A stretch of 64,000 nucleotides of DNA, taken from contig JAUVXM010000006.1 in assembly GCA_030603565.1 (NCBI GenBank), forward strand, positions 607-64,606. Reading direction: 5' to 3'. The notes under the pieces were generated by a model that did not search any database, had not been told where the DNA came from, and saw only the letters and a list, made by a program, of their open reading frames with translations. Made by a program: the position numbers and the translations under genes. Origin of the DNA: Candidatus Aminicenantes bacterium. GTDB taxonomy: Bacteria > Acidobacteriota > Aminicenantia > Aminicenantales > Aminicenantaceae. Positions within the stretch are counted from its first letter, which is position 1. Every line of letters starts with the position of its first letter. This document shows, piece after piece, positions 1 to 64,000 of this stretch.

Positions 1-1495
1 CTGCCAGAAGAAATGCTTTTTTATATTCTTTAGAATTAAAATAGGAAGCAGCAGCATTGAATTGACAGGTGGCTTTTGTCTGGCGAGTCTGCAGCAGTTG
101 AATCTTTTTTTTCTTTATGAGCTTATCTTTCCTCAGGGTAGAGAGGGCAGCCTCTCTTATCTCCAGGATTTTTGATTTTATCGCTTTTTCTGTCTGCTCA
201 TTACATACGGCTCCTTTTTCAAAATAAGAACCTGAATTTTTCCAGTCTTCTCTTTCTGCATAGATCTTGCCAAGATAATAGGCTGACTCACAGTCTTGGT
301 TATTTAATAGTAATGCTTCCTTAAAGTTATCTTTAGCATCGTCGAGGCGTTTTTGTTTGTAAGCAATAATTCCATCAAGCAATGAGACTTCATAATGGCC
401 AAAAAGGAAATCCCGGGATTTAGTAATGCTTATTATTGCCCTATCTAATTGTTCCAATTCATTTTGGTTCCAGGCCAGCCAGTAATAGGTTTCCCCCATA
501 TAATATTTCCCGAGTTCGATCATATTATTAAGGTTATTAATGGCCTCTTCATGCTGTCCCATATAGCTAAGGCACATAGCTTTACCTAAGATTGCATCCC
601 TGTATTCAGGCGCCAGTTGTAAAGCCAGGTTATTATATTCAAGGCAGGTTTTAAATTCCTCCATGTGAAAGTAAACTTTGGTAAGCGAGATAATAAGAGA
701 AGTTGAATCCGTGATATATTCCAGAGCTCTTTTGTAATGATTCTCTGCTGTCAAAACCTTGCCCTGGCTTAGAGCAATATTGCCCAGAAAATAATCAGCT
801 TCGTAAAAATTAGGGTTATCCTGTAAAAGGTCATTAAGGACGTCAGGTTTTTCTTGAGGGTATATAGATAATTTGTATTTAATAAGCTTTGAATCAGGAA
901 AAATTGAGGCGAAGCGGGAAAAATCTTCCTCTTCTTCAAATTTATATGGAAAGACAGAGTTAAAGGAAAGGTAGAGGTAAGCGTAAAAATCTGTTGAAAC
1001 AGATTTTTCTAAAAGATGGCTGCGAGCAGATTTGAGATTTTGTTTTATCCATTCGTATTGAGCATCAATGCTGGAGTCATCGATTTTATTTCCGGTTATA
1101 CCTTTGGTATTTTCAGGGATTCTTTTTACAATTTCAACATACCGGGAATAATTGGAAAAATAAGGTTCCAGATTTATTAGATTAGAAGCTTCCTGAAGTG
1201 TTTTCTGGTTTAAAATCCCCAGTTCTTTTTCCCTTATTGCCAACAGAAGTGAGGTTTTAATAAATTTTATTCCGGAATTTTTTCGAAAGGCCGGAATGGC
1301 CAGGAATTCACGGTAAGCAGACCGTGCGTTTTTTAGCCCCATATAACTTCCGGTTTTGAATTGTGTGTCCGCTTCTTTGGTTTTGGAATAATATGCAACC
1401 AGCTGCTGGGGGGAGATTTCAGTTTTCTTGGCAGCACAGTTGGAAAGAATAATTAATATTGGCAGAAGAGCCAGTATTTTTATTGTTTTTGTCAT
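1..1495 (-). CDS. TPR-repeat lipoprotein (C-terminal part lies beyond the window edge; N-terminus at 1495)
   Basis: Minus-strand translation from ATG (rc of 1493-1495) gives MTKTIKILALLPILIILSNC... (signal peptide plus lipobox Cys), followed by repeated TPR-like Y/L/A-rich helices. The frame stays open to position 1. Confidence 0.6.
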   Translation of the reverse strand, partial: MTKTIKILALLPILIILSNCAAKKTEISPQQLVAYYSKTKEADTQFKTGSYMGLKNARSAYREFLAIPAFRKNSGIKFIKTSLLLAIREKELGILNQKTLQEASNLINLEPYFSNYSRYVEIVKRIPENTKGITGNKIDDSSIDAQYEWIKQNLKSARSHLLEKSVSTDFYAYLYLSFNSVFPYKFEEEEDFSRFASIFPDSKLIKYKLSIYPQEKPDVLNDLLQDNPNFYEADYFLGNIALSQGKVLTAENHYKRALEYITDSTSLIISLTKVYFHMEEFKTCLEYNNLALQLAPEYRDAILGKAMCLSYMGQHEEAINNLNNMIELGKYYMGETYYWLAWNQNELEQLDRAIISITKSRDFLFGHYEVSLLDGIIAYKQKRLDDAKDNFKEALLLNNQDCESAYYLGKIYAEREDWKNSGSYFEKGAVCNEQTEKAIKSKILEIREAALSTLRKDKLIKKKKIQLLQTRQTKATCQFNAAASYFNSKEYKKAFLLA

Positions 1496-1589
1496 ATTAA
1501 TAAATTATATATTATGTTGATACGATTTGCATATGGATTTTTAGGCTCATCATGTTTTATGATACCTGTATCCAAAAATGTGATGAGCC

Positions 1590-1743
1590 GCCTGGACACT
1601 GGTAAATCCCGGAGAAAGCCATCCGGAACAACGCGGGCATGGTTCCTCGAGAGAATCTCGAGGAGAGCGTTGTGAGGACAGGAAGGGATTTTCCGGCTGG
1701 GGGAAATTCCTGTCTTTCGTAGGGAATTACCCGTATTCAGGCC
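1590..1743 (+). repeat. Family-A structured intergenic element, copy 1 (more diverged). A conserved 3' tail extends to about 1787.
   Basis: About 90% identical to 38001-38155 and 63346-63500. Terminal inverted repeats GCCTGGACACTGGTAA...TTACCCGTATTCAGGC. Internal hairpins CCTCGAGAGAATCTCGAGG and GGGATTTTCCggctGGGGGAAATTCC. Confidence 0.8.
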
Positions 1744-1949
1744 TAACAAATCATGTAAGTTAAAAAAAATTGGGGCGGCTCCATATGTTTATTTCATTGA
1801 CAGATAAGTTTAGAGAAATTATATTTTAGGAATAATGAAACGGATTAACAGCCGGGAAAGTATATACAGATAAGACTGTATGATAATTCTGAAGGCTATC
1901 TATCGTCTATATAAAAAAGGTCATTTCGAGTGACCATAGGTAAAGGACA

Positions 1950-4900
1950 ATGAAAATTACAGAAATCTCTGCTAAGCGGCCGGTTACGACTTTTATGTTT
2001 TTTATTGCTATTGTACTTTTGGGGTTTGTCTCACTTAAAGAGCTGAGTGTCGACCTGCTGCCTGATATCAGTTACCCGCGCCTGTCTGTGGTTACTCAAT
2101 ACGCAGGAGTGGCTCCAGAGGAAATAGAAGCACTTATCACTGAACCCCTGGAAGCGGCTGTGAGCCGGATTCCGGGGATGCGAAGGGTAGAGTCTATATC
2201 CAAAGAAGGTGTTTCCTATATGACCCTGGAATTTGCCTGGGGAACGGATATGGATTTTGCTATGCTGCATACACGGGAGAAGCTCGACAGTGTTCAGCTT
2301 TCAGATGATGTGGAGGATCCCACTATCATCCCGCTTGACCCGCAGAGTAAACCTATAATGATCATGTCTGTATCTGGCTCCAGGTCATTACTTGAGCTTA
2401 AAGAATTTTCTGAAGAATTAGTCAAACCCCGCCTGGAACAGATTGAAGGGATCGGCTCAGCAGAGATCGCAGGAGGAGTGGAGCGCGAGATCCATATCGA
2501 AGTCGATCCTCAATATATGTCTCTTTACGGACTTACTGTTGAACAGATATCACAGAGAATCGATGCTTTCAACCGTAATCTGCAGGGTGGAACTATCCGG
2601 AAAGGGCGGTTTAAATATGCCCTCAGGGTTGTGGGAGAGTTTGAGGCGGTTAATGAGATAGGGGAGATAAGTTTGAAGACAACTGCTGAGCGGGGAGTAG
2701 TGAGGCTTAAAGATGTGGCTGAGATCAAGGATTCCATTAAGGAAAGAGAAGGAATAACCAGGCTCAGCGGAAAAGAAAGTATTGGAATTTTGGTCAGAAA
2801 GGAGTCAGGAGCAAATACGGTTAAAGTAACCCAGGCAGCAAAAGAAGTGCTGGGGGAGATTAAAGCAGAAAATCCGGAGACAAACATCCTGATCGTATCC
2901 GAACAAGCTAAATACATAAACAATGCCATATCATCTGTTTTAAATGCAATTATACTGGGTGGTATTCTGGCATTTGTGATCTTGACCATATTTCTTCAGG
3001 ATTTCAAAACCCCTCTGATCATTGCATCGGTTATTCCTATCTCTATCATTGCAACTTTTAATCTGCTTTATTTCCGGGGTATCACTCTGAATATTATGTC
3101 TTTGGGAGGGCTTGCCCTCGGGGTAGGAATGCTGGTAGACAATTCGATCGTAGTTTCGGAAAGTGTTTTCCGGCACAGAGGCCTGGGTAAGAGTTTTTTA
3201 GATGCAGCAGTCACAGGAACCAGAGAAGTGGGCATGGCGGTTACTGCTTCGACCTTAACTACCATATCGGTATTCCTGCCGGTTATTTATGTGCATGGTG
3301 TAGCCGGACAATTATTTAAAGACCAGGCCCTTACAATAACCTTTGCTCTTTTATCTTCTCTCATTGTCTCCCTCACACTTCTTCCTATGCTGGCGTCGAG
3401 GAAATTTGATATCAGGACAAAAAAGGCTGAAAAACCTTTCAAGGAAACAGAAGATTCCAAGCGGATAAAAGCACGAAAAAAGTCAATCGCTGGAATTTTG
3501 CTTTTTCCCTTCAGAGGTATTCGCTGGCTATTGTATAATATTCCAAAAGGGCTTTATTTAGTTCTTAATTTTATCTTTAGTTTTTTTTCACAGCTTTTTC
3601 TTTTACTCTTCCATTATATAAGCCTGCCCTTCAAACCTGTTATAAGGGTTGTATTTGAAGCTCATAACCGGCTTTATAACAGATTTTCCCTACGCTACCA
3701 TCAGGCGCTTATCTGGTGTCTTGATAGTAAGGGAAAAGTCCTGTCTGGTTCAGTACTTATTCTGGCGCTAACGATTTTTGTCGCTACTTTTATCCCCAGA
3801 GAACTCATGCCGAAACCTGAGGTGTCAGCCTTTGACGTTAATATAAAGACACCGGTGGATTATTCCCTGGAGCAGACATCGGATATCGTATTTATATTGG
3901 AGAACTGGCTGAGCTCGCAGGATTCAGTTAAAGATTCTTTTTCCCAGATTGGCATTGTTAGCGGAATGGAGGGTTTGAATCCGGATATTTCGCTTAATTC
4001 CGCCAAGCTTTATGTTGAGGTAAAAGAATCCCCGGAAGTTGAGGGATTGATAAAAGGTTTGAGAGAAAGACTGCAGCGGTTCCCCGGCCTGACATATTCA
4101 ATAGTCAGGGAACAATCAACACTTTCCCAGTTTATGGCTTTTTCAACTGCAGAAATCGGTTTGAAAATAAAAGGAAATGAACTTAACCGGCTGAATATTT
4201 TAGCCGAACAGCTGAAAGAGAAATTGCGTGATATTGATGGACTGGCTGATATTGGTTCAAATACTGGGGAGGGCAAGCCGGAATTCAGGGTTAAAATAAA
4301 GAAAGAAGCCTTGGAAAAGTATAATATTTCTCCGGCAGCCATCAGTGACTTTTTGGTGGATGCAGTGAGGGGAAAAATTGCTACCCAGTTTAATGAGATG
4401 GAGAAAAAGTATGATGTGCTTGTCCGGCTGGAAGAGGATACCAGGGAGAATATTGAATCGCTCCTAAATGAACAGATGCCGCATGGAAAAACACTTATTC
4501 CCTTGAGAGAATTGATCTCATATGAGGTTGTCAGAGGGCCGAAAGAAATTCGGAGGGAAAGCCAGCAGCGGGAGGTTCTGGTTACCGCCAACCTGAAAGG
4601 AGTTAAGATCAGTCAGGTGGCACCTGAGATAAGAGAGAAGATCGATGAACTGGAATTGCCTGCAGGTTATCGGGTTGTATTCAGTGGCGAACAAGAGGAA
4701 ATGGAGAAATCCTTCCGCAGTCTTTTATTTGCGTTTTCACTTGCGGTCCTGCTGGTGTATATGACAATGGCAGCCCAGTTTGAATCTTTACTGCATCCCT
4801 TTTTGATTTTATTTACCCTGCCGATGGGATTGATAGGAGCTGTATGGGCACTTCTGGTCACCGGGCAGACTTTTAACGTGATTTCTATCATCGGGATAGT

Positions 4901-5219
4901 GGTGCTAGCTGGAATTGTGGTAAATGACGCGATAGTCAAGGTCGACTACACCAACCAGTTGCGCAGGAAAGGGCTTTCAGTAAGAGAAGCTATTATGGAA
5001 GCAAGCCGAGTAAGGTTGAGACCGATATTAATGACAACAGTCACTACTGCCGTTGGCCTTTTTCCCATGTCTTTAGGTCTTGGGAGAGGGTCGGAGTTGC
5101 AGCAGCCGCTGGCGATCACGGTTATAGGCGGGTTGATGCTGGCGACATTTTTAACCTTGATCCTTATACCCATGGCCTATGAACTGGTAGAGAGGAGAAA
5201 GACCAGGGATAATAAATGA
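1950..5219 (+). CDS. RND-family efflux transporter permease (AcrB/MdtB-like)
   Basis: 1089 aa with 12-TM RND architecture and large periplasmic loops. The repeated motif LGGLALGVGMLVDNSIVV is typical of the HAE1/CzcA family. Confidence 0.85.
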   Translation: MKITEISAKRPVTTFMFFIAIVLLGFVSLKELSVDLLPDISYPRLSVVTQYAGVAPEEIEALITEPLEAAVSRIPGMRRVESISKEGVSYMTLEFAWGTDMDFAMLHTREKLDSVQLSDDVEDPTIIPLDPQSKPIMIMSVSGSRSLLELKEFSEELVKPRLEQIEGIGSAEIAGGVEREIHIEVDPQYMSLYGLTVEQISQRIDAFNRNLQGGTIRKGRFKYALRVVGEFEAVNEIGEISLKTTAERGVVRLKDVAEIKDSIKEREGITRLSGKESIGILVRKESGANTVKVTQAAKEVLGEIKAENPETNILIVSEQAKYINNAISSVLNAIILGGILAFVILTIFLQDFKTPLIIASVIPISIIATFNLLYFRGITLNIMSLGGLALGVGMLVDNSIVVSESVFRHRGLGKSFLDAAVTGTREVGMAVTASTLTTISVFLPVIYVHGVAGQLFKDQALTITFALLSSLIVSLTLLPMLASRKFDIRTKKAEKPFKETEDSKRIKARKKSIAGILLFPFRGIRWLLYNIPKGLYLVLNFIFSFFSQLFLLLFHYISLPFKPVIRVVFEAHNRLYNRFSLRYHQALIWCLDSKGKVLSGSVLILALTIFVATFIPRELMPKPEVSAFDVNIKTPVDYSLEQTSDIVFILENWLSSQDSVKDSFSQIGIVSGMEGLNPDISLNSAKLYVEVKESPEVEGLIKGLRERLQRFPGLTYSIVREQSTLSQFMAFSTAEIGLKIKGNELNRLNILAEQLKEKLRDIDGLADIGSNTGEGKPEFRVKIKKEALEKYNISPAAISDFLVDAVRGKIATQFNEMEKKYDVLVRLEEDTRENIESLLNEQMPHGKTLIPLRELISYEVVRGPKEIRRESQQREVLVTANLKGVKISQVAPEIREKIDELELPAGYRVVFSGEQEEMEKSFRSLLFAFSLAVLLVYMTMAAQFESLLHPFLILFTLPMGLIGAVWALLVTGQTFNVISIIGIVVLAGIVVNDAIVKVDYTNQLRRKGLSVREAIMEASRVRLRPILMTTVTTAVGLFPMSLGLGRGSELQQPLAITVIGGLMLATFLTLILIPMAYELVERRKTRDNK

Positions 5220-8200
5220 GAATATTTATAGAGCGTCCCATCGCCACTGCTATGGTATTTATGGTGCTGCTGGTGCTGGGAGTATATTCCTTCCTTAATA
5301 TTCCTATGGAACTTGCTCCTAAAGAAGATTATCCCCGTCTGGATATTGAGACTTTTTGGCGGGGAGTCCCTCCTGAAATTATCCAGACCGAGATAAGCTC
5401 TGTTTTGGAGGAAAAGGCTTCGACTGTCAAGGGGGTCAGGAAGATCGAGTCTTCTTCAAGTATCGGAAGTTCACGTATAACTTTGGAATTCGACCCCAAA
5501 ACCAATATGGAATTTGCCCGGCTTTCTCTGCGGGAAAAGTTTGCTGAAATAAAGGATGAACTGCCTTATGGAGTAAGGCCTGAGATCCGGCCCTATGTGC
5601 CTGAAGATTTCAGAGTAAGCCCTTTTCTTAGCTATACTATTTCCGGTGATTATTCCCTCCAAAAGCTGAGGGAGCTGGTTAAAGAAAAAATTGAATTTGG
5701 GATAGGCTCAGTCAAAGGAGTAGCAGATGTTGATGTGAGTGGAGGTTCGGACCCGGAGGTAAGGATCATCCTGGATGAAGAGAAGCTTAAAGCCCTGGGT
5801 ATCCAGCCGTTTCTTGTTTATACAATGATCCAGGAAAGAGCGCATATTTACCCGGCCGGGAAGGTCAAAAAAGGAAGCCGGGAACTGCTTTTTAAGGTCA
5901 CTAATCCTATTGATAGCATCAGGGAATTGGGTGAAACAGTGATCGCGCATATAGGAGGTAATGCTGTCAAGCTTAAAGAGATTTCACGGCTGATACCGGC
6001 ATATGGTGAGATCTACTATATAAACCGCATAAATGGAAAACCGACCATAAGGCTTACAATCCGGAAAGAGAAGGGATTGAGTACACTTAAAATAGGCCGG
6101 GAGGTAAAAAAACGCCTTGAGGAAGTAAAACAGGAGATGCCTGATGATCTGATCTTCCGCGCAGTGGATGATGAAAGCGAGGAGATAGAGAAGAATCTTA
6201 AGGAATTATATCTTCTCGTAGGTATTATTATTGCCGTGATCTTTATTCTCATATTTATGTTTCTCCGGAGTATTAAACCGTCCCTGCTGGTGGTTTCTTC
6301 CATTGCTTTTTCCGTGCTTTTAACCTTTAATCTGGTCTATTTTTCCAAAACCTCGTTGAATATGTTTACACTTGGGGGGCTTGCCCTGGGATTTGGGCTT
6401 TTTGTAGATAATTCAATAGTCGTATTTGAAAATGTTCTGCGGGTTAGAGAAAAAGGTGCTTCTGCTGTAAAGGCAGCTATAGAGGGCTCAAAGGAAGTGT
6501 TCCTTCCTGTCTTCGCCTCGACTTTGACTACGATGAGTGTATTTTTTTCGATCGCTTACTTTCAGGGGCGCTTACGAATGTATTATCTCCCTATGGCAAT
6601 TGTGATAAGTTCAGCCCTGGCTGCGTCTCTTTTGGTATCTTTTTCTGTTATCCCGGCTTTATCCCCGAAATTACTGAAAAGCCCAAAAAAGAAACGTAAG
6701 GAAAGGTATAGAAAACAATACGAAAAAATACTGCGTTTTTTTCTTCGCCATCCGGTCGAAGTTATTTTAATAACTGTAGCCATATTTTTCGGAACATACA
6801 AATGGTTCAGGTCCGAAGTTACTGTGGGAGAATTTTTTAACTGGTATTCCAAAGAGAAGCTGTATGTATCACTGGGCATGCCGGCTGGAACTGAGATCGA
6901 GCGGACTGATGAAGTAGTAAAGCAGTTTGAAGAAAAAATAATCGATGCTCCCTATGAAAAAGAAGCAAACACATTTGTTTCCTCGGAACGGGGAACCATA
7001 ACGATTTCATTTCCGCCTGAGATAGAGATGTCTTACCGGCCTTATCTTATGAAGGAACAGTTGATCCAACTGGCTACCAATTTTGCCGGTATTAATGTCG
7101 GTATTTACGGTTTTGACCCTCAGGGCTATCATTCCGGGTTCGGAAGCGGGACTTTTTATGATTCGCGCATAAAATTTTTTGGATACAATCTGAAAAAAAT
7201 AAAGGAGATAACCTCAAATCTGGAACAAACACTTAAACGAAATCCGCGTATCAAAGAAGTGAAGATAACATCCAGCAAGTTCGGATGGTGGCGTTTGGAT
7301 TCATTTGAATATGTTTTAAAGATAGATAAAGAAATTTTAAGAAAGTATGACATTGACCCTCAGTATATTTATTACCAAATCCAGACATTCATCCAGGGGA
7401 GGGTTTCAATTCCTCTGAAAGCCAATATATCAGGCAGGGAAATGGATTTCTCTATAAAATTTCCTCAAGCAGAGGAGATGGATTTGAAAAATCTGCAGGA
7501 TGTCTTGATTCAAACCCGAAGAGGGGAGTTTATAAGATTGGGAGAAATTTCTACTTTGGAGGAAAAGCCTATTGCCGGCTCCATCGACCGGGAGGACCAG
7601 CAGTTCCAGCAGACCATAATGTGGGAATTTCGGGGGCCCTACAAAGCCGGGGAAAAATACCGGGAAGGTATTTTTGCGAAATTAGATCTTCCCCCGGGAT
7701 TTTCGGCCACCATGGAAGATGAACGCTTTATGACAGAAGAGGAGAAAGGGCAGATTAAATTTGCCATAATATTTTCCCTGATTATTATCTTTATAATCCT
7801 TGCATCTCTATACGAATCAATTATCCAACCTTTCTTTATCCTTTTGGCTGTGCCCCTGGCATTGATCGGGGTATTTGTGGCCTTTGTTATTGCTGACTTT
7901 TCCTTTGATTCGTCTGCTTACATTGGAGTGATATTGCTTGGGGGGATTGTAGTCAATAACTCTATTCTTTTGGTCGATCACATAAATTCAAAACGCAGGC
8001 AGGGAATAGTTCTCCTGGAAGCAGTAATACAGGGAGCCAGGGAGAGGATACGGCCGATTTTTCTGACTACGGGAACAACTGTTTTAGGAATGCTACCACT
8101 TGTTTTGATCCAGCTGGAAGAAGGAAAGCGGCAGATATGGGCCTCTTTAGCACTTTCAGCCGTGGGCGGATTAATAAGCTCAACTATTTTCATCATGATA

Positions 8201-8293
8201 ATTATCCCGATTTTTTACTATTACGGAGATAATATCCGAATCTGGGCAGCCGGGAGAATAGAAGAACTGAAACGTATCCGGAGAAATTATTAG
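5216..8293 (+). CDS. Second RND-family efflux permease (MdtC-like paralog), overlapping the upstream gene by 4 nt
   Basis: 1025 aa and paralogous to the upstream gene (LGGLALGFGLFVDNSIVVFEN). The ATGA overlap suggests translational coupling. Confidence 0.85.
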   Translation: MRIFIERPIATAMVFMVLLVLGVYSFLNIPMELAPKEDYPRLDIETFWRGVPPEIIQTEISSVLEEKASTVKGVRKIESSSSIGSSRITLEFDPKTNMEFARLSLREKFAEIKDELPYGVRPEIRPYVPEDFRVSPFLSYTISGDYSLQKLRELVKEKIEFGIGSVKGVADVDVSGGSDPEVRIILDEEKLKALGIQPFLVYTMIQERAHIYPAGKVKKGSRELLFKVTNPIDSIRELGETVIAHIGGNAVKLKEISRLIPAYGEIYYINRINGKPTIRLTIRKEKGLSTLKIGREVKKRLEEVKQEMPDDLIFRAVDDESEEIEKNLKELYLLVGIIIAVIFILIFMFLRSIKPSLLVVSSIAFSVLLTFNLVYFSKTSLNMFTLGGLALGFGLFVDNSIVVFENVLRVREKGASAVKAAIEGSKEVFLPVFASTLTTMSVFFSIAYFQGRLRMYYLPMAIVISSALAASLLVSFSVIPALSPKLLKSPKKKRKERYRKQYEKILRFFLRHPVEVILITVAIFFGTYKWFRSEVTVGEFFNWYSKEKLYVSLGMPAGTEIERTDEVVKQFEEKIIDAPYEKEANTFVSSERGTITISFPPEIEMSYRPYLMKEQLIQLATNFAGINVGIYGFDPQGYHSGFGSGTFYDSRIKFFGYNLKKIKEITSNLEQTLKRNPRIKEVKITSSKFGWWRLDSFEYVLKIDKEILRKYDIDPQYIYYQIQTFIQGRVSIPLKANISGREMDFSIKFPQAEEMDLKNLQDVLIQTRRGEFIRLGEISTLEEKPIAGSIDREDQQFQQTIMWEFRGPYKAGEKYREGIFAKLDLPPGFSATMEDERFMTEEEKGQIKFAIIFSLIIIFIILASLYESIIQPFFILLAVPLALIGVFVAFVIADFSFDSSAYIGVILLGGIVVNNSILLVDHINSKRRQGIVLLEAVIQGARERIRPIFLTTGTTVLGMLPLVLIQLEEGKRQIWASLALSAVGGLISSTIFIMIIIPIFYYYGDNIRIWAAGRIEELKRIRRNY

Positions 8294-8340
8294 AAAGGAT
8301 AAAATCGGTTTCTGGAATAATATTGTAGGAGGCAAAAAAT

Positions 8341-9411
8341 ATGGCGCGACACACAATTGAAGACCTAAAAAAATGCATTCAAAAATTCCCCCGGGAAAGG
8401 CTTATCCACAGCCCTACACCCTTAAGGAAACTGGAAAACTTAACCCAGAAACTGGGCGGCCCTGATATTTTCATAAAGCGTGATGATATGACCGGGCTTG
8501 CTTTCGGGGGCAATAAATCCCGCAAGCTGGAATTTATTATTGCTGATGTATTAAAGAAAAAAGCGGATACTATTATCACCTGGGCAAGTGTTCAGTCAAA
8601 CTGGTGTCTTCAAACAGCAGCTGTTGCTAATAAATATGGGATCAAACCTATTCTTATTCTGTTTAAAACATATGATATTCCGGAAGAATTCGACGGCAAT
8701 CTCCTCCTCGATTTTATTCTGGATGCAGACATAAGGTTCGGAGAAGGGGAGGCTGGGAGGGTCGTCCAGGTGGATCAAGCAAAGGAAATGCTTAAGGAGA
8801 TAGCTGAAGAGATCAGGAAAGAAGGACATCGTCCTTATATCGTACCTATAGGTGGTTCTATGAAGGGAGAGGACATGGAGCTGCCCCTGGGAGCAGTAGG
8901 GTATGTGGATGCAATCATTGAAATTAAACAGCAGTTTGAAAAAATTGGTGAGAATATAGATTATATAATCCATGCTACTGGCTCCGGGGGAACACAGGCA
9001 GGCATGGTAGTTGGAGCTAAGGCTGTAACGGAGAATACCAAAGTATTAGGAGTCAGTGTATCGGAAAAGAAAGATGTTTTTTCAAAGGATGTTTTGACTA
9101 TTTGCCGGGATACTGTTGGGGCTCTTGAGCTTAAGCTTGAAATAGATAAAGATGATGTAATGGTTTTTGATGATTATATCCAGGATGGCTACGGGGTGGT
9201 TAATAAAGAAGTGTCAGAAGCTGTACGCCTGATGGCGCATACGGAGGGCATCTTTCTCGATCCAGTCTATACAGGGAAAGCTATGGTAGCCCTTGTTGAT
9301 CTGATTAAAAAAGGACATTTTAACTCAGATGATAAGGTCGTGTTTATTCACACAGGCGGAACTCCCGCCCTTTTTCCCAATAAACACCTCATAAGCAAAT
9401 TTCTAACTTAG
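8341..9411 (+). CDS. PLP-dependent D-cysteine desulfhydrase / ACC deaminase family protein
   Basis: 356 aa containing the GGNKSRKLEF motif, with Lys as the PLP ligand. Fold-type II PLP enzyme of the DcyD/ACC-deaminase family. Confidence 0.7.
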   Translation: MARHTIEDLKKCIQKFPRERLIHSPTPLRKLENLTQKLGGPDIFIKRDDMTGLAFGGNKSRKLEFIIADVLKKKADTIITWASVQSNWCLQTAAVANKYGIKPILILFKTYDIPEEFDGNLLLDFILDADIRFGEGEAGRVVQVDQAKEMLKEIAEEIRKEGHRPYIVPIGGSMKGEDMELPLGAVGYVDAIIEIKQQFEKIGENIDYIIHATGSGGTQAGMVVGAKAVTENTKVLGVSVSEKKDVFSKDVLTICRDTVGALELKLEIDKDDVMVFDDYIQDGYGVVNKEVSEAVRLMAHTEGIFLDPVYTGKAMVALVDLIKKGHFNSDDKVVFIHTGGTPALFPNKHLISKFLT

Positions 9412-9588
9412 CCCGACTTTCTCGCAAGAAATCTACTACAACGGCAAATTCATCTGAAACTGCGGCGTTATGCTCCCGAAGTTTCCTCAACATACTGAAA
9501 GTATGCCTGTGGGAACTTCGGGAGCAAGCCTTGCATTTTCAGCGACTTCGCCGTTTCGCTACGATATCTGGTGAGAAAGGCAGGCTAG

Positions 9589-9625
9589 AGGGGACAGTCC
9601 CTCTTCTTAAAAGGGACTGTCCCCT
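9589..9625. terminator. Strong GC hairpin between convergent genes (putative bidirectional terminator). A second 14-bp hairpin lies at 9472-9527.
   Basis: GGGGACAGTCCCTcttcttaaaaGGGACTGTCCCC, with flanking T/A runs. Confidence 0.5.
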
Positions 9626-9636
9626 TAGGTTTTATC

Positions 9637-10584
9637 CTATTTTCGGGTACTCTTTAGATATTTAAGAAATTCGCAATCAGTTGACAGCAGCAGCCAGGTT
9701 TTTTCATCCAAGATGGTCTTGTAAGTCTCGAGTGTCTTCATGAACTGGTAGAATTCCGGGTCAAGATTGTATGCTGAGGCATAGATTTTTGTAGCTTCCG
9801 CATCTGCTTTTCCTTTGATCTCCTGGGCTTTTCGGTAGGCTTTAGACTGGATTGTTTTTAATTCCCTTTCTTTTTGACCGCGAATCTCTGCACTGTTTCC
9901 GTCTCCTTCCGAGCGGTATTTTGCCGCAATCCGCTGTCTTTCAGCAATCATCCGGTCAAAGACTTTGTTCTGGACTTCTTCTACGTAATTGACTCTTTTA
10001 ATCTTAACATCCTTAAGTTCGATCCCGTATTCAGGCGTCACTATAGATGCTTTTTCCAGGATAATCTCTGAAATCTTTTCTCTACCTGTCTCAATTTTAA
10101 GCAAGTCTTCTTTTGTTTCAAGAAGCTCTTGAATCTCTTCTGTTATTTCAAATTCACGGTTTGTAGAACGTACGATCTCAATAAGATTATAATTGGCTAC
10201 AGTATTCCTGGTTTCACCGTCTATAATATCATCCAGCCTGGAATGGGCTCCTCTTTCATCCCTGACTCTTTGGAAGAAGGTAAGAGGTTCACTGATCCTC
10301 CAGCGGGCATAAGTGTCGACCCAGATATATTTTTTGTCCTTGGTTGGGATCTGGTTGGTATCTCCATTCCATTCCAGCCAGCGTTTTTCAAAGAAATTGG
10401 CTTTTTGGATAAAAGGCAATTTTATATGAAGCCCCGGGTTGTCAATTGTGCCCCCGACCGGATCTCCGAATTGAGTTATGATGACCTGATTGGTCTCCTT
10501 GACTACATAAAAAGTATCGGATAAAAGGATGAGCAAAAAGAATGCCGATACTGCAATAATTATATATTTTGTCTGCTTGCTCAT
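9637..10584 (-). CDS. hflC: HflC (SPFH/band-7 protease modulator)
   Basis: 315 aa with N-terminal TM and SPFH domain. Lies directly downstream of, and overlapping, hflK. Confidence 0.85.
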   Translation of the reverse strand: MSKQTKYIIIAVSAFFLLILLSDTFYVVKETNQVIITQFGDPVGGTIDNPGLHIKLPFIQKANFFEKRWLEWNGDTNQIPTKDKKYIWVDTYARWRISEPLTFFQRVRDERGAHSRLDDIIDGETRNTVANYNLIEIVRSTNREFEITEEIQELLETKEDLLKIETGREKISEIILEKASIVTPEYGIELKDVKIKRVNYVEEVQNKVFDRMIAERQRIAAKYRSEGDGNSAEIRGQKERELKTIQSKAYRKAQEIKGKADAEATKIYASAYNLDPEFYQFMKTLETYKTILDEKTWLLLSTDCEFLKYLKSTRK

Positions 10585-11621
10585 TTTTTCACCTCCTCAC
10601 CCAGGTTTAAGAGAGGCAAGATATTTTTTTGCTTTTCATCGAATATTATTTTCTTATTGATCTTTGGGAGAACTTCAGTGATAGTTTCCAGGTAAAGACG
10701 TTTTCGTGTAACCAGGGGAGCGCGGGCATATTCACGGTATATTGCCCGGAAACGATTAGCATCACCTTTGGCATTATTGATCCTTTCTGTGGCATATCCT
10801 TCAGCGGCTTGTATTGCCTGGGCGGCTACTCCCCGGGCTTTTGGAACCTCCTGGTTGTATTCTGACCAAGCTTCATTGACTTTTCTTTCTTTTTCCTGCT
10901 GGGACTCATTGACTTCGTTGAATGATGGCTTGACAGGATCCGGTGGGTCGACATTCCGGAATATTAACTGGTTGACCTCGATCCCGATCTCATAGAGGTC
11001 GCATAGTTGCTGAAGATCTTCTTTAGCTTCCAGGGCGATACGGGAACGTCCGATTGTTATAACCTCATCTACTGAATTGTCACCTACGATTTTTCTTACT
11101 ATAGCTTCGTTCATGTATCGGAATGTACTGTCTACATCACGGATTTTAAATAAATAATTATAAGCGTCTTTGATCTTGTACTGGACGATCCACTCTGCTA
11201 CTACAACATTTAAATCTCCGGTCAACATAACAGATTCCCTTTTAGAATTAGTTGTAACCTGATATTGCGAGTCGATGCCTGGGGTTGTCGTCCGGAAGCC
11301 GAATTCCATCTTTAGCTGTCTCTGAACCGGCACCTTGGTAAGGGTTTCAATTCCAAACGGCAGCTTTAAGTGCAGGCCTGGGTCTGTGGTACGGACAAAC
11401 TTACCGAGCCGCAGGATAACTCCTATTTCTTCCGGGGCTACCTGATAGAACGAGCTGCCCACAAGAATGAGCACAACTACCGCAACAATCCCGATTTTGA
11501 CATACATGGGTTTGATCTTGGGTAGTTTTAATTCCATGGTCGGAAAATCATTAGCCATTGATACCTCCTTTTTTAGGATGGTTAATGCTTTAATAGTAAC
11601 ATAGAAAGCAATATTAACCAA
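10581..11621 (-). CDS. hflK: HflK (SPFH/band-7 protease modulator)
   Basis: 346 aa with TM, SPFH domain and a coiled-coil C-terminus. Classic hflK-hflC pair with a 4-nt overlap. Confidence 0.85.
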   Translation of the reverse strand: MVNIAFYVTIKALTILKKEVSMANDFPTMELKLPKIKPMYVKIGIVAVVVLILVGSSFYQVAPEEIGVILRLGKFVRTTDPGLHLKLPFGIETLTKVPVQRQLKMEFGFRTTTPGIDSQYQVTTNSKRESVMLTGDLNVVVAEWIVQYKIKDAYNYLFKIRDVDSTFRYMNEAIVRKIVGDNSVDEVITIGRSRIALEAKEDLQQLCDLYEIGIEVNQLIFRNVDPPDPVKPSFNEVNESQQEKERKVNEAWSEYNQEVPKARGVAAQAIQAAEGYATERINNAKGDANRFRAIYREYARAPLVTRKRLYLETITEVLPKINKKIIFDEKQKNILPLLNLGEEVKK

Positions 11622-11701
11622 AAAATTATTTTATCTATGTATTCATTTATATTACTTGAGTTCATTTGAAATTATTCAAATATAACAATTTGTCATAGTA
11701 T

Positions 11702-12904
11702 TTAATCTTGGATAGAAGCAATGCTTTTATCCAATTCTGAAAGGTCAGTGTATTTAATTTTCATAGTGTCTGGGTCCAACACGTTGATATTTTTAACTCC
11801 GGCGCCGGTTATCACCAGGACTATCCGATCTGTGGAATTAAATTTCCTTTTTTTCTGCAGCTTCAACAACCCAGCTAAGGTTGTGGCAGAAGCCGGCAGG
11901 CAGAAAAGCCCCTCGAACCGGGCCAGAAGCTTCTGAGCTGCAAGTATCTCTTCGTCTGAAACAGCTATGACCATACCGTCAAGCTTGTGGATCAATTTTA
12001 AGACGATATTTCCCCCGGGAGGTTCCGGGTTGGTAATGGATTGAGCGACTGAGCTGGGCTTATTAATTCTTTTATATTTTGATTTTCCAGCAGCAAATGC
12101 CTGGGCAACAGGAGAGCTTCCCTTAGCTTGAACTCCCACAAAAGTCGGAATCCTTTGGATAAACTTTTTTTCTTTCAGCTCTTTAAAGCATTTTATAAGG
12201 CCTATCAGGTAGCCCCCGGAGCTGACAGGGACAAAAATGAACTGGGGATTTTTCTTCTTTAATTGTTCGTATATCTCAAAGCCGGTTACTTTATATCCTT
12301 CAATTCTGAACGGGTCGGTCGAGTTCATAAAATAAATGTTATGTTTTTTTCCGATTTTAAAACTTTTATGGGATAATTTCCCATAATCGCCTTTGACTTT
12401 TATGAGGTTAATCCCATGGATGCCGGCTGAGAGAAGTTTTTCCGTAGAAGTATCTTCTTTTGTAAAGACAAAGGTTTCCATCCCGGCTTTGGCTCCATAG
12501 GCGGCTGTAGAAATACCCATGTTACCGGTTGAGACTGTGCCGATCCTAGTGATTCCTAACGAAGCTGCAATCTGTACAGCAACGGCAGTACCGCGGTCCT
12601 TGAAACTGGCTGTAGGATTAATACTTTCATTTTTGGCATAGGTCTCAGGCAGGCCGAATTCCAGCATCAACCGGTTGAGTTTTTGTAGAGGGCTGTTACC
12701 TTCTCCCAGTTGAAGATCGGGATTGATAGTATCAAAAGGGAGAAAATCCCGGAATTTTTCCAAAGGATTTATCGCGTCAGAATGGATTATTCTTTTCTTT
12801 TTTTCATATGCAACAAGCAGCGGTTCCTTGCACTGTGGACAGAATTGTCGGAAAGGATTCAGAGGATACTTTTTATTACAGAAAATACATTCAAATTGAT
12901 TCAT
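11702..12904 (-). CDS. thrC: Threonine synthase with N-terminal zinc ribbon
   Basis: 400 aa. N-terminus CIFCNKKY...CPQCKEP (a C4 ribbon), followed by PLP fold-type II motifs SFKDRG and GNMGIS. Confidence 0.7.
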   Translation of the reverse strand: MNQFECIFCNKKYPLNPFRQFCPQCKEPLLVAYEKKKRIIHSDAINPLEKFRDFLPFDTINPDLQLGEGNSPLQKLNRLMLEFGLPETYAKNESINPTASFKDRGTAVAVQIAASLGITRIGTVSTGNMGISTAAYGAKAGMETFVFTKEDTSTEKLLSAGIHGINLIKVKGDYGKLSHKSFKIGKKHNIYFMNSTDPFRIEGYKVTGFEIYEQLKKKNPQFIFVPVSSGGYLIGLIKCFKELKEKKFIQRIPTFVGVQAKGSSPVAQAFAAGKSKYKRINKPSSVAQSITNPEPPGGNIVLKLIHKLDGMVIAVSDEEILAAQKLLARFEGLFCLPASATTLAGLLKLQKKRKFNSTDRIVLVITGAGVKNINVLDPDTMKIKYTDLSELDKSIASIQD

Positions 12905-13058
12905 AAAATTTATTCTCCTAAATTAACTCATCAGCCTAAGCTGATAAATATAATTACATTGTTAACCTAAAAATGTCAATAAAGCGTTAACCAGGAGCCC
13001 CCCCATTTTTTCTAAGCATCTGGACCTTAAGCAAGAATCAGGAAAATATAAAGAAAAA

Positions 13059-13346
13059 TAGAATTTTACGCTGAGGACACTGAGGACACGGATAAATGCT
13101 AGAAAACTTTAGACACGGATTTACGCGGATCTTCGCGGATAAAACTAAGATGTTGTTTTCTTTTGCCGATGAATCGTCAAAACAAAACAACCCTTCATCA
13201 CTTTGCTTCGCGAAGTAAGTTGAACTAAAGGTTTGCATTTTGTGCTCCAGCACAAATTGGAAAGAGCTTTTTGTTTTTTGGATACAAGCCAAAAAAGAAA
13301 AAGCTTCTGACTCTTATCCGTGTCAATCAGCGTCTATCCGTGTCTA
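13059..13346 (+). repeat. Family-B repeat, copy 1. Shared core 13059-13218, bounded by inverted repeats GACACGGATA / TATCCGTGTC.
   Basis: About 85% identical over roughly 160 nt to 36118-36267. Contains a conserved 19-bp hairpin at 13153-13191. GACACGGAT occurs twice at the 5' side, and TATCCGTGTC occurs twice at 13315-13344. Confidence 0.75.
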
Positions 13347-13481
13347 ATATTGCTTTTATAATATTTAGATTTTACTGCCTTTCCTATTTTCCACTATCTT
13401 TTTTCCCTCTGACCTGATTTTTTCCTGAGGCAGAAAAGTATAGAAAAAATTGGCCAATTACTGTAAATTTATATCAGTAGA

Positions 13482-13931
13482 ATGATGGAAAATGACGAAT
13501 ATTTCATGCGCCAAGCCCTTTGCGAGGCTAAAAAAGCCCTGGGAGAGGATGAAGTTCCGGTAGGCGCAGTACTGGTTAAAGAAAATAAAATACTCCACAG
13601 AGCTTATAACCAGACTATTCTAAAAAGCGACCCAACTGCCCATGCTGAAGTCCTTGCTATAAGAGTAGCCTGCCATACTTTTAATAATCACCGCCTTCCA
13701 GATTGTGACCTCTATGTGACTTTGGAGCCATGTGCCATGTGTCTGGGAGCCCTTATTCAGGCAAGGATCAAACGTCTGATATTCGGAGCATATGACCCTA
13801 AAGCCGGAGCAGTAAAGTCAATAATGCGGTTTCCTTTTGAAAAGACCAATCACCGCCTTGAAATAAAGGGTGGAATTTTGGAAGCGGAATGCGGTAAAAT
13901 CTTGAAAGATTTCTTCAAAGCTAAACGATGA
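13482..13931 (+). CDS. tadA: tRNA-specific adenosine deaminase
   Basis: 149 aa with the CMP/dCMP deaminase zinc motifs HAEVLAIR and PCAMC. Confidence 0.9.
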   Translation: MMENDEYFMRQALCEAKKALGEDEVPVGAVLVKENKILHRAYNQTILKSDPTAHAEVLAIRVACHTFNNHRLPDCDLYVTLEPCAMCLGALIQARIKRLIFGAYDPKAGAVKSIMRFPFEKTNHRLEIKGGILEAECGKILKDFFKAKR

Positions 13932-13953
13932 GATTGTATTCCGAATAAGAAAC

Positions 13954-14042
13954 GGAGAGGTGGCCGAGTGGTTGAAGGCGGCGGTCTCGAAAATCGCTAT
14001 ACTGTGAATGCAGTATCGTGGGTTCGAATCCCACCCTCTCCG
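13954..14042 (+). tRNA. tRNA-Ser (anticodon CGA)
   Basis: GGAGAGGTGGCCGAGTGG...ctCGAaa...GGTTCGAATCCCACCCTCTCCG, with a long variable arm. Acceptor stem GGAGAGG/CCTCTCC. CCA is not encoded. Confidence 0.9.
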
Positions 14043-14230
14043 TACCACTTTTGAAACCAGTTGGAAGTTTGCAGTCAGCTGTATTTAAGGTATAAATATT
14101 ACAATTGCGCCTCACATCTACGGCAACCTCGACTCGTGAATAATTCAGGTTAAATTTAGTCCTTTTTTTTTTGTTTTATTTTTGGTATATTTTAAAAAAC
14201 AAATCAACAATAAAAATAAGGAGTGAATAG

Positions 14231-14851
14231 ATGAAAGGAAATAAAAGCTGGATGTGGTTATTATTTTTTGGCTCTCTTTGGGGAATCAGTGAAGTTGCTG
14301 GGGGAGGAATTCTATATAGGATTAATATCTCCCATTCATCTATAATACTTTCCGCCTGGGCGTTTTTTATTCTGGCTGTTGCCCGGGGAATTATAAACAA
14401 ACCTGGTTCATCTGTTATGATTGGTACCATAGCAATGCTGTTTAAATTGATAAATGCCGCGCCTTTTATCTGCCATCTTTTAGGGATATTTATGCTCGGG
14501 GCAGCTTTTGATATTTTTGCATCTTTTTTAATGAAGAAAGAAACGAAAATTACCTGGCGCAGCATCCTTACAGGTTCAGTCAGTGCTTACAGCGGTTATG
14601 CCCTATTTGCCCTCACTATCACTTATATTATTCAGTATAAATACTGGATAGCAGGGGGGCTGCCCAAAGTCTTAAATCATATTTTTGCCTCCGGAAGTAT
14701 TGCTGCTTTACTCGCAGCTGTAGTTGTTCCCCTTGGATTTATGGTCGGATTGAAGAGTGAATCTTTAAGCTTCCGGAATCCCAGATGGCTATATGCCGGG
14801 ACTCTGGCGAGTATTGTGATATTCTGGATTGTAGGACAGTTCACCGGGTAA
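14231..14851 (+). CDS. Hypothetical integral membrane protein
   Basis: 206 aa with several hydrophobic helices. Preceded by the RBS AAGGAG. Confidence 0.5.
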   Translation: MKGNKSWMWLLFFGSLWGISEVAGGGILYRINISHSSIILSAWAFFILAVARGIINKPGSSVMIGTIAMLFKLINAAPFICHLLGIFMLGAAFDIFASFLMKKETKITWRSILTGSVSAYSGYALFALTITYIIQYKYWIAGGLPKVLNHIFASGSIAALLAAVVVPLGFMVGLKSESLSFRNPRWLYAGTLASIVIFWIVGQFTG

Positions 14852-16154
14852 GTGCTTTATGGCACGGCCTCAATAGATATATATTGGCTAGAATCCGGCC
14901 TGAGACCAAAGCGATGGCAGCGCTTACTGCCCCGACCAATCCCAGAATATTAATCGTAAAATAAAGCAGACAGATAATAGTTGTAACTTCAATAGCAGTA
15001 GCGATTGTGACTGGAGTTGTCCGTTTATTTGTCACCAGTATCCCCCGTTGAAATGCAATTAAAACACTAAGACCAGGGATAAGAGTCAATATTTTTGTAG
15101 GAGTAATGGCAAAACGGCTGAGCTGTAAAGAAAGACCCGATATTTTTTGGAACCAGAGAAAAGAAAGAGGCGTAAACGCCAGTATAGCTAATGCAAGGAT
15201 AACTACTGAGCCTAAAATCGCTGAAAAGTTGCGGAGCTGTTTGTAGCCTTCATTGTGTTCACCTAAAAGAGCAATTCCTACTTCCTGAAATGATAAACCC
15301 AGGCTGCGGAAAATAAACACCAGCGAGTTGATAACCGGCAAAACTGCTAAAGATTCTATGGGCATGCGGCTGTGCCCTAAAAAGAAAGTCACCAGCGGGT
15401 ACACTCCTAAGCTTAATATGGATGTAAGTGCTAATGGGTAATAGAAACGGCTGATATATCTGTAGGAGATAGGTTTTTCTTGCAGGAGAGTACCCCGATC
15501 TTTTTTTAAATTAGCTACTGATTTTTGAGCCATAAATTTAATTGCAACTGCTTCAGCTGTAACACCTAGGGAAAGAGCCAGGCTGCCGACTACAGATCCA
15601 GGAAAACTAAAAAATATATAGCAGAAAATCGCAACAGTCGACATAGTCGAAAGCCTTACTACTGTGCCTAAAGCTACCCGGCGGGTTAGATTGCTGCGGA
15701 TGAGAATTCCCTGATAGAAGCGGCGGTATCCGATTGCACTCGGCCAGGGAAGCAGGATTATGCAGGCCGGATGGGTGAGCCGTGTGATATTTTCCGGCAG
15801 CCCGATCAAACCCATGGTGATAAAATTAAAAACCGGGGGAAGTAAAAAAAGAACCATAACAAATGTTATTGCCGCATTCAGGATATATGTGAAGTTTCTC
15901 AACTTGATAAAAGAATCCCTGTTTTTCGCCAGGGCAGTAGATGCACTCATTATCATTATTATGGGTGATTCAATCAGAACGGCAAAAGAAAATGCTACTC
16001 CATATGCTGCTAAGTTATATTTGGGCTCTGCCAGACGTGCGATAATAGCTGCAAGGAAAGGGCCCTCGGCAGCCATCATAAGCCAGGTAGAAGCTAGAGG
16101 AATCCAGAAGAGAAAAATTTTTTTATAGGATAGTTCTTTGTAAGTATTCAACAT
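14841..16154 (-). CDS. MATE/MOP-superfamily polytopic membrane transporter
   Basis: 437 aa with about 12 predicted TM helices in a MATE-like arrangement. Confidence 0.45.
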   Translation of the reverse strand: MLNTYKELSYKKIFLFWIPLASTWLMMAAEGPFLAAIIARLAEPKYNLAAYGVAFSFAVLIESPIIMIMSASTALAKNRDSFIKLRNFTYILNAAITFVMVLFLLPPVFNFITMGLIGLPENITRLTHPACIILLPWPSAIGYRRFYQGILIRSNLTRRVALGTVVRLSTMSTVAIFCYIFFSFPGSVVGSLALSLGVTAEAVAIKFMAQKSVANLKKDRGTLLQEKPISYRYISRFYYPLALTSILSLGVYPLVTFFLGHSRMPIESLAVLPVINSLVFIFRSLGLSFQEVGIALLGEHNEGYKQLRNFSAILGSVVILALAILAFTPLSFLWFQKISGLSLQLSRFAITPTKILTLIPGLSVLIAFQRGILVTNKRTTPVTIATAIEVTTIICLLYFTINILGLVGAVSAAIALVSGRILANIYLLRPCHKALTR

Positions 16155-16292
16155 AATATTTTTTAAGGACAGTAATTTTTCGGAACCGGTATTATAGGAT
16201 TTTATAAAAATAAATCAATATCAGGACAAATGTTCCTGCTATTAATACAAGCCCGACTATATTTTTTAAAAAGTATTTCCATTTAGTCATTT

Positions 16293-17477
16293 TTATGAAT
16301 AATCCAGGTTAACTATCTTCCCGACAAATTTATCCAATTTACGCCGTCCTTTGATGGTAAGATTCAGTACTACTCCTACTGGGCAGAAAAAGCGGCAGAA
16401 AAACCTTGTAAACACAAAAGAGCCGAGAATAACAACTGGAAGGATAAACCACTGAATTTCAATTCCTTCAAGCCCGAAAAGAACAGGAAAGGGTTCGTAT
16501 GCCCCTAAGACTGGTTTTGTGGTTAAAAAAATCAAAATAAGAGCCAGCCAGGTGAGGAAACGGCTCATATATTTTGTAATTTTTAATATCCTGGAGTTTA
16601 AACGGACATTGATCCCACTGATACGGGAGTTTAGCTCCTGAAGGTTTCCAAAAGGGCACAAGCCATAACAGTAAAGATTTCTTTTAAGCAGAAAAGCTGT
16701 CATAAGAGTACCTATAACTAAGATCCACCAGAAGGTATGGATTCTTACTGGAGGAAAATACCCCAGCAGGAGTGAGCCAAAATGGGCGATTGAGAGGGAA
16801 GAATTTAGATAAAATCCAAGGAAAAAAAATGATGCCGCCATAGCGAAATATCGCAGTAATTTGTTTTTTAAGATTAATCCGGTCAAAAGGACTAGAAACA
16901 GTCCTAGAAGTAATATTTCATTCAACCCGAATTTCCATTCCGGTTTTTTCTCCAGGACATTGAGATTAAATATTTTTTTTGCTGTAGAATGTGAGCCCAT
17001 GCGAATAGCTTTTATAAATGCTTCTGAGGAGATTGTTGCCTGTGTTATTGTATCGATGTTTTCTTCAGGAAGAAAGGGGGAGGCTATATTTTTTTCTTTA
17101 AATTGTTCGAAAAATTCCTTTCTCTGAAGTTTATTAAAGAAGGAAGGGGTTTCTTTATGGCTTAATACAAGAACCTCATATACAGCTCCTTGCCTGTTTA
17201 TGGCAGTTGCTATCTGCAGAGGGCCGCCCCATCCCTGTGTTCCTGTGATCACATAATATCCGGAAAAAGAGTCCTTTCCTAAGGCTTGTGTTTCATATAT
17301 AAGCGGATTGTCACCGATTTTTATAAGTTCCCGCCCGGCAGAGATTTTTTCCTCCAGAATACGGAGTGTCTTGTGGTCGGTATTGATGTAGCCGATAACA
17401 TAGGCAGCGGCCAGAGATAGAAACGCCAGTGCTCTCATAATATTTTTAAATATGGATTTTTTCCGGCTTTGTTTCAT
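16293..17477 (-). CDS. FMN-binding-domain / 4Fe-4S polyferredoxin membrane protein (NosR/NapH-like)
   Basis: 394 aa. N-terminal periplasmic FMN-bind-like segment (GTQGWGGP...VLVLSHKETP), then a TM region with paired CxxxCP motifs (CYGLCPFG, CRFFCPVG). Confidence 0.45.
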   Translation of the reverse strand: MKQSRKKSIFKNIMRALAFLSLAAAYVIGYINTDHKTLRILEEKISAGRELIKIGDNPLIYETQALGKDSFSGYYVITGTQGWGGPLQIATAINRQGAVYEVLVLSHKETPSFFNKLQRKEFFEQFKEKNIASPFLPEENIDTITQATISSEAFIKAIRMGSHSTAKKIFNLNVLEKKPEWKFGLNEILLLGLFLVLLTGLILKNKLLRYFAMAASFFFLGFYLNSSLSIAHFGSLLLGYFPPVRIHTFWWILVIGTLMTAFLLKRNLYCYGLCPFGNLQELNSRISGINVRLNSRILKITKYMSRFLTWLALILIFLTTKPVLGAYEPFPVLFGLEGIEIQWFILPVVILGSFVFTRFFCRFFCPVGVVLNLTIKGRRKLDKFVGKIVNLDYS

Positions 17478-17659
17478 TTTCTTAAATCATTAAGAGTACA
17501 AAACTACGCCGGTAAAGACAAGAAAAAATCGAGCCCCCTAATATAATTATCAGGAAAACTGTTAAAAATGGAGGAACTACTGTCTCTCTCGGACTGTCGC
17601 AGACTTTACAGTTAAAGCAAATTCTGGTAATGTAAGCATCCCAACTTTTTTGAAAATCG

Positions 17660-17750
<91 letters not shown>

Positions 17751-17828
17751 TTCCCAATTGACCTGATTCTTGCTTATAGCTCAGATGCTTATATAAAATT
17801 GGGGGAACTCTAGGTATTTTCCGCTTGA

Positions 17829-19223
17829 TTATTTGTTGAAATCTTCGATTTTAGGGTATTTTTTAAAAAATTCTCTTGTGGTTGTTGCTACAGTTCCGCT
17901 TAAAAGTGCCAAGGCGACAAGATTGGGAAAGGCCATAAGTGCATTAGCAATATCACCCATATAAAAGACAAGTTCGAGAGAAATTACAGATCCTGTAAAG
18001 ACCAGCAGGACAAAGATCACCCGGTAGGGGTAAGTAATTTTTATTCCAAATAAGTATTTCATACACTGTTCGCCGTAATAATACCATCCTATAAGAGTAG
18101 AATAACCGAACAGAAAAGAGGAAACCGCCACTACAAGGCCCCCGATCAGGGGAATAGTACTGGAAAATGATGCTGCGGTCATTGCGGTTCCGTCAAGGCC
18201 GCTCTGCCACATTCCGGTGGAAAGGTTGATAAGTGCGGTTATTGTGCAGACGATTATTGTATCGATAAAGACCTCGCCTACACCGATAAGGCCTTGATGG
18301 ACTGGGGAAGGCGTCTGGGCAGCTGCATGGGCAATAGGAGCACTTCCCAGGCCGGCTTCATTGGTAAGGAGGCCCCGTCTGAAACCTATCTGGATAGCGC
18401 GTCTTACCACTGCTCCCATAAAACCGCCTATGGCGGCAGAAGGGGTAAATGCGTGTTTGAAAATTAAAGCAAAGACTCCAGGGACATGGGAGATATGCAT
18501 AAAAATCACTACGACCCCAAGAGTAAAATATATGATGATCATGGTAGGGACAAGTTTCTCAGCAACAGAGCCGATTCGCTTGATTCCGCCGATTATAACC
18601 AGGCCGACCAGAAATGTAATGATACTCCCTGTCAGTACTTTGGGGATTCCGAATTCACTGTTAAAAGCCAGGGCCATCTGATTGGACTGCATCATGTTAC
18701 CAGTGCCGAAAAGAGCGGCAAATGCCCCGCATACAGCAAAAGCTGCGGCTAAAATCCGAGCTAGTTTCGAGTTTTTAAGGCCGTTTTTTATGTAATACAT
18801 CGGTCCGCCGGCAATAGTACCGTCTGAGTATTTTTCTCTGTATTTGACACCTAAGAGCGCTTCTGAGTATTTGGTGGCCATTCCGACAAATCCGCATATC
18901 CACATCCAAAATATTGCTCCAGGGCCTCCGGTAAATAAAGCAGTGGCAACCCCCCCGATATTTCCATTACCAACGGTTGCTGCCAGGGCGGTTGACAGAG
19001 CGGCGAAAGGAGAAACATCACCATCCCGTTTTTTACCAGAAGATTTTCCCAGGAAACCACCGAATATAAGTTTTAGGCCAGCCCCCAAGCGTTTGAATTG
19101 AATAAATCCTGTCTTATAAGTCATCCAGGCGCCCACAAGAAAGAGTATAGGGACCATAATCTGCCAGATATTATCTGCTGTATTGGAAACCCATTGGGAA
19201 AGATTAATGTAGAAATCTTGCAT
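17829..19223 (-). CDS. Sodium:alanine (amino-acid carrier, AGCS family) symporter
   Basis: 464 aa with an AGCS-family N-terminus (MQDFYINLSQWV...GFIQFKR) and multiple TM helices. Confidence 0.8.
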   Translation of the reverse strand: MQDFYINLSQWVSNTADNIWQIMVPILFLVGAWMTYKTGFIQFKRLGAGLKLIFGGFLGKSSGKKRDGDVSPFAALSTALAATVGNGNIGGVATALFTGGPGAIFWMWICGFVGMATKYSEALLGVKYREKYSDGTIAGGPMYYIKNGLKNSKLARILAAAFAVCGAFAALFGTGNMMQSNQMALAFNSEFGIPKVLTGSIITFLVGLVIIGGIKRIGSVAEKLVPTMIIIYFTLGVVVIFMHISHVPGVFALIFKHAFTPSAAIGGFMGAVVRRAIQIGFRRGLLTNEAGLGSAPIAHAAAQTPSPVHQGLIGVGEVFIDTIIVCTITALINLSTGMWQSGLDGTAMTAASFSSTIPLIGGLVVAVSSFLFGYSTLIGWYYYGEQCMKYLFGIKITYPYRVIFVLLVFTGSVISLELVFYMGDIANALMAFPNLVALALLSGTVATTTREFFKKYPKIEDFNK

Positions 19224-19376
19224 AAAGTTTCTCCTTCATTATCTTAATGATAGCTTATAGCACAAAAAAAATGTTCATACAACCAAAAAGGGAATCAGGT
19301 AAATAAAGATTAAAAGGTGACAAAATCTACAGAAAGCATTAGAATAAAACTTCATAATAAGAGATAGGAGAAAATA

Positions 19377-20582
19377 ATGGATAGTAAGTATCTTATTGAC
19401 GTTGAAGATTTATATGGCGCCCATAACTATAACCCCCTGGATGTTGTGATAACAAAGGGAAAAGGGATCTGGGTGTGGGATGTTGAGGGAAATAAATATC
19501 TTGATTTTTTAAGCGCCTATTCTGCAGTAAATCATGGACACTGCCATCCAAGAGTTGTAAAGGCCTTGATTGAACAGGCAAAAAAATTGACATTAACATC
19601 CCGGGCCTTTCGCAATGACCAGTGGCCGCTTCTGACAAAGGAAATTTGCGACCTGACCGGGTATGAAATGGTCCTTGCCATGAACTCCGGAGCAGAAGCA
19701 GTGGAAACTGCTATAAAAGCTGCCCGTATGTGGGGATATCAGAAAAAAGGAATTCCTGAGAATGAAGCGGAGATAATTGTTTGTGCCAATAATTTTCACG
19801 GACGTACCGTGACTATCATAGGTTTTTCTTCAGAGGTGCTTTACCGCAAGGATTTTGGGCCTTTTACTCCAGGATTCGTGGAAATCCCTTATGATGAATT
19901 GGGCGCTCTGGAGGAAGCGATAAACCCCAATACAGCAGCCTTTCTTGTAGAACCGATTCAAGCAGAGGTTGGGATTATCATTCCTAAAGAAGGTTATTTA
20001 AGGAAAGCCAAGCAGCTCTGCAAAGAGAATAATGTATTGTTTATGGCCGATGAGATCCAGACTGGACTGGGGAGAACAGGCAGTCTTTTTGCATGTGATC
20101 ATGAAGGAGTAAAACCGGATATATTGATTATCGGCAAGTCTTTAGGAGGCGGCTGTTATGCTATTTCTGCTGTCCTGAGCCAGCGGGAGATATTAGAGCT
20201 TTTTACTCCCGGCACTCACGGCTCTACTTTTGGCGCAAATCCGTTGGCCTCTGCAGTAGCGCGGGCAGCGCTCCAGGTGATGCAGGGTGAGAAAATGGTG
20301 GAAAATTCCGCTGAAAAGGGAGAATATTTTCTGGATAAACTCAGGACCATCAAGAGCCCGCATATAAAATCTGTCAGAGGAAAGGGTCTTCTTATTGGCA
20401 TAGAATTGTTGTCTGATGCAGGAGGAGCAAGACGCTTTTGTGAAGCCCTGAAAAAAGAAGGACTGCTCTGTAAGGAAACCCACGAGCATGTCATACGTTT
20501 TGCGCCTCCATTGATAATCAGGAAAAAAGATCTGGATTGGGCCTTTAAAAAAATAAAAAAAGTTTTTAAAGAGATAGATTAG
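19377..20582 (+). CDS. rocD: Ornithine--oxo-acid aminotransferase
   Basis: 401 aa class-III aminotransferase. The OAT signature AYSAVNHGHCHP is present, along with a PLP-binding lysine region. Confidence 0.85.
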   Translation: MDSKYLIDVEDLYGAHNYNPLDVVITKGKGIWVWDVEGNKYLDFLSAYSAVNHGHCHPRVVKALIEQAKKLTLTSRAFRNDQWPLLTKEICDLTGYEMVLAMNSGAEAVETAIKAARMWGYQKKGIPENEAEIIVCANNFHGRTVTIIGFSSEVLYRKDFGPFTPGFVEIPYDELGALEEAINPNTAAFLVEPIQAEVGIIIPKEGYLRKAKQLCKENNVLFMADEIQTGLGRTGSLFACDHEGVKPDILIIGKSLGGGCYAISAVLSQREILELFTPGTHGSTFGANPLASAVARAALQVMQGEKMVENSAEKGEYFLDKLRTIKSPHIKSVRGKGLLIGIELLSDAGGARRFCEALKKEGLLCKETHEHVIRFAPPLIIRKKDLDWAFKKIKKVFKEID

Positions 20583-20594
20583 GGGGAGTAGACC

Positions 20595-21794
20595 ATGAAA
20601 AAATCGATCTTTATAGCATTATTCGCAGTGGTGTTTGTTGCCGGATGTATTATTTATGTCCCGAAGCCTTATGATGAACCGTCACCATATGAGGAAAATT
20701 ACTATGAAGATGAGTATGCAGGGGAGAGTTATGAGGAGACTATGGATAGTTCCTATTTTTATGATTATCTTTCTCCTTACGGTTATTGGACAAGACACTT
20801 AAAACATGGCTATGTCTGGATCCCCAATAGTACAGGATATGGCTGGCGTCCCTATTCCCACGGCCGCTGGATGTGGACAGATTTCGGCTGGACCTGGATA
20901 TCTGATTTCGAGTGGGGCTGGGCTCCTTTTCATTATGGCCGCTGGGGCTGGGATAACTATAGCGGCTGGTACTGGAAGCCGGGTACACGCTGGGGGCCGG
21001 CCTGGGTTACCTGGCGAAGAGGCAGTACTTATTTGGGCTGGGCACCCATACCTCCAGGGGTGATATTTATATCAGGTACCGGGATAAGGTCTTTGCCGAA
21101 TAGACTGCCGGATTCTTTTTGGATTTTTGTTGATGGAAGGTATTTTTATAATACTCATTTGAATAGGTATGTACTTCCTCGGGAGAGGAATTTAACTATT
21201 ATTAACTATACTGTTCAAAAAACGAACATAGTATGGCGCGATAGACTAATAATCAACAATGGTATTGATATAAACCATATAAACGGTATAAGCCATCAGA
21301 GAGTAACAAAACATCAGCTTGCAAATTCTCCAAATGTCGGTAAGGCAAAAATAGATAGAGGAAGGATAGAGGTCTTTAAACCGGTTATCAGCAAAAACGA
21401 AGCGGCAGGTCCAAAATCTGTATTGGATAGAAATGAGGTTAAAGAAAAAGTCTCGAGGGAAAAAATCAGAAAATCCGGTGTTAGCGAGGCTGAATGGGCA
21501 GTCAAGAAAAAGCAGGCCCAAGAGCGGGAACTGGCGGTAATGGAAAAAAGCCAGAAAATGGATATACTAGAGATTGAGAAAAAAAATGAGGCTGAAAAGC
21601 GTTCCGTTCGTACTCCAGCTGAAAAGAATAAAGTAGAAAAGAAATACAAAGAAAAGTCAGAAAAATTAAAAGAGCAGCATAAAAAGGAAAAATCCAGTTT
21701 GAAACAACGTCATGAAAAGGAAAAAACAAAAGTAAAAAAGAAGATAGTTAAAAAGGAAGTAAAAAAGCAGACTTACCTGCCTCCTAAGCTTTAA
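20595..21794 (+). CDS. Lipoprotein with Trp/Tyr/Gly-rich repeats and a Lys/Glu-rich coiled-coil tail
   Basis: 399 aa. Signal peptide plus lipobox (VAGC). W/Y-G repeats (YGYW, YGWRPY, GWTW, WGWAP, YGRWGWD). The C-terminal 130 aa is a K/E-rich low-complexity region. Confidence 0.55.
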   Translation: MKKSIFIALFAVVFVAGCIIYVPKPYDEPSPYEENYYEDEYAGESYEETMDSSYFYDYLSPYGYWTRHLKHGYVWIPNSTGYGWRPYSHGRWMWTDFGWTWISDFEWGWAPFHYGRWGWDNYSGWYWKPGTRWGPAWVTWRRGSTYLGWAPIPPGVIFISGTGIRSLPNRLPDSFWIFVDGRYFYNTHLNRYVLPRERNLTIINYTVQKTNIVWRDRLIINNGIDINHINGISHQRVTKHQLANSPNVGKAKIDRGRIEVFKPVISKNEAAGPKSVLDRNEVKEKVSREKIRKSGVSEAEWAVKKKQAQERELAVMEKSQKMDILEIEKKNEAEKRSVRTPAEKNKVEKKYKEKSEKLKEQHKKEKSSLKQRHEKEKTKVKKKIVKKEVKKQTYLPPKL

Positions 21795-21874
21795 TTTAAT
21801 AAGAGAATATGTTAAAATAACCTTTACAAAAACCGGAGTTTTTTTTGCCTCATCCGGTTCCAGCGGATTAAAAA

Positions 21875-23245
21875 ATGGGATATTTAGTTTACGCGCGAAA
21901 GTACAGGCCTAAAACCTTTGAAGAGATGATCGGCCAGAAAGCCGTTGTGCAAACACTTTATAATGCTATAAAAAATGAGCGAGTAGCCCAGGCATATATT
22001 TTTTCGGGAATGAGGGGTGTGGGAAAGACCACAGCCGCCCGTATCCTGGCCAAGGCTTTAAACTGCAAGGAAGGGCCTACCCCGGTTCCCTGCAACCAGT
22101 GTAACTTCTGTCTGGAGATAGATGAAGACCGTTCCCTGGATGTGATCGAGATCGACGGGGCTTCGCATGCCCTTGTTGACGATGTCAGAGCCTTACAGGA
22201 AGGGCTGCAGTATAAACCGGTTAACAGCAGATATAAGGTCATCATCATCGATGAAGTCCATATGCTGGGAAAGTCAGCTTTTAATGCTTTGTTAAAAACT
22301 CTGGAGGAGCCTCCGGAGAATACGGTATTTATTTTTGCCACAACAGAGTTCCACAAGGTTCCCGCCACGATTGTATCCAGATGCCAGTGTTTTAATTTTA
22401 AAAGAATTATACATAAGGATATTTCTGAACATCTTAAATACATTGCGAAAGAGGAAAATATTTCCATTACATCTGCAGGATTAAATCTTTTAACTGAGGC
22501 TGCTGACGGCAGTTTAAGAGATGCCCAAAGCCTGCTTGACCAGGCAGTGTCTTTTTCCGGGAACGATATAAAAGAAGATGACCTTAAAGAAATACTCGCT
22601 ACTGTCAACCAGGAGCTTCTTTTCCAGTTCTCCAGTGCAGTGCTTGAAGAAAAGCCGGATAGGATTTTTGAATTGGTCGAAAAAGTTATAGACAGCGGTT
22701 ATGACCTGAGATATTTTCATGAACAGCTTATCCAGCATTTCCGCAACCTGCTCCTGATCCGCTCAGTAAAAGACACCAGGGATATATTGCCTTTTGGGGA
22801 CAAGGTTCTGGAAAAACTTAGAACTGAAGCGGGCAAAGCCTCGAAAGAGGAGATCCTGCGCTACCTTGATGTCTTACAGGAGTGGGAACAGGGGTTAAAG
22901 TACACTTCCCATCCTCGTATTTATCTTGAGTCGTCTCTAATAAAATTATGCCATTTTAAGCAGATAGTTCCCTTAAAGAAAATCATTGAACAGCTAAAAG
23001 AAAAAAGAGATGGTTTTAGCCCCCGCTCTTCAAGCCGAGCTTTTCCCCAGGTACGTGAAAAGCTGGATGAAAGACCAAAAATATCGGAAATAAAGCAGAT
23101 AAAGCTGGAAAATTCCGGCAATCCTTCAAATAAGGGTATAAAAAAAGAATCGAATACTGATAAGGCATTAAAGGACCCTAAAGTTCAAGAGTTTATGGAT
23201 ACCTTTAAAGCTCAGATCATATCTGTGGAAGAAAAGAAAATATAA
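21875..23245 (+). CDS. dnaX: DNA polymerase III subunit gamma/tau
   Basis: 456 aa AAA+ clamp-loader protein (GMRGVGKTT; zinc module CNQCNFC). Conserved dnaX-ybaB-recR gene order. Confidence 0.9.
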   Translation: MGYLVYARKYRPKTFEEMIGQKAVVQTLYNAIKNERVAQAYIFSGMRGVGKTTAARILAKALNCKEGPTPVPCNQCNFCLEIDEDRSLDVIEIDGASHALVDDVRALQEGLQYKPVNSRYKVIIIDEVHMLGKSAFNALLKTLEEPPENTVFIFATTEFHKVPATIVSRCQCFNFKRIIHKDISEHLKYIAKEENISITSAGLNLLTEAADGSLRDAQSLLDQAVSFSGNDIKEDDLKEILATVNQELLFQFSSAVLEEKPDRIFELVEKVIDSGYDLRYFHEQLIQHFRNLLLIRSVKDTRDILPFGDKVLEKLRTEAGKASKEEILRYLDVLQEWEQGLKYTSHPRIYLESSLIKLCHFKQIVPLKKIIEQLKEKRDGFSPRSSSRAFPQVREKLDERPKISEIKQIKLENSGNPSNKGIKKESNTDKALKDPKVQEFMDTFKAQIISVEEKKI

Positions 23246-23248
23246 TAT

Positions 23249-23575
23249 ATGAGGAGATTTTCTATGAAAGGAATGGGAAATATTCAAAATATGCTTAAAC
23301 AGGCTAAAAAAATGCAGGAAAAGATGCAGCAGGAATTATCAGAAATGAAGATAGAGGGCTCCAGCGGAGGCGGTATGGTAACAGTGATCCTTGATGGCAA
23401 TAGAAATCTGATGGATATTAAGATAAATCCTGAAGTGGTGGATAAAGAAGATGTCACGATGCTGCAGGACTTGATCAGTGCTGCTTTTAATGATGCAGCT
23501 GCAAAAGTTGAAGAAGAAATGTCAAGTAAGTTAGGTTCATTAGGGGCAGGGCTGAAAATCCCAGGACTTTCCTGA
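23249..23575 (+). CDS. ybaB: Nucleoid-associated protein YbaB/EbfC
   Basis: 108 aa typical of the YbaB family. Sits between dnaX and recR. Confidence 0.85.
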   Translation: MRRFSMKGMGNIQNMLKQAKKMQEKMQQELSEMKIEGSSGGGMVTVILDGNRNLMDIKINPEVVDKEDVTMLQDLISAAFNDAAAKVEEEMSSKLGSLGAGLKIPGLS

Positions 23576-24183
23576 TGCTGGAAAAAGATCATCCTTTAAA
23601 TCGTCTTATTGATGAAATTAAAAAGATTCCCGGCATAGGAGCCAAGTCTGCTCAGAGGATTGCTTATTATATGATCAATATTTCAGAGGAAGAGGCTGAC
23701 AGGTTGATAAATGCTATTAAAGACGTTAAGCAAAATATGTTTTACTGCTCAGCCTGCAACAGCCTGACCCATGTTGATCCCTGTTTTCACTGTACAAAAG
23801 AAGTGCAGGATGAGAGAGCCCTATGTATTGTGGAAGAACCATATAATATTTCTGCAATTGAAAAAACCGGAATTTTTAAAGGACGGTACTATGTTCTTTT
23901 AGGAAGGCTTTCACCTTTAAAAGGAATGGGACCTGATGAGTTAAAAACAGATAAATTGGAAAAAATGGTAACAGAAGGTGATTTTAAAGAAATAATCATT
24001 GCCACCAATCCTACAACCGAAGGAGAGGCTACGGCTCTTTATCTTGCCAAGCTTTTAAAAAAATATGATATTAAAATGACCCGTTTAGCCATGGGATTAC
24101 CGGTCGGCTCAGATCTTGATTTTGCCGATCAAATAACTATTAAAAAATCCTTGGAAGGCAGAACGGAAATAAATAATAAATAG
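23575..24183 (+). CDS. recR: Recombination protein RecR
   Basis: 202 aa with an HhH motif, a C4 zinc finger (CSACNS...CFHC) and a Toprim domain. Confidence 0.9.
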   Translation: MLEKDHPLNRLIDEIKKIPGIGAKSAQRIAYYMINISEEEADRLINAIKDVKQNMFYCSACNSLTHVDPCFHCTKEVQDERALCIVEEPYNISAIEKTGIFKGRYYVLLGRLSPLKGMGPDELKTDKLEKMVTEGDFKEIIIATNPTTEGEATALYLAKLLKKYDIKMTRLAMGLPVGSDLDFADQITIKKSLEGRTEINNK

Positions 24184-24202
24184 CAATAATAGGAGATTAT
24201 TA

Positions 24203-27200
24203 ATGAAAAAGATTTATGAGCCCATAGAGGGAAATACAGCTGCTACTCATGTGGGTTATGCTTTTAGTGAAGTCGCTGCAATTTACCCCATCACGCCCTC
24301 ATCGCTTATGGGAGAGCTGGCTGATGCCTGGGCTGCTCAGGGGCGGAAAAATATTTATGGGCAGACTCTTGATGTTATTGAAATGCAATCGGAAGCAGGA
24401 GCATCCGGAGCTGTTCATGGCAGCCTCTCGGCTGGAGCAATGACTACTACCTTTACGGCTTCACAGGGGTTGATGCTGATGCTGCCGAATATGCACAAGA
24501 TAGCAGGGGAAATGCTGCCAACCGTCTTTCATGTGTCAGCACGCTCGCTGGCCTGCCAGTCTCTCTCGATATTTGGAGACCACTCTGATGTTATGTCTGC
24601 CAGAAATACCGGTTTTGCCCTAGTTGCCTCAGGCTCTGTACAGGAAGCTATGGACTTGGCTATAGTAGCGCAACTGTCCACTTTAAAGTCTAAAGTTCCC
24701 TTTCTTCATTTTTTTGACGGTTTTCGGACTTCAAATGAGATCCAGAAAGTGGAGATGGTTCCTTACGAAACTATGGCCGAACTGGTAGAGATGAAATATG
24801 TAGAAGATTTTCGTTCCCGGGCGATGAATCCGGAGAAACCAATGGTAAAAGTAGGAGCACAGAATCCTGATGTATATTTCCAGGGCCGGGAAACCGTTAA
24901 TAAATATTATGATGTGACTCCAGAGATTGTGCAGGAATATATGGATAAAGTAGCTGAAAAGATAGGGCGTAAATACCACCTCTTTGACTATATAGGAGAC
25001 CCGGATGCGGAAAGGGTAATTATCTCAATGGGCTCTTCGACTGAAACTATAGAAGAGGCAGTAAACTATCTGACAAAGCAAGGTGAAAAGGTCGGAGCTG
25101 TAAAAGTAAGGCTATACAGGCCTTTTTCGGCAGAAGCCTTAATTTCAGCCTTGCCGCATACGGTAAAGAAGATAGCAGTGCTTGACCGGACAAAAGAGCC
25201 GGGTGCTTTGGGTGAACCGCTTTATCTTGACATTGCCGTAGCTTTAAGAGAAAAAGATATAAAAATTATTGGGGGAAGATATGGATTGTCTTCCAAGGAA
25301 TTTACTCCTGCTATGGTAAAAGGCGTTTATGACCACCTGGACGGTAAATGTTTTCACGGCTTTACTGTTGGGATTGAAGACGATGTTACCGGAACCTCTA
25401 TTCCTGTTACTGAAAATATCGATACAGAGCCTAAAGGTACTATCCGGTGTAAGTTTTGGGGATATGGTTCGGATGGAACCGTAAGTGCTAATAAAAATTC
25501 CATTAAGATAATCGGGGATAATACAGATATGTATACCCAAGGTTATTTCCAGTATGACTCCAAAAAATCAGGTGGTATAACCGTATCTCATCTGCGGTTT
25601 GGAAAAGAAAAGATTCAGTCTCAGTATCTGCTCAGTCATGTAGATTTTGTTGCCCTCCACAAATCATCCTATATTGGACGCTATGATATCTTGGAAGGAT
25701 TAAAGCAAGGAGGAATTTTTCTGCTTAATTCAAAATGGAAGGCGGACGAAGTCTTTGAGAACCTGACTGAAGATATGCAGAAAGCAATAATAGAAAAAAA
25801 TATCAAGATATATAACATTGATGCTTTGAATATCGCCGAAAAAGTCGGTCTTGGTGCTCGAATCAGCACAGTCATGCAAGCTGCTTTTTTTAAGCTCTCA
25901 GGAGTGCTGCCTGAAGATAAGGCTATTAAGTTAATAAAAAAAGCGGTTAAAAAAACTTTTCTAAAAAAGGGAGAAGATATTGTTAAGATGAATTGGGCAG
26001 CAATTGATCAGGCTGCTGCTGCAATTAAAAAAATCCCGGTTCCCGAAAAAATCAAAAAATTCGCTCCGGTTTCAAAACTGATACCTGATAATGCCGGAGA
26101 ATTTACCAGAAGTGTAATCGACCCCATAATGCATTTTAAAGGCGATAGTATTCCAGTATCAAAAATGCCGTATGACGGATTTGTCCCATCCGGCACCACA
26201 AAGCTGGAAAAAAGGGGAGTGGCTCCCAAGGTGCCGAAGTGGATTCCTGAAAACTGCATTCAATGCAACCAGTGTTCCTTGGTGTGCCCTCATGCTGCTA
26301 TTAGACCAAAACAGATTTCTCCTGAAGATTTAAAGGATGCGCCTGATTCATTTACCACTCTTAAATCCAACACGAAGAATGAGCGTGATTTACAATACAG
26401 GCTTCAGGTGTATGTTGAGGATTGTGTTGGATGTGACGTTTGTGTTAATACCTGTCCGTCTAAAGTCAAGGCCCTGGAAATGGTTCCCATTGAAGAGGCC
26501 AGGGAAGCAGGAGAAACGGAAAAAGCGGAATTTTTTGACCAACTTCCGGATAATGTGCTTGATGGAGTAAAACGTGAGACTGTCAAGGGAAGTCAGTTCC
26601 TGATGCCTTATTTTGAGTTTAGTGGTGCCTGTGGCGGTTGTGGAGAAACTCCTTATGTAAAACTCACGACCCAACTTTTTGGCGACCGAATGATAATAGC
26701 CAATGCGACCGGATGTTCTTCCATATTTGGGGGAACTTTCCCCACGATCCCTTATTGCAAGAATAAACAGGGACAAGGGCCGGCATGGGCCAATTCTCTG
26801 TTTGAGGATAATGCGGAATATGGTTTTGGAATGCGCCTGGCTGTTGATGCCAACCGGAAACAGCTTGTCTATAATATTGAAAAGCTGCTGAAAGCTGGCA
26901 CAACGCCTGAACTGACCCAGGCTCTTCAAAAAAACAAACAGCTTTGGGATTCTGTTGATGATGAAGCTAAAAAAGCGGCAAAAGATGTTAAACAGGCCCT
27001 GCCTAAAGCTTTAAAGCTGGCTTCTGATAAAACTAAACCGGTTTTAGCTAAAATCTCAGAACTGCAGAATCAGCTTGTAGATAAAAGTGTATGGAGTTTT
27101 GGAGGAGATGGCTGGGCCTATGATATAGGTTACGGTGGCTTAGACCATGTTCTGGCTTCCGGCAAAAATATTAATGTTTTAGTACTTGATACTGAAGTGT

Positions 27201-27724
27201 ACTCCAATACAGGAGGACAGGCATCCAAAGCTACACCTACAGGTTCAGTTGCTAAATTTGCTTCATCAGGAAAGAAGACTAAGAAAAAAGACCTTGGGCG
27301 CATGGCTATGACTTACGGCTATGTGTATGTGGCTGCTGTTGCTATGGGTGCTAACCAGAATCAGTGTTTAAAGGCATTTTTAGAAGCTGAAGCTTACAAT
27401 GGTCCTTCCTTAGTAATAGCCTATGCACCCTGTATAAACCATGGAATAGACATGAGCCTGACCCAGCAGGAAGAGAAACTGGCTGTAGATACCGGATACT
27501 GGATTTTATACCGTTATAATCCTGCCCTGGCAGAAGAAGGTAAAAATCCACTACTGTTGGATTCAAGAGAGCCAAAAATAGAATATCAGGCCTTTCTTGA
27601 TAATGAGATTCGTTACCGCACTCTGGTCCGGCAGTATCCTGAACAAGCTAAAATATTATTCAAAAAGGCTGCGAAGGAAGCTAAAGAGAGGTATGAGACT
27701 TACAAAAAATTGGCCGGAAAGTAA
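24203..27724 (+). CDS. nifJ: Pyruvate:ferredoxin (flavodoxin) oxidoreductase, single-polypeptide type
   Basis: 1173 aa. The N-terminus MKKIYEPIEGNTAATHVGYAFSEVAAIYPITPSS is classic for PFOR. Ferredoxin-domain CxxCxxC motifs and a C-terminal TPP domain are present. Confidence 0.95.
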   Translation: MKKIYEPIEGNTAATHVGYAFSEVAAIYPITPSSLMGELADAWAAQGRKNIYGQTLDVIEMQSEAGASGAVHGSLSAGAMTTTFTASQGLMLMLPNMHKIAGEMLPTVFHVSARSLACQSLSIFGDHSDVMSARNTGFALVASGSVQEAMDLAIVAQLSTLKSKVPFLHFFDGFRTSNEIQKVEMVPYETMAELVEMKYVEDFRSRAMNPEKPMVKVGAQNPDVYFQGRETVNKYYDVTPEIVQEYMDKVAEKIGRKYHLFDYIGDPDAERVIISMGSSTETIEEAVNYLTKQGEKVGAVKVRLYRPFSAEALISALPHTVKKIAVLDRTKEPGALGEPLYLDIAVALREKDIKIIGGRYGLSSKEFTPAMVKGVYDHLDGKCFHGFTVGIEDDVTGTSIPVTENIDTEPKGTIRCKFWGYGSDGTVSANKNSIKIIGDNTDMYTQGYFQYDSKKSGGITVSHLRFGKEKIQSQYLLSHVDFVALHKSSYIGRYDILEGLKQGGIFLLNSKWKADEVFENLTEDMQKAIIEKNIKIYNIDALNIAEKVGLGARISTVMQAAFFKLSGVLPEDKAIKLIKKAVKKTFLKKGEDIVKMNWAAIDQAAAAIKKIPVPEKIKKFAPVSKLIPDNAGEFTRSVIDPIMHFKGDSIPVSKMPYDGFVPSGTTKLEKRGVAPKVPKWIPENCIQCNQCSLVCPHAAIRPKQISPEDLKDAPDSFTTLKSNTKNERDLQYRLQVYVEDCVGCDVCVNTCPSKVKALEMVPIEEAREAGETEKAEFFDQLPDNVLDGVKRETVKGSQFLMPYFEFSGACGGCGETPYVKLTTQLFGDRMIIANATGCSSIFGGTFPTIPYCKNKQGQGPAWANSLFEDNAEYGFGMRLAVDANRKQLVYNIEKLLKAGTTPELTQALQKNKQLWDSVDDEAKKAAKDVKQALPKALKLASDKTKPVLAKISELQNQLVDKSVWSFGGDGWAYDIGYGGLDHVLASGKNINVLVLDTEVYSNTGGQASKATPTGSVAKFASSGKKTKKKDLGRMAMTYGYVYVAAVAMGANQNQCLKAFLEAEAYNGPSLVIAYAPCINHGIDMSLTQQEEKLAVDTGYWILYRYNPALAEEGKNPLLLDSREPKIEYQAFLDNEIRYRTLVRQYPEQAKILFKKAAKEAKERYETYKKLAGK

Positions 27725-27863
27725 AATAAAGGAGCGCTTCAATAGGAGTTCCCCCTAAAGCCTGGACACGGGTAAGTCCCTGTAATTCCATCTATTTCAA
27801 ATTTTCCTTCAATAATTTGCATATCACCATCCTTCCATATTATATTATGCAAGTAATGCCAAT

Positions 27864-30164
27864 GTGATATGGAGGGAAGCTATGGATAAAATTTCCAGAA
27901 ACAAGACCTGTGGAATTTTTCTGGCTTTGTTATTAATTGTTTGTTCAAATCTAACCGCTAAGCGGGAAGATTCAGCGCAGTTGACTCTGGAGCGTATTTT
28001 TAGCTCAGATGAGTTTTCTCAGGAAAGATTTGGTCCGGCCCGCTGGTTAAAGGATGGTTCCGGATACACTACTCTGGAAGATTCAAAAACTCTGTCTAAA
28101 GGAAAGGATATAATAAAGTATGATCCGGCTTCCTCTAAGCGAGAAGTGCTGGTGACGGCAGAACGTCTGGTCCCGGCAGGAAAAGAAAATCCTTTAAAGA
28201 TAGCAGATTATGCTTGGTCTCCGCAGGGAAACCTGCTGCTTGTTTTTACTGATACAAAGCGTGTTTGGAGGCGAAATACTCGGGGTGATTACTGGATACT
28301 TGATCTTAATACCTGGAAACTCCAAAGACTTGGGGGAAAAGCAGAACCTTCGACTCTTATGTTTGCAAAATTTTCTCAGGACAGCACCCGGGTCGGGTAT
28401 GTGATAAAAAACAATATCTATGTTGAAGACATTAAAGAAGATAGTATAACCAAGTTGACCCATGACGGCTCGGATACGGTCATTAACGGTACTTTTGACT
28501 GGGTTTATGAAGAGGAGTTTTCCCTAAGAGATGGATTTCGCTGGAGCCCTGACGGAAAGCATATTGCTTATTGGCAGCTGGATACAGAGGGAGTGCGGGA
28601 TTTTTATATGATAAATAACACCGACTCTCTCTACCCAAAAATCATTCCCGTACAATATCCCAAAGCCGGAGAAACCAATTCAGCCAGCCGTTTAGGTGTG
28701 GTTAATTCTAAGGGAGGAGAGACCTCTTGGTTTAAGCTTCCAGGAGATTCACGCAATTTTTATTTAGCCCGGATGGACTGGGCAGCAAATTCCGAGGAAA
28801 TAGTCTTTCAGCGGATGAACCGTCTTCAAAATACAATTTGGTTGATGTTGGGAAATATTAAGTCAGGAAAAGTAAAAACCATTCTTACCGAGAAGGAAAA
28901 GACCTGGGTCGAGGTTGTAAATGATTTGAAGTGGTTTGACCAGGGCGCTTATTTCACTTGGGTAAGTGAAAGGGACGGATGGCGGCATGTCTTTTTGATC
29001 TCGCGTTCCGGGCAGGAGGTGCGCTGTATAACTTCTGGAGATTATGATGTTTTAAATATCCAATGTATAGATGATAAAGGAGGCTGGCTCTATTTTACAG
29101 CATCACCGGAAAATCCGACGCAGCGATATCTCTTTCGGGTGCCTCTTTCCGGTTCAGAGAAGCCGGAACGTATAACTCCCTCCGGCAGTATAGGAACTCA
29201 TAGTTATCAGATATCTGAAGACGCGGGAAGGGCATTTCATACATTTTCTTCTTTTGAGAAGCCTCGGGTTACAGAGCTGGTAAGTTTACCCGATCACAAG
29301 ACAATACGCCTTCTTGCTAAAAATACTCGGCTGCGTAATAAAGTGAAGGATTTGGGAAAAAATCCAGTTGAGTTTTTTCGAGTTGATATAGGAGATGGGG
29401 TGGAGCTTGATGCCTGGTGTCTGAAACCGCCGGATTTTAATCCGGCAAAGAAGTATCCGCTCCTTTTCTTTGTTTACGGCGAACCTGCGGCCCAGACTGT
29501 CCTGGATAGGTGGGGTGGAAACCGCTACCTCTGGCATTTACTGCTGGCTCAAAAGGGCTATCTGGTTATGAGTGTGGATAACCGGGGTACTCCCGCACCT
29601 CGTGGCCGGGAATGGCGAAAATCTATCTACCGCCAGATAGGCATACTAGCCTCTAAAGACCAGGCTGCTGCTGCCCGGGCTATAATAAAACAGCGTACTT
29701 ATGTAGATGCCGGGCGGATAGGAGTTTGGGGATGGAGCGGAGGAGGGTCGATGAGCCTTAATCTAATATTCAGGTATCCCGATCTTTATAAAACAGCCAT
29801 GGCTATTGCTTTTGTAAGCAACCAGAGGTTTTATGACACAATATACCAGGAACGTTATATGGGGCTTCCGGATGACAATAAGGAAGGATTTAAAAACGGC
29901 TCACCTATCACTCATGCCCATAAATTGAAGGGGAATCTATTGATAGTACATGGTACCGGTGATGATAATGTCCATTATCAGAGCTGTGAGGCGCTAGTAA
30001 ATGAACTTATAGAGCATAACAGCCATTTTACCATGATGGCATATCCAAACCGCTCTCACGGCATTAACGAAGGAAAAAACACTACCATCCATCTTTATAA
30101 TCTTTTGACCCGCTATTTAAAAGAAAACCTGATGCCGGGTCCGAGAGAAAGGGGGCAAAAATGA
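27864..30164 (+). CDS. Secreted S9 peptidase, dipeptidyl-peptidase IV-like (N-terminal beta-propeller plus prolyl-oligopeptidase alpha/beta hydrolase domain)
   Basis: 766 aa with a signal peptide. The nucleophile motif GWSGGG and a catalytic D/H in the C-terminal region are present. The true start may be ATG 27882. Confidence 0.8.
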   Translation: MIWREAMDKISRNKTCGIFLALLLIVCSNLTAKREDSAQLTLERIFSSDEFSQERFGPARWLKDGSGYTTLEDSKTLSKGKDIIKYDPASSKREVLVTAERLVPAGKENPLKIADYAWSPQGNLLLVFTDTKRVWRRNTRGDYWILDLNTWKLQRLGGKAEPSTLMFAKFSQDSTRVGYVIKNNIYVEDIKEDSITKLTHDGSDTVINGTFDWVYEEEFSLRDGFRWSPDGKHIAYWQLDTEGVRDFYMINNTDSLYPKIIPVQYPKAGETNSASRLGVVNSKGGETSWFKLPGDSRNFYLARMDWAANSEEIVFQRMNRLQNTIWLMLGNIKSGKVKTILTEKEKTWVEVVNDLKWFDQGAYFTWVSERDGWRHVFLISRSGQEVRCITSGDYDVLNIQCIDDKGGWLYFTASPENPTQRYLFRVPLSGSEKPERITPSGSIGTHSYQISEDAGRAFHTFSSFEKPRVTELVSLPDHKTIRLLAKNTRLRNKVKDLGKNPVEFFRVDIGDGVELDAWCLKPPDFNPAKKYPLLFFVYGEPAAQTVLDRWGGNRYLWHLLLAQKGYLVMSVDNRGTPAPRGREWRKSIYRQIGILASKDQAAAARAIIKQRTYVDAGRIGVWGWSGGGSMSLNLIFRYPDLYKTAMAIAFVSNQRFYDTIYQERYMGLPDDNKEGFKNGSPITHAHKLKGNLLIVHGTGDDNVHYQSCEALVNELIEHNSHFTMMAYPNRSHGINEGKNTTIHLYNLLTRYLKENLMPGPRERGQK

Positions 30165-31723
30165 AAAGACGAAGGTTTATGCAGACTCTGGGATTTGGAG
30201 TAGCTTCTTTGGCAGTTGCTGGATGTAAAGGCAAAGGGCTTAGGAAGGGAGCTTTGCCTAGTCCAAATATTATCTTTATTATGACTGATGACCATGCTGC
30301 CCAGGCAATAAGCTGCTATGGTTCAAAGCTTAATAAGACTCCCAATATAGATAGGATCGCAGAAGATGGCATGCGTTTTAATAATTGTTTCTGTACAAAT
30401 AGTATCTGCGCTCCCAGCCGTGCGGTTATTCTTACGGGAAAACACAGCCATCTCAATGGAGTACGGGATAACAGGGAAGAGTTTGACAGTACTCAACAGA
30501 CGTTTCCAAAAATTTTACAGGAAAAAGGGTATGAGACGGCAATGATCGGCAAGTGGCACCTTAAAAGCAGTCCGACCGGTTTTGATTACTGGAATGTACT
30601 CCCGGGACAGGGGCATTATTATAATCCTGACCTGATAGAGATGGGTGAGAAAAAACAGTATCCCGGTTATGTAACCGATATAGTAACAGATATTGCCCTT
30701 GATTTTATCCAGAAGCGGCGGGATAAGGCTAAACCGTTTATGCTGATGCTTCACCATAAAGCTCCTCACCGCAACTGGCAGCCGGCTCTGCGTCATTTAA
30801 ATAAGTATGATAATATCTACTTCCCGGAACCGGAAACGCTTTTTGATGATTATGCCACTCGTTCTGCAGCAGCCCGTGAACAGGAAATGACTCTTCGTGA
30901 ACATATGCAGCTGGAATATGACCTTAAAATGGGAGATGCTCCAAAAAGGATGACAGCTGAGCAGAAAGCAGTTTGGGAAGCAGCTTATGGTCCGAAAAAA
31001 GAGGCTTTTGAGCAGAAAAAACCTGAGGGCGATGAACTGGTCAGATGGAAATATAAACGCTATATGGAGGATTATTTGGGATGTATTGCTGGAGTGGATG
31101 AAAATATCGGCCGCTTACTTGACTACTTGAAGCAATCAGGCCTGGCAGAGAATACAATCGTTATCTATACTTCGGACCAGGGTTTTTACTTAGGAGAACA
31201 TGGTTGGTTTGACAAGCGGTTTATGTATGAAGAATCACTCCGTATGCCGCTTATCATTCGATACCCGGGGATGGAAGCTTCTATAAACGATGAACTTGTT
31301 TGCAACCTTGATTTTGCTCCCACTTTTCTTGGATTTGCCGGATTAAAGAAGCCGGAAGATATGCAGGGTATGTCTCTAAGCAGTCTTATGCTTGGGCATA
31401 AAGATGCAGAGTGGCGGCAGTCGATCTACTATCACTATTACGAATTCCCGGCAGTACACATGGTCAAACGTCACTATGGAGTGCGCACCAAACGCTTTAA
31501 ATTGATGCATTTTTATTATGATATAGATGCCTGGGAACTCTATGACTTGGAAAAAGATCCACAGGAATTAAACAATATCTATAATGAGCCGGCTTATGCA
31601 GATGCAACAGAGGAGCTTAAACTCGAGCTTAAGCGCCTGCGCAAAATATATGCTGACTCTGAGGAATTGGATAAAAGATTTCTGGAAGAGGATCTGGAAA
31701 GGCGGAGAAAAAATCAGAAATGA
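30161..31723 (+). CDS. Sulfatase (Tat-secreted, formylglycine-dependent)
   Basis: 520 aa. Twin-arginine leader MKRRRFMQTLGFGVA. Formylglycine motif C-A-P-S-R (SICAPSRAVILTGK). 4-nt overlap with the upstream gene. Confidence 0.9.
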   Translation: MKRRRFMQTLGFGVASLAVAGCKGKGLRKGALPSPNIIFIMTDDHAAQAISCYGSKLNKTPNIDRIAEDGMRFNNCFCTNSICAPSRAVILTGKHSHLNGVRDNREEFDSTQQTFPKILQEKGYETAMIGKWHLKSSPTGFDYWNVLPGQGHYYNPDLIEMGEKKQYPGYVTDIVTDIALDFIQKRRDKAKPFMLMLHHKAPHRNWQPALRHLNKYDNIYFPEPETLFDDYATRSAAAREQEMTLREHMQLEYDLKMGDAPKRMTAEQKAVWEAAYGPKKEAFEQKKPEGDELVRWKYKRYMEDYLGCIAGVDENIGRLLDYLKQSGLAENTIVIYTSDQGFYLGEHGWFDKRFMYEESLRMPLIIRYPGMEASINDELVCNLDFAPTFLGFAGLKKPEDMQGMSLSSLMLGHKDAEWRQSIYYHYYEFPAVHMVKRHYGVRTKRFKLMHFYYDIDAWELYDLEKDPQELNNIYNEPAYADATEELKLELKRLRKIYADSEELDKRFLEEDLERRRKNQK

Positions 31724-34173
31724 ATAAAAAGATGAGACTTCTGCTTGTTCCTGTATTTTTTATTTTACTTGTTTTTAATATATATTCTCAGGAAATCAAC
31801 CCGACCTCTGTGTTGTGGTACACACATCCAGCGGATAAATGGGAAAATGCTCTGCCTGTGGGAAACGGCAGGCTGGGTGCTATGGTGTTTGGCAGGACCG
31901 GAGAGGAAAAGATCCAGTTTAATGAGGAGTCCTATTGGTCAGGAGGGCCTTACAACCAGACAAGAAAAGGCGGAGCAGAAGTACTGCCTGAAATACAAAA
32001 ACTTATTTTTGCAGGAAAGTACATCAAGGCCCATAAACTTTTTGGGCAGTTTATGATGGGATATCCGGTTGAACAGATGAAATACCAGTCCTTTGGTGAC
32101 TTGATCCTTAAATTTCCGGAAAAAGGGGAGGTTAAAGAATACTTACACAGCTTAGACCTGGATAAGGCTGTAGTTGTTACAAGCTACCGTCAAAACGGGA
32201 TTAAATATAAGCGCGAGGTGTTTGTTTCCCCTGTAGATGAAGTCATTGTCATTAGAATAACGGCAGATAAGCCGGGAAGCATATCCTTTACTGCGAATTT
32301 AAGGGGATACCGGAATCAAGCCCATTCAAATTATGCCACTGATTATTTTCATATGGACGGATATGGAGATGATGGTTTGATCTTGCAGGGGAAATCGGCG
32401 GATTACCTGGGGGTGGAAGGTAAACTTCGGTTTCAGGGGCGCCTAAAAGCCCTATCTGAGGGTGGGGCAATCCGGGTCGATGAAACAGATTTGAAAGTCT
32501 CTGGTGCTGATGCTGTAATCCTTTACATAGCTGCTGCGACTAATTTTGTAGATTACAGGGATGTAAGCGCAAACCCTGACAAAAGAGTTAAGGCAGTGCT
32601 AAGAGCAGTTGCAGGAAAAGAATTTGAGGAAGTTAAAGACGCCCACATCAAAGAGCATCAAAGATTGTTCCGGAGGGTATCTGTGGATTTTGGCAGCCGT
32701 CCTGACTCATTTTTGCCTACAGATGAAAGGCTGGTAAAATTTACTGGAGAAAACGACCCGGCCCTGGCAGCACTCTGTTTACAATTCGGCCGTTACCTGC
32801 TGATATCTTCCTCGCGGGCTGGCACCCAACCGGCAAACCTACAGGGAATCTGGAACCAGGATATGAATCCTTCTTGGGATTCAAAATATACTACTAATAT
32901 AAACACAGAGATGAACTACTGGCCGGCTGAGGTAGGAAACTTAAGTGAATGTACGGAACCACTTATAAAAATGATAAAGGAATTAACTGTACAGGGAAGG
33001 GAGGTAGCGCGCGAACATTATGGGGCAGAAGGATGGGTGTTTCATCAGAATACAGACATCTGGAGAGTTGCTGCTCCCATGGACGGTCCGGACTGGGGTG
33101 CTTTTACAACTGGGGGAGCTTGGCTTTGTACCCATCTGTGGGAACATTATCTTTTTTGCCGGGATAAGGATTTTTTAAGGCAGATATATCCGGTGCTAAA
33201 GGGAAGTGTTGACTTTTTTCTTGATTTTCTGATTGAACATCCGAAACATGGCTGGCTGGTCACCAATCCATCCACTTCACCCGAAAATTTTCCAGCATGG
33301 CCGGGAAATGAGAGGTTCTTTGATGAAGTATGTGCCTGGATGAGCCCGGGTACGACTATTTGCGCCGGTTCGGCCATTGATATGCAGATATTAAGTGATT
33401 TGTTTTTATATGTGGCTAAGGCAGCTGATATTCTAGGGATAGACCAGGAGTTTAGCCAGAAGGTCTTGAGTACGCGCGAAAAATTGGCGCCGATACAGAT
33501 CGGCCAAAAAGGTGATCTTCAGGAATGGCTGGAGGATTGGGGACAGAAAGAAAAGAGCCACCGCCATATCTCTAACCTGTATGGCTTATTTCCCGGTAAT
33601 CAGATAAGTGCAAGAAGAACACCCGAATTGGCTGAAGGCTGCCGAGTTGTGTTGGAGCAGCGGGGGCTTGCTGGGAACGGTTGGTCTTCCGCCTGGAAAA
33701 TGGCATGTTGGGCCAGGCTGTTAAATGGCGCAAAAGCTGGGGATAATTTTAATTATTATATCCACAATTATGTGTTTGATAACCTTTTTGCTATCTGCTC
33801 AAAATCTTTACAGGTGGATGGGTCATTTGGAGTGTCAGCTGCGGTAGCTGAGATGATCTTGCAATCCCATGAAGATGAAATATTTTTACTACCTGCATTA
33901 CCAAAGTTCTGGAAAAATGGGGAAGTCAGAGGCTTGTGGGCGCGGGGAGGATTTGAGGTGGATATAAAGTGGGAAAAAACTCGCCTGATTTCAGCTTTAA
34001 TCCTATCCCGGCAGGGAAATAAATGTCGGCTTCGCACAAGCCATGCGGTAGATGTTTATAATAATGGCGTCAAGATCAAAGTTAAAAGATATGATAAAGA
34101 CCTGATTGAATTTGATACAGAAAAAGATGAGTTTTATAAGATAGTCATCTTCATCCAGGGGGCAGAGTTGTGA
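31720..34173 (+). CDS. Glycoside hydrolase family 95 (alpha-L-fucosidase)
   Basis: 817 aa with a signal peptide. Conserved GH95 blocks [13 protein letters not shown]...[10 protein letters not shown] and [12 protein letters not shown]. 4-nt overlap with the upstream gene. Confidence 0.8.
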
Positions 34174-35135
34174 AAATCAGCCACTGCACTACCTGGAGGG
34201 ACCAGCTTGTCACAGGCTTCCCGGATATTTTCATCCAAGCTCATTTCCATTACCGGAAAAAGCTCCTTAAGCTGCTCTACTGTACGGGGGCCTATTAAGG
34301 GAGCTGTGATTCCCGGCTGCTCTTTTATCCAGAGGATCGCCAGTTGGGCAGGGGATATCTTGTGTTTTCGGGCCAGATGCACGAACCGGTTGCCGGTTGC
34401 TACGGCTTTTGGGGTCACCCGATCAGCATAAATACCGCCGCGCAATGAGGCACGAGATTTTTTGGGGTATGCTTTCCCATCTGCATAGCGTCCGGCCAGC
34501 ATTCCCATAGCCAGGGGGGACCAGGGGATAATGCCAAGCCCGTGCTCCCGGCACATGGGGACCAGTTCGTTTTCTATGCGGCGGTCAAGGAGATTATAGG
34601 GGGGCTGCTCGGATATAAAACGGCTTAAACCTTTCTCTTCGCTAATTTTAATCCCTTCGAGTACTTTCCAGGCAGGAGCAGTGGAACTGCCGATATAACG
34701 TACTTTTCCCTGGCGGACCAGGTCGGTCATAGCACCCAGTGTTTCGTCCAGGGGGATGTCAAACGAAGGGCGGTGTGTCTGGTATAAGTCGATGTAATCC
34801 GTTTGCAGCCGGCGGAGAGAATCCTCGCAAGCTTTGATGATGTGTAAGCGGGAATTTCCTTTTTCGTTGGGGCCGGGCCCTACCGGGTAATGAACTTTTG
34901 TAGCGATTATCGCCTGCTGACGACGGCCGTTTTTTACAAATGCCCGTCCTATGATCCGTTCGCTTTCTCCCTGAGCATAGATGTTGCTTGTGTCGATAAA
35001 ATTAATTCCGGCGTCCAGAGAAGCCTCGAGCATTCTGATCGCTTCTTTTTCAGGGGTAGGATTGGCAAAATTATCTGTTCCTAAACACAAGGGTGATACT
35101 TTCACTCCTGTTCTTCCTAAGGTTCTGTATTCCAT
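34134..35135 (-). CDS. Aldo/keto reductase family oxidoreductase
   Basis: 333 aa AKR with an N-terminus [14 protein letters not shown]. Confidence 0.85.
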
Positions 35136-35155
35136 GGTAATGTCCTTTCCTTTAA

Positions 35156-35194
35156 CTTGAACTATTCATAAAAAATGTCGCTACATATAATATA
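35156..35194 (-). promoter_or_regulatory. Conserved intergenic motif (family C), site a, 22 nt upstream of the AKR start codon
   Basis: The minus strand reads GCGACATTTTTTATGAATAGTTCAAG. This matches the consensus shared by seven sites. Confidence 0.4.
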
Positions 35195-35249
35195 AAGTAA
35201 TAGGCAAATTGTAAATAAGGGGTCGAGAATCCTAGAATCCTTTATATTA

Positions 35250-35999
35250 TTATCCGGCTGTATATCCGGCATCGACTGTCACTAAGGAGCCGGTCATATA
35301 ACTGGCTGCATCTGAAGCTAAAAACAAGACTACACGGGCGATTTCGATTGGCTCAGCCAGCCGTCCCAGGGGAACTGTTTCTTCCGCTAATTTCTGCAAG
35401 TCTTTTGGTGTTGGGGGAGTCAGCCGTTCTGAGGCAAGCATGGGAGTGTTGACCTCACCGGGACAGACGGCATTTATGCGGATACCGTCTTTTACATGGT
35501 CTAGGGCCATGGCCTTTGTGATCTGGTGAACAGCTCCTTTGGAAGCGCAGTAGGCAACTACACCGGATGCCCCCCTTTCTCCCCAGATAGAGCCGAAATT
35601 AATAATAGCACCTTTTGCCTGTTTTTTCATGGGAACGATCGCTGCTCTGCTCATATAGAACACACCATTTACATTTACGGCCATTACCCTGCGCCAGGCT
35701 TCGTCTGAAGTGCCTAAAGCATCTGCTCTTGCAATAGTACCTGCACAGTTTACGAGAACATCCAGCCGGCCGTGCTGTTTTAGTACAGAATCAACAGCAT
35801 GCTGACAGAAGGAAGAATCACTGACATCGCCGATAAGGGGCGGCTGGCTGCCGATTTCTGCAGCGACTTTTTCTGCCGTTTCAGGGTTGATATCAACGAT
35901 AATGACCTTGCCTCCTGCTGATGTGAATTCCCGGGCTGTGGCAGCTCCCATGCCGGATGCTGCGCCTGTGATTAATGCTATTTTACCGCTAAAATCCAT
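35250..35999 (-). CDS. Short-chain dehydrogenase/reductase (FabG-like)
   Basis: 249 aa. TGAASGMGAA Rossmann motif and a Y-x3-K catalytic dyad (YCASK). Confidence 0.85.
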   Translation of the reverse strand: MDFSGKIALITGAASGMGAATAREFTSAGGKVIIVDINPETAEKVAAEIGSQPPLIGDVSDSSFCQHAVDSVLKQHGRLDVLVNCAGTIARADALGTSDEAWRRVMAVNVNGVFYMSRAAIVPMKKQAKGAIINFGSIWGERGASGVVAYCASKGAVHQITKAMALDHVKDGIRINAVCPGEVNTPMLASERLTPPTPKDLQKLAEETVPLGRLAEPIEIARVVLFLASDAASYMTGSLVTVDAGYTAG

Positions 36000-36117
36000 G
36001 TTTTCTCCTCTTCCGGGGACTATCCCCAGACTTAGAGCAATCTCGTTATAATGTTAGCATATTTAGCATAGGTAATTCCACCCTTCCTAAATTTAATGGA
36101 GTCTGACCATTTTTTTT

Positions 36118-36267
36118 AGAATTTTACATTGAGGACGCTGAGGACATGGATAAATGCAAGAAAATATTAGACACAGATTTACGCGGATAAAAAAAAGATG
36201 TTATTTTGTTTTGCCGATGAATCGTCAAAACAAAATAACCATTCATCACTTCGCTCCGCGAAGTAAC
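36118..36267 (+). repeat. Family-B repeat, copy 2 (core only; no 3' inverted repeat)
   Basis: About 85% identical to 13059-13218. The hairpin at 36200-36239 shows compensatory changes relative to copy 1. Confidence 0.75.
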
Positions 36268-36308
36268 CGGTTTTTCCACTTTCTGTTTTCCATTTACCGT
36301 ACTTTTGC

Positions 36309-37910
36309 TTGAATTTACCTGTAGGGATAGATAAAATGATTTTGATGAAATTTGTAAGTGTGTTTAATGATGTGATGGGTCCGGTAATGCGGGGGCCTTC
36401 AAGTTCGCATACTGCTGGTTCTTATCGGATTGGATGTATGGCTCGTTCCCTGCTTGGGAAAGTGCCGGAAGCAGCGAGATTTACCTTTGATCCGGGGGGC
36501 TCTTATGCTCAAGTTTATCGGCAGCAGGGAGTGGACCTGGCTTTTGCCGCAGGAATTTTAGGCTGGGAATTAACAGATGAAAGGTTCTTTTCGGCCTTAG
36601 AAGAGGCGAAAAAGCAAAAAATCAAGATTGAATTCAGAGTTGCTCCTTTGCCTGGTTCTTTTCATCCCAATGCCGTTAAAATAAATTTATCCCCTAAGCA
36701 AGGAGTAGAACTGGAAATATCCGCCAAATCGACCGGAGGAGGGGGGATGCTTATTGATCAGATCGGAAGATGGCAGGTGGCTTTAGACGGGAAAACCTAT
36801 TTCTTTTTGATTGAATGTAAAGGGAGGGCAGAATCCCAAGTTAGAGAGATATTATCAACCGTAAAGGGGAGATATTACGAGAAAGGCAGAATTACAGAAG
36901 GTAAAAAGTCATTACTTATATTTCAAGGAGTAGATGATTTGGAGCCGGAGATCTATGCTAAATTAAAAAGAATACCGGAAGTTAAAAGAACATGGAAGAG
37001 TGAGCCGGTATTTTATATGCAGCGGGGTGAGCCTATTTTCCAAAATTATAAGGCTATGGTCCAGATAATAAAGGAGTTGAATTGTTCTCTGGGAGAGGCC
37101 ATCCTTAAATATGAGTCTCAGTTGTTGGGAATTGACAGAGAGGGGATTATCAAAAAGATGTTGGAGCGTTTTGCGGTAATGAAAGCAGCTGTTGAGCAAG
37201 GATTGGAATTAAAAAATATCGATATGCAGCTGCTTAGCCCTAGTGCAGGAAAAATATTAAAGGCTGAAGCGGAAGAAAGAGTAGCAATTGGAGGGATTCA
37301 TACTCAAGCAGCTGCCCGGGCTATGGCAGTAATGCATATAAATAACAGCATGGGAATTGTATGTGCAGCTCCAACCGGCGGGTCAGCCGGGGTGATCCCT
37401 GGTGTAATGATCACTTTGCTGGAAGAAAAAAAGCTTAAACCGGAAGAGATTGCCCTATCATTACTGGCTGCTTCCGGAATAGGATTGCTGATAGCTATCC
37501 AAGCCACTTTTGCCGCGGAAGTTGCAGGCTGCCAAGTAGAGATCGGGGCCGCAGGGGCAATGGCAGCCGCTGCTGTAGTTGAAGCGTGTAGAGGCTGTGC
37601 CAGGGATGCTTTGGATGCAGCTGCTATTGCACTTCAGAATACTATGGGTTCTGTGTGTGACTTGGTCCAGGGAATGTGTGAAATTCCCTGTCACACACGT
37701 AATGCAGCGGCAGCATCGAATGCATTTGTCTGTGCTGACCTTATTATGGGAGGGTATAAAAATCCAATCCCTCTGGATGAGACAATTGATGCGGCTTATT
37801 CCGCCGGCAAAATGCTTCCCAGGGAACTAAGATGCACTGCCCTAGGCGGCTTAGCCCAAACCCCCACAGCTCTGAAGCTAAAAAAACAGGAAGATAGCCC
37901 CGCTACTTAG
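36309..37910 (+). CDS. sdaA: L-serine dehydratase, iron-sulfur-dependent (fused beta-alpha)
   Basis: 533 aa. The N-terminal block SVFNDVMGPVMRGPSSSHTAG is characteristic of L-serine dehydratase. Cysteine-containing alpha-domain motifs follow. Confidence 0.6.
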   Translation: MNLPVGIDKMILMKFVSVFNDVMGPVMRGPSSSHTAGSYRIGCMARSLLGKVPEAARFTFDPGGSYAQVYRQQGVDLAFAAGILGWELTDERFFSALEEAKKQKIKIEFRVAPLPGSFHPNAVKINLSPKQGVELEISAKSTGGGGMLIDQIGRWQVALDGKTYFFLIECKGRAESQVREILSTVKGRYYEKGRITEGKKSLLIFQGVDDLEPEIYAKLKRIPEVKRTWKSEPVFYMQRGEPIFQNYKAMVQIIKELNCSLGEAILKYESQLLGIDREGIIKKMLERFAVMKAAVEQGLELKNIDMQLLSPSAGKILKAEAEERVAIGGIHTQAAARAMAVMHINNSMGIVCAAPTGGSAGVIPGVMITLLEEKKLKPEEIALSLLAASGIGLLIAIQATFAAEVAGCQVEIGAAGAMAAAAVVEACRGCARDALDAAAIALQNTMGSVCDLVQGMCEIPCHTRNAAAASNAFVCADLIMGGYKNPIPLDETIDAAYSAGKMLPRELRCTALGGLAQTPTALKLKKQEDSPAT

Positions 37911-38000
37911 CCTGGAGATATAGGGACATCCTACTTAATTAATTCAGAAGTCATTAATATGATTAAGAATTAAGTATGATGTCCATATCTTTCAAGAGCT

Positions 38001-38155
38001 GGCATGGATACTGGTAAATCCCGGAGAAAGCCATCCGGAGCAACGCGGGCATGGTTCCTCGAGAGAATCTCGAGGAGAGCGTTATGAGGACAGGAAGGGA
38101 TTTCCCCGCTGGGGAAAATCCCTGTCTTTCGAAGGGACTTACCAGTATCCAGGCC
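38001..38155 (+). repeat. Family-A structured intergenic element, copy 2. The conserved 3' tail extends to about 38200.
   Basis: Terminal inverted repeats GGCATGGATACTGGTAA...TTACCAGTATCCAGGCC. The internal hairpins match those of copies 1 and 3. Confidence 0.8.
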
Positions 38156-38286
38156 TTACATCTCTTGTAAGTTTAAAAAATTGGGGAAACTCCAAATCTA
38201 TATTCTTCTTGATATTTTTCAATTACTTGATATTATTTGTAGCGATATTTTTAGTGCATAATTCATGATAATCGAGGAGGAATCAT

Positions 38287-39678
38287 ATGTTTGATGCTAA
38301 GATTTATAAACAAAGAAGAGATCGTTTGAAAAAGCAGGTAGGTTCAGGCGTAATCTTATTTCTGGGAAATGATGAAAGCCCGATGAATTATCCGGCCAAT
38401 CCTTATCATTTTCGTCAGGACAGCTCGTTCCTTTATTTTTTCGGGCTTGATTCAGCGGGGCTGGCCGGTCTTGTCGATATTGATAACAACAAGGACATGA
38501 TTTTTGGTAATGATGTAGATGTTGAAGATATTATCTGGATGGGTTTTCAACCTCTTCTTAAAGACAGAGCCGTTAAAGTCGGAGTAGAGGAGACAGCTCC
38601 CCTGGATAAGCTTGAGGAGACCCTTAAAAATAGTCTGCGTAACGGCCAAAAAGTTCATTTTTTACATCCCTACAGGGTTGAGAATGTTGTCAAAATAGAG
38701 CAGTTACTTGGGATTAAATCTGCTGGAATAAAAGATTATGTTTCTAAGGAATTGGTAAAAGCTGTAGTAGAGCAGAGGTCTGTAAAGATAGATGAGGAAA
38801 TAGAGCAGATAGAGATCGCTTTAGAAGCTTCATATAAGATGCATACTACTGCTATGAAAATGACCAAGCCCGGCAGGTATGAAATAGAGATCTCTGGAGC
38901 TATTGAAGGGATTGCCTTATCACACGGAGCAGGGGTGTCTTTTCCCGTGATTTTAAGCATCGATGGGCAGACCCTTCATAATCATTATCATGGGAATCAG
39001 CTTAAAGAGGGGAGGATGGTGGTTAATGATTCAGGGGCTGAGTCTTCTCTGCATTATGCTGCTGATATTACCAGGACGATTCCAGTAAGCGGTAAATTTT
39101 CCCCAAAACAAGCCCAGATATATAATCTTGTTTTAAAAGCTCAAGAGGAAGGGATACAAGCGATTAAACCTGGGATTAAATACCGGGATGTTCACCTTAA
39201 GGCGGTTACAGTCATAGCTTCCGGGCTTAAAGAACTAGGTTTGATGAAGGGAGATGTGGATGAGGCAGTTAAAGCTGGAGCGCATGCTCTTTTTATGCCC
39301 CACGGATTAGGGCATATGATGGGTCTTGACGTACATGATATGGAGGATATAGGTGAAGACCAGGTTGGCTATGATAATAATACAAATAGAAGTGAACAGT
39401 TCGGACTTGCATATTTAAGGCTTGCTAAGGAACTTAAACCTGGAAATGTCCTTACAGTAGAACCCGGAATTTATTTCATTCCCGCTTTAATTGATAAATG
39501 GAGCAAAGAGGATAAATTTGCTGAATATATTGATTATAATAAAGTGGAAGAGTATAGAGATTTCAGCGGTATCCGGATCGAAGATGATGTGCTGGTTACA
39601 GATGATGGTTACAGAGTGCTTGGAAAACCCATTCCCAAGACAGTGGAGGATGTAGAAGCAATCACCGGCACGGAATAA
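38287..39678 (+). CDS. pepP: Xaa-Pro aminopeptidase (M24B, PepP)
   Basis: 463 aa. Creatinase-like N-domain and M24 metal-ligand motifs (HGLGHMMGLDVHD, ...EPG). The RBS GAGGAGG precedes the start. Confidence 0.85.
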   Translation: MFDAKIYKQRRDRLKKQVGSGVILFLGNDESPMNYPANPYHFRQDSSFLYFFGLDSAGLAGLVDIDNNKDMIFGNDVDVEDIIWMGFQPLLKDRAVKVGVEETAPLDKLEETLKNSLRNGQKVHFLHPYRVENVVKIEQLLGIKSAGIKDYVSKELVKAVVEQRSVKIDEEIEQIEIALEASYKMHTTAMKMTKPGRYEIEISGAIEGIALSHGAGVSFPVILSIDGQTLHNHYHGNQLKEGRMVVNDSGAESSLHYAADITRTIPVSGKFSPKQAQIYNLVLKAQEEGIQAIKPGIKYRDVHLKAVTVIASGLKELGLMKGDVDEAVKAGAHALFMPHGLGHMMGLDVHDMEDIGEDQVGYDNNTNRSEQFGLAYLRLAKELKPGNVLTVEPGIYFIPALIDKWSKEDKFAEYIDYNKVEEYRDFSGIRIEDDVLVTDDGYRVLGKPIPKTVEDVEAITGTE

Positions 39679-39680
39679 GA

Positions 39681-40985
39681 TTAATAGAGGGATGGCTCTT
39701 TTTTTGGGCCGATTATGACTTGAACTCTTTTTTCTGGAGCAAGTATTTTTTGGATGAATGTGTTGATTTCCTCTGCAGACACGGTATTTATCTCCTCGAT
39801 AAACTTTGCAAAATAGCTGTAATCAAGGCCGATCGTCTCGAAATTCCCTCTAGTAAGAGCCCGGCTTTCTTTGGTCTCATTATTACGCAGGAAAAGGGCT
39901 TTTGAATAGGATTTAGTCATGCTCAGTTCCTCTTCTGTTACTCCGTTAGAATGAAGTTCATCAAGCACCCGGATAAAGGAATCAAGGGCAGATTCCTGTT
40001 TTGTGTGTTCCGTTTCTATAAAGGCTTCAAAGATCCCCCCGGCGCTAAAATAGGTTACTCGTGCCTGAACAGTATAGGCGAGTTTTTTTTCCGCTCGTAA
40101 TGGCCACAACCTTGAACCAACTCCTTTACCTAAAAGGTTTGTTGTAAGAGTGGCAAGTAGATAATTCCGGGGAGATAATTGTGGCAGGAGATAGCCGGCA
40201 GATATAAGAGATCGATAGGAATCCTTTTCAATAAATTGCTCTTTCTCTTTTGATATGGAAGAAAATGAGAGAAGTTTAGAACCCGGAAGCTTCCCGGCAT
40301 GAAAATCTCCAAAGAATTTTTTTATCAAATCCAAAATCGTTTGTTTCTCGAGATCGCTTGAAATAGAAAAAACCATGTTGCCGGTTAGAAAATGATTTTC
40401 ATAGAATGACTTGATGTCTTTTTTCTTAATAGATATTAGGGAGTTTTCGCTGCCATAAATAGGTCCAGCAAAAGGTGTCCCTGCCATAAAAATATCTGTA
40501 ATTGCATAGTGAGCGGCAATTACAGGCTCGTCCGATTCCATTTTTCTGCTTTGGGTCATCTGTTTTTTTATTCTGTCTATCCTTATATTTGAAAATAGCG
40601 GTTTACCTAAGATCTGGGAAGTGATTTTTAATGTATTATCAAGGTTTTCTGAAAGGCATGCTATTGTAATTAGAGAATAATCTTCTTTGCAGACAATATA
40701 CAGGCGGGTAGCCTGATCCATAAGAGCTTGTAGTTTGTTCTGGTCCGGGATTTCAATGGCCAGGCGTGTCGTCAGATAAGCGAGGCCGGCTTTTCCCTCC
40801 GGTTCCGCCCCTTTTCCACCTTTTATAAAAATCTGAAAAACAGAGACTTTCGAAGAAATGTTTTTTTCGAAAATAGCGGTTAGGCCGTTTTCTAAAACAA
40901 TTTTTTCAGAGAATAAAAAAATTGTCTGCAGAGTGAATAAAATAAAGCATATAGATAACTTATTTTTTACTGAATATTTTCGCAT
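39681..40985 (-). CDS. M16-family peptidase, non-catalytic subunit (no HxxEH motif)
   Basis: 434 aa with a signal peptide and M16 fold. Paired with the catalytic M16 gene upstream. Confidence 0.7.
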   Translation of the reverse strand: MRKYSVKNKLSICFILFTLQTIFLFSEKIVLENGLTAIFEKNISSKVSVFQIFIKGGKGAEPEGKAGLAYLTTRLAIEIPDQNKLQALMDQATRLYIVCKEDYSLITIACLSENLDNTLKITSQILGKPLFSNIRIDRIKKQMTQSRKMESDEPVIAAHYAITDIFMAGTPFAGPIYGSENSLISIKKKDIKSFYENHFLTGNMVFSISSDLEKQTILDLIKKFFGDFHAGKLPGSKLLSFSSISKEKEQFIEKDSYRSLISAGYLLPQLSPRNYLLATLTTNLLGKGVGSRLWPLRAEKKLAYTVQARVTYFSAGGIFEAFIETEHTKQESALDSFIRVLDELHSNGVTEEELSMTKSYSKALFLRNNETKESRALTRGNFETIGLDYSYFAKFIEEINTVSAEEINTFIQKILAPEKRVQVIIGPKKEPSLY

Positions 40986-40991
40986 TTTGTT

Positions 40992-42377
40992 CTATTTTTT
41001 ATCTAAGGGCTTAATTGTGACTATCACGTAAGCTTTTTGGCTTAGATATCTTCCAGCTGTTTCTCTTAGATCGGAAGAACTGACTTTTTCTAAATTCTCA
41101 AGGTAAACTCCCCGGTCAGGGATTTCATTCATGAGCATAAACCTGGCCATAGAAGTTGCCAAATTGAGCCCTTTCTCTTGAGCACGCTCACCATTGAATC
41201 TGATGCGGTTTTTAGCGCTTCCCTCATAATCGGTTGCATAAAATTGCATATCAGTGAAAACGTCATCCGGGGAAAAATTCAAATTTCGAGCTTGTTTAAG
41301 GTACTTGATTATCTCCTTTTTAGCTCGGTTTAATTGTTGGGGCTTAAGTGCCAGGTAAATAAATATCGAACCTCCATATTTGTGGGCACTGTATCCCATA
41401 CGCATAGAATTGACAAAAATGCGTTTTTTTATCAGGGGATTGTAAAGCATAGGGTTGATTCCCCGACCCAAAATCTCGGTCAGAATATCCATGGCATAAT
41501 GATCTTTACTGTTGTAATCGGGACCTGAGACTCCTATGGCCAGGTATCCGATATTGATGTCCATTTCTGTGTTAATCTCAACTGTTTTTTTTAGAGTGAT
41601 AATTTTATCAAACTTAGGAGGGGAAAAATTTGTGCTTTGAAGACTGCCGAAAATATTATTAATTTTATCTTCCACATCTGCTAAGGATATATCTCCCACA
41701 ACAACAAGCGCACAGTTTTCAGGAACAAAAAAATTACGGTAAAATCCTTCCAGGACTTCGGTGGTTGCGGCTTCGATTATATCTTTTTTCCCATAGATCG
41801 GTAGATTATATGGATGATCTTTAAAAAGATTTTGGAATATTAGAGTAGAGGCAAGTTTAAAGGGATCATCCTGAATCTGGCTAATTTCTTCCAGAATAAC
41901 CTGTTTTTCTTTATCCAGGGCATTCTGGTCGAATTTTAGGTCAAAAAGGATTTCTTTCTGGTTGCGAAGGGCAAAATCAATATGTTCTGCGGGCAGGGTC
42001 ATTTCAAAGATAGAAAGGTCCCGGCCGGTATGGGCATTATAATATGCTCCATGACGCCTGACGTCCCGGCTGATTTCTTCACCTTTCCGGAATTTTGTTC
42101 CTCGGAATAAAATGTAATGTTCTAAAATATGAACAATGCCGTTTGTTTCAGCGGTTTCATCTTTAGAGCCTACATTAAAGGCAAGTACACAATTTACAAG
42201 CGGAATATTGGATTTCTTGTATAAAAAGACTTTTAGTCCATTATCAAGCGTAAATGATCTGCTTTTGTCAATTTTTTCCTGGTAAGCAGATAAATTGAGG
42301 AAAAGGCAGCTGACTAGGAAAACGACAAGAAAAAACGACAATCCTTTCATATGAAAGTCGTTGGATTGCTTCTTCAC
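40992..42377 (-). CDS. M16-family zinc peptidase (pitrilysin-like), catalytic subunit
   Basis: 461 aa. The inverted zincin motif HILEH and a downstream E are present. Confidence 0.8.
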   Translation of the reverse strand: MKKQSNDFHMKGLSFFLVVFLVSCLFLNLSAYQEKIDKSRSFTLDNGLKVFLYKKSNIPLVNCVLAFNVGSKDETAETNGIVHILEHYILFRGTKFRKGEEISRDVRRHGAYYNAHTGRDLSIFEMTLPAEHIDFALRNQKEILFDLKFDQNALDKEKQVILEEISQIQDDPFKLASTLIFQNLFKDHPYNLPIYGKKDIIEAATTEVLEGFYRNFFVPENCALVVVGDISLADVEDKINNIFGSLQSTNFSPPKFDKIITLKKTVEINTEMDINIGYLAIGVSGPDYNSKDHYAMDILTEILGRGINPMLYNPLIKKRIFVNSMRMGYSAHKYGGSIFIYLALKPQQLNRAKKEIIKYLKQARNLNFSPDDVFTDMQFYATDYEGSAKNRIRFNGERAQEKGLNLATSMARFMLMNEIPDRGVYLENLEKVSSSDLRETAGRYLSQKAYVIVTIKPLDKK

Positions 42378-42392
42378 TTAATTACTCGCAAG

Positions 42393-42444
42393 TATAAAAA
42401 AATGTCGATATTTATGATACTTAGAAAATTTAGAATAGTAAAGC
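42393..42444 (-). promoter_or_regulatory. Conserved intergenic motif (family C), extended version, site b, upstream of the M16 peptidase operon
   Basis: The minus strand reads CTTTACTATTCTAAATTTTCTAAGTATCATAAATATCGACATTTTTTTATAC. About 85% identical over 50 nt to 63564-63615. Confidence 0.4.
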
Positions 42445-42534
42445 GAGCCTGGATCCAGTCCATTTGAAAATTACTGTTTGAACTTTTTTCGTGGCTGTAA
42501 TATTATTGAAACGCCAAATTAAGGAAATTATGCT

Positions 42535-43992
42535 ATGAGTGATAAGCGAAATGTTAAAATCCTAGTTGTGGATGATAAAGAAAACATCCGCAAATCTCTA
42601 AAAATGATCCTCGAATACGAAGGCAACACATTTCTTGAGGCTGCTGATGGAGAAGAAGCCCTTGAAATAATAGATGAGACAGTAGGTTTGGATTTGATTC
42701 TTCTGGATATTCAGCTTCCAGGGATGGATGGCCTGGAAGTGCTATCAGAGTTGAAAAAAAAGCCTTATTCACCGGAAGTAATCATGATCTCCGGACATGG
42801 AACGGTCCAAACTGCAGTAGAGGCAACTAAATTAGGCGCTTTTGACTTTATTGAAAAGCCTCTCCACCGGGAAAGAGTATTACTGAGTATCCAACATGCC
42901 TTAAATCAGAAACGATTAGAACGCGAATGTAAGGACTTACGTAAAAAAGCAGAAAAAAAATATCATCTTATAGGTAACCACCCTTTGATGAAAAAGCTCT
43001 GGGAGCAGATATTAAAGACAGCTCCTACTAATGCTACGATATTTATTTTTGGAGAAAGCGGTACTGGAAAAGAGCTGATCGCCAGGGCCATACATGAAAA
43101 CAGCTCCCGGAAAAATGAAGCATTTATTCAAGTAAATTGTGCTGCTATTCCGGAAGAGCTTATTGAAAGCGAGCTTTTCGGACATATTAGAGGGGCCTTC
43201 ACTGGAGCAACGGAAAAGAAAAAAGGGAAGTTCGAACTAGCAGATGGCGGTAGCATATTTCTCGATGAGATCGGTGATATGAGTTTAAAGACTCAGGCCA
43301 AAGTTTTGCGAGTTCTAGAAGAAGGAGAAGTGCAGAAGGTAGGGTCAAGCAAAACAGGAAAAGTAGATGTAAGAGTAATAGCGGCAACTAATAAGAATTT
43401 GAAAACAGAAATTAAGGAAGGGAATTTTCGTGAGGATCTATATTTCCGCCTGAATGTTGTGCCTTTGAATTCCCCTCCGCTGAGAGAAAAAAAAGAAGAC
43501 ATCCCTATTCTGATCGATTATTTCAATAAGAATTTTGTGAAGGAAAATAATTTTAGAGAAAAAAAATTCTCTGAAGATATAATTGAAGCTATGGTAAAAT
43601 ATCCCTGGAAAGGAAATGTGCGGGAGTTAAAAAATATTGTTGAGAGGATTATTATTATGACTGATTCTGATACAATAGCAAAAAAAGACCTTCCCAAGCA
43701 GATCAAAGGAGAAGCTAACGTATATTTTCCTGAGGCTGACAAGGTGAAAAGCCTGAAGGTATTCCGAGATTTGGCGGAGAAAGAGTTTATTTTAGCCAAG
43801 CTGGAGGAATGTGACTGGAATATATCCCAGACAGCAAGAGAGATCGAAACTCCCCGCAGTAATCTTTATAAAAAATTAGAACAATTTGGCATAAAAATAA
43901 AGGCTGGAGCGGGCAAGGTGGTTGCTCCTTCTTCTCGTAATAAGAATGGAGGGGAGGAAAGTCCGGACTCTATAGGGCAGGATGGTCGCTAA
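42535..43992 (+). CDS. Sigma-54-dependent response regulator (NtrC family)
   Basis: 485 aa. REC domain (phospho-acceptor D), AAA+ sigma54-activator domain ([14 protein letters not shown]) and a C-terminal Fis-type HTH. The last ~30 codons overlap rnpB. Confidence 0.85.
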
Positions 43993-44287
43993 CAGCGACT
44001 CCGGGCGACCGGAGGAAAGTGCCACAGAAAACACACCGCCCTGTGCGGACTGCGTTTAAGCTGCCGCGCGGAGTAAGGGTGAAATGGTGAGGTAAGAGCT
44101 CACCGCCTTGATGGTGACATCAGGGGCAGGGTAAACCCCATCCAGAGCAAGACCAAATCGGACCCTGTTGAGGCTGCTCGTCTCGGGGCGGGTAGGTCGC
44201 TAAACCTCTTGAGAAATCAAGGGGTCAGATAAATAACCACCCCTGCTTTTATAAGGAACAGAATCCGGCTTACGTCCCACTCCAGCC
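43902..44287 (+). ncRNA. rnpB: RNase P RNA, bacterial type A
   Basis: Block matches to E. coli M1 RNA include GGAGGAAAGTCCGG.CTC.ATAGGGCAG, GTAAGGGTGAAA.GGTG.GGTAAGAGC.CACC, GGTAAAC.CCA.CC.GAGCAAG.CCAAAT.GG and ACAGAA.CCGGCTTA. P1 pairing GGCTGGAGCGGG / CCCACTCCAGCC. Length about 386 nt. Confidence 0.9.
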
Positions 44288-44295
44288 AAAAAAAT

Positions 44296-44349
44296 GGGGA
44301 CAGGGTACTTTTTTTACTTCGGAAAAAAGTACCCTGTCCCCATTTTTTT
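44296..44349. terminator. Bidirectional rho-independent terminator (rnpB on plus, nuoN on minus)
   Basis: GGGGACAGGGTACTTTTTTtacttcgGAAAAAAGTACCCTGTCCCC, flanked by an A-run at 5' and a T-run at 3'. Confidence 0.8.
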
Positions 44350-45781
44350 AAAAAGCCAGTGGTGCAACTGCTTGTTTGATGTAAAGCAGGATGTTTCCTG
44401 GAAAAATTCCCAACATAAGAACTCCATAAAGGCAGAGGAAAAGAACCAGGAATAAAGCCGGATTATAGGAGAATATCACTACATTTCGAGTAGGTTCGCG
44501 CATGTACATATAAATGACAATACGCAAATAGTAGAAAACTGAAATAAGGCTTGCCAGGACTCCGATAATCACTAAGGGAACCAGCCCCTTATGAACTGCA
44601 GAGGAAAAGATGTAAAATTTTGCCAGAAAGCCTCCAGTGGGAGGAAACCCGGCCAAGGAGAAAAGAAATACTGTAAAAGTGGCTCCTATCCAGGGGTAGC
44701 GGAATCCGATCCCAGAATAATCTTCCAATTCAAGGAATTCTTTGCCTTTTCGGCTCAAAGCAATCACTGCAGAAAAGGCACCGATATTCATAAACAGGTA
44801 TACAGTTAGATAGAATAACAAGCCTGAATTGTCACCAGCTAGGATTGCGACCAGGATATATCCTGCATGGGCGATGCTGGAATATGCCAGGATCCTTTTA
44901 ACATTTTTCTGTCTGAGAGCGACAAGGTTTCCGACTACCATAGTTAGGACGGATAATATCCAGAGGATATGAAAGAAAATTTCTGAATTAACGGCTTCCT
45001 TCCAGAAAGGAAAGAAAATACGCATCAGGACAGCAAAGCCGGCAGCCTTAGGTCCTACAGAGAAGAAGGCGGTAACTGGAGTAGGAGAGCCCTGATATAC
45101 ATCAGGGGTCCACATATGAAAGGGAACAACAGCGATTTTAAATCCGAATCCGATTATAATAAAAGCCATCCCGGTAAGTGCCATAAGGCTAAAGTTGGTC
45201 TCTACGTGGAAGAAATTCATAATAGTGCTGATATCTGTAGAAAAAACAGCGCCGTAAAGGAGAGCGATCCCAAAAACCAGGAAGGCGGATGCGAAGCTGC
45301 CGAGCAAAAAGTATTTTATCGCTGCTTCTGATGATCTTTCATCATCTCTTTTTAACCCGGCTAAAGCATAACTTGCCATAGATAATACTTCCAGGCCGAG
45401 AAAAATCACGAGGAAATCACGGGAAGAAACCATTATCATCATCCCGGAAAGGGCAAATAGGAGCAAGCCGTAGTATTCCCCGTGGTCGGTGTGCTGGAGG
45501 GAAAGATATTTAAGTGATATAAGCGTTATGAAAATAACAGTAAGGATCATAATCAGAAAAAAGAATAGAGCAAATTTATCCAACAGAAGAGTCCCCTCAA
45601 AATAGGAAAAACCCTTGTTCCAGAATTTTATGCATTCCGCCCCACTTGCCAAGAGGAAGAGGACGGCAATGAAACCTAAGTAGTCTTTTTTTTCTTTTTT
45701 TAGAAAAACTTCAAGCAGAATAATAAGTAGAGCACCGGTTACTATGGTTAAGATCGGATACAAAGCTGTATAAGTATTCAT
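44348..45781 (-). CDS. nuoN: NADH-quinone oxidoreductase subunit N
   Basis: 477 aa, 14 TM. Antiporter-like subunit and last gene of the nuoJKLMN run. Confidence 0.85.
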   Translation of the reverse strand: MNTYTALYPILTIVTGALLIILLEVFLKKEKKDYLGFIAVLFLLASGAECIKFWNKGFSYFEGTLLLDKFALFFFLIMILTVIFITLISLKYLSLQHTDHGEYYGLLLFALSGMMIMVSSRDFLVIFLGLEVLSMASYALAGLKRDDERSSEAAIKYFLLGSFASAFLVFGIALLYGAVFSTDISTIMNFFHVETNFSLMALTGMAFIIIGFGFKIAVVPFHMWTPDVYQGSPTPVTAFFSVGPKAAGFAVLMRIFFPFWKEAVNSEIFFHILWILSVLTMVVGNLVALRQKNVKRILAYSSIAHAGYILVAILAGDNSGLLFYLTVYLFMNIGAFSAVIALSRKGKEFLELEDYSGIGFRYPWIGATFTVFLFSLAGFPPTGGFLAKFYIFSSAVHKGLVPLVIIGVLASLISVFYYLRIVIYMYMREPTRNVVIFSYNPALFLVLFLCLYGVLMLGIFPGNILLYIKQAVAPLAF

Positions 45782-47364
45782 TTGAGTAAAATATTAGTTT
45801 CTTCTTTTGATTCTTCGGTTTTATCTTTCTTGATTTTGATTATTAGTTCTTTTTCTTCTTTTTGTACGGATGCGGACACAGATGTTCTGCTTTTTATTTG
45901 ATGGAGAAGGTGGGTGACCGAAGCGTCCATCTTTCTTAGAAAAGGCCGAGGAAAGATTCCCATCCAGAACATCATAATGATAATAGGTATGAGAAATCCG
46001 AGCTCTCTTTTATTAAGATCTGGGAATGATTTGATTTTGTCATTGGTGATGGGACCTTGCATAACCCGTTGGTACATCCATAAAAGATATGCAGCCCCCA
46101 GAATAATGGTCAACACTCCCAGGGCAGCCAATGTATGGCTGGATTTGAAAATACCGAAAAGGCAAAGCACTTCACCTACAAAACCATTTAGGCCGGGCAG
46201 TCCTACTGAAGACAGCATACAGACAAGGAAAAATGCGGAAAAAACAGGCATCTGTTTGCTTACTCCCCCATAATCCTTAATAAGGCGTGTATGGGACCGT
46301 TCGTAAAGAATACCTACGCAGAGAAAGAGAGCGCCTGTACTTAAGCCGTGATTGAGCATCTGATAGATAGCCCCTTCCATAGCTTCAAAGTTTAGAGAAA
46401 AGACAGCCAGCATGATGAGACCCATATGGCTGACACTGGAGTAGGCTACCAAAGATTTTATATCTTTTTGTACGAGGGCCATAAGGGCACCGTATATGAT
46501 GCCTATAAGGCATAGGACTGCTAACAAAGGAAGGAACTTTTGGGCAGCATCTGGAAAAAGCGGCAGAGCAAAACGAAGGAAACCATAGGCCCCCATTTTA
46601 AGAAGGACTGCAGCCAGGATCACAGACCCGGCTGTAGGGGCTTGTACGTGAGCGTCGGGAAGCCAGGTGTGAAAGGGAAACAGGGGAACTTTAATAGCAA
46701 ATGCCAGAGCAAAGGCCAGAAAAAGCCAAATCTGAACACCTGGATCTAAGATAAGTTTCTGGAAATCAAATATATTAAGTGAATAAACTCCGCTGGCTTT
46801 ATAATAGGTGGAATAGAGGAAGAATATGGCAACCAGCATTAGCAGGCTGCCGAACATGGTAAATAGGACAAACTTAACTGTAGCGTATATTTTACGTTTG
46901 CCTCCCCAGATGCCGATAAGGAAATACATAGGGATAAGCATAGCCTCCCAGAATACATAAAAAAGAAATAGATTAAGAGACAAAAAGACCCCGATTATTC
47001 CGGTCTCAAGTATGAGCATGAAAATAAGGTACTCTTTTATTTTATCCTGAATAGAAGTCCAAGAGGATATAATGGCTATGGGAAAGAGGAAAACTGTAAG
47101 GATCACAAGCAGGAGGCTGATACCGTCGATTCCTACATGATAATTTATGCCGTAACCTATCCACTCAGCGGTTTCCACAAATTGAGGGTCTGCTGTGCTG
47201 CCGTCGAAATTAAAATACAGGGGGAGGGCAACTAGGAAGGTTAAGACAGTTACGGTAACAGCCAGATATTTCAGCAGATTTATTTTCTCTCTGGGGATAA
47301 AAATAAAAAGAATAGCTCCTGTAAGCGGTAAAAAGATCAAGATGCTGAGTATCGGTATGTTCAT
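45778..47364 (-). CDS. nuoM: NADH-quinone oxidoreductase subunit M
   Basis: 528 aa antiporter-like subunit with a 4-nt overlap. Confidence 0.85.
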   Translation of the reverse strand: MNIPILSILIFLPLTGAILFIFIPREKINLLKYLAVTVTVLTFLVALPLYFNFDGSTADPQFVETAEWIGYGINYHVGIDGISLLLVILTVFLFPIAIISSWTSIQDKIKEYLIFMLILETGIIGVFLSLNLFLFYVFWEAMLIPMYFLIGIWGGKRKIYATVKFVLFTMFGSLLMLVAIFFLYSTYYKASGVYSLNIFDFQKLILDPGVQIWLFLAFALAFAIKVPLFPFHTWLPDAHVQAPTAGSVILAAVLLKMGAYGFLRFALPLFPDAAQKFLPLLAVLCLIGIIYGALMALVQKDIKSLVAYSSVSHMGLIMLAVFSLNFEAMEGAIYQMLNHGLSTGALFLCVGILYERSHTRLIKDYGGVSKQMPVFSAFFLVCMLSSVGLPGLNGFVGEVLCLFGIFKSSHTLAALGVLTIILGAAYLLWMYQRVMQGPITNDKIKSFPDLNKRELGFLIPIIIMMFWMGIFPRPFLRKMDASVTHLLHQIKSRTSVSASVQKEEKELIIKIKKDKTEESKEETNILLK

Positions 47365-47365
47365 T

Positions 47366-49273
47366 TTAAAAAATTAAGTATCCTATTAAGATTATTGCTC
47401 CCAGAAGGAAGACAAGAGCATAGTCCTTGATCAGACCGGTATGGAGGCGGCTTAATATCAGGCCGAAAAAGCCGGTTGCGGAAGCACTGCCGTTTACAGC
47501 TCCGTCAATAATTTTCAAATCAAAATTTTTATATACAAATTTAGAACCTTTTATAGTCGGATTTACAAAAGTCGCGTTATAGATCTCATCTACATAATAT
47601 TTGTTATAAAGGAGTTTATAGAGAAAGGGGAACCTAGACACAAGTTTCTTCGGGATCTCAGGTTTTTTAAGATAAAAAACATATGCCAGATAAATTCCAG
47701 TTAAGGCTACTAAAACAGAAACAAGGATAAGCAGCCATTCTGTGCCGATACTTAAGTGTGCTTCATGTCCGGGTCCGCCGTGTATGATGGGTGCCAGGAA
47801 ACTGTTAAACCAGTTAATGTTTTTACCCAGCACTACAGGCATCCCGATATATCCGGCGACAACAGAAAAGAAAGCCAGGATCACAAGAGGTATAGTCATG
47901 GATTTGGGAGATTCATGCAGATGTGCCTTGGTTTCAGGTTCAAGCCGCTCTTTGCCGTAGAAGGTGAGAAATATCAGGCGGAACATGTAGAAAGCGGTTA
48001 GGATAGCTCCCAGAATGCCAAGCAGCCAGATTCCGTATTGTCCCCGGGCATAAGCACTGGTTAGAATTGCATCCTTTGAGAAAAATCCTGATAAAAAAGG
48101 TACTCCTGCTATAGCTATTGCGCCTATAAGAAATACCGGATAGGTGATAGGTAAGTATTTTCTCAACCCTCCCATCTTCCTCATATCAAGTTCACCGGAA
48201 AGAGCATGTATAACACTGCCGGCCGCAAGAAATAGCAGGCTTTTGAAAAATGCGTGGGTGTACAGGTGGAATATACCGGCTGCATATGCACCTACCCCGC
48301 AGCCTATAAACATATATCCTATTTGCGAGATAGTCGAATAAGCTAGAACGCGTTTTATGTCATTCTGAACCAGCGCCATTGTAGCTGCATATATGGCAGT
48401 TACTGCTCCGATGATAGCCACTACATTAGCTCCGGTCCCGGACAGGGTATAAAGAGCATTCATACGGGCGACCATATACACTCCGGCTGTTACCATAGTA
48501 GCCGCATGGATAAGAGCGCTGACCGGGGTTGGGCCTTCCATAGCATCTGGTAGCCAAACATAAAGGGGGATCTGAGCTGATTTTCCAGTTGCTCCCGCAA
48601 ACAGAAGGAGCGCTATCAGGGTAGCAATTCCCTGAGTTATGCTTCCCCCTGCTATGGCTTCATTAATAGCAGAAAATTCTCCGCTGCCTACATGGATAAA
48701 TATAAAGAAAATGCCCAGGAGAAATCCGGCATCTCCGATGCGGTTTACAATAAATGCTTTTTTGCCGGCATTAGCTGCTGAGTGTTTTTCATACCAGAAA
48801 CCGATAAGTATGTAGGAACAGAAACCTACTCCTTCCCAACCTACAAACATCAATACCAGATTAGAAGCCATGACCAGGATCAGCATAGAGAAAGTAAAAA
48901 GGTTCATAAGCGTGAAAAAACGGGCATAGCTTTTATCCTCAGCCATATATCCGATTGAGTAGATATGAATAAGAAGTCCCACTCCTGTTACTACGAAACA
49001 CATTACAGCTGTTAAAGGGTCGAATTGGAAAGAAAGGTCGGCTTTAAAACTGCCGGACTGGATCCAGGAAAAAAGATTTTTAACCAGGGGGGAGCTGCCC
49101 TGGGGCATTTGCATAAGGCCCACAAATGAGATAATGGTTATAGCAAAAGAAATAAATACAGCAAAACAAGCTTGAAAAGAAATATATTTACGAGGCAGTT
49201 TGGAGCCAAAAATAACAAGAATAAAGCTGCTTATCGCGGGAATAAACGGTATAAGCCAGAATATTTCTGTCAT
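47366..49273 (-). CDS. nuoL: NADH-quinone oxidoreductase subunit L
   Basis: 635 aa antiporter-like subunit with a long C-terminal region. Confidence 0.85.
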   Translation of the reverse strand: MTEIFWLIPFIPAISSFILVIFGSKLPRKYISFQACFAVFISFAITIISFVGLMQMPQGSSPLVKNLFSWIQSGSFKADLSFQFDPLTAVMCFVVTGVGLLIHIYSIGYMAEDKSYARFFTLMNLFTFSMLILVMASNLVLMFVGWEGVGFCSYILIGFWYEKHSAANAGKKAFIVNRIGDAGFLLGIFFIFIHVGSGEFSAINEAIAGGSITQGIATLIALLLFAGATGKSAQIPLYVWLPDAMEGPTPVSALIHAATMVTAGVYMVARMNALYTLSGTGANVVAIIGAVTAIYAATMALVQNDIKRVLAYSTISQIGYMFIGCGVGAYAAGIFHLYTHAFFKSLLFLAAGSVIHALSGELDMRKMGGLRKYLPITYPVFLIGAIAIAGVPFLSGFFSKDAILTSAYARGQYGIWLLGILGAILTAFYMFRLIFLTFYGKERLEPETKAHLHESPKSMTIPLVILAFFSVVAGYIGMPVVLGKNINWFNSFLAPIIHGGPGHEAHLSIGTEWLLILVSVLVALTGIYLAYVFYLKKPEIPKKLVSRFPFLYKLLYNKYYVDEIYNATFVNPTIKGSKFVYKNFDLKIIDGAVNGSASATGFFGLILSRLHTGLIKDYALVFLLGAIILIGYLIF

Positions 49274-49274
49274 T

Positions 49275-49577
49275 TTATCCCTTCATACTCTTTATGTCTT
49301 CAGTTTTGATAGATTTTTTTTGGCGGTAGATCAATAATATAATGGCAAGGCCTATTGCAACCTCTGCGGCTGCAACAGTTATGACAAAAAAGACGATTAT
49401 CTGTCCGTCCAATGCAGAAGCTGATTTGGAAAAAGTGATAAAAGCGAGATTAGCAGCATTAAGCATTATTTCCACAGACAGAAATTGAGTTATGAGATCT
49501 TTTTTTACAAAGAAGGCGATAATTCCCAGCACAAAGAGTATTAAACTAAGGATTATAAAATAGCTCAAAGGAATCAT
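49275..49577 (-). CDS. nuoK: NADH-quinone oxidoreductase subunit K
   Basis: 100 aa, 3 TM. Confidence 0.85.
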   Translation of the reverse strand: MIPLSYFIILSLILFVLGIIAFFVKKDLITQFLSVEIMLNAANLAFITFSKSASALDGQIIVFFVITVAAAEVAIGLAIILLIYRQKKSIKTEDIKSMKG

Positions 49578-50071
49578 TCTTTTTCCTTCTTTTTTACTAA
49601 AATAATCGCTCCAACAAGAGCAGTTATGATCAAGATCGAGGTGATCTCAAACGGGTATAAGTATTTTGTAAATAAAAGATATCCTAAGTCAGAGGGATTG
49701 CCGATTGCTTGGCTTGAGGAAGTGTTTAAGGGATTGAAAGCCATTTTTAAAGCTACGATTAGCTCGATAAATAGAATAACTGCAATCCCGGAAGCAAAAC
49801 CCGATGTCCATTTTTTCTTCTCAGGAGTGATACCTTTACGGACATCGACCATCATAATAACAAATATAAAAAGTACCATGATCGCACCTGCATAAATGAT
49901 GATCTGGATCACTGCGATAAAAGGAGCGTCAAGAAGGGCAAAAAAACCACCTGTGCAAGTAAAAGCGAGGATTACAAAGAGAGCACTGTATGCTTGGTTT
50001 TTAGAAATTATCATACCCAAGACTGAAGCTATACAGACAACAGAGAGTAAAAAAAATAGAAAATAAGCCAT
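49574..50071 (-). CDS. nuoJ: NADH-quinone oxidoreductase subunit J
   Basis: 165 aa, 5 TM. A TTGACA-N18-TATAAT promoter on the minus strand lies about 40 nt upstream. Confidence 0.8.
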   Translation of the reverse strand: MAYFLFFLLSVVCIASVLGMIISKNQAYSALFVILAFTCTGGFFALLDAPFIAVIQIIIYAGAIMVLFIFVIMMVDVRKGITPEKKKWTSGFASGIAVILFIELIVALKMAFNPLNTSSSQAIGNPSDLGYLLFTKYLYPFEITSILIITALVGAIILVKKKEKE

Positions 50072-50165
50072 TTTTTTAGAGTTTTTTATTATATTTTTTG
50101 AAAGAATGTTATGTCAAGCAAATATTATAATAAAATTTATTTTTTCCTAGAATATGCGAGAGCCG

Positions 50166-50188
50166 GCATTTTTTATAAATAGTTCAGG
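50166..50188 (+). promoter_or_regulatory. Conserved intergenic motif (family C), site c, abutting the -35 of the tRNA-fMet promoter
   Basis: CATTTTTTATAAATAGTTCAGG, immediately 5' of TTGACA (50197-50202). Confidence 0.4.
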
Positions 50189-50196
50189 CAATATCA

Positions 50197-50224
50197 TTGA
50201 CAAAGGAAAAATGTTTGCTATAAT
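50197..50224 (+). promoter_or_regulatory. Sigma70-type promoter of tRNA-fMet
   Basis: TTGACA, 16-nt spacer, TATAAT. The tRNA 5' end is 14 nt downstream of the -10. Confidence 0.6.
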
Positions 50225-50237
50225 TAACTCTTACATT

Positions 50238-50313
<76 letters not shown>

Positions 50314-50613
50314 ATTTTCCCTATCTGTTACCCCGAAATAGTAATTTAGACACTTTTCCTGAAATTTGACTTTATAGAAATTTATAGCATAAAACAGCGT
50401 CAGACACGTCGCAAATCTTGACATTTTTTTAAAACCAATTGACCTATATTTTCTATCTCTTAAGTATTTTCATTGACAGTATATATTTTTTTTATGTATT
50501 ATTGTTGATACATTAGCTTAATGGGTGGAAGTTTGATGAAATTAAGTGAAGATTTTTATAAACAAAAAAACCAAATCCCTACCCATCAATTTTTTTAACT
50601 ATATATAAAATTT

Positions 50614-53600
50614 ATGAAGTGTCCTTACTGTGGCTCAAATAACACAGCTAATACTCCATTTTGTAGTCAATGTGGGAATTCCCTGAAGGATTTGGGAGGG
50701 GGATTGAATACACGTACACTAACTATGGATTTAATCAGATTTCATCTAAAAAGAGGTAGTGTATTTGCAGATAGGTATGATGTAATCGATTTACTTGGCC
50801 AAGGGGGTATGGGCAAAGTATATCGGGTATTTGATCGGAAGATTAAAGAAGAAATTGCTTTGAAGCTTATAAAGAATGAAATAGCTAGCGATAAAAAAGC
50901 AATAGAACGATTTAGCCTTGAATTGAAAATTGCCCGAAAAATATCTAATAAAAATGTTTGCAGGATGTACGATATTAACGATCATGCAGGGATTCATTAC
51001 ATAACTATGGAATATATACCAGGAGAAGACCTAAATAGCCTTATTAAAAGAGTGAAAAAAATTACCGTTGAGAAAGCAATACACATAGCAATTCAAGTTT
51101 GTAATGGACTTGCGGAAGCGCACAAATTAGGAATTGTACATCGAGACTTGAAACCGCAAAACATAATGATAGATAAAAAAGGAAATGCCTATATTATGGA
51201 TTTTGGTATTGCACGTTCTCTTGAAACACAGGGAATTACAGAAGTTGGAAAAATTGTTGGAACTCCTAAATATATGTCTCCGGAACAAATTGATTGTCTG
51301 GAATTGGACGGAAGGTCTGATATATATTCGCTTGGAATAGTCTTGTATGAGATGGTAACTGGAAATGCTCCTTTTGACTCAGATAATTTTGTTAACGTTG
51401 TGCTTAAACATAAATCAAAGGCACCGAAGAATCCTAAAAAAATTGATTCTACTATCCCAAATAGACTTTGTGACGTTATTTTAAAATGCCTTGAAAAGGA
51501 CAGAGGAAAAAGATATCAAAAAATTGAGGACTTAATATCTAATCTAAATGGCATCAAAAAAGCACTTTTTTTTAAGAAAAAAGATCCCATCAACAAAGTG
51601 TCAATGGTGGACAAGTTTGTTGGATTGATCCATAAGAAAAAAGTTAAAATCGCAGTAGCTATGCTGCTGATATTGGCAGCTGGTGCAGTTGTAGTGTGGA
51701 TTCAAAAAAAAATATCAAAAATTGATTATGCTAAAAATGCTGATTTTTCTGAAACAATAAAGCAGCCAAGTATAAATAAAAATATAGAGCCAAGAGTTTT
51801 TGACGGATTTAAAATTAAGGAGGTTTCAGATGGAAGTGAAACTGTTAAAATCGATGGAGGTGTTGAGGACAAGCTATATATCGGCAAAACAGGAAGTATT
51901 TACTATGAAAAGCAAGAAAATGATGGGGAGAGTATTACGATTTATATCGCAGAATTTTTCATTACTGATGTAAGAAAAGAAGAATCATTAATCGAAATTT
52001 TTAAACAAAAGGAGAAAATTGTAAAAGGTTACCTGATAAAGTTTGATCAAAAAAATAAAGCGGTTCTATCAATTGCTTGTAAACAAAAAGAGGCGGAAAT
52101 TTTTATTAACAACGAAAAAAGAGGGAAAACTGATTTTAAGATGTTGTTAAATCCGGGGACATATAAAGTAGCAGTAAAAAAGAATAAATTTATGGAATAT
52201 TCTAGAACTGTCAATTTATTGCCAGGTGATAGAGTTCCCCTTGATTTAAGCTTGACTCCAATTATGCAAAAGCTCGGTCAATTAGTCATTACTAGTAATC
52301 CTCCTGGGGCAGATGTTTTTTTTAGGAATAAGGATAGTTCTATCGGAATAACTCCTTTTAGAGATAATCTGGAACCTGGAAAGTATATTATTGAAGTAGC
52401 CCTAAGAAATTATTATAAAGAAAGTGAGACATTTAAAATAAAGGCAGGCGAGAGAATTTCCCGGAATTTTGATCTTAATCCAAAGGATGCAACTATAAAA
52501 ATAGAATCTATTCCTAAAAAAGCAGAAGTGTTTATTAATAACGAAATGACTCCATCCGGAAAAACGCCTTTTCAGATGAATTTGCCTCCTAATAATTATA
52601 GAATAAGGCTACATCTGGAGGGATTTAAAGATCAAATAGACGAAATCATTCTTAATCCAGGCAAAATGGTTTTGAAAAATTACACTATGAGGAAAATAAT
52701 GCCGAAGAAATCTATATTGGTTGTGAATACTATTCCAGATGGCGCTTCTGTGTATATTAATAATGTGAAACAGAAATATAAAACTCCGATGGAGATTAGT
52801 TTAGAAGCTTCTAAAGTAGAATTGAGAATAGAAAAGGAAAATTATAAAGCATATGAAGAGAGTGTAAGTCTTAAATATCATGTTAATACAGAAAATCTTA
52901 CTCTTGAGAAACTAAGAAAAGCTCAGCTTATAATTAGCTCATATCGAGAAGCTTTGATTGAACTGGATGGGAAATTATTAGAAAAATCTGTCCCTCCGGA
53001 AAAAAAAGAAGAGGTTTATGAGGGTATACACAAAGTAAAGTTTATTTTTGATGAGAATCTTTTCATTGAAAAGACTATAAATATTGAAAATGGGGAAATT
53101 AATAGAATCCATTGTGACGATGAAGAATATAGAGAATTGAAAAAAGAAAGATGTAGGTATGAGATTAAAGCATGGCCGTTGGCAAAAGTAAAAATTGACG
53201 GAGAGTCCCTGAATGAACCGGTACCGCCCTTGAAAACAATATGGATTAATGAAGGGACCCACAAAATAAAATATCTATTTGAAAATCAATTGGCTGTTAC
53301 AATTAATGATACCATCAATAAAAGCGAGAAAAAAAATATACATCTAGGATATGAGATCCAAAATATCCAAATTTCTGAAGACTTAAATCAATTGAAAAAA
53401 ACAATAAAATGGCAAGACGAGTCTATCTCTATTGAATCGAATAACAATTTGGATATTAAGGTCGCTGGAGGAGTAAGATATACTGTCCCTTCTAATGACT
53501 TATTAATAATTCCTTATAAGAGAAAAAATGGACATCATTTTGAATTGTTTATCAATCCAAACAAAAGTTATGAAACCGTCATAAATTTAATAAGAATCGG

Positions 53601-53655
53601 GGAGAAAAAAATCGGTAAAATAGAGTTGAGAATATTATTAGATAAATCAAATTAA
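50614..53655 (+). CDS. Ser/Thr protein kinase with N-terminal zinc ribbon, one TM, and C-terminal extracytoplasmic PEGA repeats
   Basis: 1013 aa. CPYCGS...CSQCGN ribbon. Hanks kinase motifs (VHRDLKPQN, DFGIAR, GTPKYMSPE). TM KIAVAMLLILAAGAVVVWI. At least four PEGA-like units (PPGADVFF...ITPF, IPKKAEVFINN...KTPF, IPDGASVYINN...KTPM). Confidence 0.85.
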   Translation: MKCPYCGSNNTANTPFCSQCGNSLKDLGGGLNTRTLTMDLIRFHLKRGSVFADRYDVIDLLGQGGMGKVYRVFDRKIKEEIALKLIKNEIASDKKAIERFSLELKIARKISNKNVCRMYDINDHAGIHYITMEYIPGEDLNSLIKRVKKITVEKAIHIAIQVCNGLAEAHKLGIVHRDLKPQNIMIDKKGNAYIMDFGIARSLETQGITEVGKIVGTPKYMSPEQIDCLELDGRSDIYSLGIVLYEMVTGNAPFDSDNFVNVVLKHKSKAPKNPKKIDSTIPNRLCDVILKCLEKDRGKRYQKIEDLISNLNGIKKALFFKKKDPINKVSMVDKFVGLIHKKKVKIAVAMLLILAAGAVVVWIQKKISKIDYAKNADFSETIKQPSINKNIEPRVFDGFKIKEVSDGSETVKIDGGVEDKLYIGKTGSIYYEKQENDGESITIYIAEFFITDVRKEESLIEIFKQKEKIVKGYLIKFDQKNKAVLSIACKQKEAEIFINNEKRGKTDFKMLLNPGTYKVAVKKNKFMEYSRTVNLLPGDRVPLDLSLTPIMQKLGQLVITSNPPGADVFFRNKDSSIGITPFRDNLEPGKYIIEVALRNYYKESETFKIKAGERISRNFDLNPKDATIKIESIPKKAEVFINNEMTPSGKTPFQMNLPPNNYRIRLHLEGFKDQIDEIILNPGKMVLKNYTMRKIMPKKSILVVNTIPDGASVYINNVKQKYKTPMEISLEASKVELRIEKENYKAYEESVSLKYHVNTENLTLEKLRKAQLIISSYREALIELDGKLLEKSVPPEKKEEVYEGIHKVKFIFDENLFIEKTINIENGEINRIHCDDEEYRELKKERCRYEIKAWPLAKVKIDGESLNEPVPPLKTIWINEGTHKIKYLFENQLAVTINDTINKSEKKNIHLGYEIQNIQISEDLNQLKKTIKWQDESISIESNNNLDIKVAGGVRYTVPSNDLLIIPYKRKNGHHFELFINPNKSYETVINLIRIGEKKIGKIELRILLDKSN

Positions 53656-53672
53656 GAAAACAGGAGGAAAGC

Positions 53673-54260
53673 ATGAAAAAAAAAATATTGTTTCTAATTA
53701 TGTTATTATTTATGTTGCATATTACACAGGCTCAGACTGAAACAAAAAAATCTGAAAATTTAACTCTTTACTATGGTTCTGGTGCTAATAATACCAAAGT
53801 AGCAGGGGCTTCAATGGGAGGAAATATTTGGCATTATTTACAGTTTCAGTTGGATGTATTTAAATACTTAAATCAGGACATGAATTTTTATTCAGTGAAT
53901 CCTTCCGAAGATAGGAGTGATTTTCTAGGCCTTTCTGGCAACGTTGCTTTGAAAATTCCGATTCATCTTATCCCTTCTCTTGATAGATTAGAGTTTGTTC
54001 AGCCTTATATCCTAATAGGATATGGATACGGCATTGAAAGCATTAAAGGAGAATTTATAAAAGAGCCTGATTCTGAGGGAAATACTGGCATTTTCTCTAA
54101 AATAAGACAATTTGATTCTATAGGTACAGGAATTATAATCTGGGTGCTTCCTACTGTGGGAATAAAAGTAGATTACCGTTCAATTAAATTATCAGAACAT
54201 GAAAAAATGGGTTTTCCGAAAAGAAAATTTAACCGTATTTCTTTGGGAATATGTTTTTAA
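53673..54260 (+). CDS. Small outer-membrane beta-barrel protein (OmpA/OmpW-like)
   Basis: 195 aa. Signal peptide, alternating amphipathic strands and a C-terminal aromatic residue (ISLGICF). Confidence 0.45.
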   Translation: MKKKILFLIMLLFMLHITQAQTETKKSENLTLYYGSGANNTKVAGASMGGNIWHYLQFQLDVFKYLNQDMNFYSVNPSEDRSDFLGLSGNVALKIPIHLIPSLDRLEFVQPYILIGYGYGIESIKGEFIKEPDSEGNTGIFSKIRQFDSIGTGIIIWVLPTVGIKVDYRSIKLSEHEKMGFPKRKFNRISLGICF

Positions 54261-54286
54261 ATATATAATTGTAAAAGGGAGGAAAA

Positions 54287-54922
54287 ATGTTTAGGAGTCG
54301 AATTAATTTATTACTAATTTGTTTTGTTTTGGCAGTTGTTTTTACAGCTCCGAGCTTTGGACAAGAAGAGAATTTATTTCAAGAAGGGAAAAAGCTATAT
54401 CAGTCAGGCGAGTATGATGAAGCTATTAAAGCCTTTTCTGAAGTTGTTAAAAAATCAGTAAATAAAGATTTATGCTTTAAAGCTTATTTATATTTGGGTT
54501 ACACCTATTTTACTCGTGGTAATCATAATAAAGCCAGGAAAAGCATTGAAAATAGTGTGCAGATGAAACAAAACGTAGAGCTTGATGAGAGCGAGTTTGT
54601 GCCTGAGTTTATAGATTTTTATGAAGAAAACAAATTGGGAGTAGTAGGAATAGGATTTTTTGAGTCCATACCTTCATCTGCTAGTGTTTATCTAGACAAA
54701 AAGAAGATAGGATTTACTCCTGTTAAAAAAGAATTGTTGTCTCAGAAATATTATTTACGCATTGTAAAAAGGGGATATGAACCTATTGTGAAGGAAATTG
54801 AAATCAATATAGGAGAAATTAATTATTTTAAAGTTGATTTTAGCAAAGGAAAAAATTGGAAGACTTTCTTGAGGTCATCTGTTTTAATGATTGTTTTAGG
54901 TTTGGTGCTAAAGAGTTTATAA
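54287..54922 (+). CDS. Secreted TPR plus PEGA-domain protein with C-terminal membrane anchor
   Basis: 211 aa. Signal peptide, TPR helices (LYQSGEYDEAIKAF), a PEGA unit (PSSASVYLDKKKIGFTP) and a hydrophobic C-terminus. Confidence 0.6.
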   Translation: MFRSRINLLLICFVLAVVFTAPSFGQEENLFQEGKKLYQSGEYDEAIKAFSEVVKKSVNKDLCFKAYLYLGYTYFTRGNHNKARKSIENSVQMKQNVELDESEFVPEFIDFYEENKLGVVGIGFFESIPSSASVYLDKKKIGFTPVKKELLSQKYYLRIVKRGYEPIVKEIEINIGEINYFKVDFSKGKNWKTFLRSSVLMIVLGLVLKSL

Positions 54923-54939
54923 ATCCAAAAAATTGTAGG

Positions 54940-55200
54940 AATTCCTAGGCTCTGGGTCTGTGAGACAGAATCGGACAAGTACTGGCGTGCTGTACTAAAT
55001 GAGCTCAAGAACCAAGGGTTAAAAGATGTTCTTATCTTCTCTGTGGATAATCCCAAAGGTATCTCTAAGGCCCCGAGGAAGTCTTTCCCCAAGCGTGAAT
55101 ACAAAATACATTGTTCACCAATCCTTTCTTCATCAAGTACCTATGTTAATTCCATTTGCCCCACAGATGGTCTTTGACGTATGAATTAAAAAATATAAGT
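54940..55200 (+). mobile_element. IS256-family transposase gene fragment (internal remnant, frameshifted)
   Basis: Translates to LWVCETESDKYWRAVLNELKNQGLKDVLIFSVDNPKGISKA..FPK. A +1 frame then gives YIVHQS, matching the IS256 transposase blocks ESAKFWL.VLN.LKNRGV.D.LI..VDGL and CIVHQIRNS. No start, no ends and no terminal inverted repeats are present. Confidence 0.6.
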
Positions 55201-55276
55201 GTCGATAATAAAAAGGATGATGCAATAATAAAAATTACTAAAGAGAATGCAACGAAAAGAAGATATATAAGATAAT

Positions 55277-56734
55277 CTACTTTTTCTTCCCTTTAATAGT
55301 TATTGTAGCAGGCAAATTAAAAGTTGTGCCGTCGCTGAGATTTCCAGTGACATAAATTGTAGGGCTATCTCCGTTTTTCGGATTAGAGATAATTGAGATT
55401 GCTTTGCTTTGCGAAAATTTAGCTATATAGGTGAATCCTCCGATCTCGTAATCATCAGGTTGAACTGATCCACCTGGTCCCACCATACACAGAGAGCTAT
55501 AGATGATATCTTCAAATCCTTCCCCTTTTATTCGTGCTATCACTTCACCATCACCATTTTCTGCCCAGGCTGTATTCCATTTAGTTGGCTTTATTTCTAA
55601 GGTTAACAGACCTTGGCCGAATTTCTTTCCCGAAATCGTAATCGTATCCCACACCTCAAAAGGAGTTCCCCTACTAAGATTTCCGGTTACGAGAATTGTA
55701 CAATTGTCGCCCCGTTTTGGATCAAGAATCAGGCCAATCGCATCACTTTGGTTGAATTTTGTAACGAAAGACACACCACCGAATTCATAGCTGTCTGGAA
55801 TCGGACTGATTGAAGGTAATCCATCATCTGGATATGCCATCTGAACAGTCGTAGGATCTATATCTTGAAAGCCTTCTCCGCTGATTCGGGCTGTCACTAC
55901 ATTTTCGCTATCATTGTCGCCTTCATCATTTACCCAGGCAATGTTCCACTTTTTAGGCCGTATCACCAAAGACAAATCCCCTCCTAGATATTTCTTACCA
56001 ACAACAATTATATTTGCAATTGGGGGATCAAATTCTGTTCCATCATTAAACTGGCCCATGACTTGAATATCGTAAGATTCTCCTCGCTGCGGCTCAGGGA
56101 TTATTCCGATAGCTTCGATTTTCAGGAATTTGGCAACAAAAGAATACGGTCCAACTTGTGCCTTAGATGGAGCACCTGTTTCTGCCCCCTCAGGACCGAC
56201 CATTCTTAAAGTCTCTGGGTTTATCTCTTCAAATCCTTCTCCGCTGATACGCACCGTGACCAAGCCCATGCTATTTGCCCAATTTATGTTCCACTTAAAT
56301 GGCTTTATCCGCACTCGGAGTTCCTGGGTTATCTCATTATTTTTTTTACTCCCTCTGGAAGGCCCCTTATTAATCCCAGCTTTTTGGTTCAATTTAGGAT
56401 TATGACTTGCCGTGACGCTATTAACAGTAGCATTGGAAACTTCATTTCCAGTGCTCGCTTCGGCGGCTTGATCAACGGATGCCACATGACTGGTTCGAGA
56501 TTTTCCTTTAAAATCAGGTTTTTGCCTCTGATAGCTACCTTTTTCCTCGCTTTTCGCAGATATAGAACCATTACTATAAGAACTTGTTGAAGCGACACTT
56601 CCTGTATTCACAACCTCACTTGATTGTTCCTCAACATCAGCGGCGGGAGTGAAGGGATTTCCGTCTTTATTACAGCTAATAGACAAGAACGAAAGCATAA
56701 AAATACAGGTTAGCACAATAACTTTAGTTTTCAT
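55277..56734 (-). CDS. Lipoprotein with an S/N-rich linker and three tandem ~110-aa repeats
   Basis: 485 aa. Lipobox LSISC. Repeats start IKPFKWNINWAN / IRPKKWNIAWVN / IKPTKWNTAWAE and each contains SGEGF(E/Q)DI...G(F/Y)...AKF..S.AIG.I..PK.GD...I.V.GN...GT.F. Confidence 0.6.
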   Translation of the reverse strand: MKTKVIVLTCIFMLSFLSISCNKDGNPFTPAADVEEQSSEVVNTGSVASTSSYSNGSISAKSEEKGSYQRQKPDFKGKSRTSHVASVDQAAEASTGNEVSNATVNSVTASHNPKLNQKAGINKGPSRGSKKNNEITQELRVRIKPFKWNINWANSMGLVTVRISGEGFEEINPETLRMVGPEGAETGAPSKAQVGPYSFVAKFLKIEAIGIIPEPQRGESYDIQVMGQFNDGTEFDPPIANIIVVGKKYLGGDLSLVIRPKKWNIAWVNDEGDNDSENVVTARISGEGFQDIDPTTVQMAYPDDGLPSISPIPDSYEFGGVSFVTKFNQSDAIGLILDPKRGDNCTILVTGNLSRGTPFEVWDTITISGKKFGQGLLTLEIKPTKWNTAWAENGDGEVIARIKGEGFEDIIYSSLCMVGPGGSVQPDDYEIGGFTYIAKFSQSKAISIISNPKNGDSPTIYVTGNLSDGTTFNLPATITIKGKKK

Positions 56735-56942
56735 TTTATTTCTCCTTAGCCCTGAATGTTAATAATCATTATAACATGATTTTATAAAATGCAACCTTTT
56801 CCCTCTTTATCCCATATGATCAATATGATCAAAAATTGAACACATGTCAATCACCTTTATAGGTGACTTTTTGCTAATTCCATAACCCCCCTCTGCTACC
56901 ACAACTCCTTTATCTCGTCGTATTTACTAATTTTCCATCTAA

Positions 56943-56979
56943 CCTGAACTATTCATAAAAAATCTCGATGTTTATGATA
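56943..56979 (-). promoter_or_regulatory. Conserved intergenic motif (family C), site d, about 200 nt upstream of the repeat-lipoprotein gene
   Basis: The minus strand reads ATCATAAACATCGAGATTTTTTATGAATAGTTCAGG. Confidence 0.35.
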
Positions 56980-57089
56980 AACCTATTCATATCAATATGT
57001 CGGATTAATTTATTGTGAATTCATATTCTTTCAATTTTTTAAATAATTATACGACAAAATTTAAGCTTAAGCTAGAACTACATATAAGG

Positions 57090-57515
57090 ATGATTAAAGT
57101 AGATAAAAAGTCCAAAAAAGCGGTAAATCCTGCCAGGATATTGATCGTTGAAGATGAAAATATTATTGCTATGGATATTCAGAGTATATTGCAAAAAATG
57201 GGTTATGATGTCTTTGCTATAGTTTCTTCAGGGGAAGAATCAATTAATATCGCCTCCTTAACTATGCCTGATATTGTTCTTATGGATATCAAATTAAAAG
57301 GAAAGATGAATGGTATTCAGGCTGCTGAGCATATATATGATCAATTCAGGATACCTATAATTTTTGTTTCTGCTTATGGAGATGAGCTTACATACGTACA
57401 ATCAGGCAGGTTTAAGCCATTTGAATTTGTCCGAAAACCTTTTATAGAAGAGGAACTAGAAGACAAAATTTCAGGAGTTCTGCATAAAAGCCGGAAGTAT
57501 AGTACTGTTAACTAA
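57090..57515 (+). CDS. Stand-alone response-regulator receiver (CheY-like) protein
   Basis: Start chosen at ATG 57090, directly after the RBS AAGGA; the ORF track extends to 57015. REC motifs VEDE, MDIKL, K at FVSAYGD. Confidence 0.7.
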   Translation: MIKVDKKSKKAVNPARILIVEDENIIAMDIQSILQKMGYDVFAIVSSGEESINIASLTMPDIVLMDIKLKGKMNGIQAAEHIYDQFRIPIIFVSAYGDELTYVQSGRFKPFEFVRKPFIEEELEDKISGVLHKSRKYSTVN

Positions 57516-57576
57516 AAACATCTTCCCCTTGATTTTTTCATGTAAGTTTGAACATAATACTTGGTGTAATAGAAAA

Positions 57577-58611
57577 ATGAATATGCGTGTTGCAATGTAT
57601 TATAGTAACCATGATATACGGGTGGAAGAGATGCCAGTTCCTATAATAGGGCCGGATGAACTCTTAATGCGTACCGAAGCCAGCGGTATATGCGGCAGTG
57701 ACGTGCTGGAATGGTATCGTATAAAAAAAGCTCCACTTGTGTTGGGACATGAAGTTGCCGGCCAGGTGGTAAAAATTGGGGAAAAAGTTACCAGGTTCAA
57801 AGTAGGGGACAGGATAGTCGCAAATCATCATGTGCCCTGTAACACCTGTTCATTTTGCCTTACAGGACATCATACGGCCTGTAATACTTTACGGAGTACT
57901 AATTTTGAACCGGGCGGATTCTCAGAATACATTCGAATCCCTGCAATAAATGTAGATAGAGGGACATTCCTTATCCCAAATGAACTTACTTATGAGCAAG
58001 CGACCTTCCATGAGCCTCTGGGATGTGTTATCCGGGCTAATAGGATGGCTGGACTGAAGCCAGGGCAAAGCGTGCTTGTCCTGGGGAGCGGAATTGCCGG
58101 ACTCTTAAACATTCATTTTGCCAGACAAGCCGGGGCAGGCTTGATCCTGGCTGTCGAACCTGTCTCATACCGCCAAAAAGCGGCCTTAAAGTTTGGCGCA
58201 AATGAAGCGATATCACCTGGAGAGGATATTCCAGAACTCTTAAGAAAAATAAACAGGGGAAGACTGGCAGACATGGTTTTTATAAGTACCGGAGCAGAGG
58301 AACCTCAATCTCAGGCGCTCAAGTGGGTAGAAAGAGGAGGAACTGTTGTATATTTCGCGCCTACTGCATCAGATGTTAAAGTTCCGGTTTCAGTAAACGA
58401 GCTGTTTTTTAGAAATGACATAAACCTTACTACTAGTTATGGCTGTGCCCCCTATGATTCTTATCTTGCTCTTGAACTTATGCATTGGTCTAAACTTAAA
58501 ATAAAAGAAATGATTACACACAGATTGCCTTTGGTTGAAACATCCAAGGGATTCCAAATGGTAGCGGCAGCAGAAGATTCATTAAAGGTGATTATTGAGC
58601 CACAGAAGTAA
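57577..58611 (+). CDS. Zinc-dependent medium-chain alcohol/polyol dehydrogenase (threonine/sorbitol dehydrogenase-like)
   Basis: MDR-family GroES-like domain with catalytic zinc ligands (GICGSD, GHE) and structural-zinc Cys cluster CNTCSFCLTGHHTAC. Rossmann motif GSGIAG. Confidence 0.8.
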   Translation: MNMRVAMYYSNHDIRVEEMPVPIIGPDELLMRTEASGICGSDVLEWYRIKKAPLVLGHEVAGQVVKIGEKVTRFKVGDRIVANHHVPCNTCSFCLTGHHTACNTLRSTNFEPGGFSEYIRIPAINVDRGTFLIPNELTYEQATFHEPLGCVIRANRMAGLKPGQSVLVLGSGIAGLLNIHFARQAGAGLILAVEPVSYRQKAALKFGANEAISPGEDIPELLRKINRGRLADMVFISTGAEEPQSQALKWVERGGTVVYFAPTASDVKVPVSVNELFFRNDINLTTSYGCAPYDSYLALELMHWSKLKIKEMITHRLPLVETSKGFQMVAAAEDSLKVIIEPQK

Positions 58612-58645
58612 TAAGTAGTATAGTAAAATGTTGATTTGAAAAGAT

Positions 58646-58683
58646 GTATCATACATATCAACATTTTTTTTGAATAGTTCAGG
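58646..58683 (+). promoter_or_regulatory. Conserved intergenic motif (family C), site e, 22 nt upstream of the aldolase start
   Basis: GTATCATACATATCAACATTTTTTTTGAATAGTTCAGG. Confidence 0.4.
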
Positions 58684-58704
58684 CTAATTGTTAAGGAGGT
58701 TAAA

Positions 58705-59493
58705 ATGGACTGGGGAATCAAAAATCGTTTAGCTCGAATAATAAAACCACAGACAGGACGTACTGTGATGCTGGCGGTCGATCATGGGTATTTTTTAGGC
58801 CCGACAAAAAAATTAGAAAGCGTAAGCAGGACAATTGAGCCGTTAATGGATTATGCTGATGCTCTCATGTTAACGCGGGGAATACTGCGTACTTCAGTGG
58901 AACCTGAAACTTCGATGCCGGTAGTGCTGAGAGTGTCGGGAGGAAGCAGTATTATCGGGGAAGACCTGTCAAATGAAGTAATAACTACTTCCATAGAGGA
59001 TGCTATCAGACTGAATGTGTCTGCCATTGCGCTTTCAATATTTGTCGGTTCCGAATATGAAAGCCAGACTCTGGAAAGCCTGGCTATGCTGGTAAATATG
59101 GGACAGGAGTTTGGTATCCCGGTGCTGGCTGTGACTGCTGTGGGTAAAGAATTATCCAAGCGGGATTCCCGTTTTCTCTCCCTTTCCTGCCGGATTGCTG
59201 CTGAATTTGGAGCAAGTTTTGTAAAAACCTATTACTGTGAAGATTTTGAAAAAGTAGTAGAAAGCTGCCCAGTACCGATTGTTATAGCTGGCGGGCCAAA
59301 ACTTGAAACTGAACTTGATGCATTTGAAATGGCATATGATGCAGTAAATAAAGGTGCGGTTGGAGTAGATATGGGACGGAATATCTGGCAGAATAATAAT
59401 CCTGTGGCTATGCTGAAAGCTGTGAGAGCAGTTGTACATAAAAACGCTTCTCCTGCTGAAGCTCTGGAGATATTTAATAGGAATAAAAAATAA
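58705..59493 (+). CDS. Class I aldolase of the DhnA/FbaB/LsrF/ADH-synthase family
   Basis: 262 aa TIM-barrel aldolase. N-terminal RTVMLAVDHG block. The Schiff-base lysine is predicted in FVKTYY. Confidence 0.7.
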   Translation: MDWGIKNRLARIIKPQTGRTVMLAVDHGYFLGPTKKLESVSRTIEPLMDYADALMLTRGILRTSVEPETSMPVVLRVSGGSSIIGEDLSNEVITTSIEDAIRLNVSAIALSIFVGSEYESQTLESLAMLVNMGQEFGIPVLAVTAVGKELSKRDSRFLSLSCRIAAEFGASFVKTYYCEDFEKVVESCPVPIVIAGGPKLETELDAFEMAYDAVNKGAVGVDMGRNIWQNNNPVAMLKAVRAVVHKNASPAEALEIFNRNKK

Positions 59494-59506
59494 CAAGAGT
59501 ACGTTG

Positions 59507-60337
59507 ATGAAAATCGCACTTATACAACAGCATGCCACAAAAGACAGTACAGAAAATGTAGAGCGGGGAATTAAGGCTTTTCAGGCCGCAGCTGAAGCAG
59601 GAGCTGAACTTATAGCCTATGCAGAATTAGGTTTATTATATTTTCTTCCTCAGAATCCGGCTACTTCTGAATCTGCAGCCAAAGCAGAGAAGGTCCCTGG
59701 TCCGGTAATTGAAAAATTCCAAAAACTTGCCGCCCATTATGGAGTAGTCACTGTTTTAAATGTATTTGAAAAAGCCGGAGATAAGACTTTTGACTCATCT
59801 CCTGTGATAGATGGCGATGGCAAGCTTCTGGGAGTTACACGCATGGCCCATGTTATGGATGGCCTGGGTTTTTATGAAAAAGGATATTACACACCTGGAG
59901 ATAATAAAAGATTCGTTTATGACACAAAAATAGGCAAATTAGGAATAGCGATCTGTTATGACCGTCATTTTCCCGAATATATGCGAAACCTGGCGCTCCA
60001 GGGGGCTGAGATTGTAATCGTCCCCCAAGCCGGTGCTTTAGGAGAATGGACAGAAGGATTATTCGAAGCAGAGCTTCAAGTAGCAGCTTTTCAGAACGGC
60101 TATTTTGCAGCTCTGGTTAATCGGGTAGGTAAAGAAGATACTCTCCATTTTGCCGGCGGGTCATTTATAGTCGATCCTGACGGCCGCCTTCTTGCTCAAG
60201 CACCGCAGGAAGAAGATTTTATTCTCTATGCGGAAGTTGATTTAAAGAAAGTATCGGATTGTGCTGCAAAGAAATATTTTCTAAATGACCGAAGGCCGGA
60301 TTATTACAAAAAGTTTTCTCTGCTTGATCAGGAATAA
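59507..60337 (+). CDS. Carbon-nitrogen hydrolase (nitrilase superfamily)
   Basis: Predicted catalytic residues: E in AYAELG, K, and C in IAICYD. The start was re-set to MKIALIQQ at 59507; the ORF track's 59432 start overlaps the aldolase. Confidence 0.75.
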   Translation: MKIALIQQHATKDSTENVERGIKAFQAAAEAGAELIAYAELGLLYFLPQNPATSESAAKAEKVPGPVIEKFQKLAAHYGVVTVLNVFEKAGDKTFDSSPVIDGDGKLLGVTRMAHVMDGLGFYEKGYYTPGDNKRFVYDTKIGKLGIAICYDRHFPEYMRNLALQGAEIVIVPQAGALGEWTEGLFEAELQVAAFQNGYFAALVNRVGKEDTLHFAGGSFIVDPDGRLLAQAPQEEDFILYAEVDLKKVSDCAAKKYFLNDRRPDYYKKFSLLDQE

Positions 60338-60339
60338 TA

Positions 60340-60819
60340 ATGAGAAAGTGGTATGTTATCAACACCAGACCAAAAAAAGAAGCCCAGGTGGAAAAACTGT
60401 TTCAGGAAGGTGGTTTTGAGATATATAATCCAAAATATATACATGAAAAAAAGGTGAAGCCTTTCTTTAATGGATATGAATTTATTAATTTTGAATATCC
60501 GGAACAGTATCGAACAGTAAAGTATACACGAGGCGTAAAAAAGATTGTCGGTAATGGAGACCAGGCTGTTCCGATTCCGGATGAAATTATAAAAGAGATA
60601 AAAGATAGAGAGGTCAATGGTTATATTGAGCTGGAGAAATATGGAGTGGAGCCGAATACCGGAGATGAGATAGAGGTCATGGAAGGCCCGTTTAAAGGGT
60701 TTAAGGGGATATTTAAAAAGGAGTTATCCCAGAAGGAAAGAGTTCTTGTTCTGTTAAATTATATAACTTACCAGGGACGGATTATTATTGAAAAGAAAAA
60801 AATAAAAAAGGTCTTATAA
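60340..60819 (+). CDS. NusG-like specialised transcription antiterminator paralog (NGN plus KOW)
   Basis: 159 aa. NGN start KWYVINTRPKKE. KOW motif GDEIEVMEGPFKGFKGIFK. Not in a secE-nusG-rplK context. Confidence 0.65.
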   Translation: MRKWYVINTRPKKEAQVEKLFQEGGFEIYNPKYIHEKKVKPFFNGYEFINFEYPEQYRTVKYTRGVKKIVGNGDQAVPIPDEIIKEIKDREVNGYIELEKYGVEPNTGDEIEVMEGPFKGFKGIFKKELSQKERVLVLLNYITYQGRIIIEKKKIKKVL

Positions 60820-60839
60820 TTTTTTATGAATAATTTAGG

Positions 60840-61823
60840 TTAATTACAGAGGATTTCTTTTAATTTATCGATACTAATTTTTGCCCCACTTATAACTAGA
60901 ACTACATTTTGACTAGCAAACTTTTCTTTATTTTTTAAAAAAGCCGCAACCGGAAGGGCTGCTGCTCCTTCGATTAGAAGATAGTGTTTTATTAGGATTA
61001 ATTTAAGAGCTGATTTTATTTCCTGTTCAGAAAGAAGGATGAATTTGTCCACTAAATCCCTGCATATGTTAAATGTGATAGTATCCGGTTCGATCCCCCC
61101 GGCTGTTCCATCTGAGATAGTCGGCAATGATTCTAGGGTAAGAACGCGGCCCGCCTTGATTGATTCATACATAACCGGAGAGTTTACCGGCTGGCACCCG
61201 ATAATTGTGATATCTTTATTGTGGGTTTTTAGAAATCCTGCTATACCGGAGATTAGTCCACCACCTCCGACTGGGGCGATCACTGTGTTGATCGGATCAA
61301 GCTGCCGTGAAAGCTCTACACCTATTGTTGCCTGGCCTCCAATTATTTGGGGGTCATTGTAAGGAGAGATATAGGTCAATTTTTTGTTTTCTGCTGTTTC
61401 TTTAGCCTTGAGCTCGGCTTTGACACAGTCATCTCCGTACTGTTTGATTTGAGCTCCATAAGTGAGTAAAGCTTCGATTTTGGCTGGAGAGGCGATTTTC
61501 GGCAAGAAAATAGTGCCCTTAGTATTAAATTTTTTGGTCAAATAGGCAAAAGCCATGCCATGGTTGCCGGAAGATGCAGTTATAATACCTTTTTTTTTTT
61601 CCTGTTTTGGCAGGGAGAGAAGCTTGTTCATAGCTCCGCGAAGTTTAAAAGAACCGGTCAACTGTATGTTTTCCAATTTGAGATATACTTTGCAGTTTCC
61701 TGCGCTGCTTAAATAAGGGGAGTATTCAAGGGGAGTTTCCCGAATATACTGCCTTATCCGCTTTTCTGCAGCCAGGCCTTCTCTGGCTATATCTTCAGAT
61801 TTAAAGGTTTTAATTTCGTTCAT
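60840..61823 (-). CDS. Catabolic threonine/serine dehydratase (PLP, no ACT domain)
   Basis: 327 aa with motifs GSFKLRGA and SSGNHGMAFA. Confidence 0.8.
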   Translation of the reverse strand: MNEIKTFKSEDIAREGLAAEKRIRQYIRETPLEYSPYLSSAGNCKVYLKLENIQLTGSFKLRGAMNKLLSLPKQEKKKGIITASSGNHGMAFAYLTKKFNTKGTIFLPKIASPAKIEALLTYGAQIKQYGDDCVKAELKAKETAENKKLTYISPYNDPQIIGGQATIGVELSRQLDPINTVIAPVGGGGLISGIAGFLKTHNKDITIIGCQPVNSPVMYESIKAGRVLTLESLPTISDGTAGGIEPDTITFNICRDLVDKFILLSEQEIKSALKLILIKHYLLIEGAAALPVAAFLKNKEKFASQNVVLVISGAKISIDKLKEILCN

Positions 61824-61825
61824 TA

Positions 61826-63247
61826 TTAGCTCCTAATTTGTTTTCTCTTCCAGTAAAAGTAAACCGGGATTCCCAGAGCAGTCAGTAAAATTCCTGCTAA
61901 AGCCTCGACTGGTTTTACAAACAAGGTGTTTAAGAGAATACCAACAGATGTTATGATGAAGATGATCGGAACAACCGGATATCCCCAAGTTTTATAAGGC
62001 CGAGGAAGGTCCGGGCGTTTTTTTCTTAAAGTAAAGACTGAGGCGGTAGCAGCAATCCAGAATAAAATTGCGATAAACATGGCAAAAGTGAATATCTGTT
62101 CAAAAGTGCCGACCAGAGTGAGCAATGATGCCCAGATCGCTTGGATGAGGATTGAAAATCCGGGTGTACGGAAACGGGGGTGTACACGGGAGACTCGCTG
62201 AAAAAAAAGCTTATCTTTTGCCATGGCATAATATACTCTAGGTCCTACTAAGATCGAGCCATTAAGAGCACCAAAGGTGGAAATAACTACAGCTGCAGAA
62301 ATAACAGCACCGGTTGAGGCTCCGAAAAGAGCGCCTGTAGCTTTTTCTGCTATCCTTACAACGCCTGAGATCTCTGCTATAGGTAGAGCATAGAGGTAGA
62401 TATAATTTATTAGAATGTATAATGCGGTTATTCCCAGAGTACCTAAAATCAGGGTAAGGGGAAGATTGCGTTTGGGATTTTTTATTTCACCGGCAATAAA
62501 ATTGATATTGTTCCAGCCGTCAAAAGCCCAAGAAACCGCTATTAAAGCTAATCCAAATCCGATTATTAGCTGACTGAGGCTGAATCCTCCCGTGTTTAGG
62601 GATAAGTCAATGGATGTTCCTTTTCCAATAGCAAATCCAAGAGTGATTATCGTGACTATGGTCCCGATCTTAACTATGGTAAAAATGTTCTGGATGAATT
62701 TGCCGAAGCCCACTCCGATGAAATTAATTATAGAAAGCAAGATGATGACTAAAACTCCGATAAGCTGACCGGCTGAGAGGGTATAATGAATCGGGTGGCC
62801 GAATAGATTTATGACCTGGGAAAATATTATATTATCTATTGATAAAACAGGAAAAAAATAACCGAAATACTCTGCGAAAGCTAAGGCCAAGCCTGCAATA
62901 CCGCCGGTCATATACACCAAAAACAATATCCATCCGAAGAGAAATCCGGCCATTTGACCGTATGCTTCGCGAAGATAGACATATTGTCCGCCGGCCTCAG
63001 GCATGGCTGCGCCAAGCTCTGCGTAAGTAAGAGCTCCTGCCAGTGTGAGAAGGCCTCCTACTAACCAGGCAAGCAGGATAAGCATGGGTGAAGGAATTGA
63101 TTTTGCCATAATGCCGGTAGTGAGAAAAATGCCGGATCCGATAACAATGCCCACCATTACCATAGTAGAGTCAAAAAGACCGAGTTTTCGTTCCAGAGTG
63201 GATGGAGGATTATTTGTTTCTTTTGACATATAGCGTAATATTATCAT
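61826..63247 (-). CDS. APC-superfamily amino-acid permease
   Basis: 473 aa, 12 TM, APC/LAT-like. Co-directional with the dehydratase, with a 3-nt gap. Confidence 0.8.
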   Translation of the reverse strand: MIILRYMSKETNNPPSTLERKLGLFDSTMVMVGIVIGSGIFLTTGIMAKSIPSPMLILLAWLVGGLLTLAGALTYAELGAAMPEAGGQYVYLREAYGQMAGFLFGWILFLVYMTGGIAGLALAFAEYFGYFFPVLSIDNIIFSQVINLFGHPIHYTLSAGQLIGVLVIILLSIINFIGVGFGKFIQNIFTIVKIGTIVTIITLGFAIGKGTSIDLSLNTGGFSLSQLIIGFGLALIAVSWAFDGWNNINFIAGEIKNPKRNLPLTLILGTLGITALYILINYIYLYALPIAEISGVVRIAEKATGALFGASTGAVISAAVVISTFGALNGSILVGPRVYYAMAKDKLFFQRVSRVHPRFRTPGFSILIQAIWASLLTLVGTFEQIFTFAMFIAILFWIAATASVFTLRKKRPDLPRPYKTWGYPVVPIIFIITSVGILLNTLFVKPVEALAGILLTALGIPVYFYWKRKQIRS

Positions 63248-63345
63248 ACTTTTTTATAGAGAAGAATCAAATTTGAATTTAATACTATCTATTTTTTCAT
63301 CTTTTTTTCCGGATTTCCTTTCAAATTTTATTCAGGCTAAGATCA

Positions 63346-63500
63346 GACATGGATACTGGTAAATCCCGCAGAAAGCCATCCGGAACAACGCGGGCATGGT
63401 TCCTCGAGAAAATCTCGAGGAGAGCGTTGTGAGGACAGGAAGGGATTTCCCGGCCGGGGGAAATCCCTGTCTTTCGCAGGGACTTACCAGTATCCATGCC
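63346..63500 (+). repeat. Family-A structured intergenic element, copy 3
   Basis: Perfect 15-bp terminal inverted repeats CATGGATACTGGTAA / TTACCAGTATCCATG. Internal hairpin GGGATTTCCCggccGGGGGAAATCCC. Confidence 0.8.
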
Positions 63501-63563
63501 GGCTCTTTCCGACCCAGCTTCCCATTTGCTACAAGCAAAGACACACCTGAATTTCATCTTAAC

Positions 63564-63624
63564 ATTTACTATTTAAAATTTTCTAAGTATCATACATATA
63601 GACATTTTTTATAAATAGTTCAGG
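63564..63624 (+). promoter_or_regulatory. Conserved intergenic motif (family C), extended version, site f
   Basis: ATTTACTATTTAAAATTTTCTAAGTATCATACATATAGACATTTTTTATAAATAGTTCAGG. Confidence 0.4.
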
Positions 63625-63927
63625 TGGAACTTGATTATTCACGAGGCGAGGTTGCCGCAGATATGTAAAAGCGGAAAATAGAAAAACCGTGAAATGTGAA
63701 TTGTAATAATTAAAGCGTTATGTTAAAAGATTTGTATCTTATGAAATTCTGATGTGGCTGAAGCGACATTGAAGATTTAGCCTTCTGATGAGTTTTTTCG
63801 AGGGAATCCGACGTAGTCGGACGTCGAGTATGTTTGACCCACGGACGGGGGGAGTTACGCAGACGCCGAGAAAAACGAAGAGGAATGGCGTTAAAAATCT
63901 GAAGCGAGCAAAAGCCACACCTGAATT

Positions 63928-63956
63928 TCATACATATAGACATTTTTTATGAATAA
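63928..63956 (+). promoter_or_regulatory. Conserved intergenic motif (family C), site g, running into the RBS of the last gene
   Basis: TTCATACATATAGACATTTTTTATGAATAATAAAGGAG. Preceded by CACACCTGAATTTCAT, which is also present at 63542. Confidence 0.4.
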
Positions 63957-63971
63957 TAAAGGAGATAGCAT

Positions 63972-64000
63972 ATGAAGACAATAGGCCTTATCGGAGGAAT
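63972..64000 (+). CDS. Start of a CDS, possibly Asp/Glu racemase family (only 9 codons visible)
   Basis: RBS AAAGGAG followed by ATG. MKTIGLIGG resembles the N-terminus of aspartate racemases. Confidence 0.3.

Follow-up and report, generated by a model that had tools for sequence, protein, structure and literature searches.

What kind of genetic element is a structured repeat of about 155 nt that stands three times, always in the same orientation, in one stretch of a Candidatus Aminicenantes chromosome? The stretch, referred to here as the window, is 64,000 nt long; Aminicenantes are abundant uncultured bacteria of sediments and the subsurface. An earlier note had described the repeat as a candidate novel ncRNA or MITE located in the 5' regions of genes. 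We found that neither description fits cleanly: the repeat does have a conserved single-strand fold and belongs to no Rfam family, but it is not placed as a leader and it lacks the hallmarks of a MITE. The three copies represent a subfamily, here called A1, of a high-copy intergenic, non-coding and non-autonomous repeat family of Aminicenantes chromosomes. The family was previously uncatalogued, and we found no report on the repeat content of Aminicenantes in the literature searched.

The copies in the window and their family

All three copies were recovered at the places, and on the strand, given for them in the earlier note (Table 1). Their pairwise identities of 91.6-93.5% agree with the value of about 90% claimed there, and both a profile HMM and a covariance model recover these three copies of the window and no others; a 31-nt core matches three times in the window against zero matches expected in shuffles. 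The copies do have the terminal inverted repeats and both hairpins, central and distal, that had been described, and the tail said to be common to copies 1 and 2 is real, about 40 nt in length and absent from copy 3. The 155-nt unit stood up as a core and not as the full extent of the repeat, which is longer: a 5' leader, AAGAGCT, is also part of it, as is a 3' tail in most copies, giving a layout of leader, core of about 155 nt and, usually, tail of about 40 nt. The tail module is common to most A1 and A2 copies, with about one third of A1 copies lacking it, and a string related to the leader, AAAGAGCGG, stands 5' of A2 copies. The G+C content of the copies is 55%, compared with 32-37% in their flanks and 41% in the window. 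As had been noted, each copy lies upstream of a plus-strand gene, the start codons being 207, 132 and 473 nt downstream of copies 1, 2 and 3, respectively. The first two genes encode an AcrB-type RND pump (ATG at 1950) and the Xaa-Pro aminopeptidase PepP; the third, with its start at 63973, corresponds to an Asp/Glu racemase gene in relatives.

Table 1. Positions of the repeat copies, their parts and neighbouring sites in the window
Feature	Position	Strand	Basis
Copy 1, A1 element, P1 closing stem to P1 closing stem	1590..1743	+	covariance-model match, 182 bits
Copy 1 3' tail: small hairpin CTAACAnnnnnTGTAAG, A-tract, then GGGGCGGCTCC	1744..1783	+	direct reading
Promoter-like sigma70-type site, RND pump gene: TTGACA 1797-1802, 17-nt spacer, TATATT 1820-1825	1797..1825	+	direct reading
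Solo A2-type 3' arm and tail without core	12994..13045	-	A2 consensus comparison
Solo A2-type 3' arm and tail without core, CAATTGACCTGATTCTTGCTTA..AAAATTGGGGGAACTCT, directly 3' of tRNA gene	17757..17811	+	A2 consensus comparison
Copy 2 5' leader AAGAGCT, part of repeat unit	37994..38000	+	AAGAGCTGG is the 5' consensus of 62 copies
Copy 2, A1 element	38001..38155	+	covariance-model match, 197 bits; helices backed by pair counts
Copy 2 P1	38001-38017 with 38139-38155	+	
Copy 2 P1b	38019-38022 with 38134-38137	+	
Copy 2 P2	38026-38030 with 38126-38130	+	
Copy 2 P3 arm	38031-38046 with 38079-38094	+	
Copy 2 conserved loop GGGCATGGT	38047-38055	+	
Copy 2 capping hairpin	38056-38076	+	
Copy 2 P4	38096-38123	+	
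Copy 2 3' tail: CTTACATCTCTTGTAAG, TTTAAAAAATT, GGGGAAACTCC	38156..38196	+	
Direct repeat TTTCATCTT bounding copy 3 block	63295-63303 and 63552-63560	+	
Copy 3 block, present in window and L203, missing in L204: copy 3 and outer arms TTTTATTCAGGC / ACCTGAATTTCAT	63304..63551	+	alignment
Copy 3, A1 element; tail absent; P1 lengthened by AAGATCAGA / CGGCTCTT	63346..63500	+	covariance-model match, 196 bits
Promoter-like site 3' of copy 3 block: TTTACT 63565-63570, 17-nt spacer, TATCAT 63588-63593	63565..63593	+	

Beyond the window, three Aminicenantes MAGs together contain 78 loci with an exact 25-nt core pattern, a good many at the ends of contigs, with at least 20-40 exact-core copies in each MAG; the profile HMM made 97 matches within these loci. 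A metagenome scan yielded at least 120 loci with the element and brought in the sister subfamilies A2, A3, A4 and others, which differ in the sequences of their helices, share the same architecture and have in common the junction strings GCGGGCAYGGUUC, GAGAGCG and GGAUUU..CGC..GGGAAAAU. Several subfamilies occur side by side in one genome. With dozens of copies per genome and presence or absence of copies among close relatives, the mobile-repeat side of the MITE proposal was right in spirit. An origin from phages or plasmids was ruled out: neither two pattern scans of viral contigs nor blastn against plasmids and phages produced a match to the element.

Comparison of orthologous sites shows gain or loss of copies among close relatives. 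We found three such presence/absence polymorphisms. Copy 2 is missing upstream of pepP in four relatives (L199-L202); the site between the M16 peptidase and response-regulator genes has an A2 copy in L199 and none in the window or L200; and the copy 3 site, between the permease and racemase genes, is filled in L203 (a 99% relative) and empty in L204 (a 92% relative with a 168-nt spacer). Copy 1 occupies the corresponding position in L076 and L056, which come from genomes with about 93% identity to the window, and has been kept in three genomes that are about 93% identical to each other. No filled/empty pair was present among the first 78 loci, where the three orthologous pairs found were all filled. 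At pepP and at copy 3, the difference between filled and empty sites extends beyond the element itself. An IS110 gene lies near pepP in L202, with no element nearby.

A fold maintained while its helices change

The strand that folds is co-directional with the gene on the 3' side and forms a three-way junction, which is reached through a long closing stem (P1) and then a short helix, GAAAG/CUUUC (P2). The P3 arm has a near-invariant asymmetric loop, GGGCAYGGU, opposite GA, together with a hairpin cap, and the P4 arm is a hairpin, GCGGAUUUUCC..CGC..GGGGAAAAUCCGC. Minimum-energy folds computed separately for 14 divergent representatives give one common plan. The stability of the fold relative to dinucleotide shuffles corresponds to z = -6.7 for RNA and z = -7.0 for DNA, so that RNA and single-stranded DNA are not separable by this measure, nor are they by covariation.

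The hint of covariation in the three copies, where we counted one compensated pair, was too thin by itself, and it was strongly borne out with 62 and then 124 sequences. Within A1, 16 pairs have changed on both sides compared with 5.7 in shuffles, and none of 500 shuffles reached 16. Across subfamilies pairing is found in 90.5% of cells (69.7% when shuffled) and double changes in 1205 cells, against 389 in shuffled and 142-250 in slid controls; 50 of the 58 pairs covary, all 21 pairs of P1 among them. Selection maintains the fold during the turnover of the helix sequences. G·U pairs outnumber A·C pairs by 164 to 54 and are ahead at 33 pairs compared with 8, and for this reason we take the reported strand to be the folding strand. 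Conserved tandem G·A pairs occur in P3 and also in the closing stem of A3. Mean pairwise identity is 0.95 in the interior, where gathering the copies by exact-match core patterns inflates apparent conservation and the correction made removes only the columns forced by the pattern, and it drops to 0.81-0.83 for P1, to 0.64 for the tail and to 0.34-0.49 for the flanks.

An alternative interior fold, in which CCAU after P2 pairs with AUGG of the conserved loop, was proposed by RNAalifold and by the minimum-energy fold as RNA. It was rejected because the Y of GGGCAYGG can be either C or U while its supposed partner stays the same, whereas the P3 pairing covaries across subfamilies.

We agree with the earlier note that the element has no credible coding potential. 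The opposite strand of the core reads GGAG..GAACC-RTG-CCC, resembling a ribosome-binding site and start codon. A conserved open reading frame on that strand was considered and rejected, since the peptides, read by eye, differ between subfamilies (MPALFRMAF.., MPAALRRAF* and MPAHPCSRFS*) and it is the reported strand that shows the G·U bias.

Promoters and genes on the 3' side

If 'in 5' regions' is understood as a leader or 5' UTR, the description fails, for a predicted host promoter intervenes between element and gene. This sigma70-type -35/-10 site stands in a fixed register, about 13 nt past the 3' tail, and in the case of copy 1 it starts 13 nt past the tail. Predicted sense -35/-10 sites were found downstream of 39 of the 129 copies, compared with 3, 5 and 12 in control placements; the 25-nt bin from +50 to +75 holds 37 promoter-like matches over a background of 3-5, and after the end of the tail TTG is found at +15-17 and TA at +38-39. 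The tail-less A3 subfamily has GGGACTCC in the 3' arm itself, about 12 nt before the -35 box. Core-less tails in the window are likewise 12-13 nt before -35 boxes (12 nt for the solo arm on the minus strand, where 17 nt separate TTGACA from TAATTA), and tails also precede the promoters of tRNA genes. At sites shared between genomes the element and its 3' side are conserved and the 5' side is not.

The downstream gene is co-oriented with the copy in 59 cases and opposed in 17 (p = 1.4e-6), a bias at odds with the random orientation that the earlier note had named as a mark of a pure MITE, and in tandem gene regions the counts are 13 co-oriented to 3 opposite. Among neighbouring pairs of elements, 8 of 10 are arranged back-to-back, 5'-to-5', and none is 3'-to-3'. 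The downstream genes are unrelated in function (RND pump, Xaa-Pro aminopeptidase, racemase, murA, cysS, birA, tRNAs and others) and so do not make up the coherent set expected of a riboswitch.

On the 5' side a good promoter-like site in the sense direction is found within 100 nt in 5 of 129 copies, and there is at most a weak bump 75-100 nt away, with 12 matches in one bin against a background of about 5. Sense transcription from an upstream 'family B' promoter module was considered and rejected: the ATGAATAATTCAGG motif of that module abuts 12 A1 copies, and its promoter part was found upstream of none of 57 A1 and none of 25 A2 copies. The promoter-like site 3' of the copy 3 block is itself part of a repeated 'family B' promoter and leader module.

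Four readings of the element

The earlier note preferred a functional structured RNA: a sense leader, or else a stand-alone small RNA, ribozyme or protein-binding scaffold, with the loops as ligand, protein or catalytic site. We consider this unlikely. It would account for the very strong covariation in every helix and the G·U preference of the sense strand, for internal loops and P2 and P4 sequences that hardly vary even between subfamilies with completely replaced stems, for the co-orientation of copies with the downstream gene and for the absence of a coding signal. However, because the predicted fixed-register promoter lies between element and gene, the element would be outside the transcript that starts there and not within it, as a riboswitch or 5' leader would be. 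Nor were the promoter and terminator of a stand-alone small-RNA gene apparent, no G+C-rich hairpin with a T-run being found after the element. The weak bump of sense promoter-like sites upstream is in favour of transcription, and in the 13 tandem contexts transcription of the upstream gene could run on into the element; against this stand the rarity of good sense promoters within 100 nt upstream, the absence of any full 'family B' promoter and the location of 25 of the 50 classifiable A1 copies between divergent genes, with nothing reading in. Copies number dozens or more per genome beside unrelated housekeeping genes, and individual copies are missing from close relatives. Since copies stand tail-first just upstream of host promoters, a riboswitch or an ordinary small-RNA gene is an improbable identity for them. 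Known RNA families were ruled out at gathering and at permissive thresholds: as the earlier note had supposed, the whole-window Rfam scan gave no match on the three copies, the best match of the permissive scan was P11, which scored 16.6 bits where the threshold is 70, and 12 loci with divergent subfamilies gave none. A variant that we think distinctly unlikely is that the three-way junction, with its invariant GGGCAYGGU/GA loop and the conserved sequences of P2 and P4, is a functional RNA of a new class that travels on a mobile repeat. It could be a ribozyme that processes itself, or could serve a yet-unlinked recombinase or transposase as scaffold or guide RNA; the element would then be an RNA-based, SINE-like replicator of prokaryotes, homing to promoters at their upstream edge.

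The position of the tail raises the alternative of a promoter-upstream DNA module co-opted by the host, in which the tail would bind the alpha subunits of RNA polymerase or a regulator, the palindromic core would be an insulator, a terminator or a cruciform that absorbs supercoils and so shield or tune the promoter beside it, and repetition would reflect the spread of a useful cassette. The relevant features of the tail are the A-tract and GGGRACTCC about 13 nt before the -35 box. What speaks for such a module is that the register from tail end to -35/-10 is fixed even though the spacers are unrelated, that GGGACTCC in the tail-less A3 arm and the core-less tails keep nearly the same distance, that tails precede tRNA gene promoters, that the 3' side is conserved together with the element at shared sites, that paired elements face outward and that copy 1 was retained in three species-level genomes. 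A role as double-stranded DNA, on the other hand, leaves unexplained why G·U pairs exceed A·C pairs on one strand, why there are tandem G·A pairs and why short internal hairpins show compensatory changes. Moreover, the most conserved part is the interior of the core and not the promoter-proximal tail (0.95 against 0.64, the former with the limited correction described above), the tail is missing from about a third of A1 copies, and orthologous promoters in close relatives work without the element. On balance we doubt this explanation.

It is very improbable that we are dealing with an ordinary MITE, derived from a DDE-type insertion sequence by internal deletion and moved by cut-and-paste with target-site duplications, its fold a by-product of inverted repeats. 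Bacterial MITEs are defined by terminal inverted repeats, 5'-TA-3' termini, A+T richness and target-site duplications, and some of them, such as Correia, bear promoter elements or protein-binding sites and affect their neighbours (PMC2229807). A length of 155-260 nt, inverted termini of 17-22 bp, high copy number and intergenic location are all in agreement with a MITE, and the element resembles the Correia/NEMIS, ERIC, RUP and YPAL MITEs, which are 100-200 bp long, intergenic and multi-copy with inverted ends and with stable stem-loops predicted in their transcripts or strands (PMC2229807). Unlike these, it is G+C-rich in an A+T-rich genome and its termini are GGCATGG...CCATGCC, not TA. Its 'inverted repeats' are present and yet behave as a covarying base-paired stem that varies with compensation and tolerates G·U, in place of a fixed transposase-binding sequence, and covariation extends to the internal hairpins and to P3 and P4. 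The clear target-site duplications expected of a pure MITE are not general: a fixed-offset scan found at most 10 of 55 copies with a 3-mer, inside conserved sequence, and the longest word common to the two flanks of a copy averaged 7.98 nt compared with 7.90 nt for mismatched flanks. In one filled-versus-empty comparison the inserted copy 3 block is indeed bordered by a direct repeat of 9 nt, TTTCATCTT, but this is a single case and words of such length recur by chance in these flanks. Neither a partner transposase nor an insertion sequence with the same termini was present among 1186 ORFs in about 1.4 Mb of element loci; clustering of these ORFs gave ordinary paralogues only, and the genes flanking elements are housekeeping genes with no recurrent transposase nearby.

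The explanation that we prefer, with about even credence, is a REPIN-like non-autonomous repeat, in which a single-stranded fold, of DNA or RNA, is probably recognised by a trans-acting enzyme and copies lodge against promoters. The fold would be the form recognised by the enzyme while the element is single-stranded, and the enzyme would copy or recombine the element. Single-stranded DNA is favoured as the folded form, as has been proposed for REPINs and IS200/IS605-type elements, and an RNA intermediate is conceivable. Persistence upstream of promoters may arise from a position that leaves the link between promoter and gene intact, or from the tail being a promoter-upstream module. Some considerations count against the REPIN-like explanation. 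A multi-branched core with near-invariant internal loops is more typical of functional RNA, and the core is, to our knowledge, richer than any known transposase-recognised hairpin; and the fixed -35 register together with the conservation of some copies across species could point to a host function instead of selfish spread.

The known systems illustrate both the attraction of this explanation and its limits. REPINs form a long hairpin 'in ssDNA or mRNA' and consist of a doublet of inverted REPs and a spacer, folding as a simple hairpin, with a cognate single-copy RAYT gene that the repeats flank (PMC3116915). Where a REPIN has just its two REPs of about 25 nt and a spacer, we found a three-way junction with near-invariant internal loops. 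Like the REPINs and REP-BIMEs of Pseudomonas and Enterobacteria, which depend on RAYT transposases, the element is short, non-coding, extragenic and high-copy, has a long hairpin, persists vertically, occurs in mosaic clusters and is without an internal transposase or target-site duplications; unlike them, it has not been linked to a RAYT. REPs are located mostly at the 3' ends of genes, whereas the copies described here prefer promoter-containing spacers, in register with the -35 box. Strand-specific recognition of folded single-stranded DNA, absence of target-site duplications and non-random orientation are features of the IS200/IS605-derived PATEs and of HUH transposon ends, and the element can be likened to these. 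Their ends each have a separate small sub-terminal hairpin and they insert 3' of a fixed tetra- or pentanucleotide; the two ends of our element pair together, we found no fixed target word, and neither a TnpA nor a TnpB gene with matching ends was seen near the elements. A conserved multi-helix fold of 150-250 nt on mobile DNA, with strong covariation and invariant junctions, is also found in the HEARO/IscB omega RNA, the IS605-orfB motifs and the IS110 bridge RNA. Those RNAs adjoin the nuclease or recombinase gene that they serve and have promoters, whereas the copies here stand alone by housekeeping genes, and the Rfam models for HEARO and the IS605-orfB motifs had no match in the window or at 12 divergent loci.

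The family now has a covariance model and a supported structure, and one element unites an unusual trio of properties: it is as numerous and as quickly gained and lost as a selfish repeat, its structure is conserved as in a functional RNA, and its spacing to host promoters is fixed. Were the fold a single-stranded DNA recognition structure, REPIN-like systems would extend to a far more elaborate substrate; were it RNA, it would be a new RNA class; and if the tail tunes promoters, the family would exemplify promoter regions built from mobile modules. The repeat breaks MAG assemblies, so recognising the family helps their assembly and annotation. The subfamilies also recombine at the conserved GCGGGCAYGG core: five chimeras (L069, L075, L159, L177 and L121) are joined there, and half copies end at the same point.

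A fold conserved on the reported strand

Our searches of the window with a profile HMM and with a covariance model each returned exactly three members of A1, a subfamily of a repeated element of about 155 nt. These plus-strand copies, which an earlier note had proposed and which are confirmed here, are 91.6-93.5% identical to one another. A 31-nt core was matched three times in the window as against never in shuffles. The copies form islands of 55% G+C in spacers of 32-37% G+C, and they fold much better than shuffles under RNA (z = -6.7) or DNA parameters (z = -7.0). The 3' tail of about 40 nt attributed to copies 1 and 2 is present in both and absent from copy 3, and the genes expected downstream of copies 1, 2 and 3 were found: those of an AcrB-type RND pump, a Xaa-Pro aminopeptidase (pepP) and an Asp/Glu racemase, respectively. 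The RNase P RNA and tRNA genes listed in the table are ordinary features that confirm the window as bacterial chromosome.

The covariation hinted at in three copies holds in far larger alignments, and the fold is under selection. Among 62 A1 copies, 96% of cells are paired, 16 pairs have changed on both sides (5.7 ± 1.4 in shuffles) and 11 of the 21 pairs of the closing stem covary. A model built from A1 only retrieves every subfamily at full length, with 40-110 bits. Across the family 50 of 58 pairs covary, 90.5% of cells are paired (69.7% when shuffled, 43-53% with slid partners) and 1205 cells show double changes (389 and 142-250, respectively), although this alignment was fitted to the covariance model and is biased in favour of structure. 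The same plan emerged when 14 divergent representatives were folded independently by minimum energy. A long closing stem, P1 (14-24 bp), encloses P2, a GAAAG/CUUUC helix that leads to a three-way junction; P3 covaries, being ACAACGC/GCGUUGU in A1 and GGACU-GA-GC/GC-GA-AGUCC, with tandem G·A, elsewhere, and includes a near-invariant asymmetric loop, GGGCAYGGU opposite GA, and a capping hairpin whose loop varies freely; P4 is GCGGAUUUUCC-nCGCn-GGGGAAAAUCCGC. G·U outnumbers A·C by 164 to 54 and is ahead at 33 pairs, as against 8 for A·C; therefore the strand that folds is the reported one. Conservation is highest in the interior, at 0.95 once pattern-forced columns are excluded, and drops outwards through 0.90-0.93 in P2, 0.81-0.83 in P1 and 0.64 in the tail to 0.34-0.49 in flanking sequence.

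On the opposite strand the core resembles a ribosome-binding site and ATG/GTG start, at the same place in all copies: GAACC-RTG-CCCGC, ahead of which the capping hairpin supplies a GGAG-like string. The ensuing short peptides are unlike between subfamilies, so the resemblance is probably coincidental, and we rejected this reading.

Copy number, subfamilies and turnover

The element is dispersed, present in many copies and divided into several subfamilies. When we searched with a pattern based on the segments predicted to be single-stranded, 78 loci matched; all of them belong to three Aminicenantes MAGs, for which a tally of the loci listed gives at least 40, 22 and 20 copies with the exact core. 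Many matches lie at contig ends, as expected because assemblies break at the repeat. Weak full-length profile matches revealed a sister subfamily, A2, whose closing stem and central hairpin differ entirely in sequence from those of A1 but whose lengths and spacings are identical. Besides the end of the tail, the two share GCGGGCATGGTTC, GAGAGCG and GGATTT..CGCTGGGG..AAAT. A metagenome scan with these strings, built to exclude A1, found at least 120 loci, and those listed include at least 69 distinct cores in about 19 clusters, G+C-rich forms among them. The host of the G+C-rich subfamily A3 is by its MetRS (87% identical to a 'Candidatus Aminicenantales' protein) an Aminicenantes bacterium too.

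Copies are gained and lost. Copy 1 is conserved in place in two further genomes with about 93% identity to the window, and the site of copy 3 is filled in a 99% relative but empty in a 92% relative (168-nt spacer). Copy 2 is absent upstream of pepP in relatives with PepP 94, 92, 72 and 70% identical, one of which has a spacer of just 49 nt; an A2 copy at one such locus (L199) is missing from the matching sites in the window and in L200. Where species share a site, identity over the element together with its 3' side is 78-97%, and the proximal 120 nt on the 5' side are often unrelated. Subfamily chimeras join the 5' half of one to the 3' half of another exactly at GCGGGCAYGG, and many A3 copies are preceded, at a distance of about 20 nt, by truncated 5' halves that end at this core. 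These arrangements suggest recombination or template switching at the core.

Features in the window and in loci from relatives' genomes and metagenomes (L-numbers)
Feature	Position	Strand	Remark
A1 copy 1	1590-1743	+	read directly
A1 copy 2	38001-38155	+	read directly
A1 copy 3	63346-63500	+	read directly
Core-less tail	17757-17811		same spacing to -35-like box as full copies
Core-less tail	12994-13045	-	same spacing to -35-like box as full copies
Start-like string (rejected)	38047-38059	opposite	
Chimeras	L069:6367-6519, L075:2498-2624, L159:4695-4865, L177:6689-6859, L121:6831-6993		
Half copies	L104:7030-7230		end at GCGGGCAYGG core
Spacer between serine dehydratase gene and pepP	37911-38286		repeat-bearing spacer only
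Same interval in relatives	L199:1400-3000, L200:1394-3000		TLC-type ATP/ADP transporter gene; PepP 92-94% identical
IS110-family transposase gene	L202:312-1577		1.4 kb upstream of pepP
Family B	58642-58683, 63583-63624, 63921-63962		about 10 matches to ATGAATAATTCAGG across window
Extra sequence	63591-63929		about 338 nt more than L203:3070-3535 (99% identical)
Family C	13059-13218, 36117-36266		about 160 nt; 88-89% identical
RNase P RNA (bacterial class A, 298 bits), three tRNA genes	43906-44287, 13954-14042, 17660-17747, 50237-50310		

Position relative to promoters and nature of the element

The gene on the 3' side is co-directional with the element in 59 of 76 cases. Divergent spacers outnumber convergent ones (25 to 9), co-directional placement prevails in tandem gene pairs (13 to 3), and of ten neighbouring element pairs eight are 5'-to-5' and none 3'-to-3'. 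Good -35/-10 matches follow 39 of 129 copies on the sense strand, as against 3, 5 and 12 in three control placements, and 37 promoter-like matches fall in one 25-nt bin, 50-75 nt beyond P1 and directly beyond the tail (background 3-5). In an alignment anchored where the tail ends, spacers are unrelated between copies (0.34 identity), yet TTG recurs at +15-17 and TA at +38-39; in the tail-less A3 some 3-8 nt separate stem and -35. Upstream, good sense-strand sites are scarce (5 of 129 copies within 100 nt, with only a weak bump at 75-100 nt) and no full promoter of family B, a second repeat, was found. Thus the element sits upstream of the predicted promoter of the gene it faces and outside the 5' UTR, and the earlier placement of the copies in 5' regions, if meant as leaders, is not supported.

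The other alternative raised earlier, a MITE, would be TA-ended and A+T-rich by definition (PMC2229807), whereas this element is G+C-rich and its termini are not TA. No boundary pair has a target-site duplication, the longest words shared by flanks of the same copy (7.98 nt) show no excess over mismatched flanks (7.90 nt), and a 9-nt repeat at the edges of the copy 3 block is an isolated instance. The neighbours are housekeeping genes, with no recurring transposase-like family among 1186 ORFs. By these features the element is not a classical MITE. Nor is it a known RNA family, in agreement with the earlier note: no Rfam family reached its threshold on the copies, where the best permissive match was noise, or matched 12 loci with divergent relatives. 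Viral contigs, plasmids and phages gave no match, and literature text searches found no account of such an element in Aminicenantes.

A REPIN-like, non-autonomous repeat fits best. Selection would act on its single-stranded fold, which is probably the substrate of a trans-acting enzyme, with copies building up tail-first at the upstream edge of promoters. We infer that an enzyme recognises the element and that the element moves in single-stranded form; the conservation of the fold, its strand, the copy number, the gain and loss of copies and their relation to promoters are shown. Single-stranded DNA is somewhat more likely than RNA as the folded form, because an upstream promoter is lacking and many contexts are divergent, but an RNA function stays a live rival, given how rich the conserved core is. 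For the tail, a role upstream of promoters is compatible with DNA or RNA and may explain the fixed register.

Neighbouring mobile and repeated sequences

One pepP-site relative, L202 (CP070825.1, a complete 4.43-Mb Aminicenantes genome), carries an IS110-family transposase gene (DEDD_Tnp_IS110 and Transposase_20); the covariance model found no A-family element in that locus. Family B looks like a portable promoter and leader: TTTACw, 17 nt and TATCAT are followed by ACATATAGACATTTTTTATGAATAATTCAGG, which extends as far as the ribosome-binding site and ATG in front of unrelated genes. The final 14 nt of this repeat also stand directly against many A1 copies, and they are similar to the 5' arm in one variant of A2. 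Upstream of the racemase gene, the extra sequence consists of 28 nt duplicated from the family B leader and an insert of about 310 nt with inverted ends (TTCAGGTGG...CCACACCTGAA). This insert, without a match in Rfam, is another mobile or structured module. One part of it, which is conserved in the corresponding spacer of an 81% relative (L205), also adjoins the L078 copy of the element. Of the two copies of family C, a third repeat, one is next to a solo tail and one precedes the serine dehydratase gene.

Follow-up and report, generated by a model that had tools for sequence, protein, structure and literature searches.

A probable non-autonomous palindromic repeat in intergenic regions of one Candidatus Aminicenantes genus

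We analysed a stretch of 64,000 nucleotides from a Candidatus Aminicenantes bacterium (hereafter the window) and characterised a repeated intergenic element that it carries. The element is probably, with a likelihood that we would put at roughly 0.6, a non-coding, palindromic, non-autonomous repeat of the REPIN/BIME/MITE kind, found in one Aminicenantes genus and having no specific role in serine or threonine metabolism. It lies between unrelated genes and is most likely an ordinary kind of selfish mobile DNA, and the best-supported reading of the family is that it is low in copy number and ageing or decaying. The basic unit consists of phased GAC(A/G)CGGAT repeats, a 19-bp A+T-rich hairpin and a 7-bp hairpin, and the intact element contains two such units, inverted round a short spacer and bounded by outer inverted modules of the form TTTTAC(CTGAGGACRC)1-2. 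The stems covary, the genes around the copies are unrelated, the site between thrC and tadA is polymorphic, and three copies have decayed independently.

The two copies in the window (13059–13218 and 36117–36266) showed an identity of about 84–89%. A repeat search paired 13059–13130 with 36117–36188 (89%) and 13123–13218 with 36171–36266 (88%), and BLASTN aligned copy 1 with copy 2 at 83.8% identity over 160 nt with a 10-nt gap. The central 20-mer TTTGCCGATGAATCGTCAAA and the 25-mer TTCATCACTTNGCTNCGCGAAGTAA from the 3′ part each occur exactly twice, where about 0 occurrences are expected by chance. These searches and counts bear out the two look-alike copies that a preliminary description of this DNA had placed here, and the neighbouring genes that it had named, threonine synthase, a TadA-type deaminase, an SDR protein and serine dehydratase, were likewise correct.

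Collections of genome, metagenome and viral contigs were then scanned with the central 20-mer. Three of the five matches in genome contigs were real (loci L001, L003 and L005), all of them from the MAG Candidatus Aminicenantes bacterium CSMAG_2434, as were two of the four in metagenome contigs (L006 and L008). The remaining loci were rejected as copies, L002 and L004 being chance 22–23-mer matches only and L007 and L009 chance matches only, and the viral contigs gave no match to the 20-mer. BLASTN against the fetched loci detected a further, diverged copy at L001 1600–1740, and this copy is found in CSMAG_2434 in addition to the three exact matches. The window and most of the fetched loci were also searched with nhmmer and with covariance models, and no additional copies emerged. 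Homologues of ThrC provided further loci, of which L010–L012 are from the same strain, L013 is from a second strain, and L014 and L015 are from relatives (ThrC 95% and 92% identical, respectively). The next ThrC homologue is merely 63% identical, indicating that the lineage is thinly sampled, and exact-protein look-ups with SDR, SdaA and TadA found no more strains on record. Two Logan short-read contigs of the same strain, L011 and L012, end at their position 1 inside the element, in the h1 loop and at TTTTACG, as assemblies are expected to do at a repeat. The copies occupy the following sites:

Site 1, window copy 1 and L013: thrC ← element → tadA
Site 2, window copy 2, L005 and L008: SDR ← element → sdaA
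Site 3, L003 and L006: GTPase ← element → gyrB
Site 4, L001a: lacZ-like → element → hypothetical
Site 5, L001b: sulfatase ← element → hypothetical

The location is intergenic at all five sites, with divergent flanking genes at four, and the left unit is kept in 9/9 copies. A preference for genes of Ser/Thr/Gly metabolism, which the two window copies had made worth looking for elsewhere, did not appear; the other copies instead adjoin GTPase and gyrB, lacZ-like and hypothetical, and sulfatase and hypothetical genes. The hypothetical genes 3′ of the L001 copies were considered as cargo or transposase and rejected, being unrelated to each other and matching no family.

The full element is about 350 nt in length (13059–13405) and forms a single large imperfect palindrome, its right half being an inverted and diverged version of its left half. 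Each half contains three GAC(A/G)CGGAT repeats phased at 10 bp and two hairpins, one long and A+T-rich, the other short. The order of parts in copy 1 is terminal module, three phased repeats, h1, h1b, spacer, h2, h3, three inverted repeats and tail, and the features of both window copies are as follows:

13059–13405, + strand: copy 1, full-length doublet (two inverted units and tail), aligned by BLASTN to L005 (13059–13393) and L008 (13059–13389)
13064–13094, + strand: terminal module, TTTTAC and then two CTGAGGACAC units (a single one in strain L013)
13112–13145, + strand: three direct repeats nnC(A/G)CGGATn at a spacing of exactly 10 bp (CGGAT at 13116, 13126 and 13136)
13152–13191, + strand: hairpin h1, 19-bp A+T-rich stem, four pairs changed on both sides
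13200–13216, + strand: hairpin h1b, 7-bp stem ACTTYGC / GCRAAGT, 100% of cells paired
13236–13259, + strand: hairpin h2, inverted counterpart of h1b (covariance model R1 matches 13236–13308 on the opposite strand)
13265–13305, + strand: hairpin h3, inverted counterpart of h1 (self-complementary BLAST match; model R1 on the − strand)
13314–13344, + strand: phased repeats in inverted orientation at the 10-bp spacing, ATCCGTGTC at 13316 and 13336 on either side of a degenerate unit
13345–13405, + strand: tail, AATATTGYTTTTATAAT, ATTTTAC and then pyrimidine-rich TTTTCCAC, common to L005, L008, L001a, L001b and copy 2
36117–36266, + strand: copy 2, singlet with the left unit only (h1 at 36200–36239, h1b at 36248–36264)
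36267–36300, + strand: kept tail of copy 2 (CGGTTTTTCCACTTTCTGTTTTCCATTTACC), directly 3′ of an internal deletion

The number of phased repeat units varies from two to three depending on the copy. The terminal module is found inverted at the far end of L001a (L001 5193–5207) and also, in degenerate form, in L003. The sequence TTTTACRCTGAGGAC, which L001a carries at its left end and, inverted, at its right end (degenerate in L003), is thus a true terminal inverted repeat, and the outer module of the right end has been lost from window copy 1. The inverted repeats GACACGGATA / TATCCGTGTC of the preliminary description were both recovered in copy 1; a search allowing one mismatch located GACACGGATA on the + strand at 13085, and with one mismatch at 13112, and on the − strand at 13315–13324 and 13335–13344. 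The end of the element had been set too early, at 13346 (about 290 bp), since homology with paralogous copies reaches about 13393–13405. At the GTPase/gyrB site the usual left terminal module is replaced by a run of GGGATTA-like heptamers:

L003 about 2995–3030 and L006 about 250–290, − strand: heptamer run GGGATTAGGGATTATGGGATAGGGATTATGGGG

Comparison of relatives showed that occupancy differs at one of the sites. The spacer between thrC and tadA measures 577 nt in the window, where the element is present as it is in L013, and 270 nt in L014, which is missing the block equivalent to window 13005–13410 and has about 100 nt of other sequence instead. Upstream of thrC in L015 lies a different repeat, the 185-nt Family A, 94% identical to window 63348–63451. 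The thrC–tadA spacer therefore switches its repeat content among close relatives. Sites 2 and 3, on the other hand, are occupied in every genome sampled despite 10–14% coding divergence there. Two of the five insertions are thus shared by two or three genomes that far apart, and must be old.

Decay of individual copies was evident. Copy 2 had been described as cut at its 3′ end; instead, about 155 nt that its full-length orthologues L005 and L008 possess have been deleted from its interior, so that h2, h3 and the right repeats are gone and the pyrimidine-rich tail is kept. The right unit is also missing from L001b and L006. The end points of the deletions in these three copies differ, which makes them three independent events, and in L006 a short direct repeat, GCTTT, lies at the junction. 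In L001a about 90 nt have been inserted, and L013 differs from the window in its short repeats, with one CTGAGGACAC unit in place of two and two CGGAT repeats in place of three. The short forms (singlets) are decayed long forms. A MITE or the remnant of an IS end was among the identities first suggested, and it is this suggestion that gains support, from the unrelated neighbours, the polymorphism at thrC/tadA, the inverted terminal modules and the threefold independent decay. Further copies that follow no particular gene, as would be anticipated for a MITE, were indeed found, but the target-site duplications anticipated with them were not, and the copy number is seemingly low.

We used alignment and covariance modelling to examine the two-fold symmetry. 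When the right unit was reverse-complemented, the left unit aligned with it over some 80 nt at a score of 47, compared to 14 ± 2 for shuffled sequences. Model R1, which was built from h1 and h1b alone, matched the opposite strand of every long copy over its full length with 19–31 bits (window copy 1 at 13236–13308 on the − strand, 25.7 bits; L003, 31.4 bits; L001, 29.6 bits; L013, 27.8 bits; L005, 27.5 bits; L008, 19.4 bits). This symmetry makes two folds possible, namely a long hairpin that closes a multi-branch junction, or a clover of four local hairpins. As read from the sequence, the central C·C of h1 and G·G of h3 become C-G pairs in the long-hairpin fold.

The 19-bp stem of h1, noted earlier as a hairpin, is real but is not perfect in copy 1, where C·C and C·T mismatches leave 17 of the 19 pairs. 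In copy 2, 18 of 19 are paired and the C·C mismatch is repaired to G-C, and the compensatory change from G-C to A-U reported between the two copies stands (alignment columns 9/42). Nine copies were aligned and the 25 pairs of h1 and h1b were tested for covariation against 500 shuffles and slid controls. Bases were paired in 93.7% of cells, and five pairs had changed on both sides, compared to 0.6 in shuffles and 0 in slid controls, with 0/500 shuffles reaching five. In h1 of L001b, three double changes and the repair of a mismatch resulted in a perfect 19-bp stem, and in h1b one pair had changed on both sides (L001a) and G·U intermediates were seen twice. Similar behaviour was seen in the right unit, since GTGC/GCAC of h2 is GGGC/GCCC in L003, and each arm of h3 has become one base shorter in L013. 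While the stems varied, the single-stranded flanks (GGATAAAAC... and ...CCTTCATCAC) remained constant.

One-sided changes in h1 and h1b yielded G·U (G·T) on the + strand in four out of four cases, and the variant hairpins were usually more stable on the + than on the − strand. Together these observations indicate that one particular strand folds, either as RNA or as single-stranded DNA, and the G·T pattern fits a single-stranded DNA intermediate and a transcript equally well. GC skew is positive throughout the window, so that the + strand is the G-rich one; the same holds at the L003 site, and L001 is uninformative. This placement of the + strand is only suggestive. The core of h1 and h1b differed between orthologous pairs at 16/286 positions, compared to 65/597 for flanking intergenic DNA outside the element. 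This roughly two-fold slower divergence, of which there is no sign at the thrC/tadA site, could reflect either function and selection at the level of the host or gene conversion. The retention of the left unit in nine copies, its slower divergence and the G·T bias of the + strand are the grounds on which the left unit might be regarded as a functional, strand-specific folded module, that is, a new structured RNA or the substrate of an undescribed single-strand DNA enzyme, but we consider this unlikely.

The same data bear on two alternatives to a mobile repeat, both of them improbable in our judgement. One is a structured RNA, transcribed from the + strand and acting as an sRNA or as a stabilising or processing element in a UTR, as some transcribed palindromic repeats are reported to do. 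Covarying stems, the G·U character of the one-sided changes and the greater stability of variant hairpins on the + strand are all properties that such an RNA would have, and the + strand of the whole element has a predicted fold of −102.6 kcal/mol (z = −6.2 compared to shuffled sequence). However, the − strand folds equally well (z = −7.3), and half of the structure has been deleted independently three times. The + strand points to the downstream gene at every site, but this co-orientation is automatic in divergent intergenic regions and hence carries no weight. Neither window copy contains promoter-like or terminator-like sites, and the predicted promoters of the genes lie downstream or face away. 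Rfam yielded no family at gathering or permissive thresholds, the best score being 22.7 bits, for a microRNA model with a cut-off of 70. With no promoter or terminator inside the element and no Rfam match, nothing spoke for the sRNA that had been listed among the first suggestions. A coding peptide was rejected as well, since no reading frame is kept among the copies and L001b has no open stretch longer than 35 codons.

The promoter predictions are also central to the other alternative. That for thrC runs from 12979 to 12950 on the − strand and that for sdaA occupies 36309–36337 on the + strand, with the element upstream of it; since both lie outside the element, the window copies occupy the gap between divergent promoters. 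A domesticated DNA module could operate from this position if a protein, such as a regulator or a nucleoid protein, bound its phased repeats along a single face of the helix, with the palindromes serving as extra binding sites or cruciform sites. The spacing of exactly 10 bp, the divergent arrangement at four of five sites, the presence of the left unit in every copy and the slower change of its core compared to the flanks would suit such a module. It is difficult to reconcile, however, with neighbouring genes that share no function, with the missing element at thrC/tadA in so close a relative as L014, or with a number of repeat units that varies even between strains, and covarying stems are not expected of a site that is read as double-stranded sequence.

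The predicted sdaA promoter itself comprises TTGAAT, a 17-nt spacer and TAAAAT ending at 36337. Its end overlaps the first in-frame ATG (36336) and is 8 nt before the next (36345), and the first ATG of sdaA reads ATA in L005. This arrangement suggests that the sdaA mRNA may be leaderless or have a very short leader.

A shared operator or attenuator coordinating the Ser/Thr genes thrC and sdaA, as the preliminary description had envisaged because such a gene adjoins both window copies, is effectively refuted, given the unrelated genes at three further sites, the orientation of copy 1 towards tadA and away from thrC, the thrC/tadA region of L014 that has no element and the thrC of L015 that is preceded by a different repeat, and flanking predicted promoters that lie outside the element, which is upstream of the sdaA promoter and not in the leader.

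We also looked for an enzyme and for traces of insertion that would accompany a mobile repeat. There was no transposase or RAYT gene among the annotated neighbours of the copies. No autonomous partner with matching ends was found, the end motif being confined, within the window and the fetched loci, to the copies themselves, and a scan of viral contigs with the end motif returned a single unrelated 18-mer match in four related phage contigs. A target-site duplication could not be delimited. The flanks of L001a do not match, L014 does not offer a clean empty site, and the ATTTTAC that stands in direct orientation at the two ends of copy 1 belongs to the element itself. Other identities were considered and rejected. 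The repeats are not a cluster of DnaA boxes, since by eye they deviate from TTATCCACA at 2–3 of 9 positions in most copies, and neither a reverse transcriptase gene nor an array structure was observed that would point to a retron, an integron attC or a CRISPR. A search of the literature on MITEs in Aminicenantes found nothing relevant.

Classical bacterial MITEs, such as Correia/NEMIS of Neisseria and RUP of pneumococcus, resemble the element in being small, non-coding, multi-copy and intergenic, with terminal inverted repeats, presence or absence between relatives and a strong predicted fold. Unlike them, the present element has neither a defined target-site duplication nor an identified parent IS with matching ends, and its inverted symmetry spans the whole element, beyond the tips. 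BOX elements of Streptococcus pneumoniae, which are present in >100 copies per genome, share with it a modular build, a variable number of internal sub-repeats, complementary end modules, stable stem-loops and an uncertain mobilising enzyme; the modules differ, however, and there is no sequence similarity. The ends of IS200/IS605 are not inverted repeats. PATEs derived from IS200/IS605 nevertheless have hairpins with conserved single-stranded flanks and strand-specific variation of the stems, as seen here, and at the three sites that are informative the + strand of the element is likewise the G-rich one, the template for lagging-strand synthesis. In contrast to PATEs, the element has inverted ends, and its surroundings showed neither a Y1 transposase gene nor a TnpB gene.

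The closest parallels are with REPINs, which are inverted doublets with compensatory changes and alternative hairpin and clover folds, and whose singlets are defunct remnants (PMC3116915). Like REPINs and BIMEs, the element is extragenic, has two palindromic units inverted round a spacer and able to form one long hairpin, shows compensatory stem changes, alternative long-hairpin and clover folds and singlets that are decayed remnants, and forms mosaics with other short motifs. It differs in that the unit is about 75–130 nt and contains 10-bp-phased direct repeats, compared to 20–40 nt for REPINs, in that no conserved GTAG-type motif was seen, and in a copy number that is apparently low, compared to tens to hundreds per genome. 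We have not filed it as a REPIN because of the much longer unit, the apparently low copy number and the absence of RAYT from the annotated neighbours.

If the element is a non-autonomous repeat, a trans-acting enzyme would have copied it into intergenic sites where it was harmless. This enzyme may have recognised the folded single strand, the phased repeats or both, which would account for the compensatory changes in the stems and the constant single-stranded flanks. Decay would then have followed two routes, with slippage altering the number of short repeats, and deletions taking out one arm of the palindrome to leave singlets such as copy 2; the changes themselves are seen in the copies, and these causes are those that we think probable. 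To our knowledge, no REP/RAYT-like system has been described in this candidate phylum, and discovery of a cognate enzyme would extend REPIN-like systems to Aminicenantes. The analysis removes the false lead of a shared Ser/Thr regulatory element, and brings to light a seemingly undescribed family of repeats in an uncultured phylum, which is useful for annotation and explains contig breaks in MAG assemblies. It also offers a small, clean example of palindromic-repeat stems that are maintained with a strand bias.

A number of other features were observed in the window. The Family A repeat is about 185 nt long, with inverted arms of 33–40 nt (GGCATGGATACTGGTAAATCCC...) around an inner palindrome, is present in three window copies, and gave no match in Rfam (best 16 bits). 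A third short module (CCTGATTCTTGCTTA..CAGATGCTTA...AAAATTGGGG) lies inverted on both sides of copy 1 and recurs directly after tRNA-Ser(GGA), and a related AAAAAATTGGGG..CTCC motif follows Family A copies. An A+T-rich intergenic motif, TATTCATAAAAAATGTCRATAT, often placed after TTGAAC, has at least five copies on both strands where 0 are expected, and looks like a shared promoter or regulator site. Their positions are as follows:

Window 1590–1774, 38002–38186 and 63347–63531; L015 42–145 (94% identity, upstream of thrC): Family A
13013–13042 (− strand), 17762–17791 (+ strand) and, weaker, 13411–13460 (+ strand): third short module
1764–1793 and 38175–38204: AAAAAATTGGGG..CTCC motif after Family A copies
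35163–35184, 56950–56971, 58655–58676, 63596–63617 and 63934–63955; also near 42397, at L001 about 1810–1850 and at the start of L015: TATTCATAAAAAATGTCRATAT motif
44288–44314 / 44323–44349: perfect 27-bp palindrome after RNase P RNA

The last of these follows immediately upon the RNase P RNA (class A, 298 bits; region 43906–44349) and is presumably its terminator. Finally, an ORF on the − strand at 55277–56734 (485 aa) contains three diverged direct repeats within 55493–56309, spaced about 354–369 nt apart, which suggests that its predicted product has repeated domains of about 120 aa.

Follow-up and report, generated by a model that had tools for sequence, protein, structure and literature searches.

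A 6.6-kb stretch of DNA directly 3' of an initiator tRNA gene is inserted DNA, and is read here, with a probability of roughly 85%, as the immobilised composite remnant of DNA that entered the 3' half of that initiator tRNA-Met gene by site-specific recombination. It occupies positions 50314-56894 of the window, by which is meant the whole 64,000-nucleotide stretch of a Candidatus Aminicenantes bacterium contig that was analysed. A sequence-only reading had proposed a decayed genomic island at tRNA-fMet, from 50314 to 57520: composition, synteny, an empty site and an att pair uphold the island itself, but its right limit, the inclusion of a receiver gene and the view of it as a single unit had to be given up (Table 1).

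Table 1. Features of the tRNA-fMet locus, in window coordinates
Position	Strand	Feature	Evidence
50237..50313	+	Initiator tRNA-Met(CAT), serves as attL	ARAGORN; Rfam tRNA, 60.7 bits
50314..50334	+	Left-end remnant of L005/L001-type integrative element, 21 bp, ATTTTCCCTATCTGTTACCCC	L001/L005 match
50335..50471	+	AT-rich window-specific spacer	TTGAC boxes at 50366, 50418, 50439
50472..50576	+	Promoter and ~70 nt 5' leader of kinase gene	Homology to L005 element
50614..53655	+	Receptor-type Ser/Thr kinase, 1013 aa	Pfam Pkinase, PEGA, Zn_Ribbon_1
53673..54260	+	Predicted 8-stranded outer-membrane beta-barrel, 195 aa	AlphaFold and Foldseek
54287..54922	+	TPR-PEGA protein, 211 aa	Pfam PEGA E=8e-12, TPR_2/TPR_1
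54932..55181	+	IS256-family (Mutator) transposase gene, internal frameshifted fragment	PF00872, NF033543
55227..55260		SAM-methyltransferase gene, internal remnant, 34 bp	L096 match
55258..56891	-	Lipoprotein gene block; gene at 55277-56734	Own promoter region, host-like GC
56895..56925	+	attR remnant: GCTACCA and final 8-9 DUF885 codons	27/27 to L054 and L005
56926..57025		Window-specific filler	Replaces rest of DUF885 and part of receiver upstream region
57090..57515	+	Stand-alone receiver (REC) gene, core chromosome, outside island	Conserved synteny

Attachment site and limits of the inserted DNA

The tRNA gene that bounds the island carries, as read from its letters, the hallmarks of an initiator (GGG/CCC in the anticodon stem and a U1xU72 mismatch). 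In comparisons of synteny, close relatives diverge exactly at its 3' end, and one of them, the metagenome contig L054, offers an unoccupied site: it is 93.9% identical over 4086 bp to window 46229-50313, its homology ends exactly at 50313, the final tRNA base, and its tRNA-fMet gene meets a convergent DUF885 gene directly at the latter's 3' end, the terminal tRNA bases overlapping the DUF885 stop codon. Relative to this empty site, the window carries an insertion, at the far end of which the tRNA/DUF885 junction of L054 (4078-4104) recurs with 27 of 27 positions identical (56895-56921). The L054 sequence extends 1.1 kb beyond the tRNA; truncated DUF885 copies in L005, L094 and L096 suggest that DUF885 and REC would be adjacent in an unoccupied genome.

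Occupied sister alleles in L005 and L094 carry a complete attL/attR pair and an integrase, which the sequence-only reading had proposed to look for in homologous islands. In L005, a 6.8-kb element lies between the tRNA and a 51-bp repeat of it (45 bp exact), the same 45 nt standing at 2298-2342 and 9096-9140; the repeat adjoins two genes, one coding for a tyrosine integrase (Phage_integrase E=3e-35, Arm-DNA-bind_2) and one for an excisionase-like protein of HTH_17 type. The L094 allele, on a contig 98-99.6% identical to the window's right flank, has the C-terminal part of an integrase, an attR of 48 bp and 165 aa of DUF885. The attachment core, duplicated in the relatives' occupied alleles, is the tRNA's final 45-51 nt (50263/50269-50313), and what is left of DUF885 ranges from 165 aa in L094 and 81 aa in L005 to 54 bp of its 3' end in L096 and ~25 bp in the window. 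No integrase or excisionase remnant was found in the window by tblastn. As the window has neither of these genes nor a full attR, we infer integrase-mediated entry of its DNA from the sister alleles; with integrase and excisionase lost and attR down to 7 nt plus native flank, the DNA can no longer excise.

The right boundary, previously drawn at 57520, moves to about 56894, where the attR remnant follows; the same 27 positions that reproduce the empty-site junction are also identical to attR of L005 (9134-9160). A suspected repeat of the tRNA 3' end at 56886-56901 survives in part: GCTACCA (56895-56901) is tRNA-derived, but the C-run before it is part of the lipoprotein block, at its upstream end. 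The remnant is validated by the 20 bp after GCTACCA, which complete the match to the empty site; here too the stop codon of the convergent native DUF885 gene overlaps the tRNA end, and L096 has the same junction between attR and lipoprotein block. The filler beyond it has no counterpart at the same position in L001, L005, L094 or L096, and includes, at 56939-56998, one copy of a short repeat interspersed between genes; the 21-nt core of this repeat, CCTGAACTATTCATAAAAAAT, occurs seven times in the window against 0.02 expected. Homology with those four loci resumes at 57026. The receiver gene downstream had been counted as island cargo, an assignment that is rejected: it adjoins the Zn-ADH gene in every relative examined, including alleles without the island; the adjacency is kept in L003, L004, L006 and L007 (Aminicenantes, 65-70% nucleotide identity), and the REC protein is identical on L094, next to the integrase-bearing allele.

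A mosaic of at least two layers

Between these limits the island is a mosaic of at least two layers: a low-GC cassette peculiar to the window, and an older block, also found in L096, whose GC resembles the host's. The 21 bp directly after the tRNA match L001 and L005, directly after their own tRNAs, at 20 of 21 positions, and are missing from the empty site. The AT-rich spacer that follows has no match among the loci compared; it may be a degenerate element arm, and in L001 and L005 a pattern with weak similarity to it, 'CAAAT..TGACA..TGAC', occurs ~100 bp away from the end of the tRNA. That several TTGACA-like boxes follow the tRNA was correctly noticed (four plus-strand TTGAC boxes in 50314-50613, a density of at least four being reached in only 0.7% of 300-bp windows); full sigma-70-like promoters show no such excess over 50000-57600, where there are 30 versus 32.7 in shuffles. 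The promoter of the kinase gene (TTGACA-18-TATTAT, 50473-50502, score 11/12) and its leader form ~105 bp that are 80% identical to L005 4264-4368 and 76% identical to L005 5989-6087, both inside the element. This stretch is missing upstream of the cassette in L045-L047 and matches no Rfam family, and its promoter was not found in IMG/VR in one scan of the -35 to -10 core pattern by exact matching.

On the far side of the cassette lies an IS256 transposase fragment, earlier placed at 54940-55200 and now confirmed as real and frameshifted; its translations match Pfam (Transposase_mut, E=6e-10, profile positions 200-250 of 379) and NCBIfam (transpos_IS256, E=4e-12, positions 160-218 of 338). Its similarity is to the central, catalytic part of IS256/Mutator transposases; with ~80 frameshifted codons left of roughly 400, and the gene ends and any terminal repeats missing, the fragment is not a functional IS, and further IS256 copies are absent from the window and the loci compared. 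We read it as a deletion scar. The methyltransferase remnant beyond it is 97% identical to L096 4865-4898, inside an intact 247-aa methyltransferase gene at the same position, and ~440 bp that in L096 separate this sequence from the lipoprotein block are gone from the window. The block itself is 95% identical in L096, at the same locus, and recurs with its upstream region in unrelated contexts in L048, L049-52 and L053 (70-86% nucleotide identity). We take this layer to be older than the cassette layer. Its junction to the attR remnant is common to L096, a contig that covers the locus without its left side.

The 485-aa lipoprotein combines a lipobox with ~115 aa of disordered linker and three repeats of Ig-like beta-sandwich fold; no Pfam domain occurs in any of its 26 homologues. 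In the AlphaFold model the folded domains reach ~pLDDT 90 and the relative placement of the three is uncertain (pTM 0.38). The best Foldseek matches are extender repeats of bacterial adhesins (5irb/4p99 at E about 1e-11, with 6xi1 and 2yn5 next), and the modelled run of three consecutive Ig-like domains resembles the BIg-type repeats of MpIBP, SiiE and RTX adhesins, with overall TM-scores that are low because of the uncertain domain placement. Unlike those proteins, it is a lipoprotein rather than a giant RTX adhesin, and has no sequence-family match.

In the sequence of events we propose, a tyrosine integrase of the L005/L094 type would have recombined an element's attP with the tRNA gene, between anticodon loop and CCA end; the element's copy of the segment would restore the tRNA as attL, and the displaced chromosomal copy would come to lie at the far end as attR, beside the convergent DUF885 gene. 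The distal, older layer comprises the methyltransferase remnant and the Ig-repeat lipoprotein gene, and the proximal layer the 21 bp of an L005-type left end and an L005-type promoter and leader driving the three-gene cassette, up to the IS256 fragment, where deletions would have removed whatever separated the layers. The cassette was probably carried in on an L005-type element by tandem accretion, and the layers were probably fused by IS256-linked deletion; against tandem accretion stands that no att remnant lies between them in the window. A less likely course, though one to be taken seriously, is that the cassette was inserted later into an L096-like island, either carried by an IS256 composite transposon or through recombination, homologous or illegitimate; what remains of IS256 would then be a relic of the vehicle. 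The fragment does lie within about 10 bp of the cassette's last stop codon, L096 represents the island without the IS scar, another transposase gene inside the cassette of L046 shows that IS traffic occurs around it, and the window is mosaic, with a right flank 99% L094-like and a lipoprotein block 95% L096-like. However, a single internal IS fragment is all there is, with no second copy, terminal inverted repeats or target duplication, and the cassette is preceded by an L005-type left end at the tRNA and an L005-type promoter and leader, the latter stretch being absent from other cassette loci; carriage on an L005-type element fits this better.

The kinase, barrel and TPR-PEGA cassette

The cargo domains recognised from the translations were borne out: a Zn ribbon, Pkinase and PEGA in the kinase, an outer-membrane barrel, a TPR-PEGA protein, the three-repeat lipoprotein and the stand-alone receiver. 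The kinase consists of a Zn ribbon, a Hanks kinase domain (Pkinase, E=4e-57), one transmembrane helix (~residues 345-366) and an ectodomain of ~640 aa with PEGA repeats (E=1e-43, four stretches). It shares the cytoplasmic kinase, single helix, repeated ectodomain and full set of catalytic motifs of PknB/Stk1-type kinases (GxGxxG, VAIK-Lys, HRD, DFG and SPE, read from the translation), and PknB_PASTA_kin is its best NCBIfam match, although its score of 329 is below that family's cut-off of 450. It departs from them in having PEGA rather than PASTA repeats and an added N-terminal Zn ribbon, and in that the cassette kinase gene is always followed by dedicated barrel and TPR-PEGA genes. STK-PEGA kinases are common in Aminicenantes.

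The barrel protein, which carries a signal peptide and ends in Phe, was modelled with a pLDDT of 86.8. Its closest PDB structure in Foldseek is NspA (1p4t, E=1.6e-5), followed by OmpA, PagL, OprF-N, OmpW, Ail and OmpX. With the small barrels NspA, OmpA N-domain, OmpX/Ail, PagL and OmpW it shares predicted fold, signal peptide and C-terminal aromatic residue; unlike them, it matches nothing in Pfam, NCBIfam or PADLOC, and its family is a handful of members, all within the cassette (7 clusters in a set of 5.8 billion proteins and 4 representatives in one of 1.84 billion). The TPR-PEGA protein, which begins with a signal peptide and has a hydrophobic helix at the C-terminal end, shares 49-59% identity with the product of the third cassette gene in L045, L046 and L047. 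Gene order is identical in these three loci and in L065 and L066; L068/69 are truncated ahead of the barrel gene, leaving the last two genes visible. The kinase is a singleton at 90% clustering, its best homologues being 36-56% identical, and among about 15 billion proteins the cassette has no relatives at 90% identity or above. Relatives this distant, with 36-59% identity at best, point to no particular donor.

Base composition

The AT-rich block reported after the tRNA is a measurable trough, with a GC of 0.318 over 50335-55250 versus 0.418 in the rest of the window. The three plus-strand cassette genes have GC 0.307-0.320 and GC3 0.24-0.26 (reference 0.42 and 0.40; kinase 0.320 and 0.26, TPR-PEGA GC 0.307), at z about -3.0 to -3.4 against 37 other window genes; the lipoprotein gene is host-like (0.42 and 0.35). 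Low GC had also been ascribed to the receiver gene, correctly (0.333, GC3 0.27), but there it does not denote an island: this core gene being AT-rich, low GC alone is no mark of foreign DNA in this genome. It is very improbable that the trough reflects functional or expression constraint on Lys/Asn/Ile-rich envelope proteins with AT-rich codons instead of foreign origin. The equally AT-rich receiver gene would suit such constraint, as would a certain F/Y/N/K/I enrichment of the cassette proteins (0.36-0.38 versus 0.30). Yet GC3 is lowered too, not GC1 and GC2 alone, and the presence/absence polymorphism at the att site is independent of composition. On low-GC contigs homologous cassettes have GC 0.28-0.31, but in high-GC hosts they reach 0.53-0.58; the proteins therefore do not dictate low GC.

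Least credible of all is that the segment is ancestral chromosome, lost by deletion from L054, L001, L005 and L094 with no tRNA insertion: every allele does have deletions here (DUF885 is cut in L005, L094, L096 and the window) and STK-PEGA kinases are widespread in Aminicenantes, but in L005, L094, L096 and the window alike the displaced tRNA fragment is followed by the L054 junction, which random deletions would not recreate, cassette GC3 is 3 sd below the host, and the cassette proteins have no close relatives anywhere.

The locus among tRNA-integrated islands

Insertion at the tRNA also agrees with the Islander catalogue (PMC4383910) of islands integrated in tRNA genes, defined by a regenerated tRNA gene and its displaced fragment, which includes degenerate prophage remnants and tandem arrays at one tDNA. 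Like these, the island in the window runs from an intact tRNA to a displaced tRNA 3' fragment, and it has sister alleles with a tyrosine integrase adjoining att, an unoccupied close relative, cargo of atypical composition, an IS scar and several alleles at one site across strains. Unlike them, the window copy is without integrase and excisionase, has an attR of only 7 nt and is a patchwork of at least two layers, in an uncultured Aminicenantes host and with an initiator tRNA as target. The exact tRNA-fMet 3' end also occurs on 24 IMG/VR contigs, at least ten of which have a tyrosine integrase within 1 kb. In this lineage of Aminicenantes the tRNA-Met site is a hot spot of integration; insertion there is itself ordinary, and what is rare is the three-gene cell-envelope kinase cassette on board. 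The cassette is probably a trans-envelope signalling unit, in which the kinase, as an inner-membrane receptor with PEGA repeats in its ectodomain, would act together with the TPR-PEGA protein in the periplasm and the barrel in the outer membrane.

Position and extent of the inserted DNA

The DNA that follows tRNA-fMet is a real, well-delimited and non-mobile composite remnant at an integration hot spot. The variable interval was delimited by blastn against relatives, the nearest public genomes being L001 (JAUWNW010000042, ~94% nucleotide identity) and L005 (CBFDDY010000055, ~92%). L001 is collinear with the window from 44348 to 50334, homology picks up again at 57026, and L005 has the identical two break points; the DNA between them differs from genome to genome, with 6.7 kb in the window, 7.1 kb in L005 and 2.6 kb in L001, where it comprises a PALP enzyme gene and gene fragments. 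A sequence-only reading had taken the island as far as 57520, a boundary that is wrong: relatives' homology resumes at 57026 and the remnant of the far attachment site (attR) lies at 56895. Nor is the stand-alone receiver gene island cargo, as had been proposed, because the receiver-ADH pair is kept in the window, L001 and L005, as well as at 65-70% nucleotide identity in four more distant Aminicenantes (L003, L004, L006 and L007), which marks the receiver gene as core. Among NCBIfam models this gene is most similar, at a score under the cut-off, to the receiver domain found in PhyR-type regulators. In L004, L006 and L007 no tRNA lies within 10 kb upstream of the receiver gene, so these genomes are uninformative on the ancestral state at the tRNA.

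Composition deviates from that of the host across 50335-55250 and does not in the lipoprotein block (55258-56891, GC 0.42). As the receiver gene is AT-rich like the three-gene cassette, the GC trough is real, yet it does not coincide with the interval 50314-57520 first suggested. A caution for the present genome follows: low GC is compatible with a core gene, as in the receiver, and host-like GC with island DNA, as in the lipoprotein gene. A Rfam search of 49500-58000 matched the tRNA alone, Tandem Repeats Finder returned no tandem repeats in the region (those of the lipoprotein being too diverged at the DNA level), and a promoter and terminator scan gave no excess over shuffled sequence.

Features of the tRNA-fMet locus, its composition and its alleles (window coordinates unless a locus is named)
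Feature	Position	Strand	Details
nuoJ, nuoK, nuoL and further antiporter-like (nuoM/N-type) subunit genes	upstream of tRNA	-	
tRNA-Met(CAT)	50237-50313	+	intact; initiator features read from sequence (GGG/CCC closing anticodon stem, 1:72 mismatch)
Zn-ribbon/Hanks kinase with PEGA repeats	50614-53655	+	1013 aa
195-aa protein	53673-54260	+	no family matches
TPR-PEGA protein	54287-54922	+	211 aa
IS256-type transposase fragment	~54932-55181	+	
Lipoprotein gene	55277-56734	-	485 aa; GC 0.42; GC3 0.35
Stand-alone receiver gene, Zn-ADH, DeoC-type aldolase, nitrilase-family gene	from 57090, downstream side		receiver gene GC 0.333; GC3 0.27
Window outside segment			GC 0.418
Composition segment	50335-55250		GC 0.318
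Composition segment	55251-57025		GC 0.397
Three cassette genes			GC 0.307-0.320; GC3 0.24-0.26; z ~ -3
37 other window genes			GC 0.418 ± 0.037; GC3 0.397 ± 0.046
21-nt motif copies	56943-56963, 50168-50188, 58663-58683, 35156-35176, 60819-60839, 63604-63624, 63942-63962		
L005 attL	tRNA itself		
L005 attR	L005 9090-9140		51-bp repeat of tRNA 3' half, 45 bp exact, anticodon loop to CCA
L005 tyrosine integrase	immediately before attR		Arm-DNA-bind_2 and SAM-like N-domain; Phage_integrase E=3e-35
L005 other element genes			HTH_17 excisionase-like gene, two Fis-type HTH genes
Locus state: empty	L054		
Locus state: integrase-bearing element	L005, L094		
Locus state: remnant with partial tRNA copy	L001 (8851-8888)		
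Locus state: composite without cassette	L096		
Locus state: composite with cassette	window		

The attachment site and its alleles

Under the Islander definition, a tRNA-integrated genomic island is bounded by a regenerated intact tRNA on one side and by a direct repeat, a displaced fragment of that tRNA, on the other; it encodes a tyrosine or serine integrase, is absent from a close relative whose target is uninterrupted, and differs from its host in composition (PMC4383910). Firstly, the tRNA in the window is regenerated: its last base is followed by sequence of the element type, in a position that chromosomal DNA occupies at the empty site. Secondly, the uninterrupted target exists. When the tRNA end joined to the sequence after L005 attR was run against metagenome contigs, one contig, L054, matched this predicted unoccupied junction; it carries nuoL-K-J and a complete tRNA-Met, and straight after the CCA comes CAACTCCTTTATCTCGTCG..., which belongs to the 3' end of a DUF885 gene in convergent orientation, so that the tRNA runs directly into DUF885. 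L054 matches the window at 93.9% identity over 4086 bp, ending at the final tRNA base 50313, and its next 27 bp recur (27/27) at window 56895-56921. In an alignment of six junctions, the window, L001 and L005 have ATTTTCyCTATCTGTTACCCC after the tRNA, which is the left end of the element, and CAACTCCTTTATCTCGTCGT, common to L054, the L005 attR and the window remnant, is native flank.

Thirdly, of the displaced tRNA fragment only GCTACCA (56895-56901) is left in the window, 7 nt that by themselves are too short to count as the expected direct repeat; their origin is confirmed by the 20 bp of native flank beside them (27/27 against the L054 and L005 junctions). Full tRNA repeats of 45-51 bp are present in the sister alleles L005 and L094. 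The possible imperfect tRNA repeat first pointed out at 56886-56901 therefore marks an attR remnant, of which only the last 7 nt of the repeat derive from the tRNA, and the C-run ahead of them belongs to the lipoprotein block, being the conserved end of its upstream region (as in L048, L049, L053 and L096). L005, by the arrangement of its parts, has the anatomy of a textbook integrative element. Its integrase is divided into two ORFs (7966-8301 and 8315-9067) by a stop that separates the N-terminal arm/SAM-like part from the catalytic domain, which could be a pseudogene or an assembly error.

The DUF885 stop codon overlaps the CCA end of the tRNA-fMet gene (L054 4079-4084; also L005 9135-9140), and integration consequently puts DUF885 beside the displaced tRNA fragment. 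In each occupied allele the gene has undergone its own truncation, leaving 81 aa in L005, 165 aa in L094, 54 bp of 3' end in L096 and ~25 bp in the window. L094 encodes the exact receiver protein of the window and is 98-99.6% identical to window 57026-59700; upstream of its receiver gene come the DUF885 C-terminal fragment, an attR whose 48 bp equal the tRNA 3' end of the window, and the C-terminus of an L005-type integrase (...LGHSTIKMTERYANPTPDSMKEAVE...). L096, from the same metagenome sample as L094, encodes a lipoprotein at least 90% identical to that of the window and is collinear with the window from 59700 down to 55258, at 95.0% identity in the lipoprotein block, 91-92% in the receiver and ADH genes and 94.7% in the aldolase region, with the identical lipoprotein/attR junction. 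Left of its lipoprotein gene come a methyltransferase gene (247 aa, intact) and an STK-TPR gene (718 aa); of that methyltransferase gene the window retains only an internal piece of 34 bp (55227-55260, 97%), to the left of which lie the IS256 fragment and then the cassette.

At least five states of the locus could thus be resolved. The window itself is a lineage mosaic, resembling L094 rightward from 57026 and L096 across the lipoprotein block, and this, together with the shared sample of L094 and L096, points to recombination at the locus between co-existing strains. In L001, the variable segment holds a 38-bp, 87% identical partial copy of the middle of tRNA-Met; as this is another part of the tRNA than the 45-bp att core, it suggests yet another rearrangement history there. 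Among IMG/VR viral contigs, 24 (L070-L093) hold the identical 25-nt 3' end of tRNA-fMet, often at the contig end, and at least 10 of the 24 have a tyrosine integrase within 1 kb of it, from which the initiator tRNA end appears to be a widely used phage or island attachment site.

A layered remnant without mobility genes

No Pfam integrase domain was found among the island ORFs, and tblastn of the L005 integrase, excisionase and other L005-element genes against the window returned no remnants. Integrase and excisionase are present in L005 and L094, and their absence from the window copy identifies a remnant rather than a functional island. In IMG/VR, a scan with the attL junction gave 0 matches, and relatives of the L005 integrase were at most 40% identical and uninformative on the L005 element. 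The IS256 fragment matches only profile positions ~160-250 of what is in full a ~400-aa DDE transposase, is frameshifted and has stops on both sides; no inverted or direct repeats bracket 54932-55181, where terminal inverted repeats and an 8-9-bp target-site duplication would be expected of an insertion sequence. A full insertion sequence is ruled out by the partial, frameshifted transposase and the lack of terminal repeats.

The cassette is preceded by ~105 bp (50472-50576), containing an 11/12 sigma-70-like promoter and a ~70-nt leader, that resemble two intergenic sites of the L005 element at 80% (L005 4264-4368) and 76% (L005 5989-6087), upstream of a Fis-HTH gene and of a gene without assigned function respectively. 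Homologous cassettes at other loci do not have the leader upstream. It may be a regulatory module of the L005-type element family, and the cassette would sit in the shell of such an element, mainly on account of the shared promoter and leader, besides the 21-bp left end. The leader matched no Rfam family and, the tRNA being all that Rfam found, is not a known RNA family; one scan of IMG/VR by exact matching of its -35 to -10 core pattern gave 0 matches. A conserved small ORF in the leader was considered and dropped, its start codon not being conserved in one L005 copy.

In the lipoprotein, a lipobox and a disordered linker of ~115 aa are combined with three Ig-like domains similar to adhesin extender repeats; the protein belongs to a family of 26 members in varied contexts, apparently confined to Aminicenantes; its homologues elsewhere may be paralogues. 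No terminal inverted repeats were seen around the block, and there is accordingly no sign of it as a transposable unit. A 21-nt motif, CCTGAACTATTCATAAAAAAT, occurs seven times in the window against 0.02 expected, always in intergenic sequence, and reaches ~40-60 nt in some copies (...GTCGATATGTATGATA). Two copies lie ~20 nt upstream of a start codon, one immediately precedes the -35 box in the promoter of the tRNA, and one fills the deletion gap beside the attR remnant; the motif may serve as a promoter or UP-like element particular to this lineage, or represent a small interspersed repeat.

The three-gene cassette

The kinase (Pkinase E=4e-57 over residues 55-302) has all the motifs of a Hanks-type Ser/Thr kinase (GxGxxG, catalytic Lys, HRD, DFG and (A/S)PE), seen in translation as LGQGGMG, ALK, HRDLKPQN, DFG and SPE, along with one transmembrane helix and a ~640-aa ectodomain with PEGA repeats. 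An anti-phage defence kinase (PD-T4-6, MADS MAD6 or BREX PglW) was rejected: its PADLOC matches cover the generic kinase domain alone (residues ~48-319), NCBIfam scores are 183 against a cut-off of 460 for MAD6 and 66 against 990 for PglW, methylation or BREX partner genes are absent, and PADLOC gives nothing meaningful for the barrel and TPR-PEGA genes. The cassette is therefore not read as a known defence system.

The second cassette protein, of 195 aa, is confidently predicted to form an 8-stranded outer-membrane barrel. Its model (pLDDT 86.8) has eight long strands, and Foldseek places NspA first (E=1.6e-5, TM 0.51/0.63), then OmpA, PagL, OmpX/Ail and OmpW; the signal peptide, the eight antiparallel transmembrane strands and the aromatic C-terminal residue (...GICF) of OmpA/OmpX/NspA-like barrels are all present, and no Pfam or NCBIfam family matched its sequence. 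The barrel family is extremely rare (7 clusters in a set of 5.8 billion proteins, 4 representatives in one of 1.84 billion), and copies at other loci are 51-59% identical to that of the window. The order kinase, barrel, TPR-PEGA is conserved in L045, L046, L047, L065 and L066; L068/69 is cut upstream of the barrel, leaving the last two genes visible. In L046, a 329-aa transposase-like gene (3913-4902) is inserted between the kinase and barrel genes.

Cassette GC tracks that of the host (0.28-0.31, 0.36 and 0.53-0.58), and a cassette of 0.32 in a genome of 0.42 hence points to a lower-GC source; among ~15 billion sequences, none of the window's three cassette proteins had a relative of at least 90% identity. 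On the 280-kb contig L047, cassette GC is 0.36 against 0.43-0.49 in the flanks, and a 92-aa Peptidase_S46 fragment precedes the cassette (L047 7445-7723), which hints that it was inserted there as well.

It is conceivable, although we think it rather unlikely, that the trio is a horizontally mobile, as yet undescribed trans-envelope signalling device, in which a dedicated outer-membrane barrel is linked physically, by way of a TPR-PEGA adaptor in the periplasm, to an inner-membrane receptor kinase with a PEGA ectodomain. What was observed is a gene order strictly conserved in five other full loci, in hosts of GC 0.31-0.58, and the rarity of a cassette-specific barrel family. If true, a diderm cell could pass on an event at its surface (binding of a ligand, damage to the envelope or contact with a phage, for instance) to Ser/Thr phosphorylation in the cytoplasm.

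Origin and significance

The proposal of a decayed island beside tRNA-fMet was right in essence, as the empty site in L054, the att anatomy of L005 and L094 and the atypical GC all bear out; as a single island it was incomplete, and the layered structure was missed. In the history that we favour, an integrase-bearing element would have entered tRNA-fMet in its 3' half and moved the native end of the tRNA away toward DUF885. That an insertion took place at the locus is directly visible, and entry of the window's own DNA would have been integrase-mediated. The distal part would then have decayed to an L096-type state, attR being cut to ~12 nt at its C-run junction with the lipoprotein block, a junction that the window and L096 have in common. 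The low-GC cassette would have arrived tRNA-proximally on an L005-type element, followed by insertion of IS256 and by deletions in which the transposase lost its ends, the methyltransferase gene was mostly removed and any mobility genes disappeared; the deletion scars are observed, and the order of events is the one we infer. Almost all of DUF885 was deleted as well, and ~100 bp with the interspersed repeat now lie in its place.

Islands that enter tRNA genes by tyrosine integrases and later decay through IS activity and deletion are a textbook mechanism, so the finding alters no concept and its value is local. Literature searches covering genomic islands of Aminicenantes and kinases with PEGA domains yielded nothing relevant. 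What is documented here is an initiator-tRNA integration hot spot in uncultured Aminicenantes, with empty, integrase-bearing, remnant and composite alleles among genomes 90-99% identical, alleles that are useful for strain-resolved metagenomics and for mobile-element discovery in the phylum. The rare and conserved cassette of kinase, barrel and TPR-PEGA genes appears to be undescribed so far, and could be tested as an envelope-spanning signalling unit.
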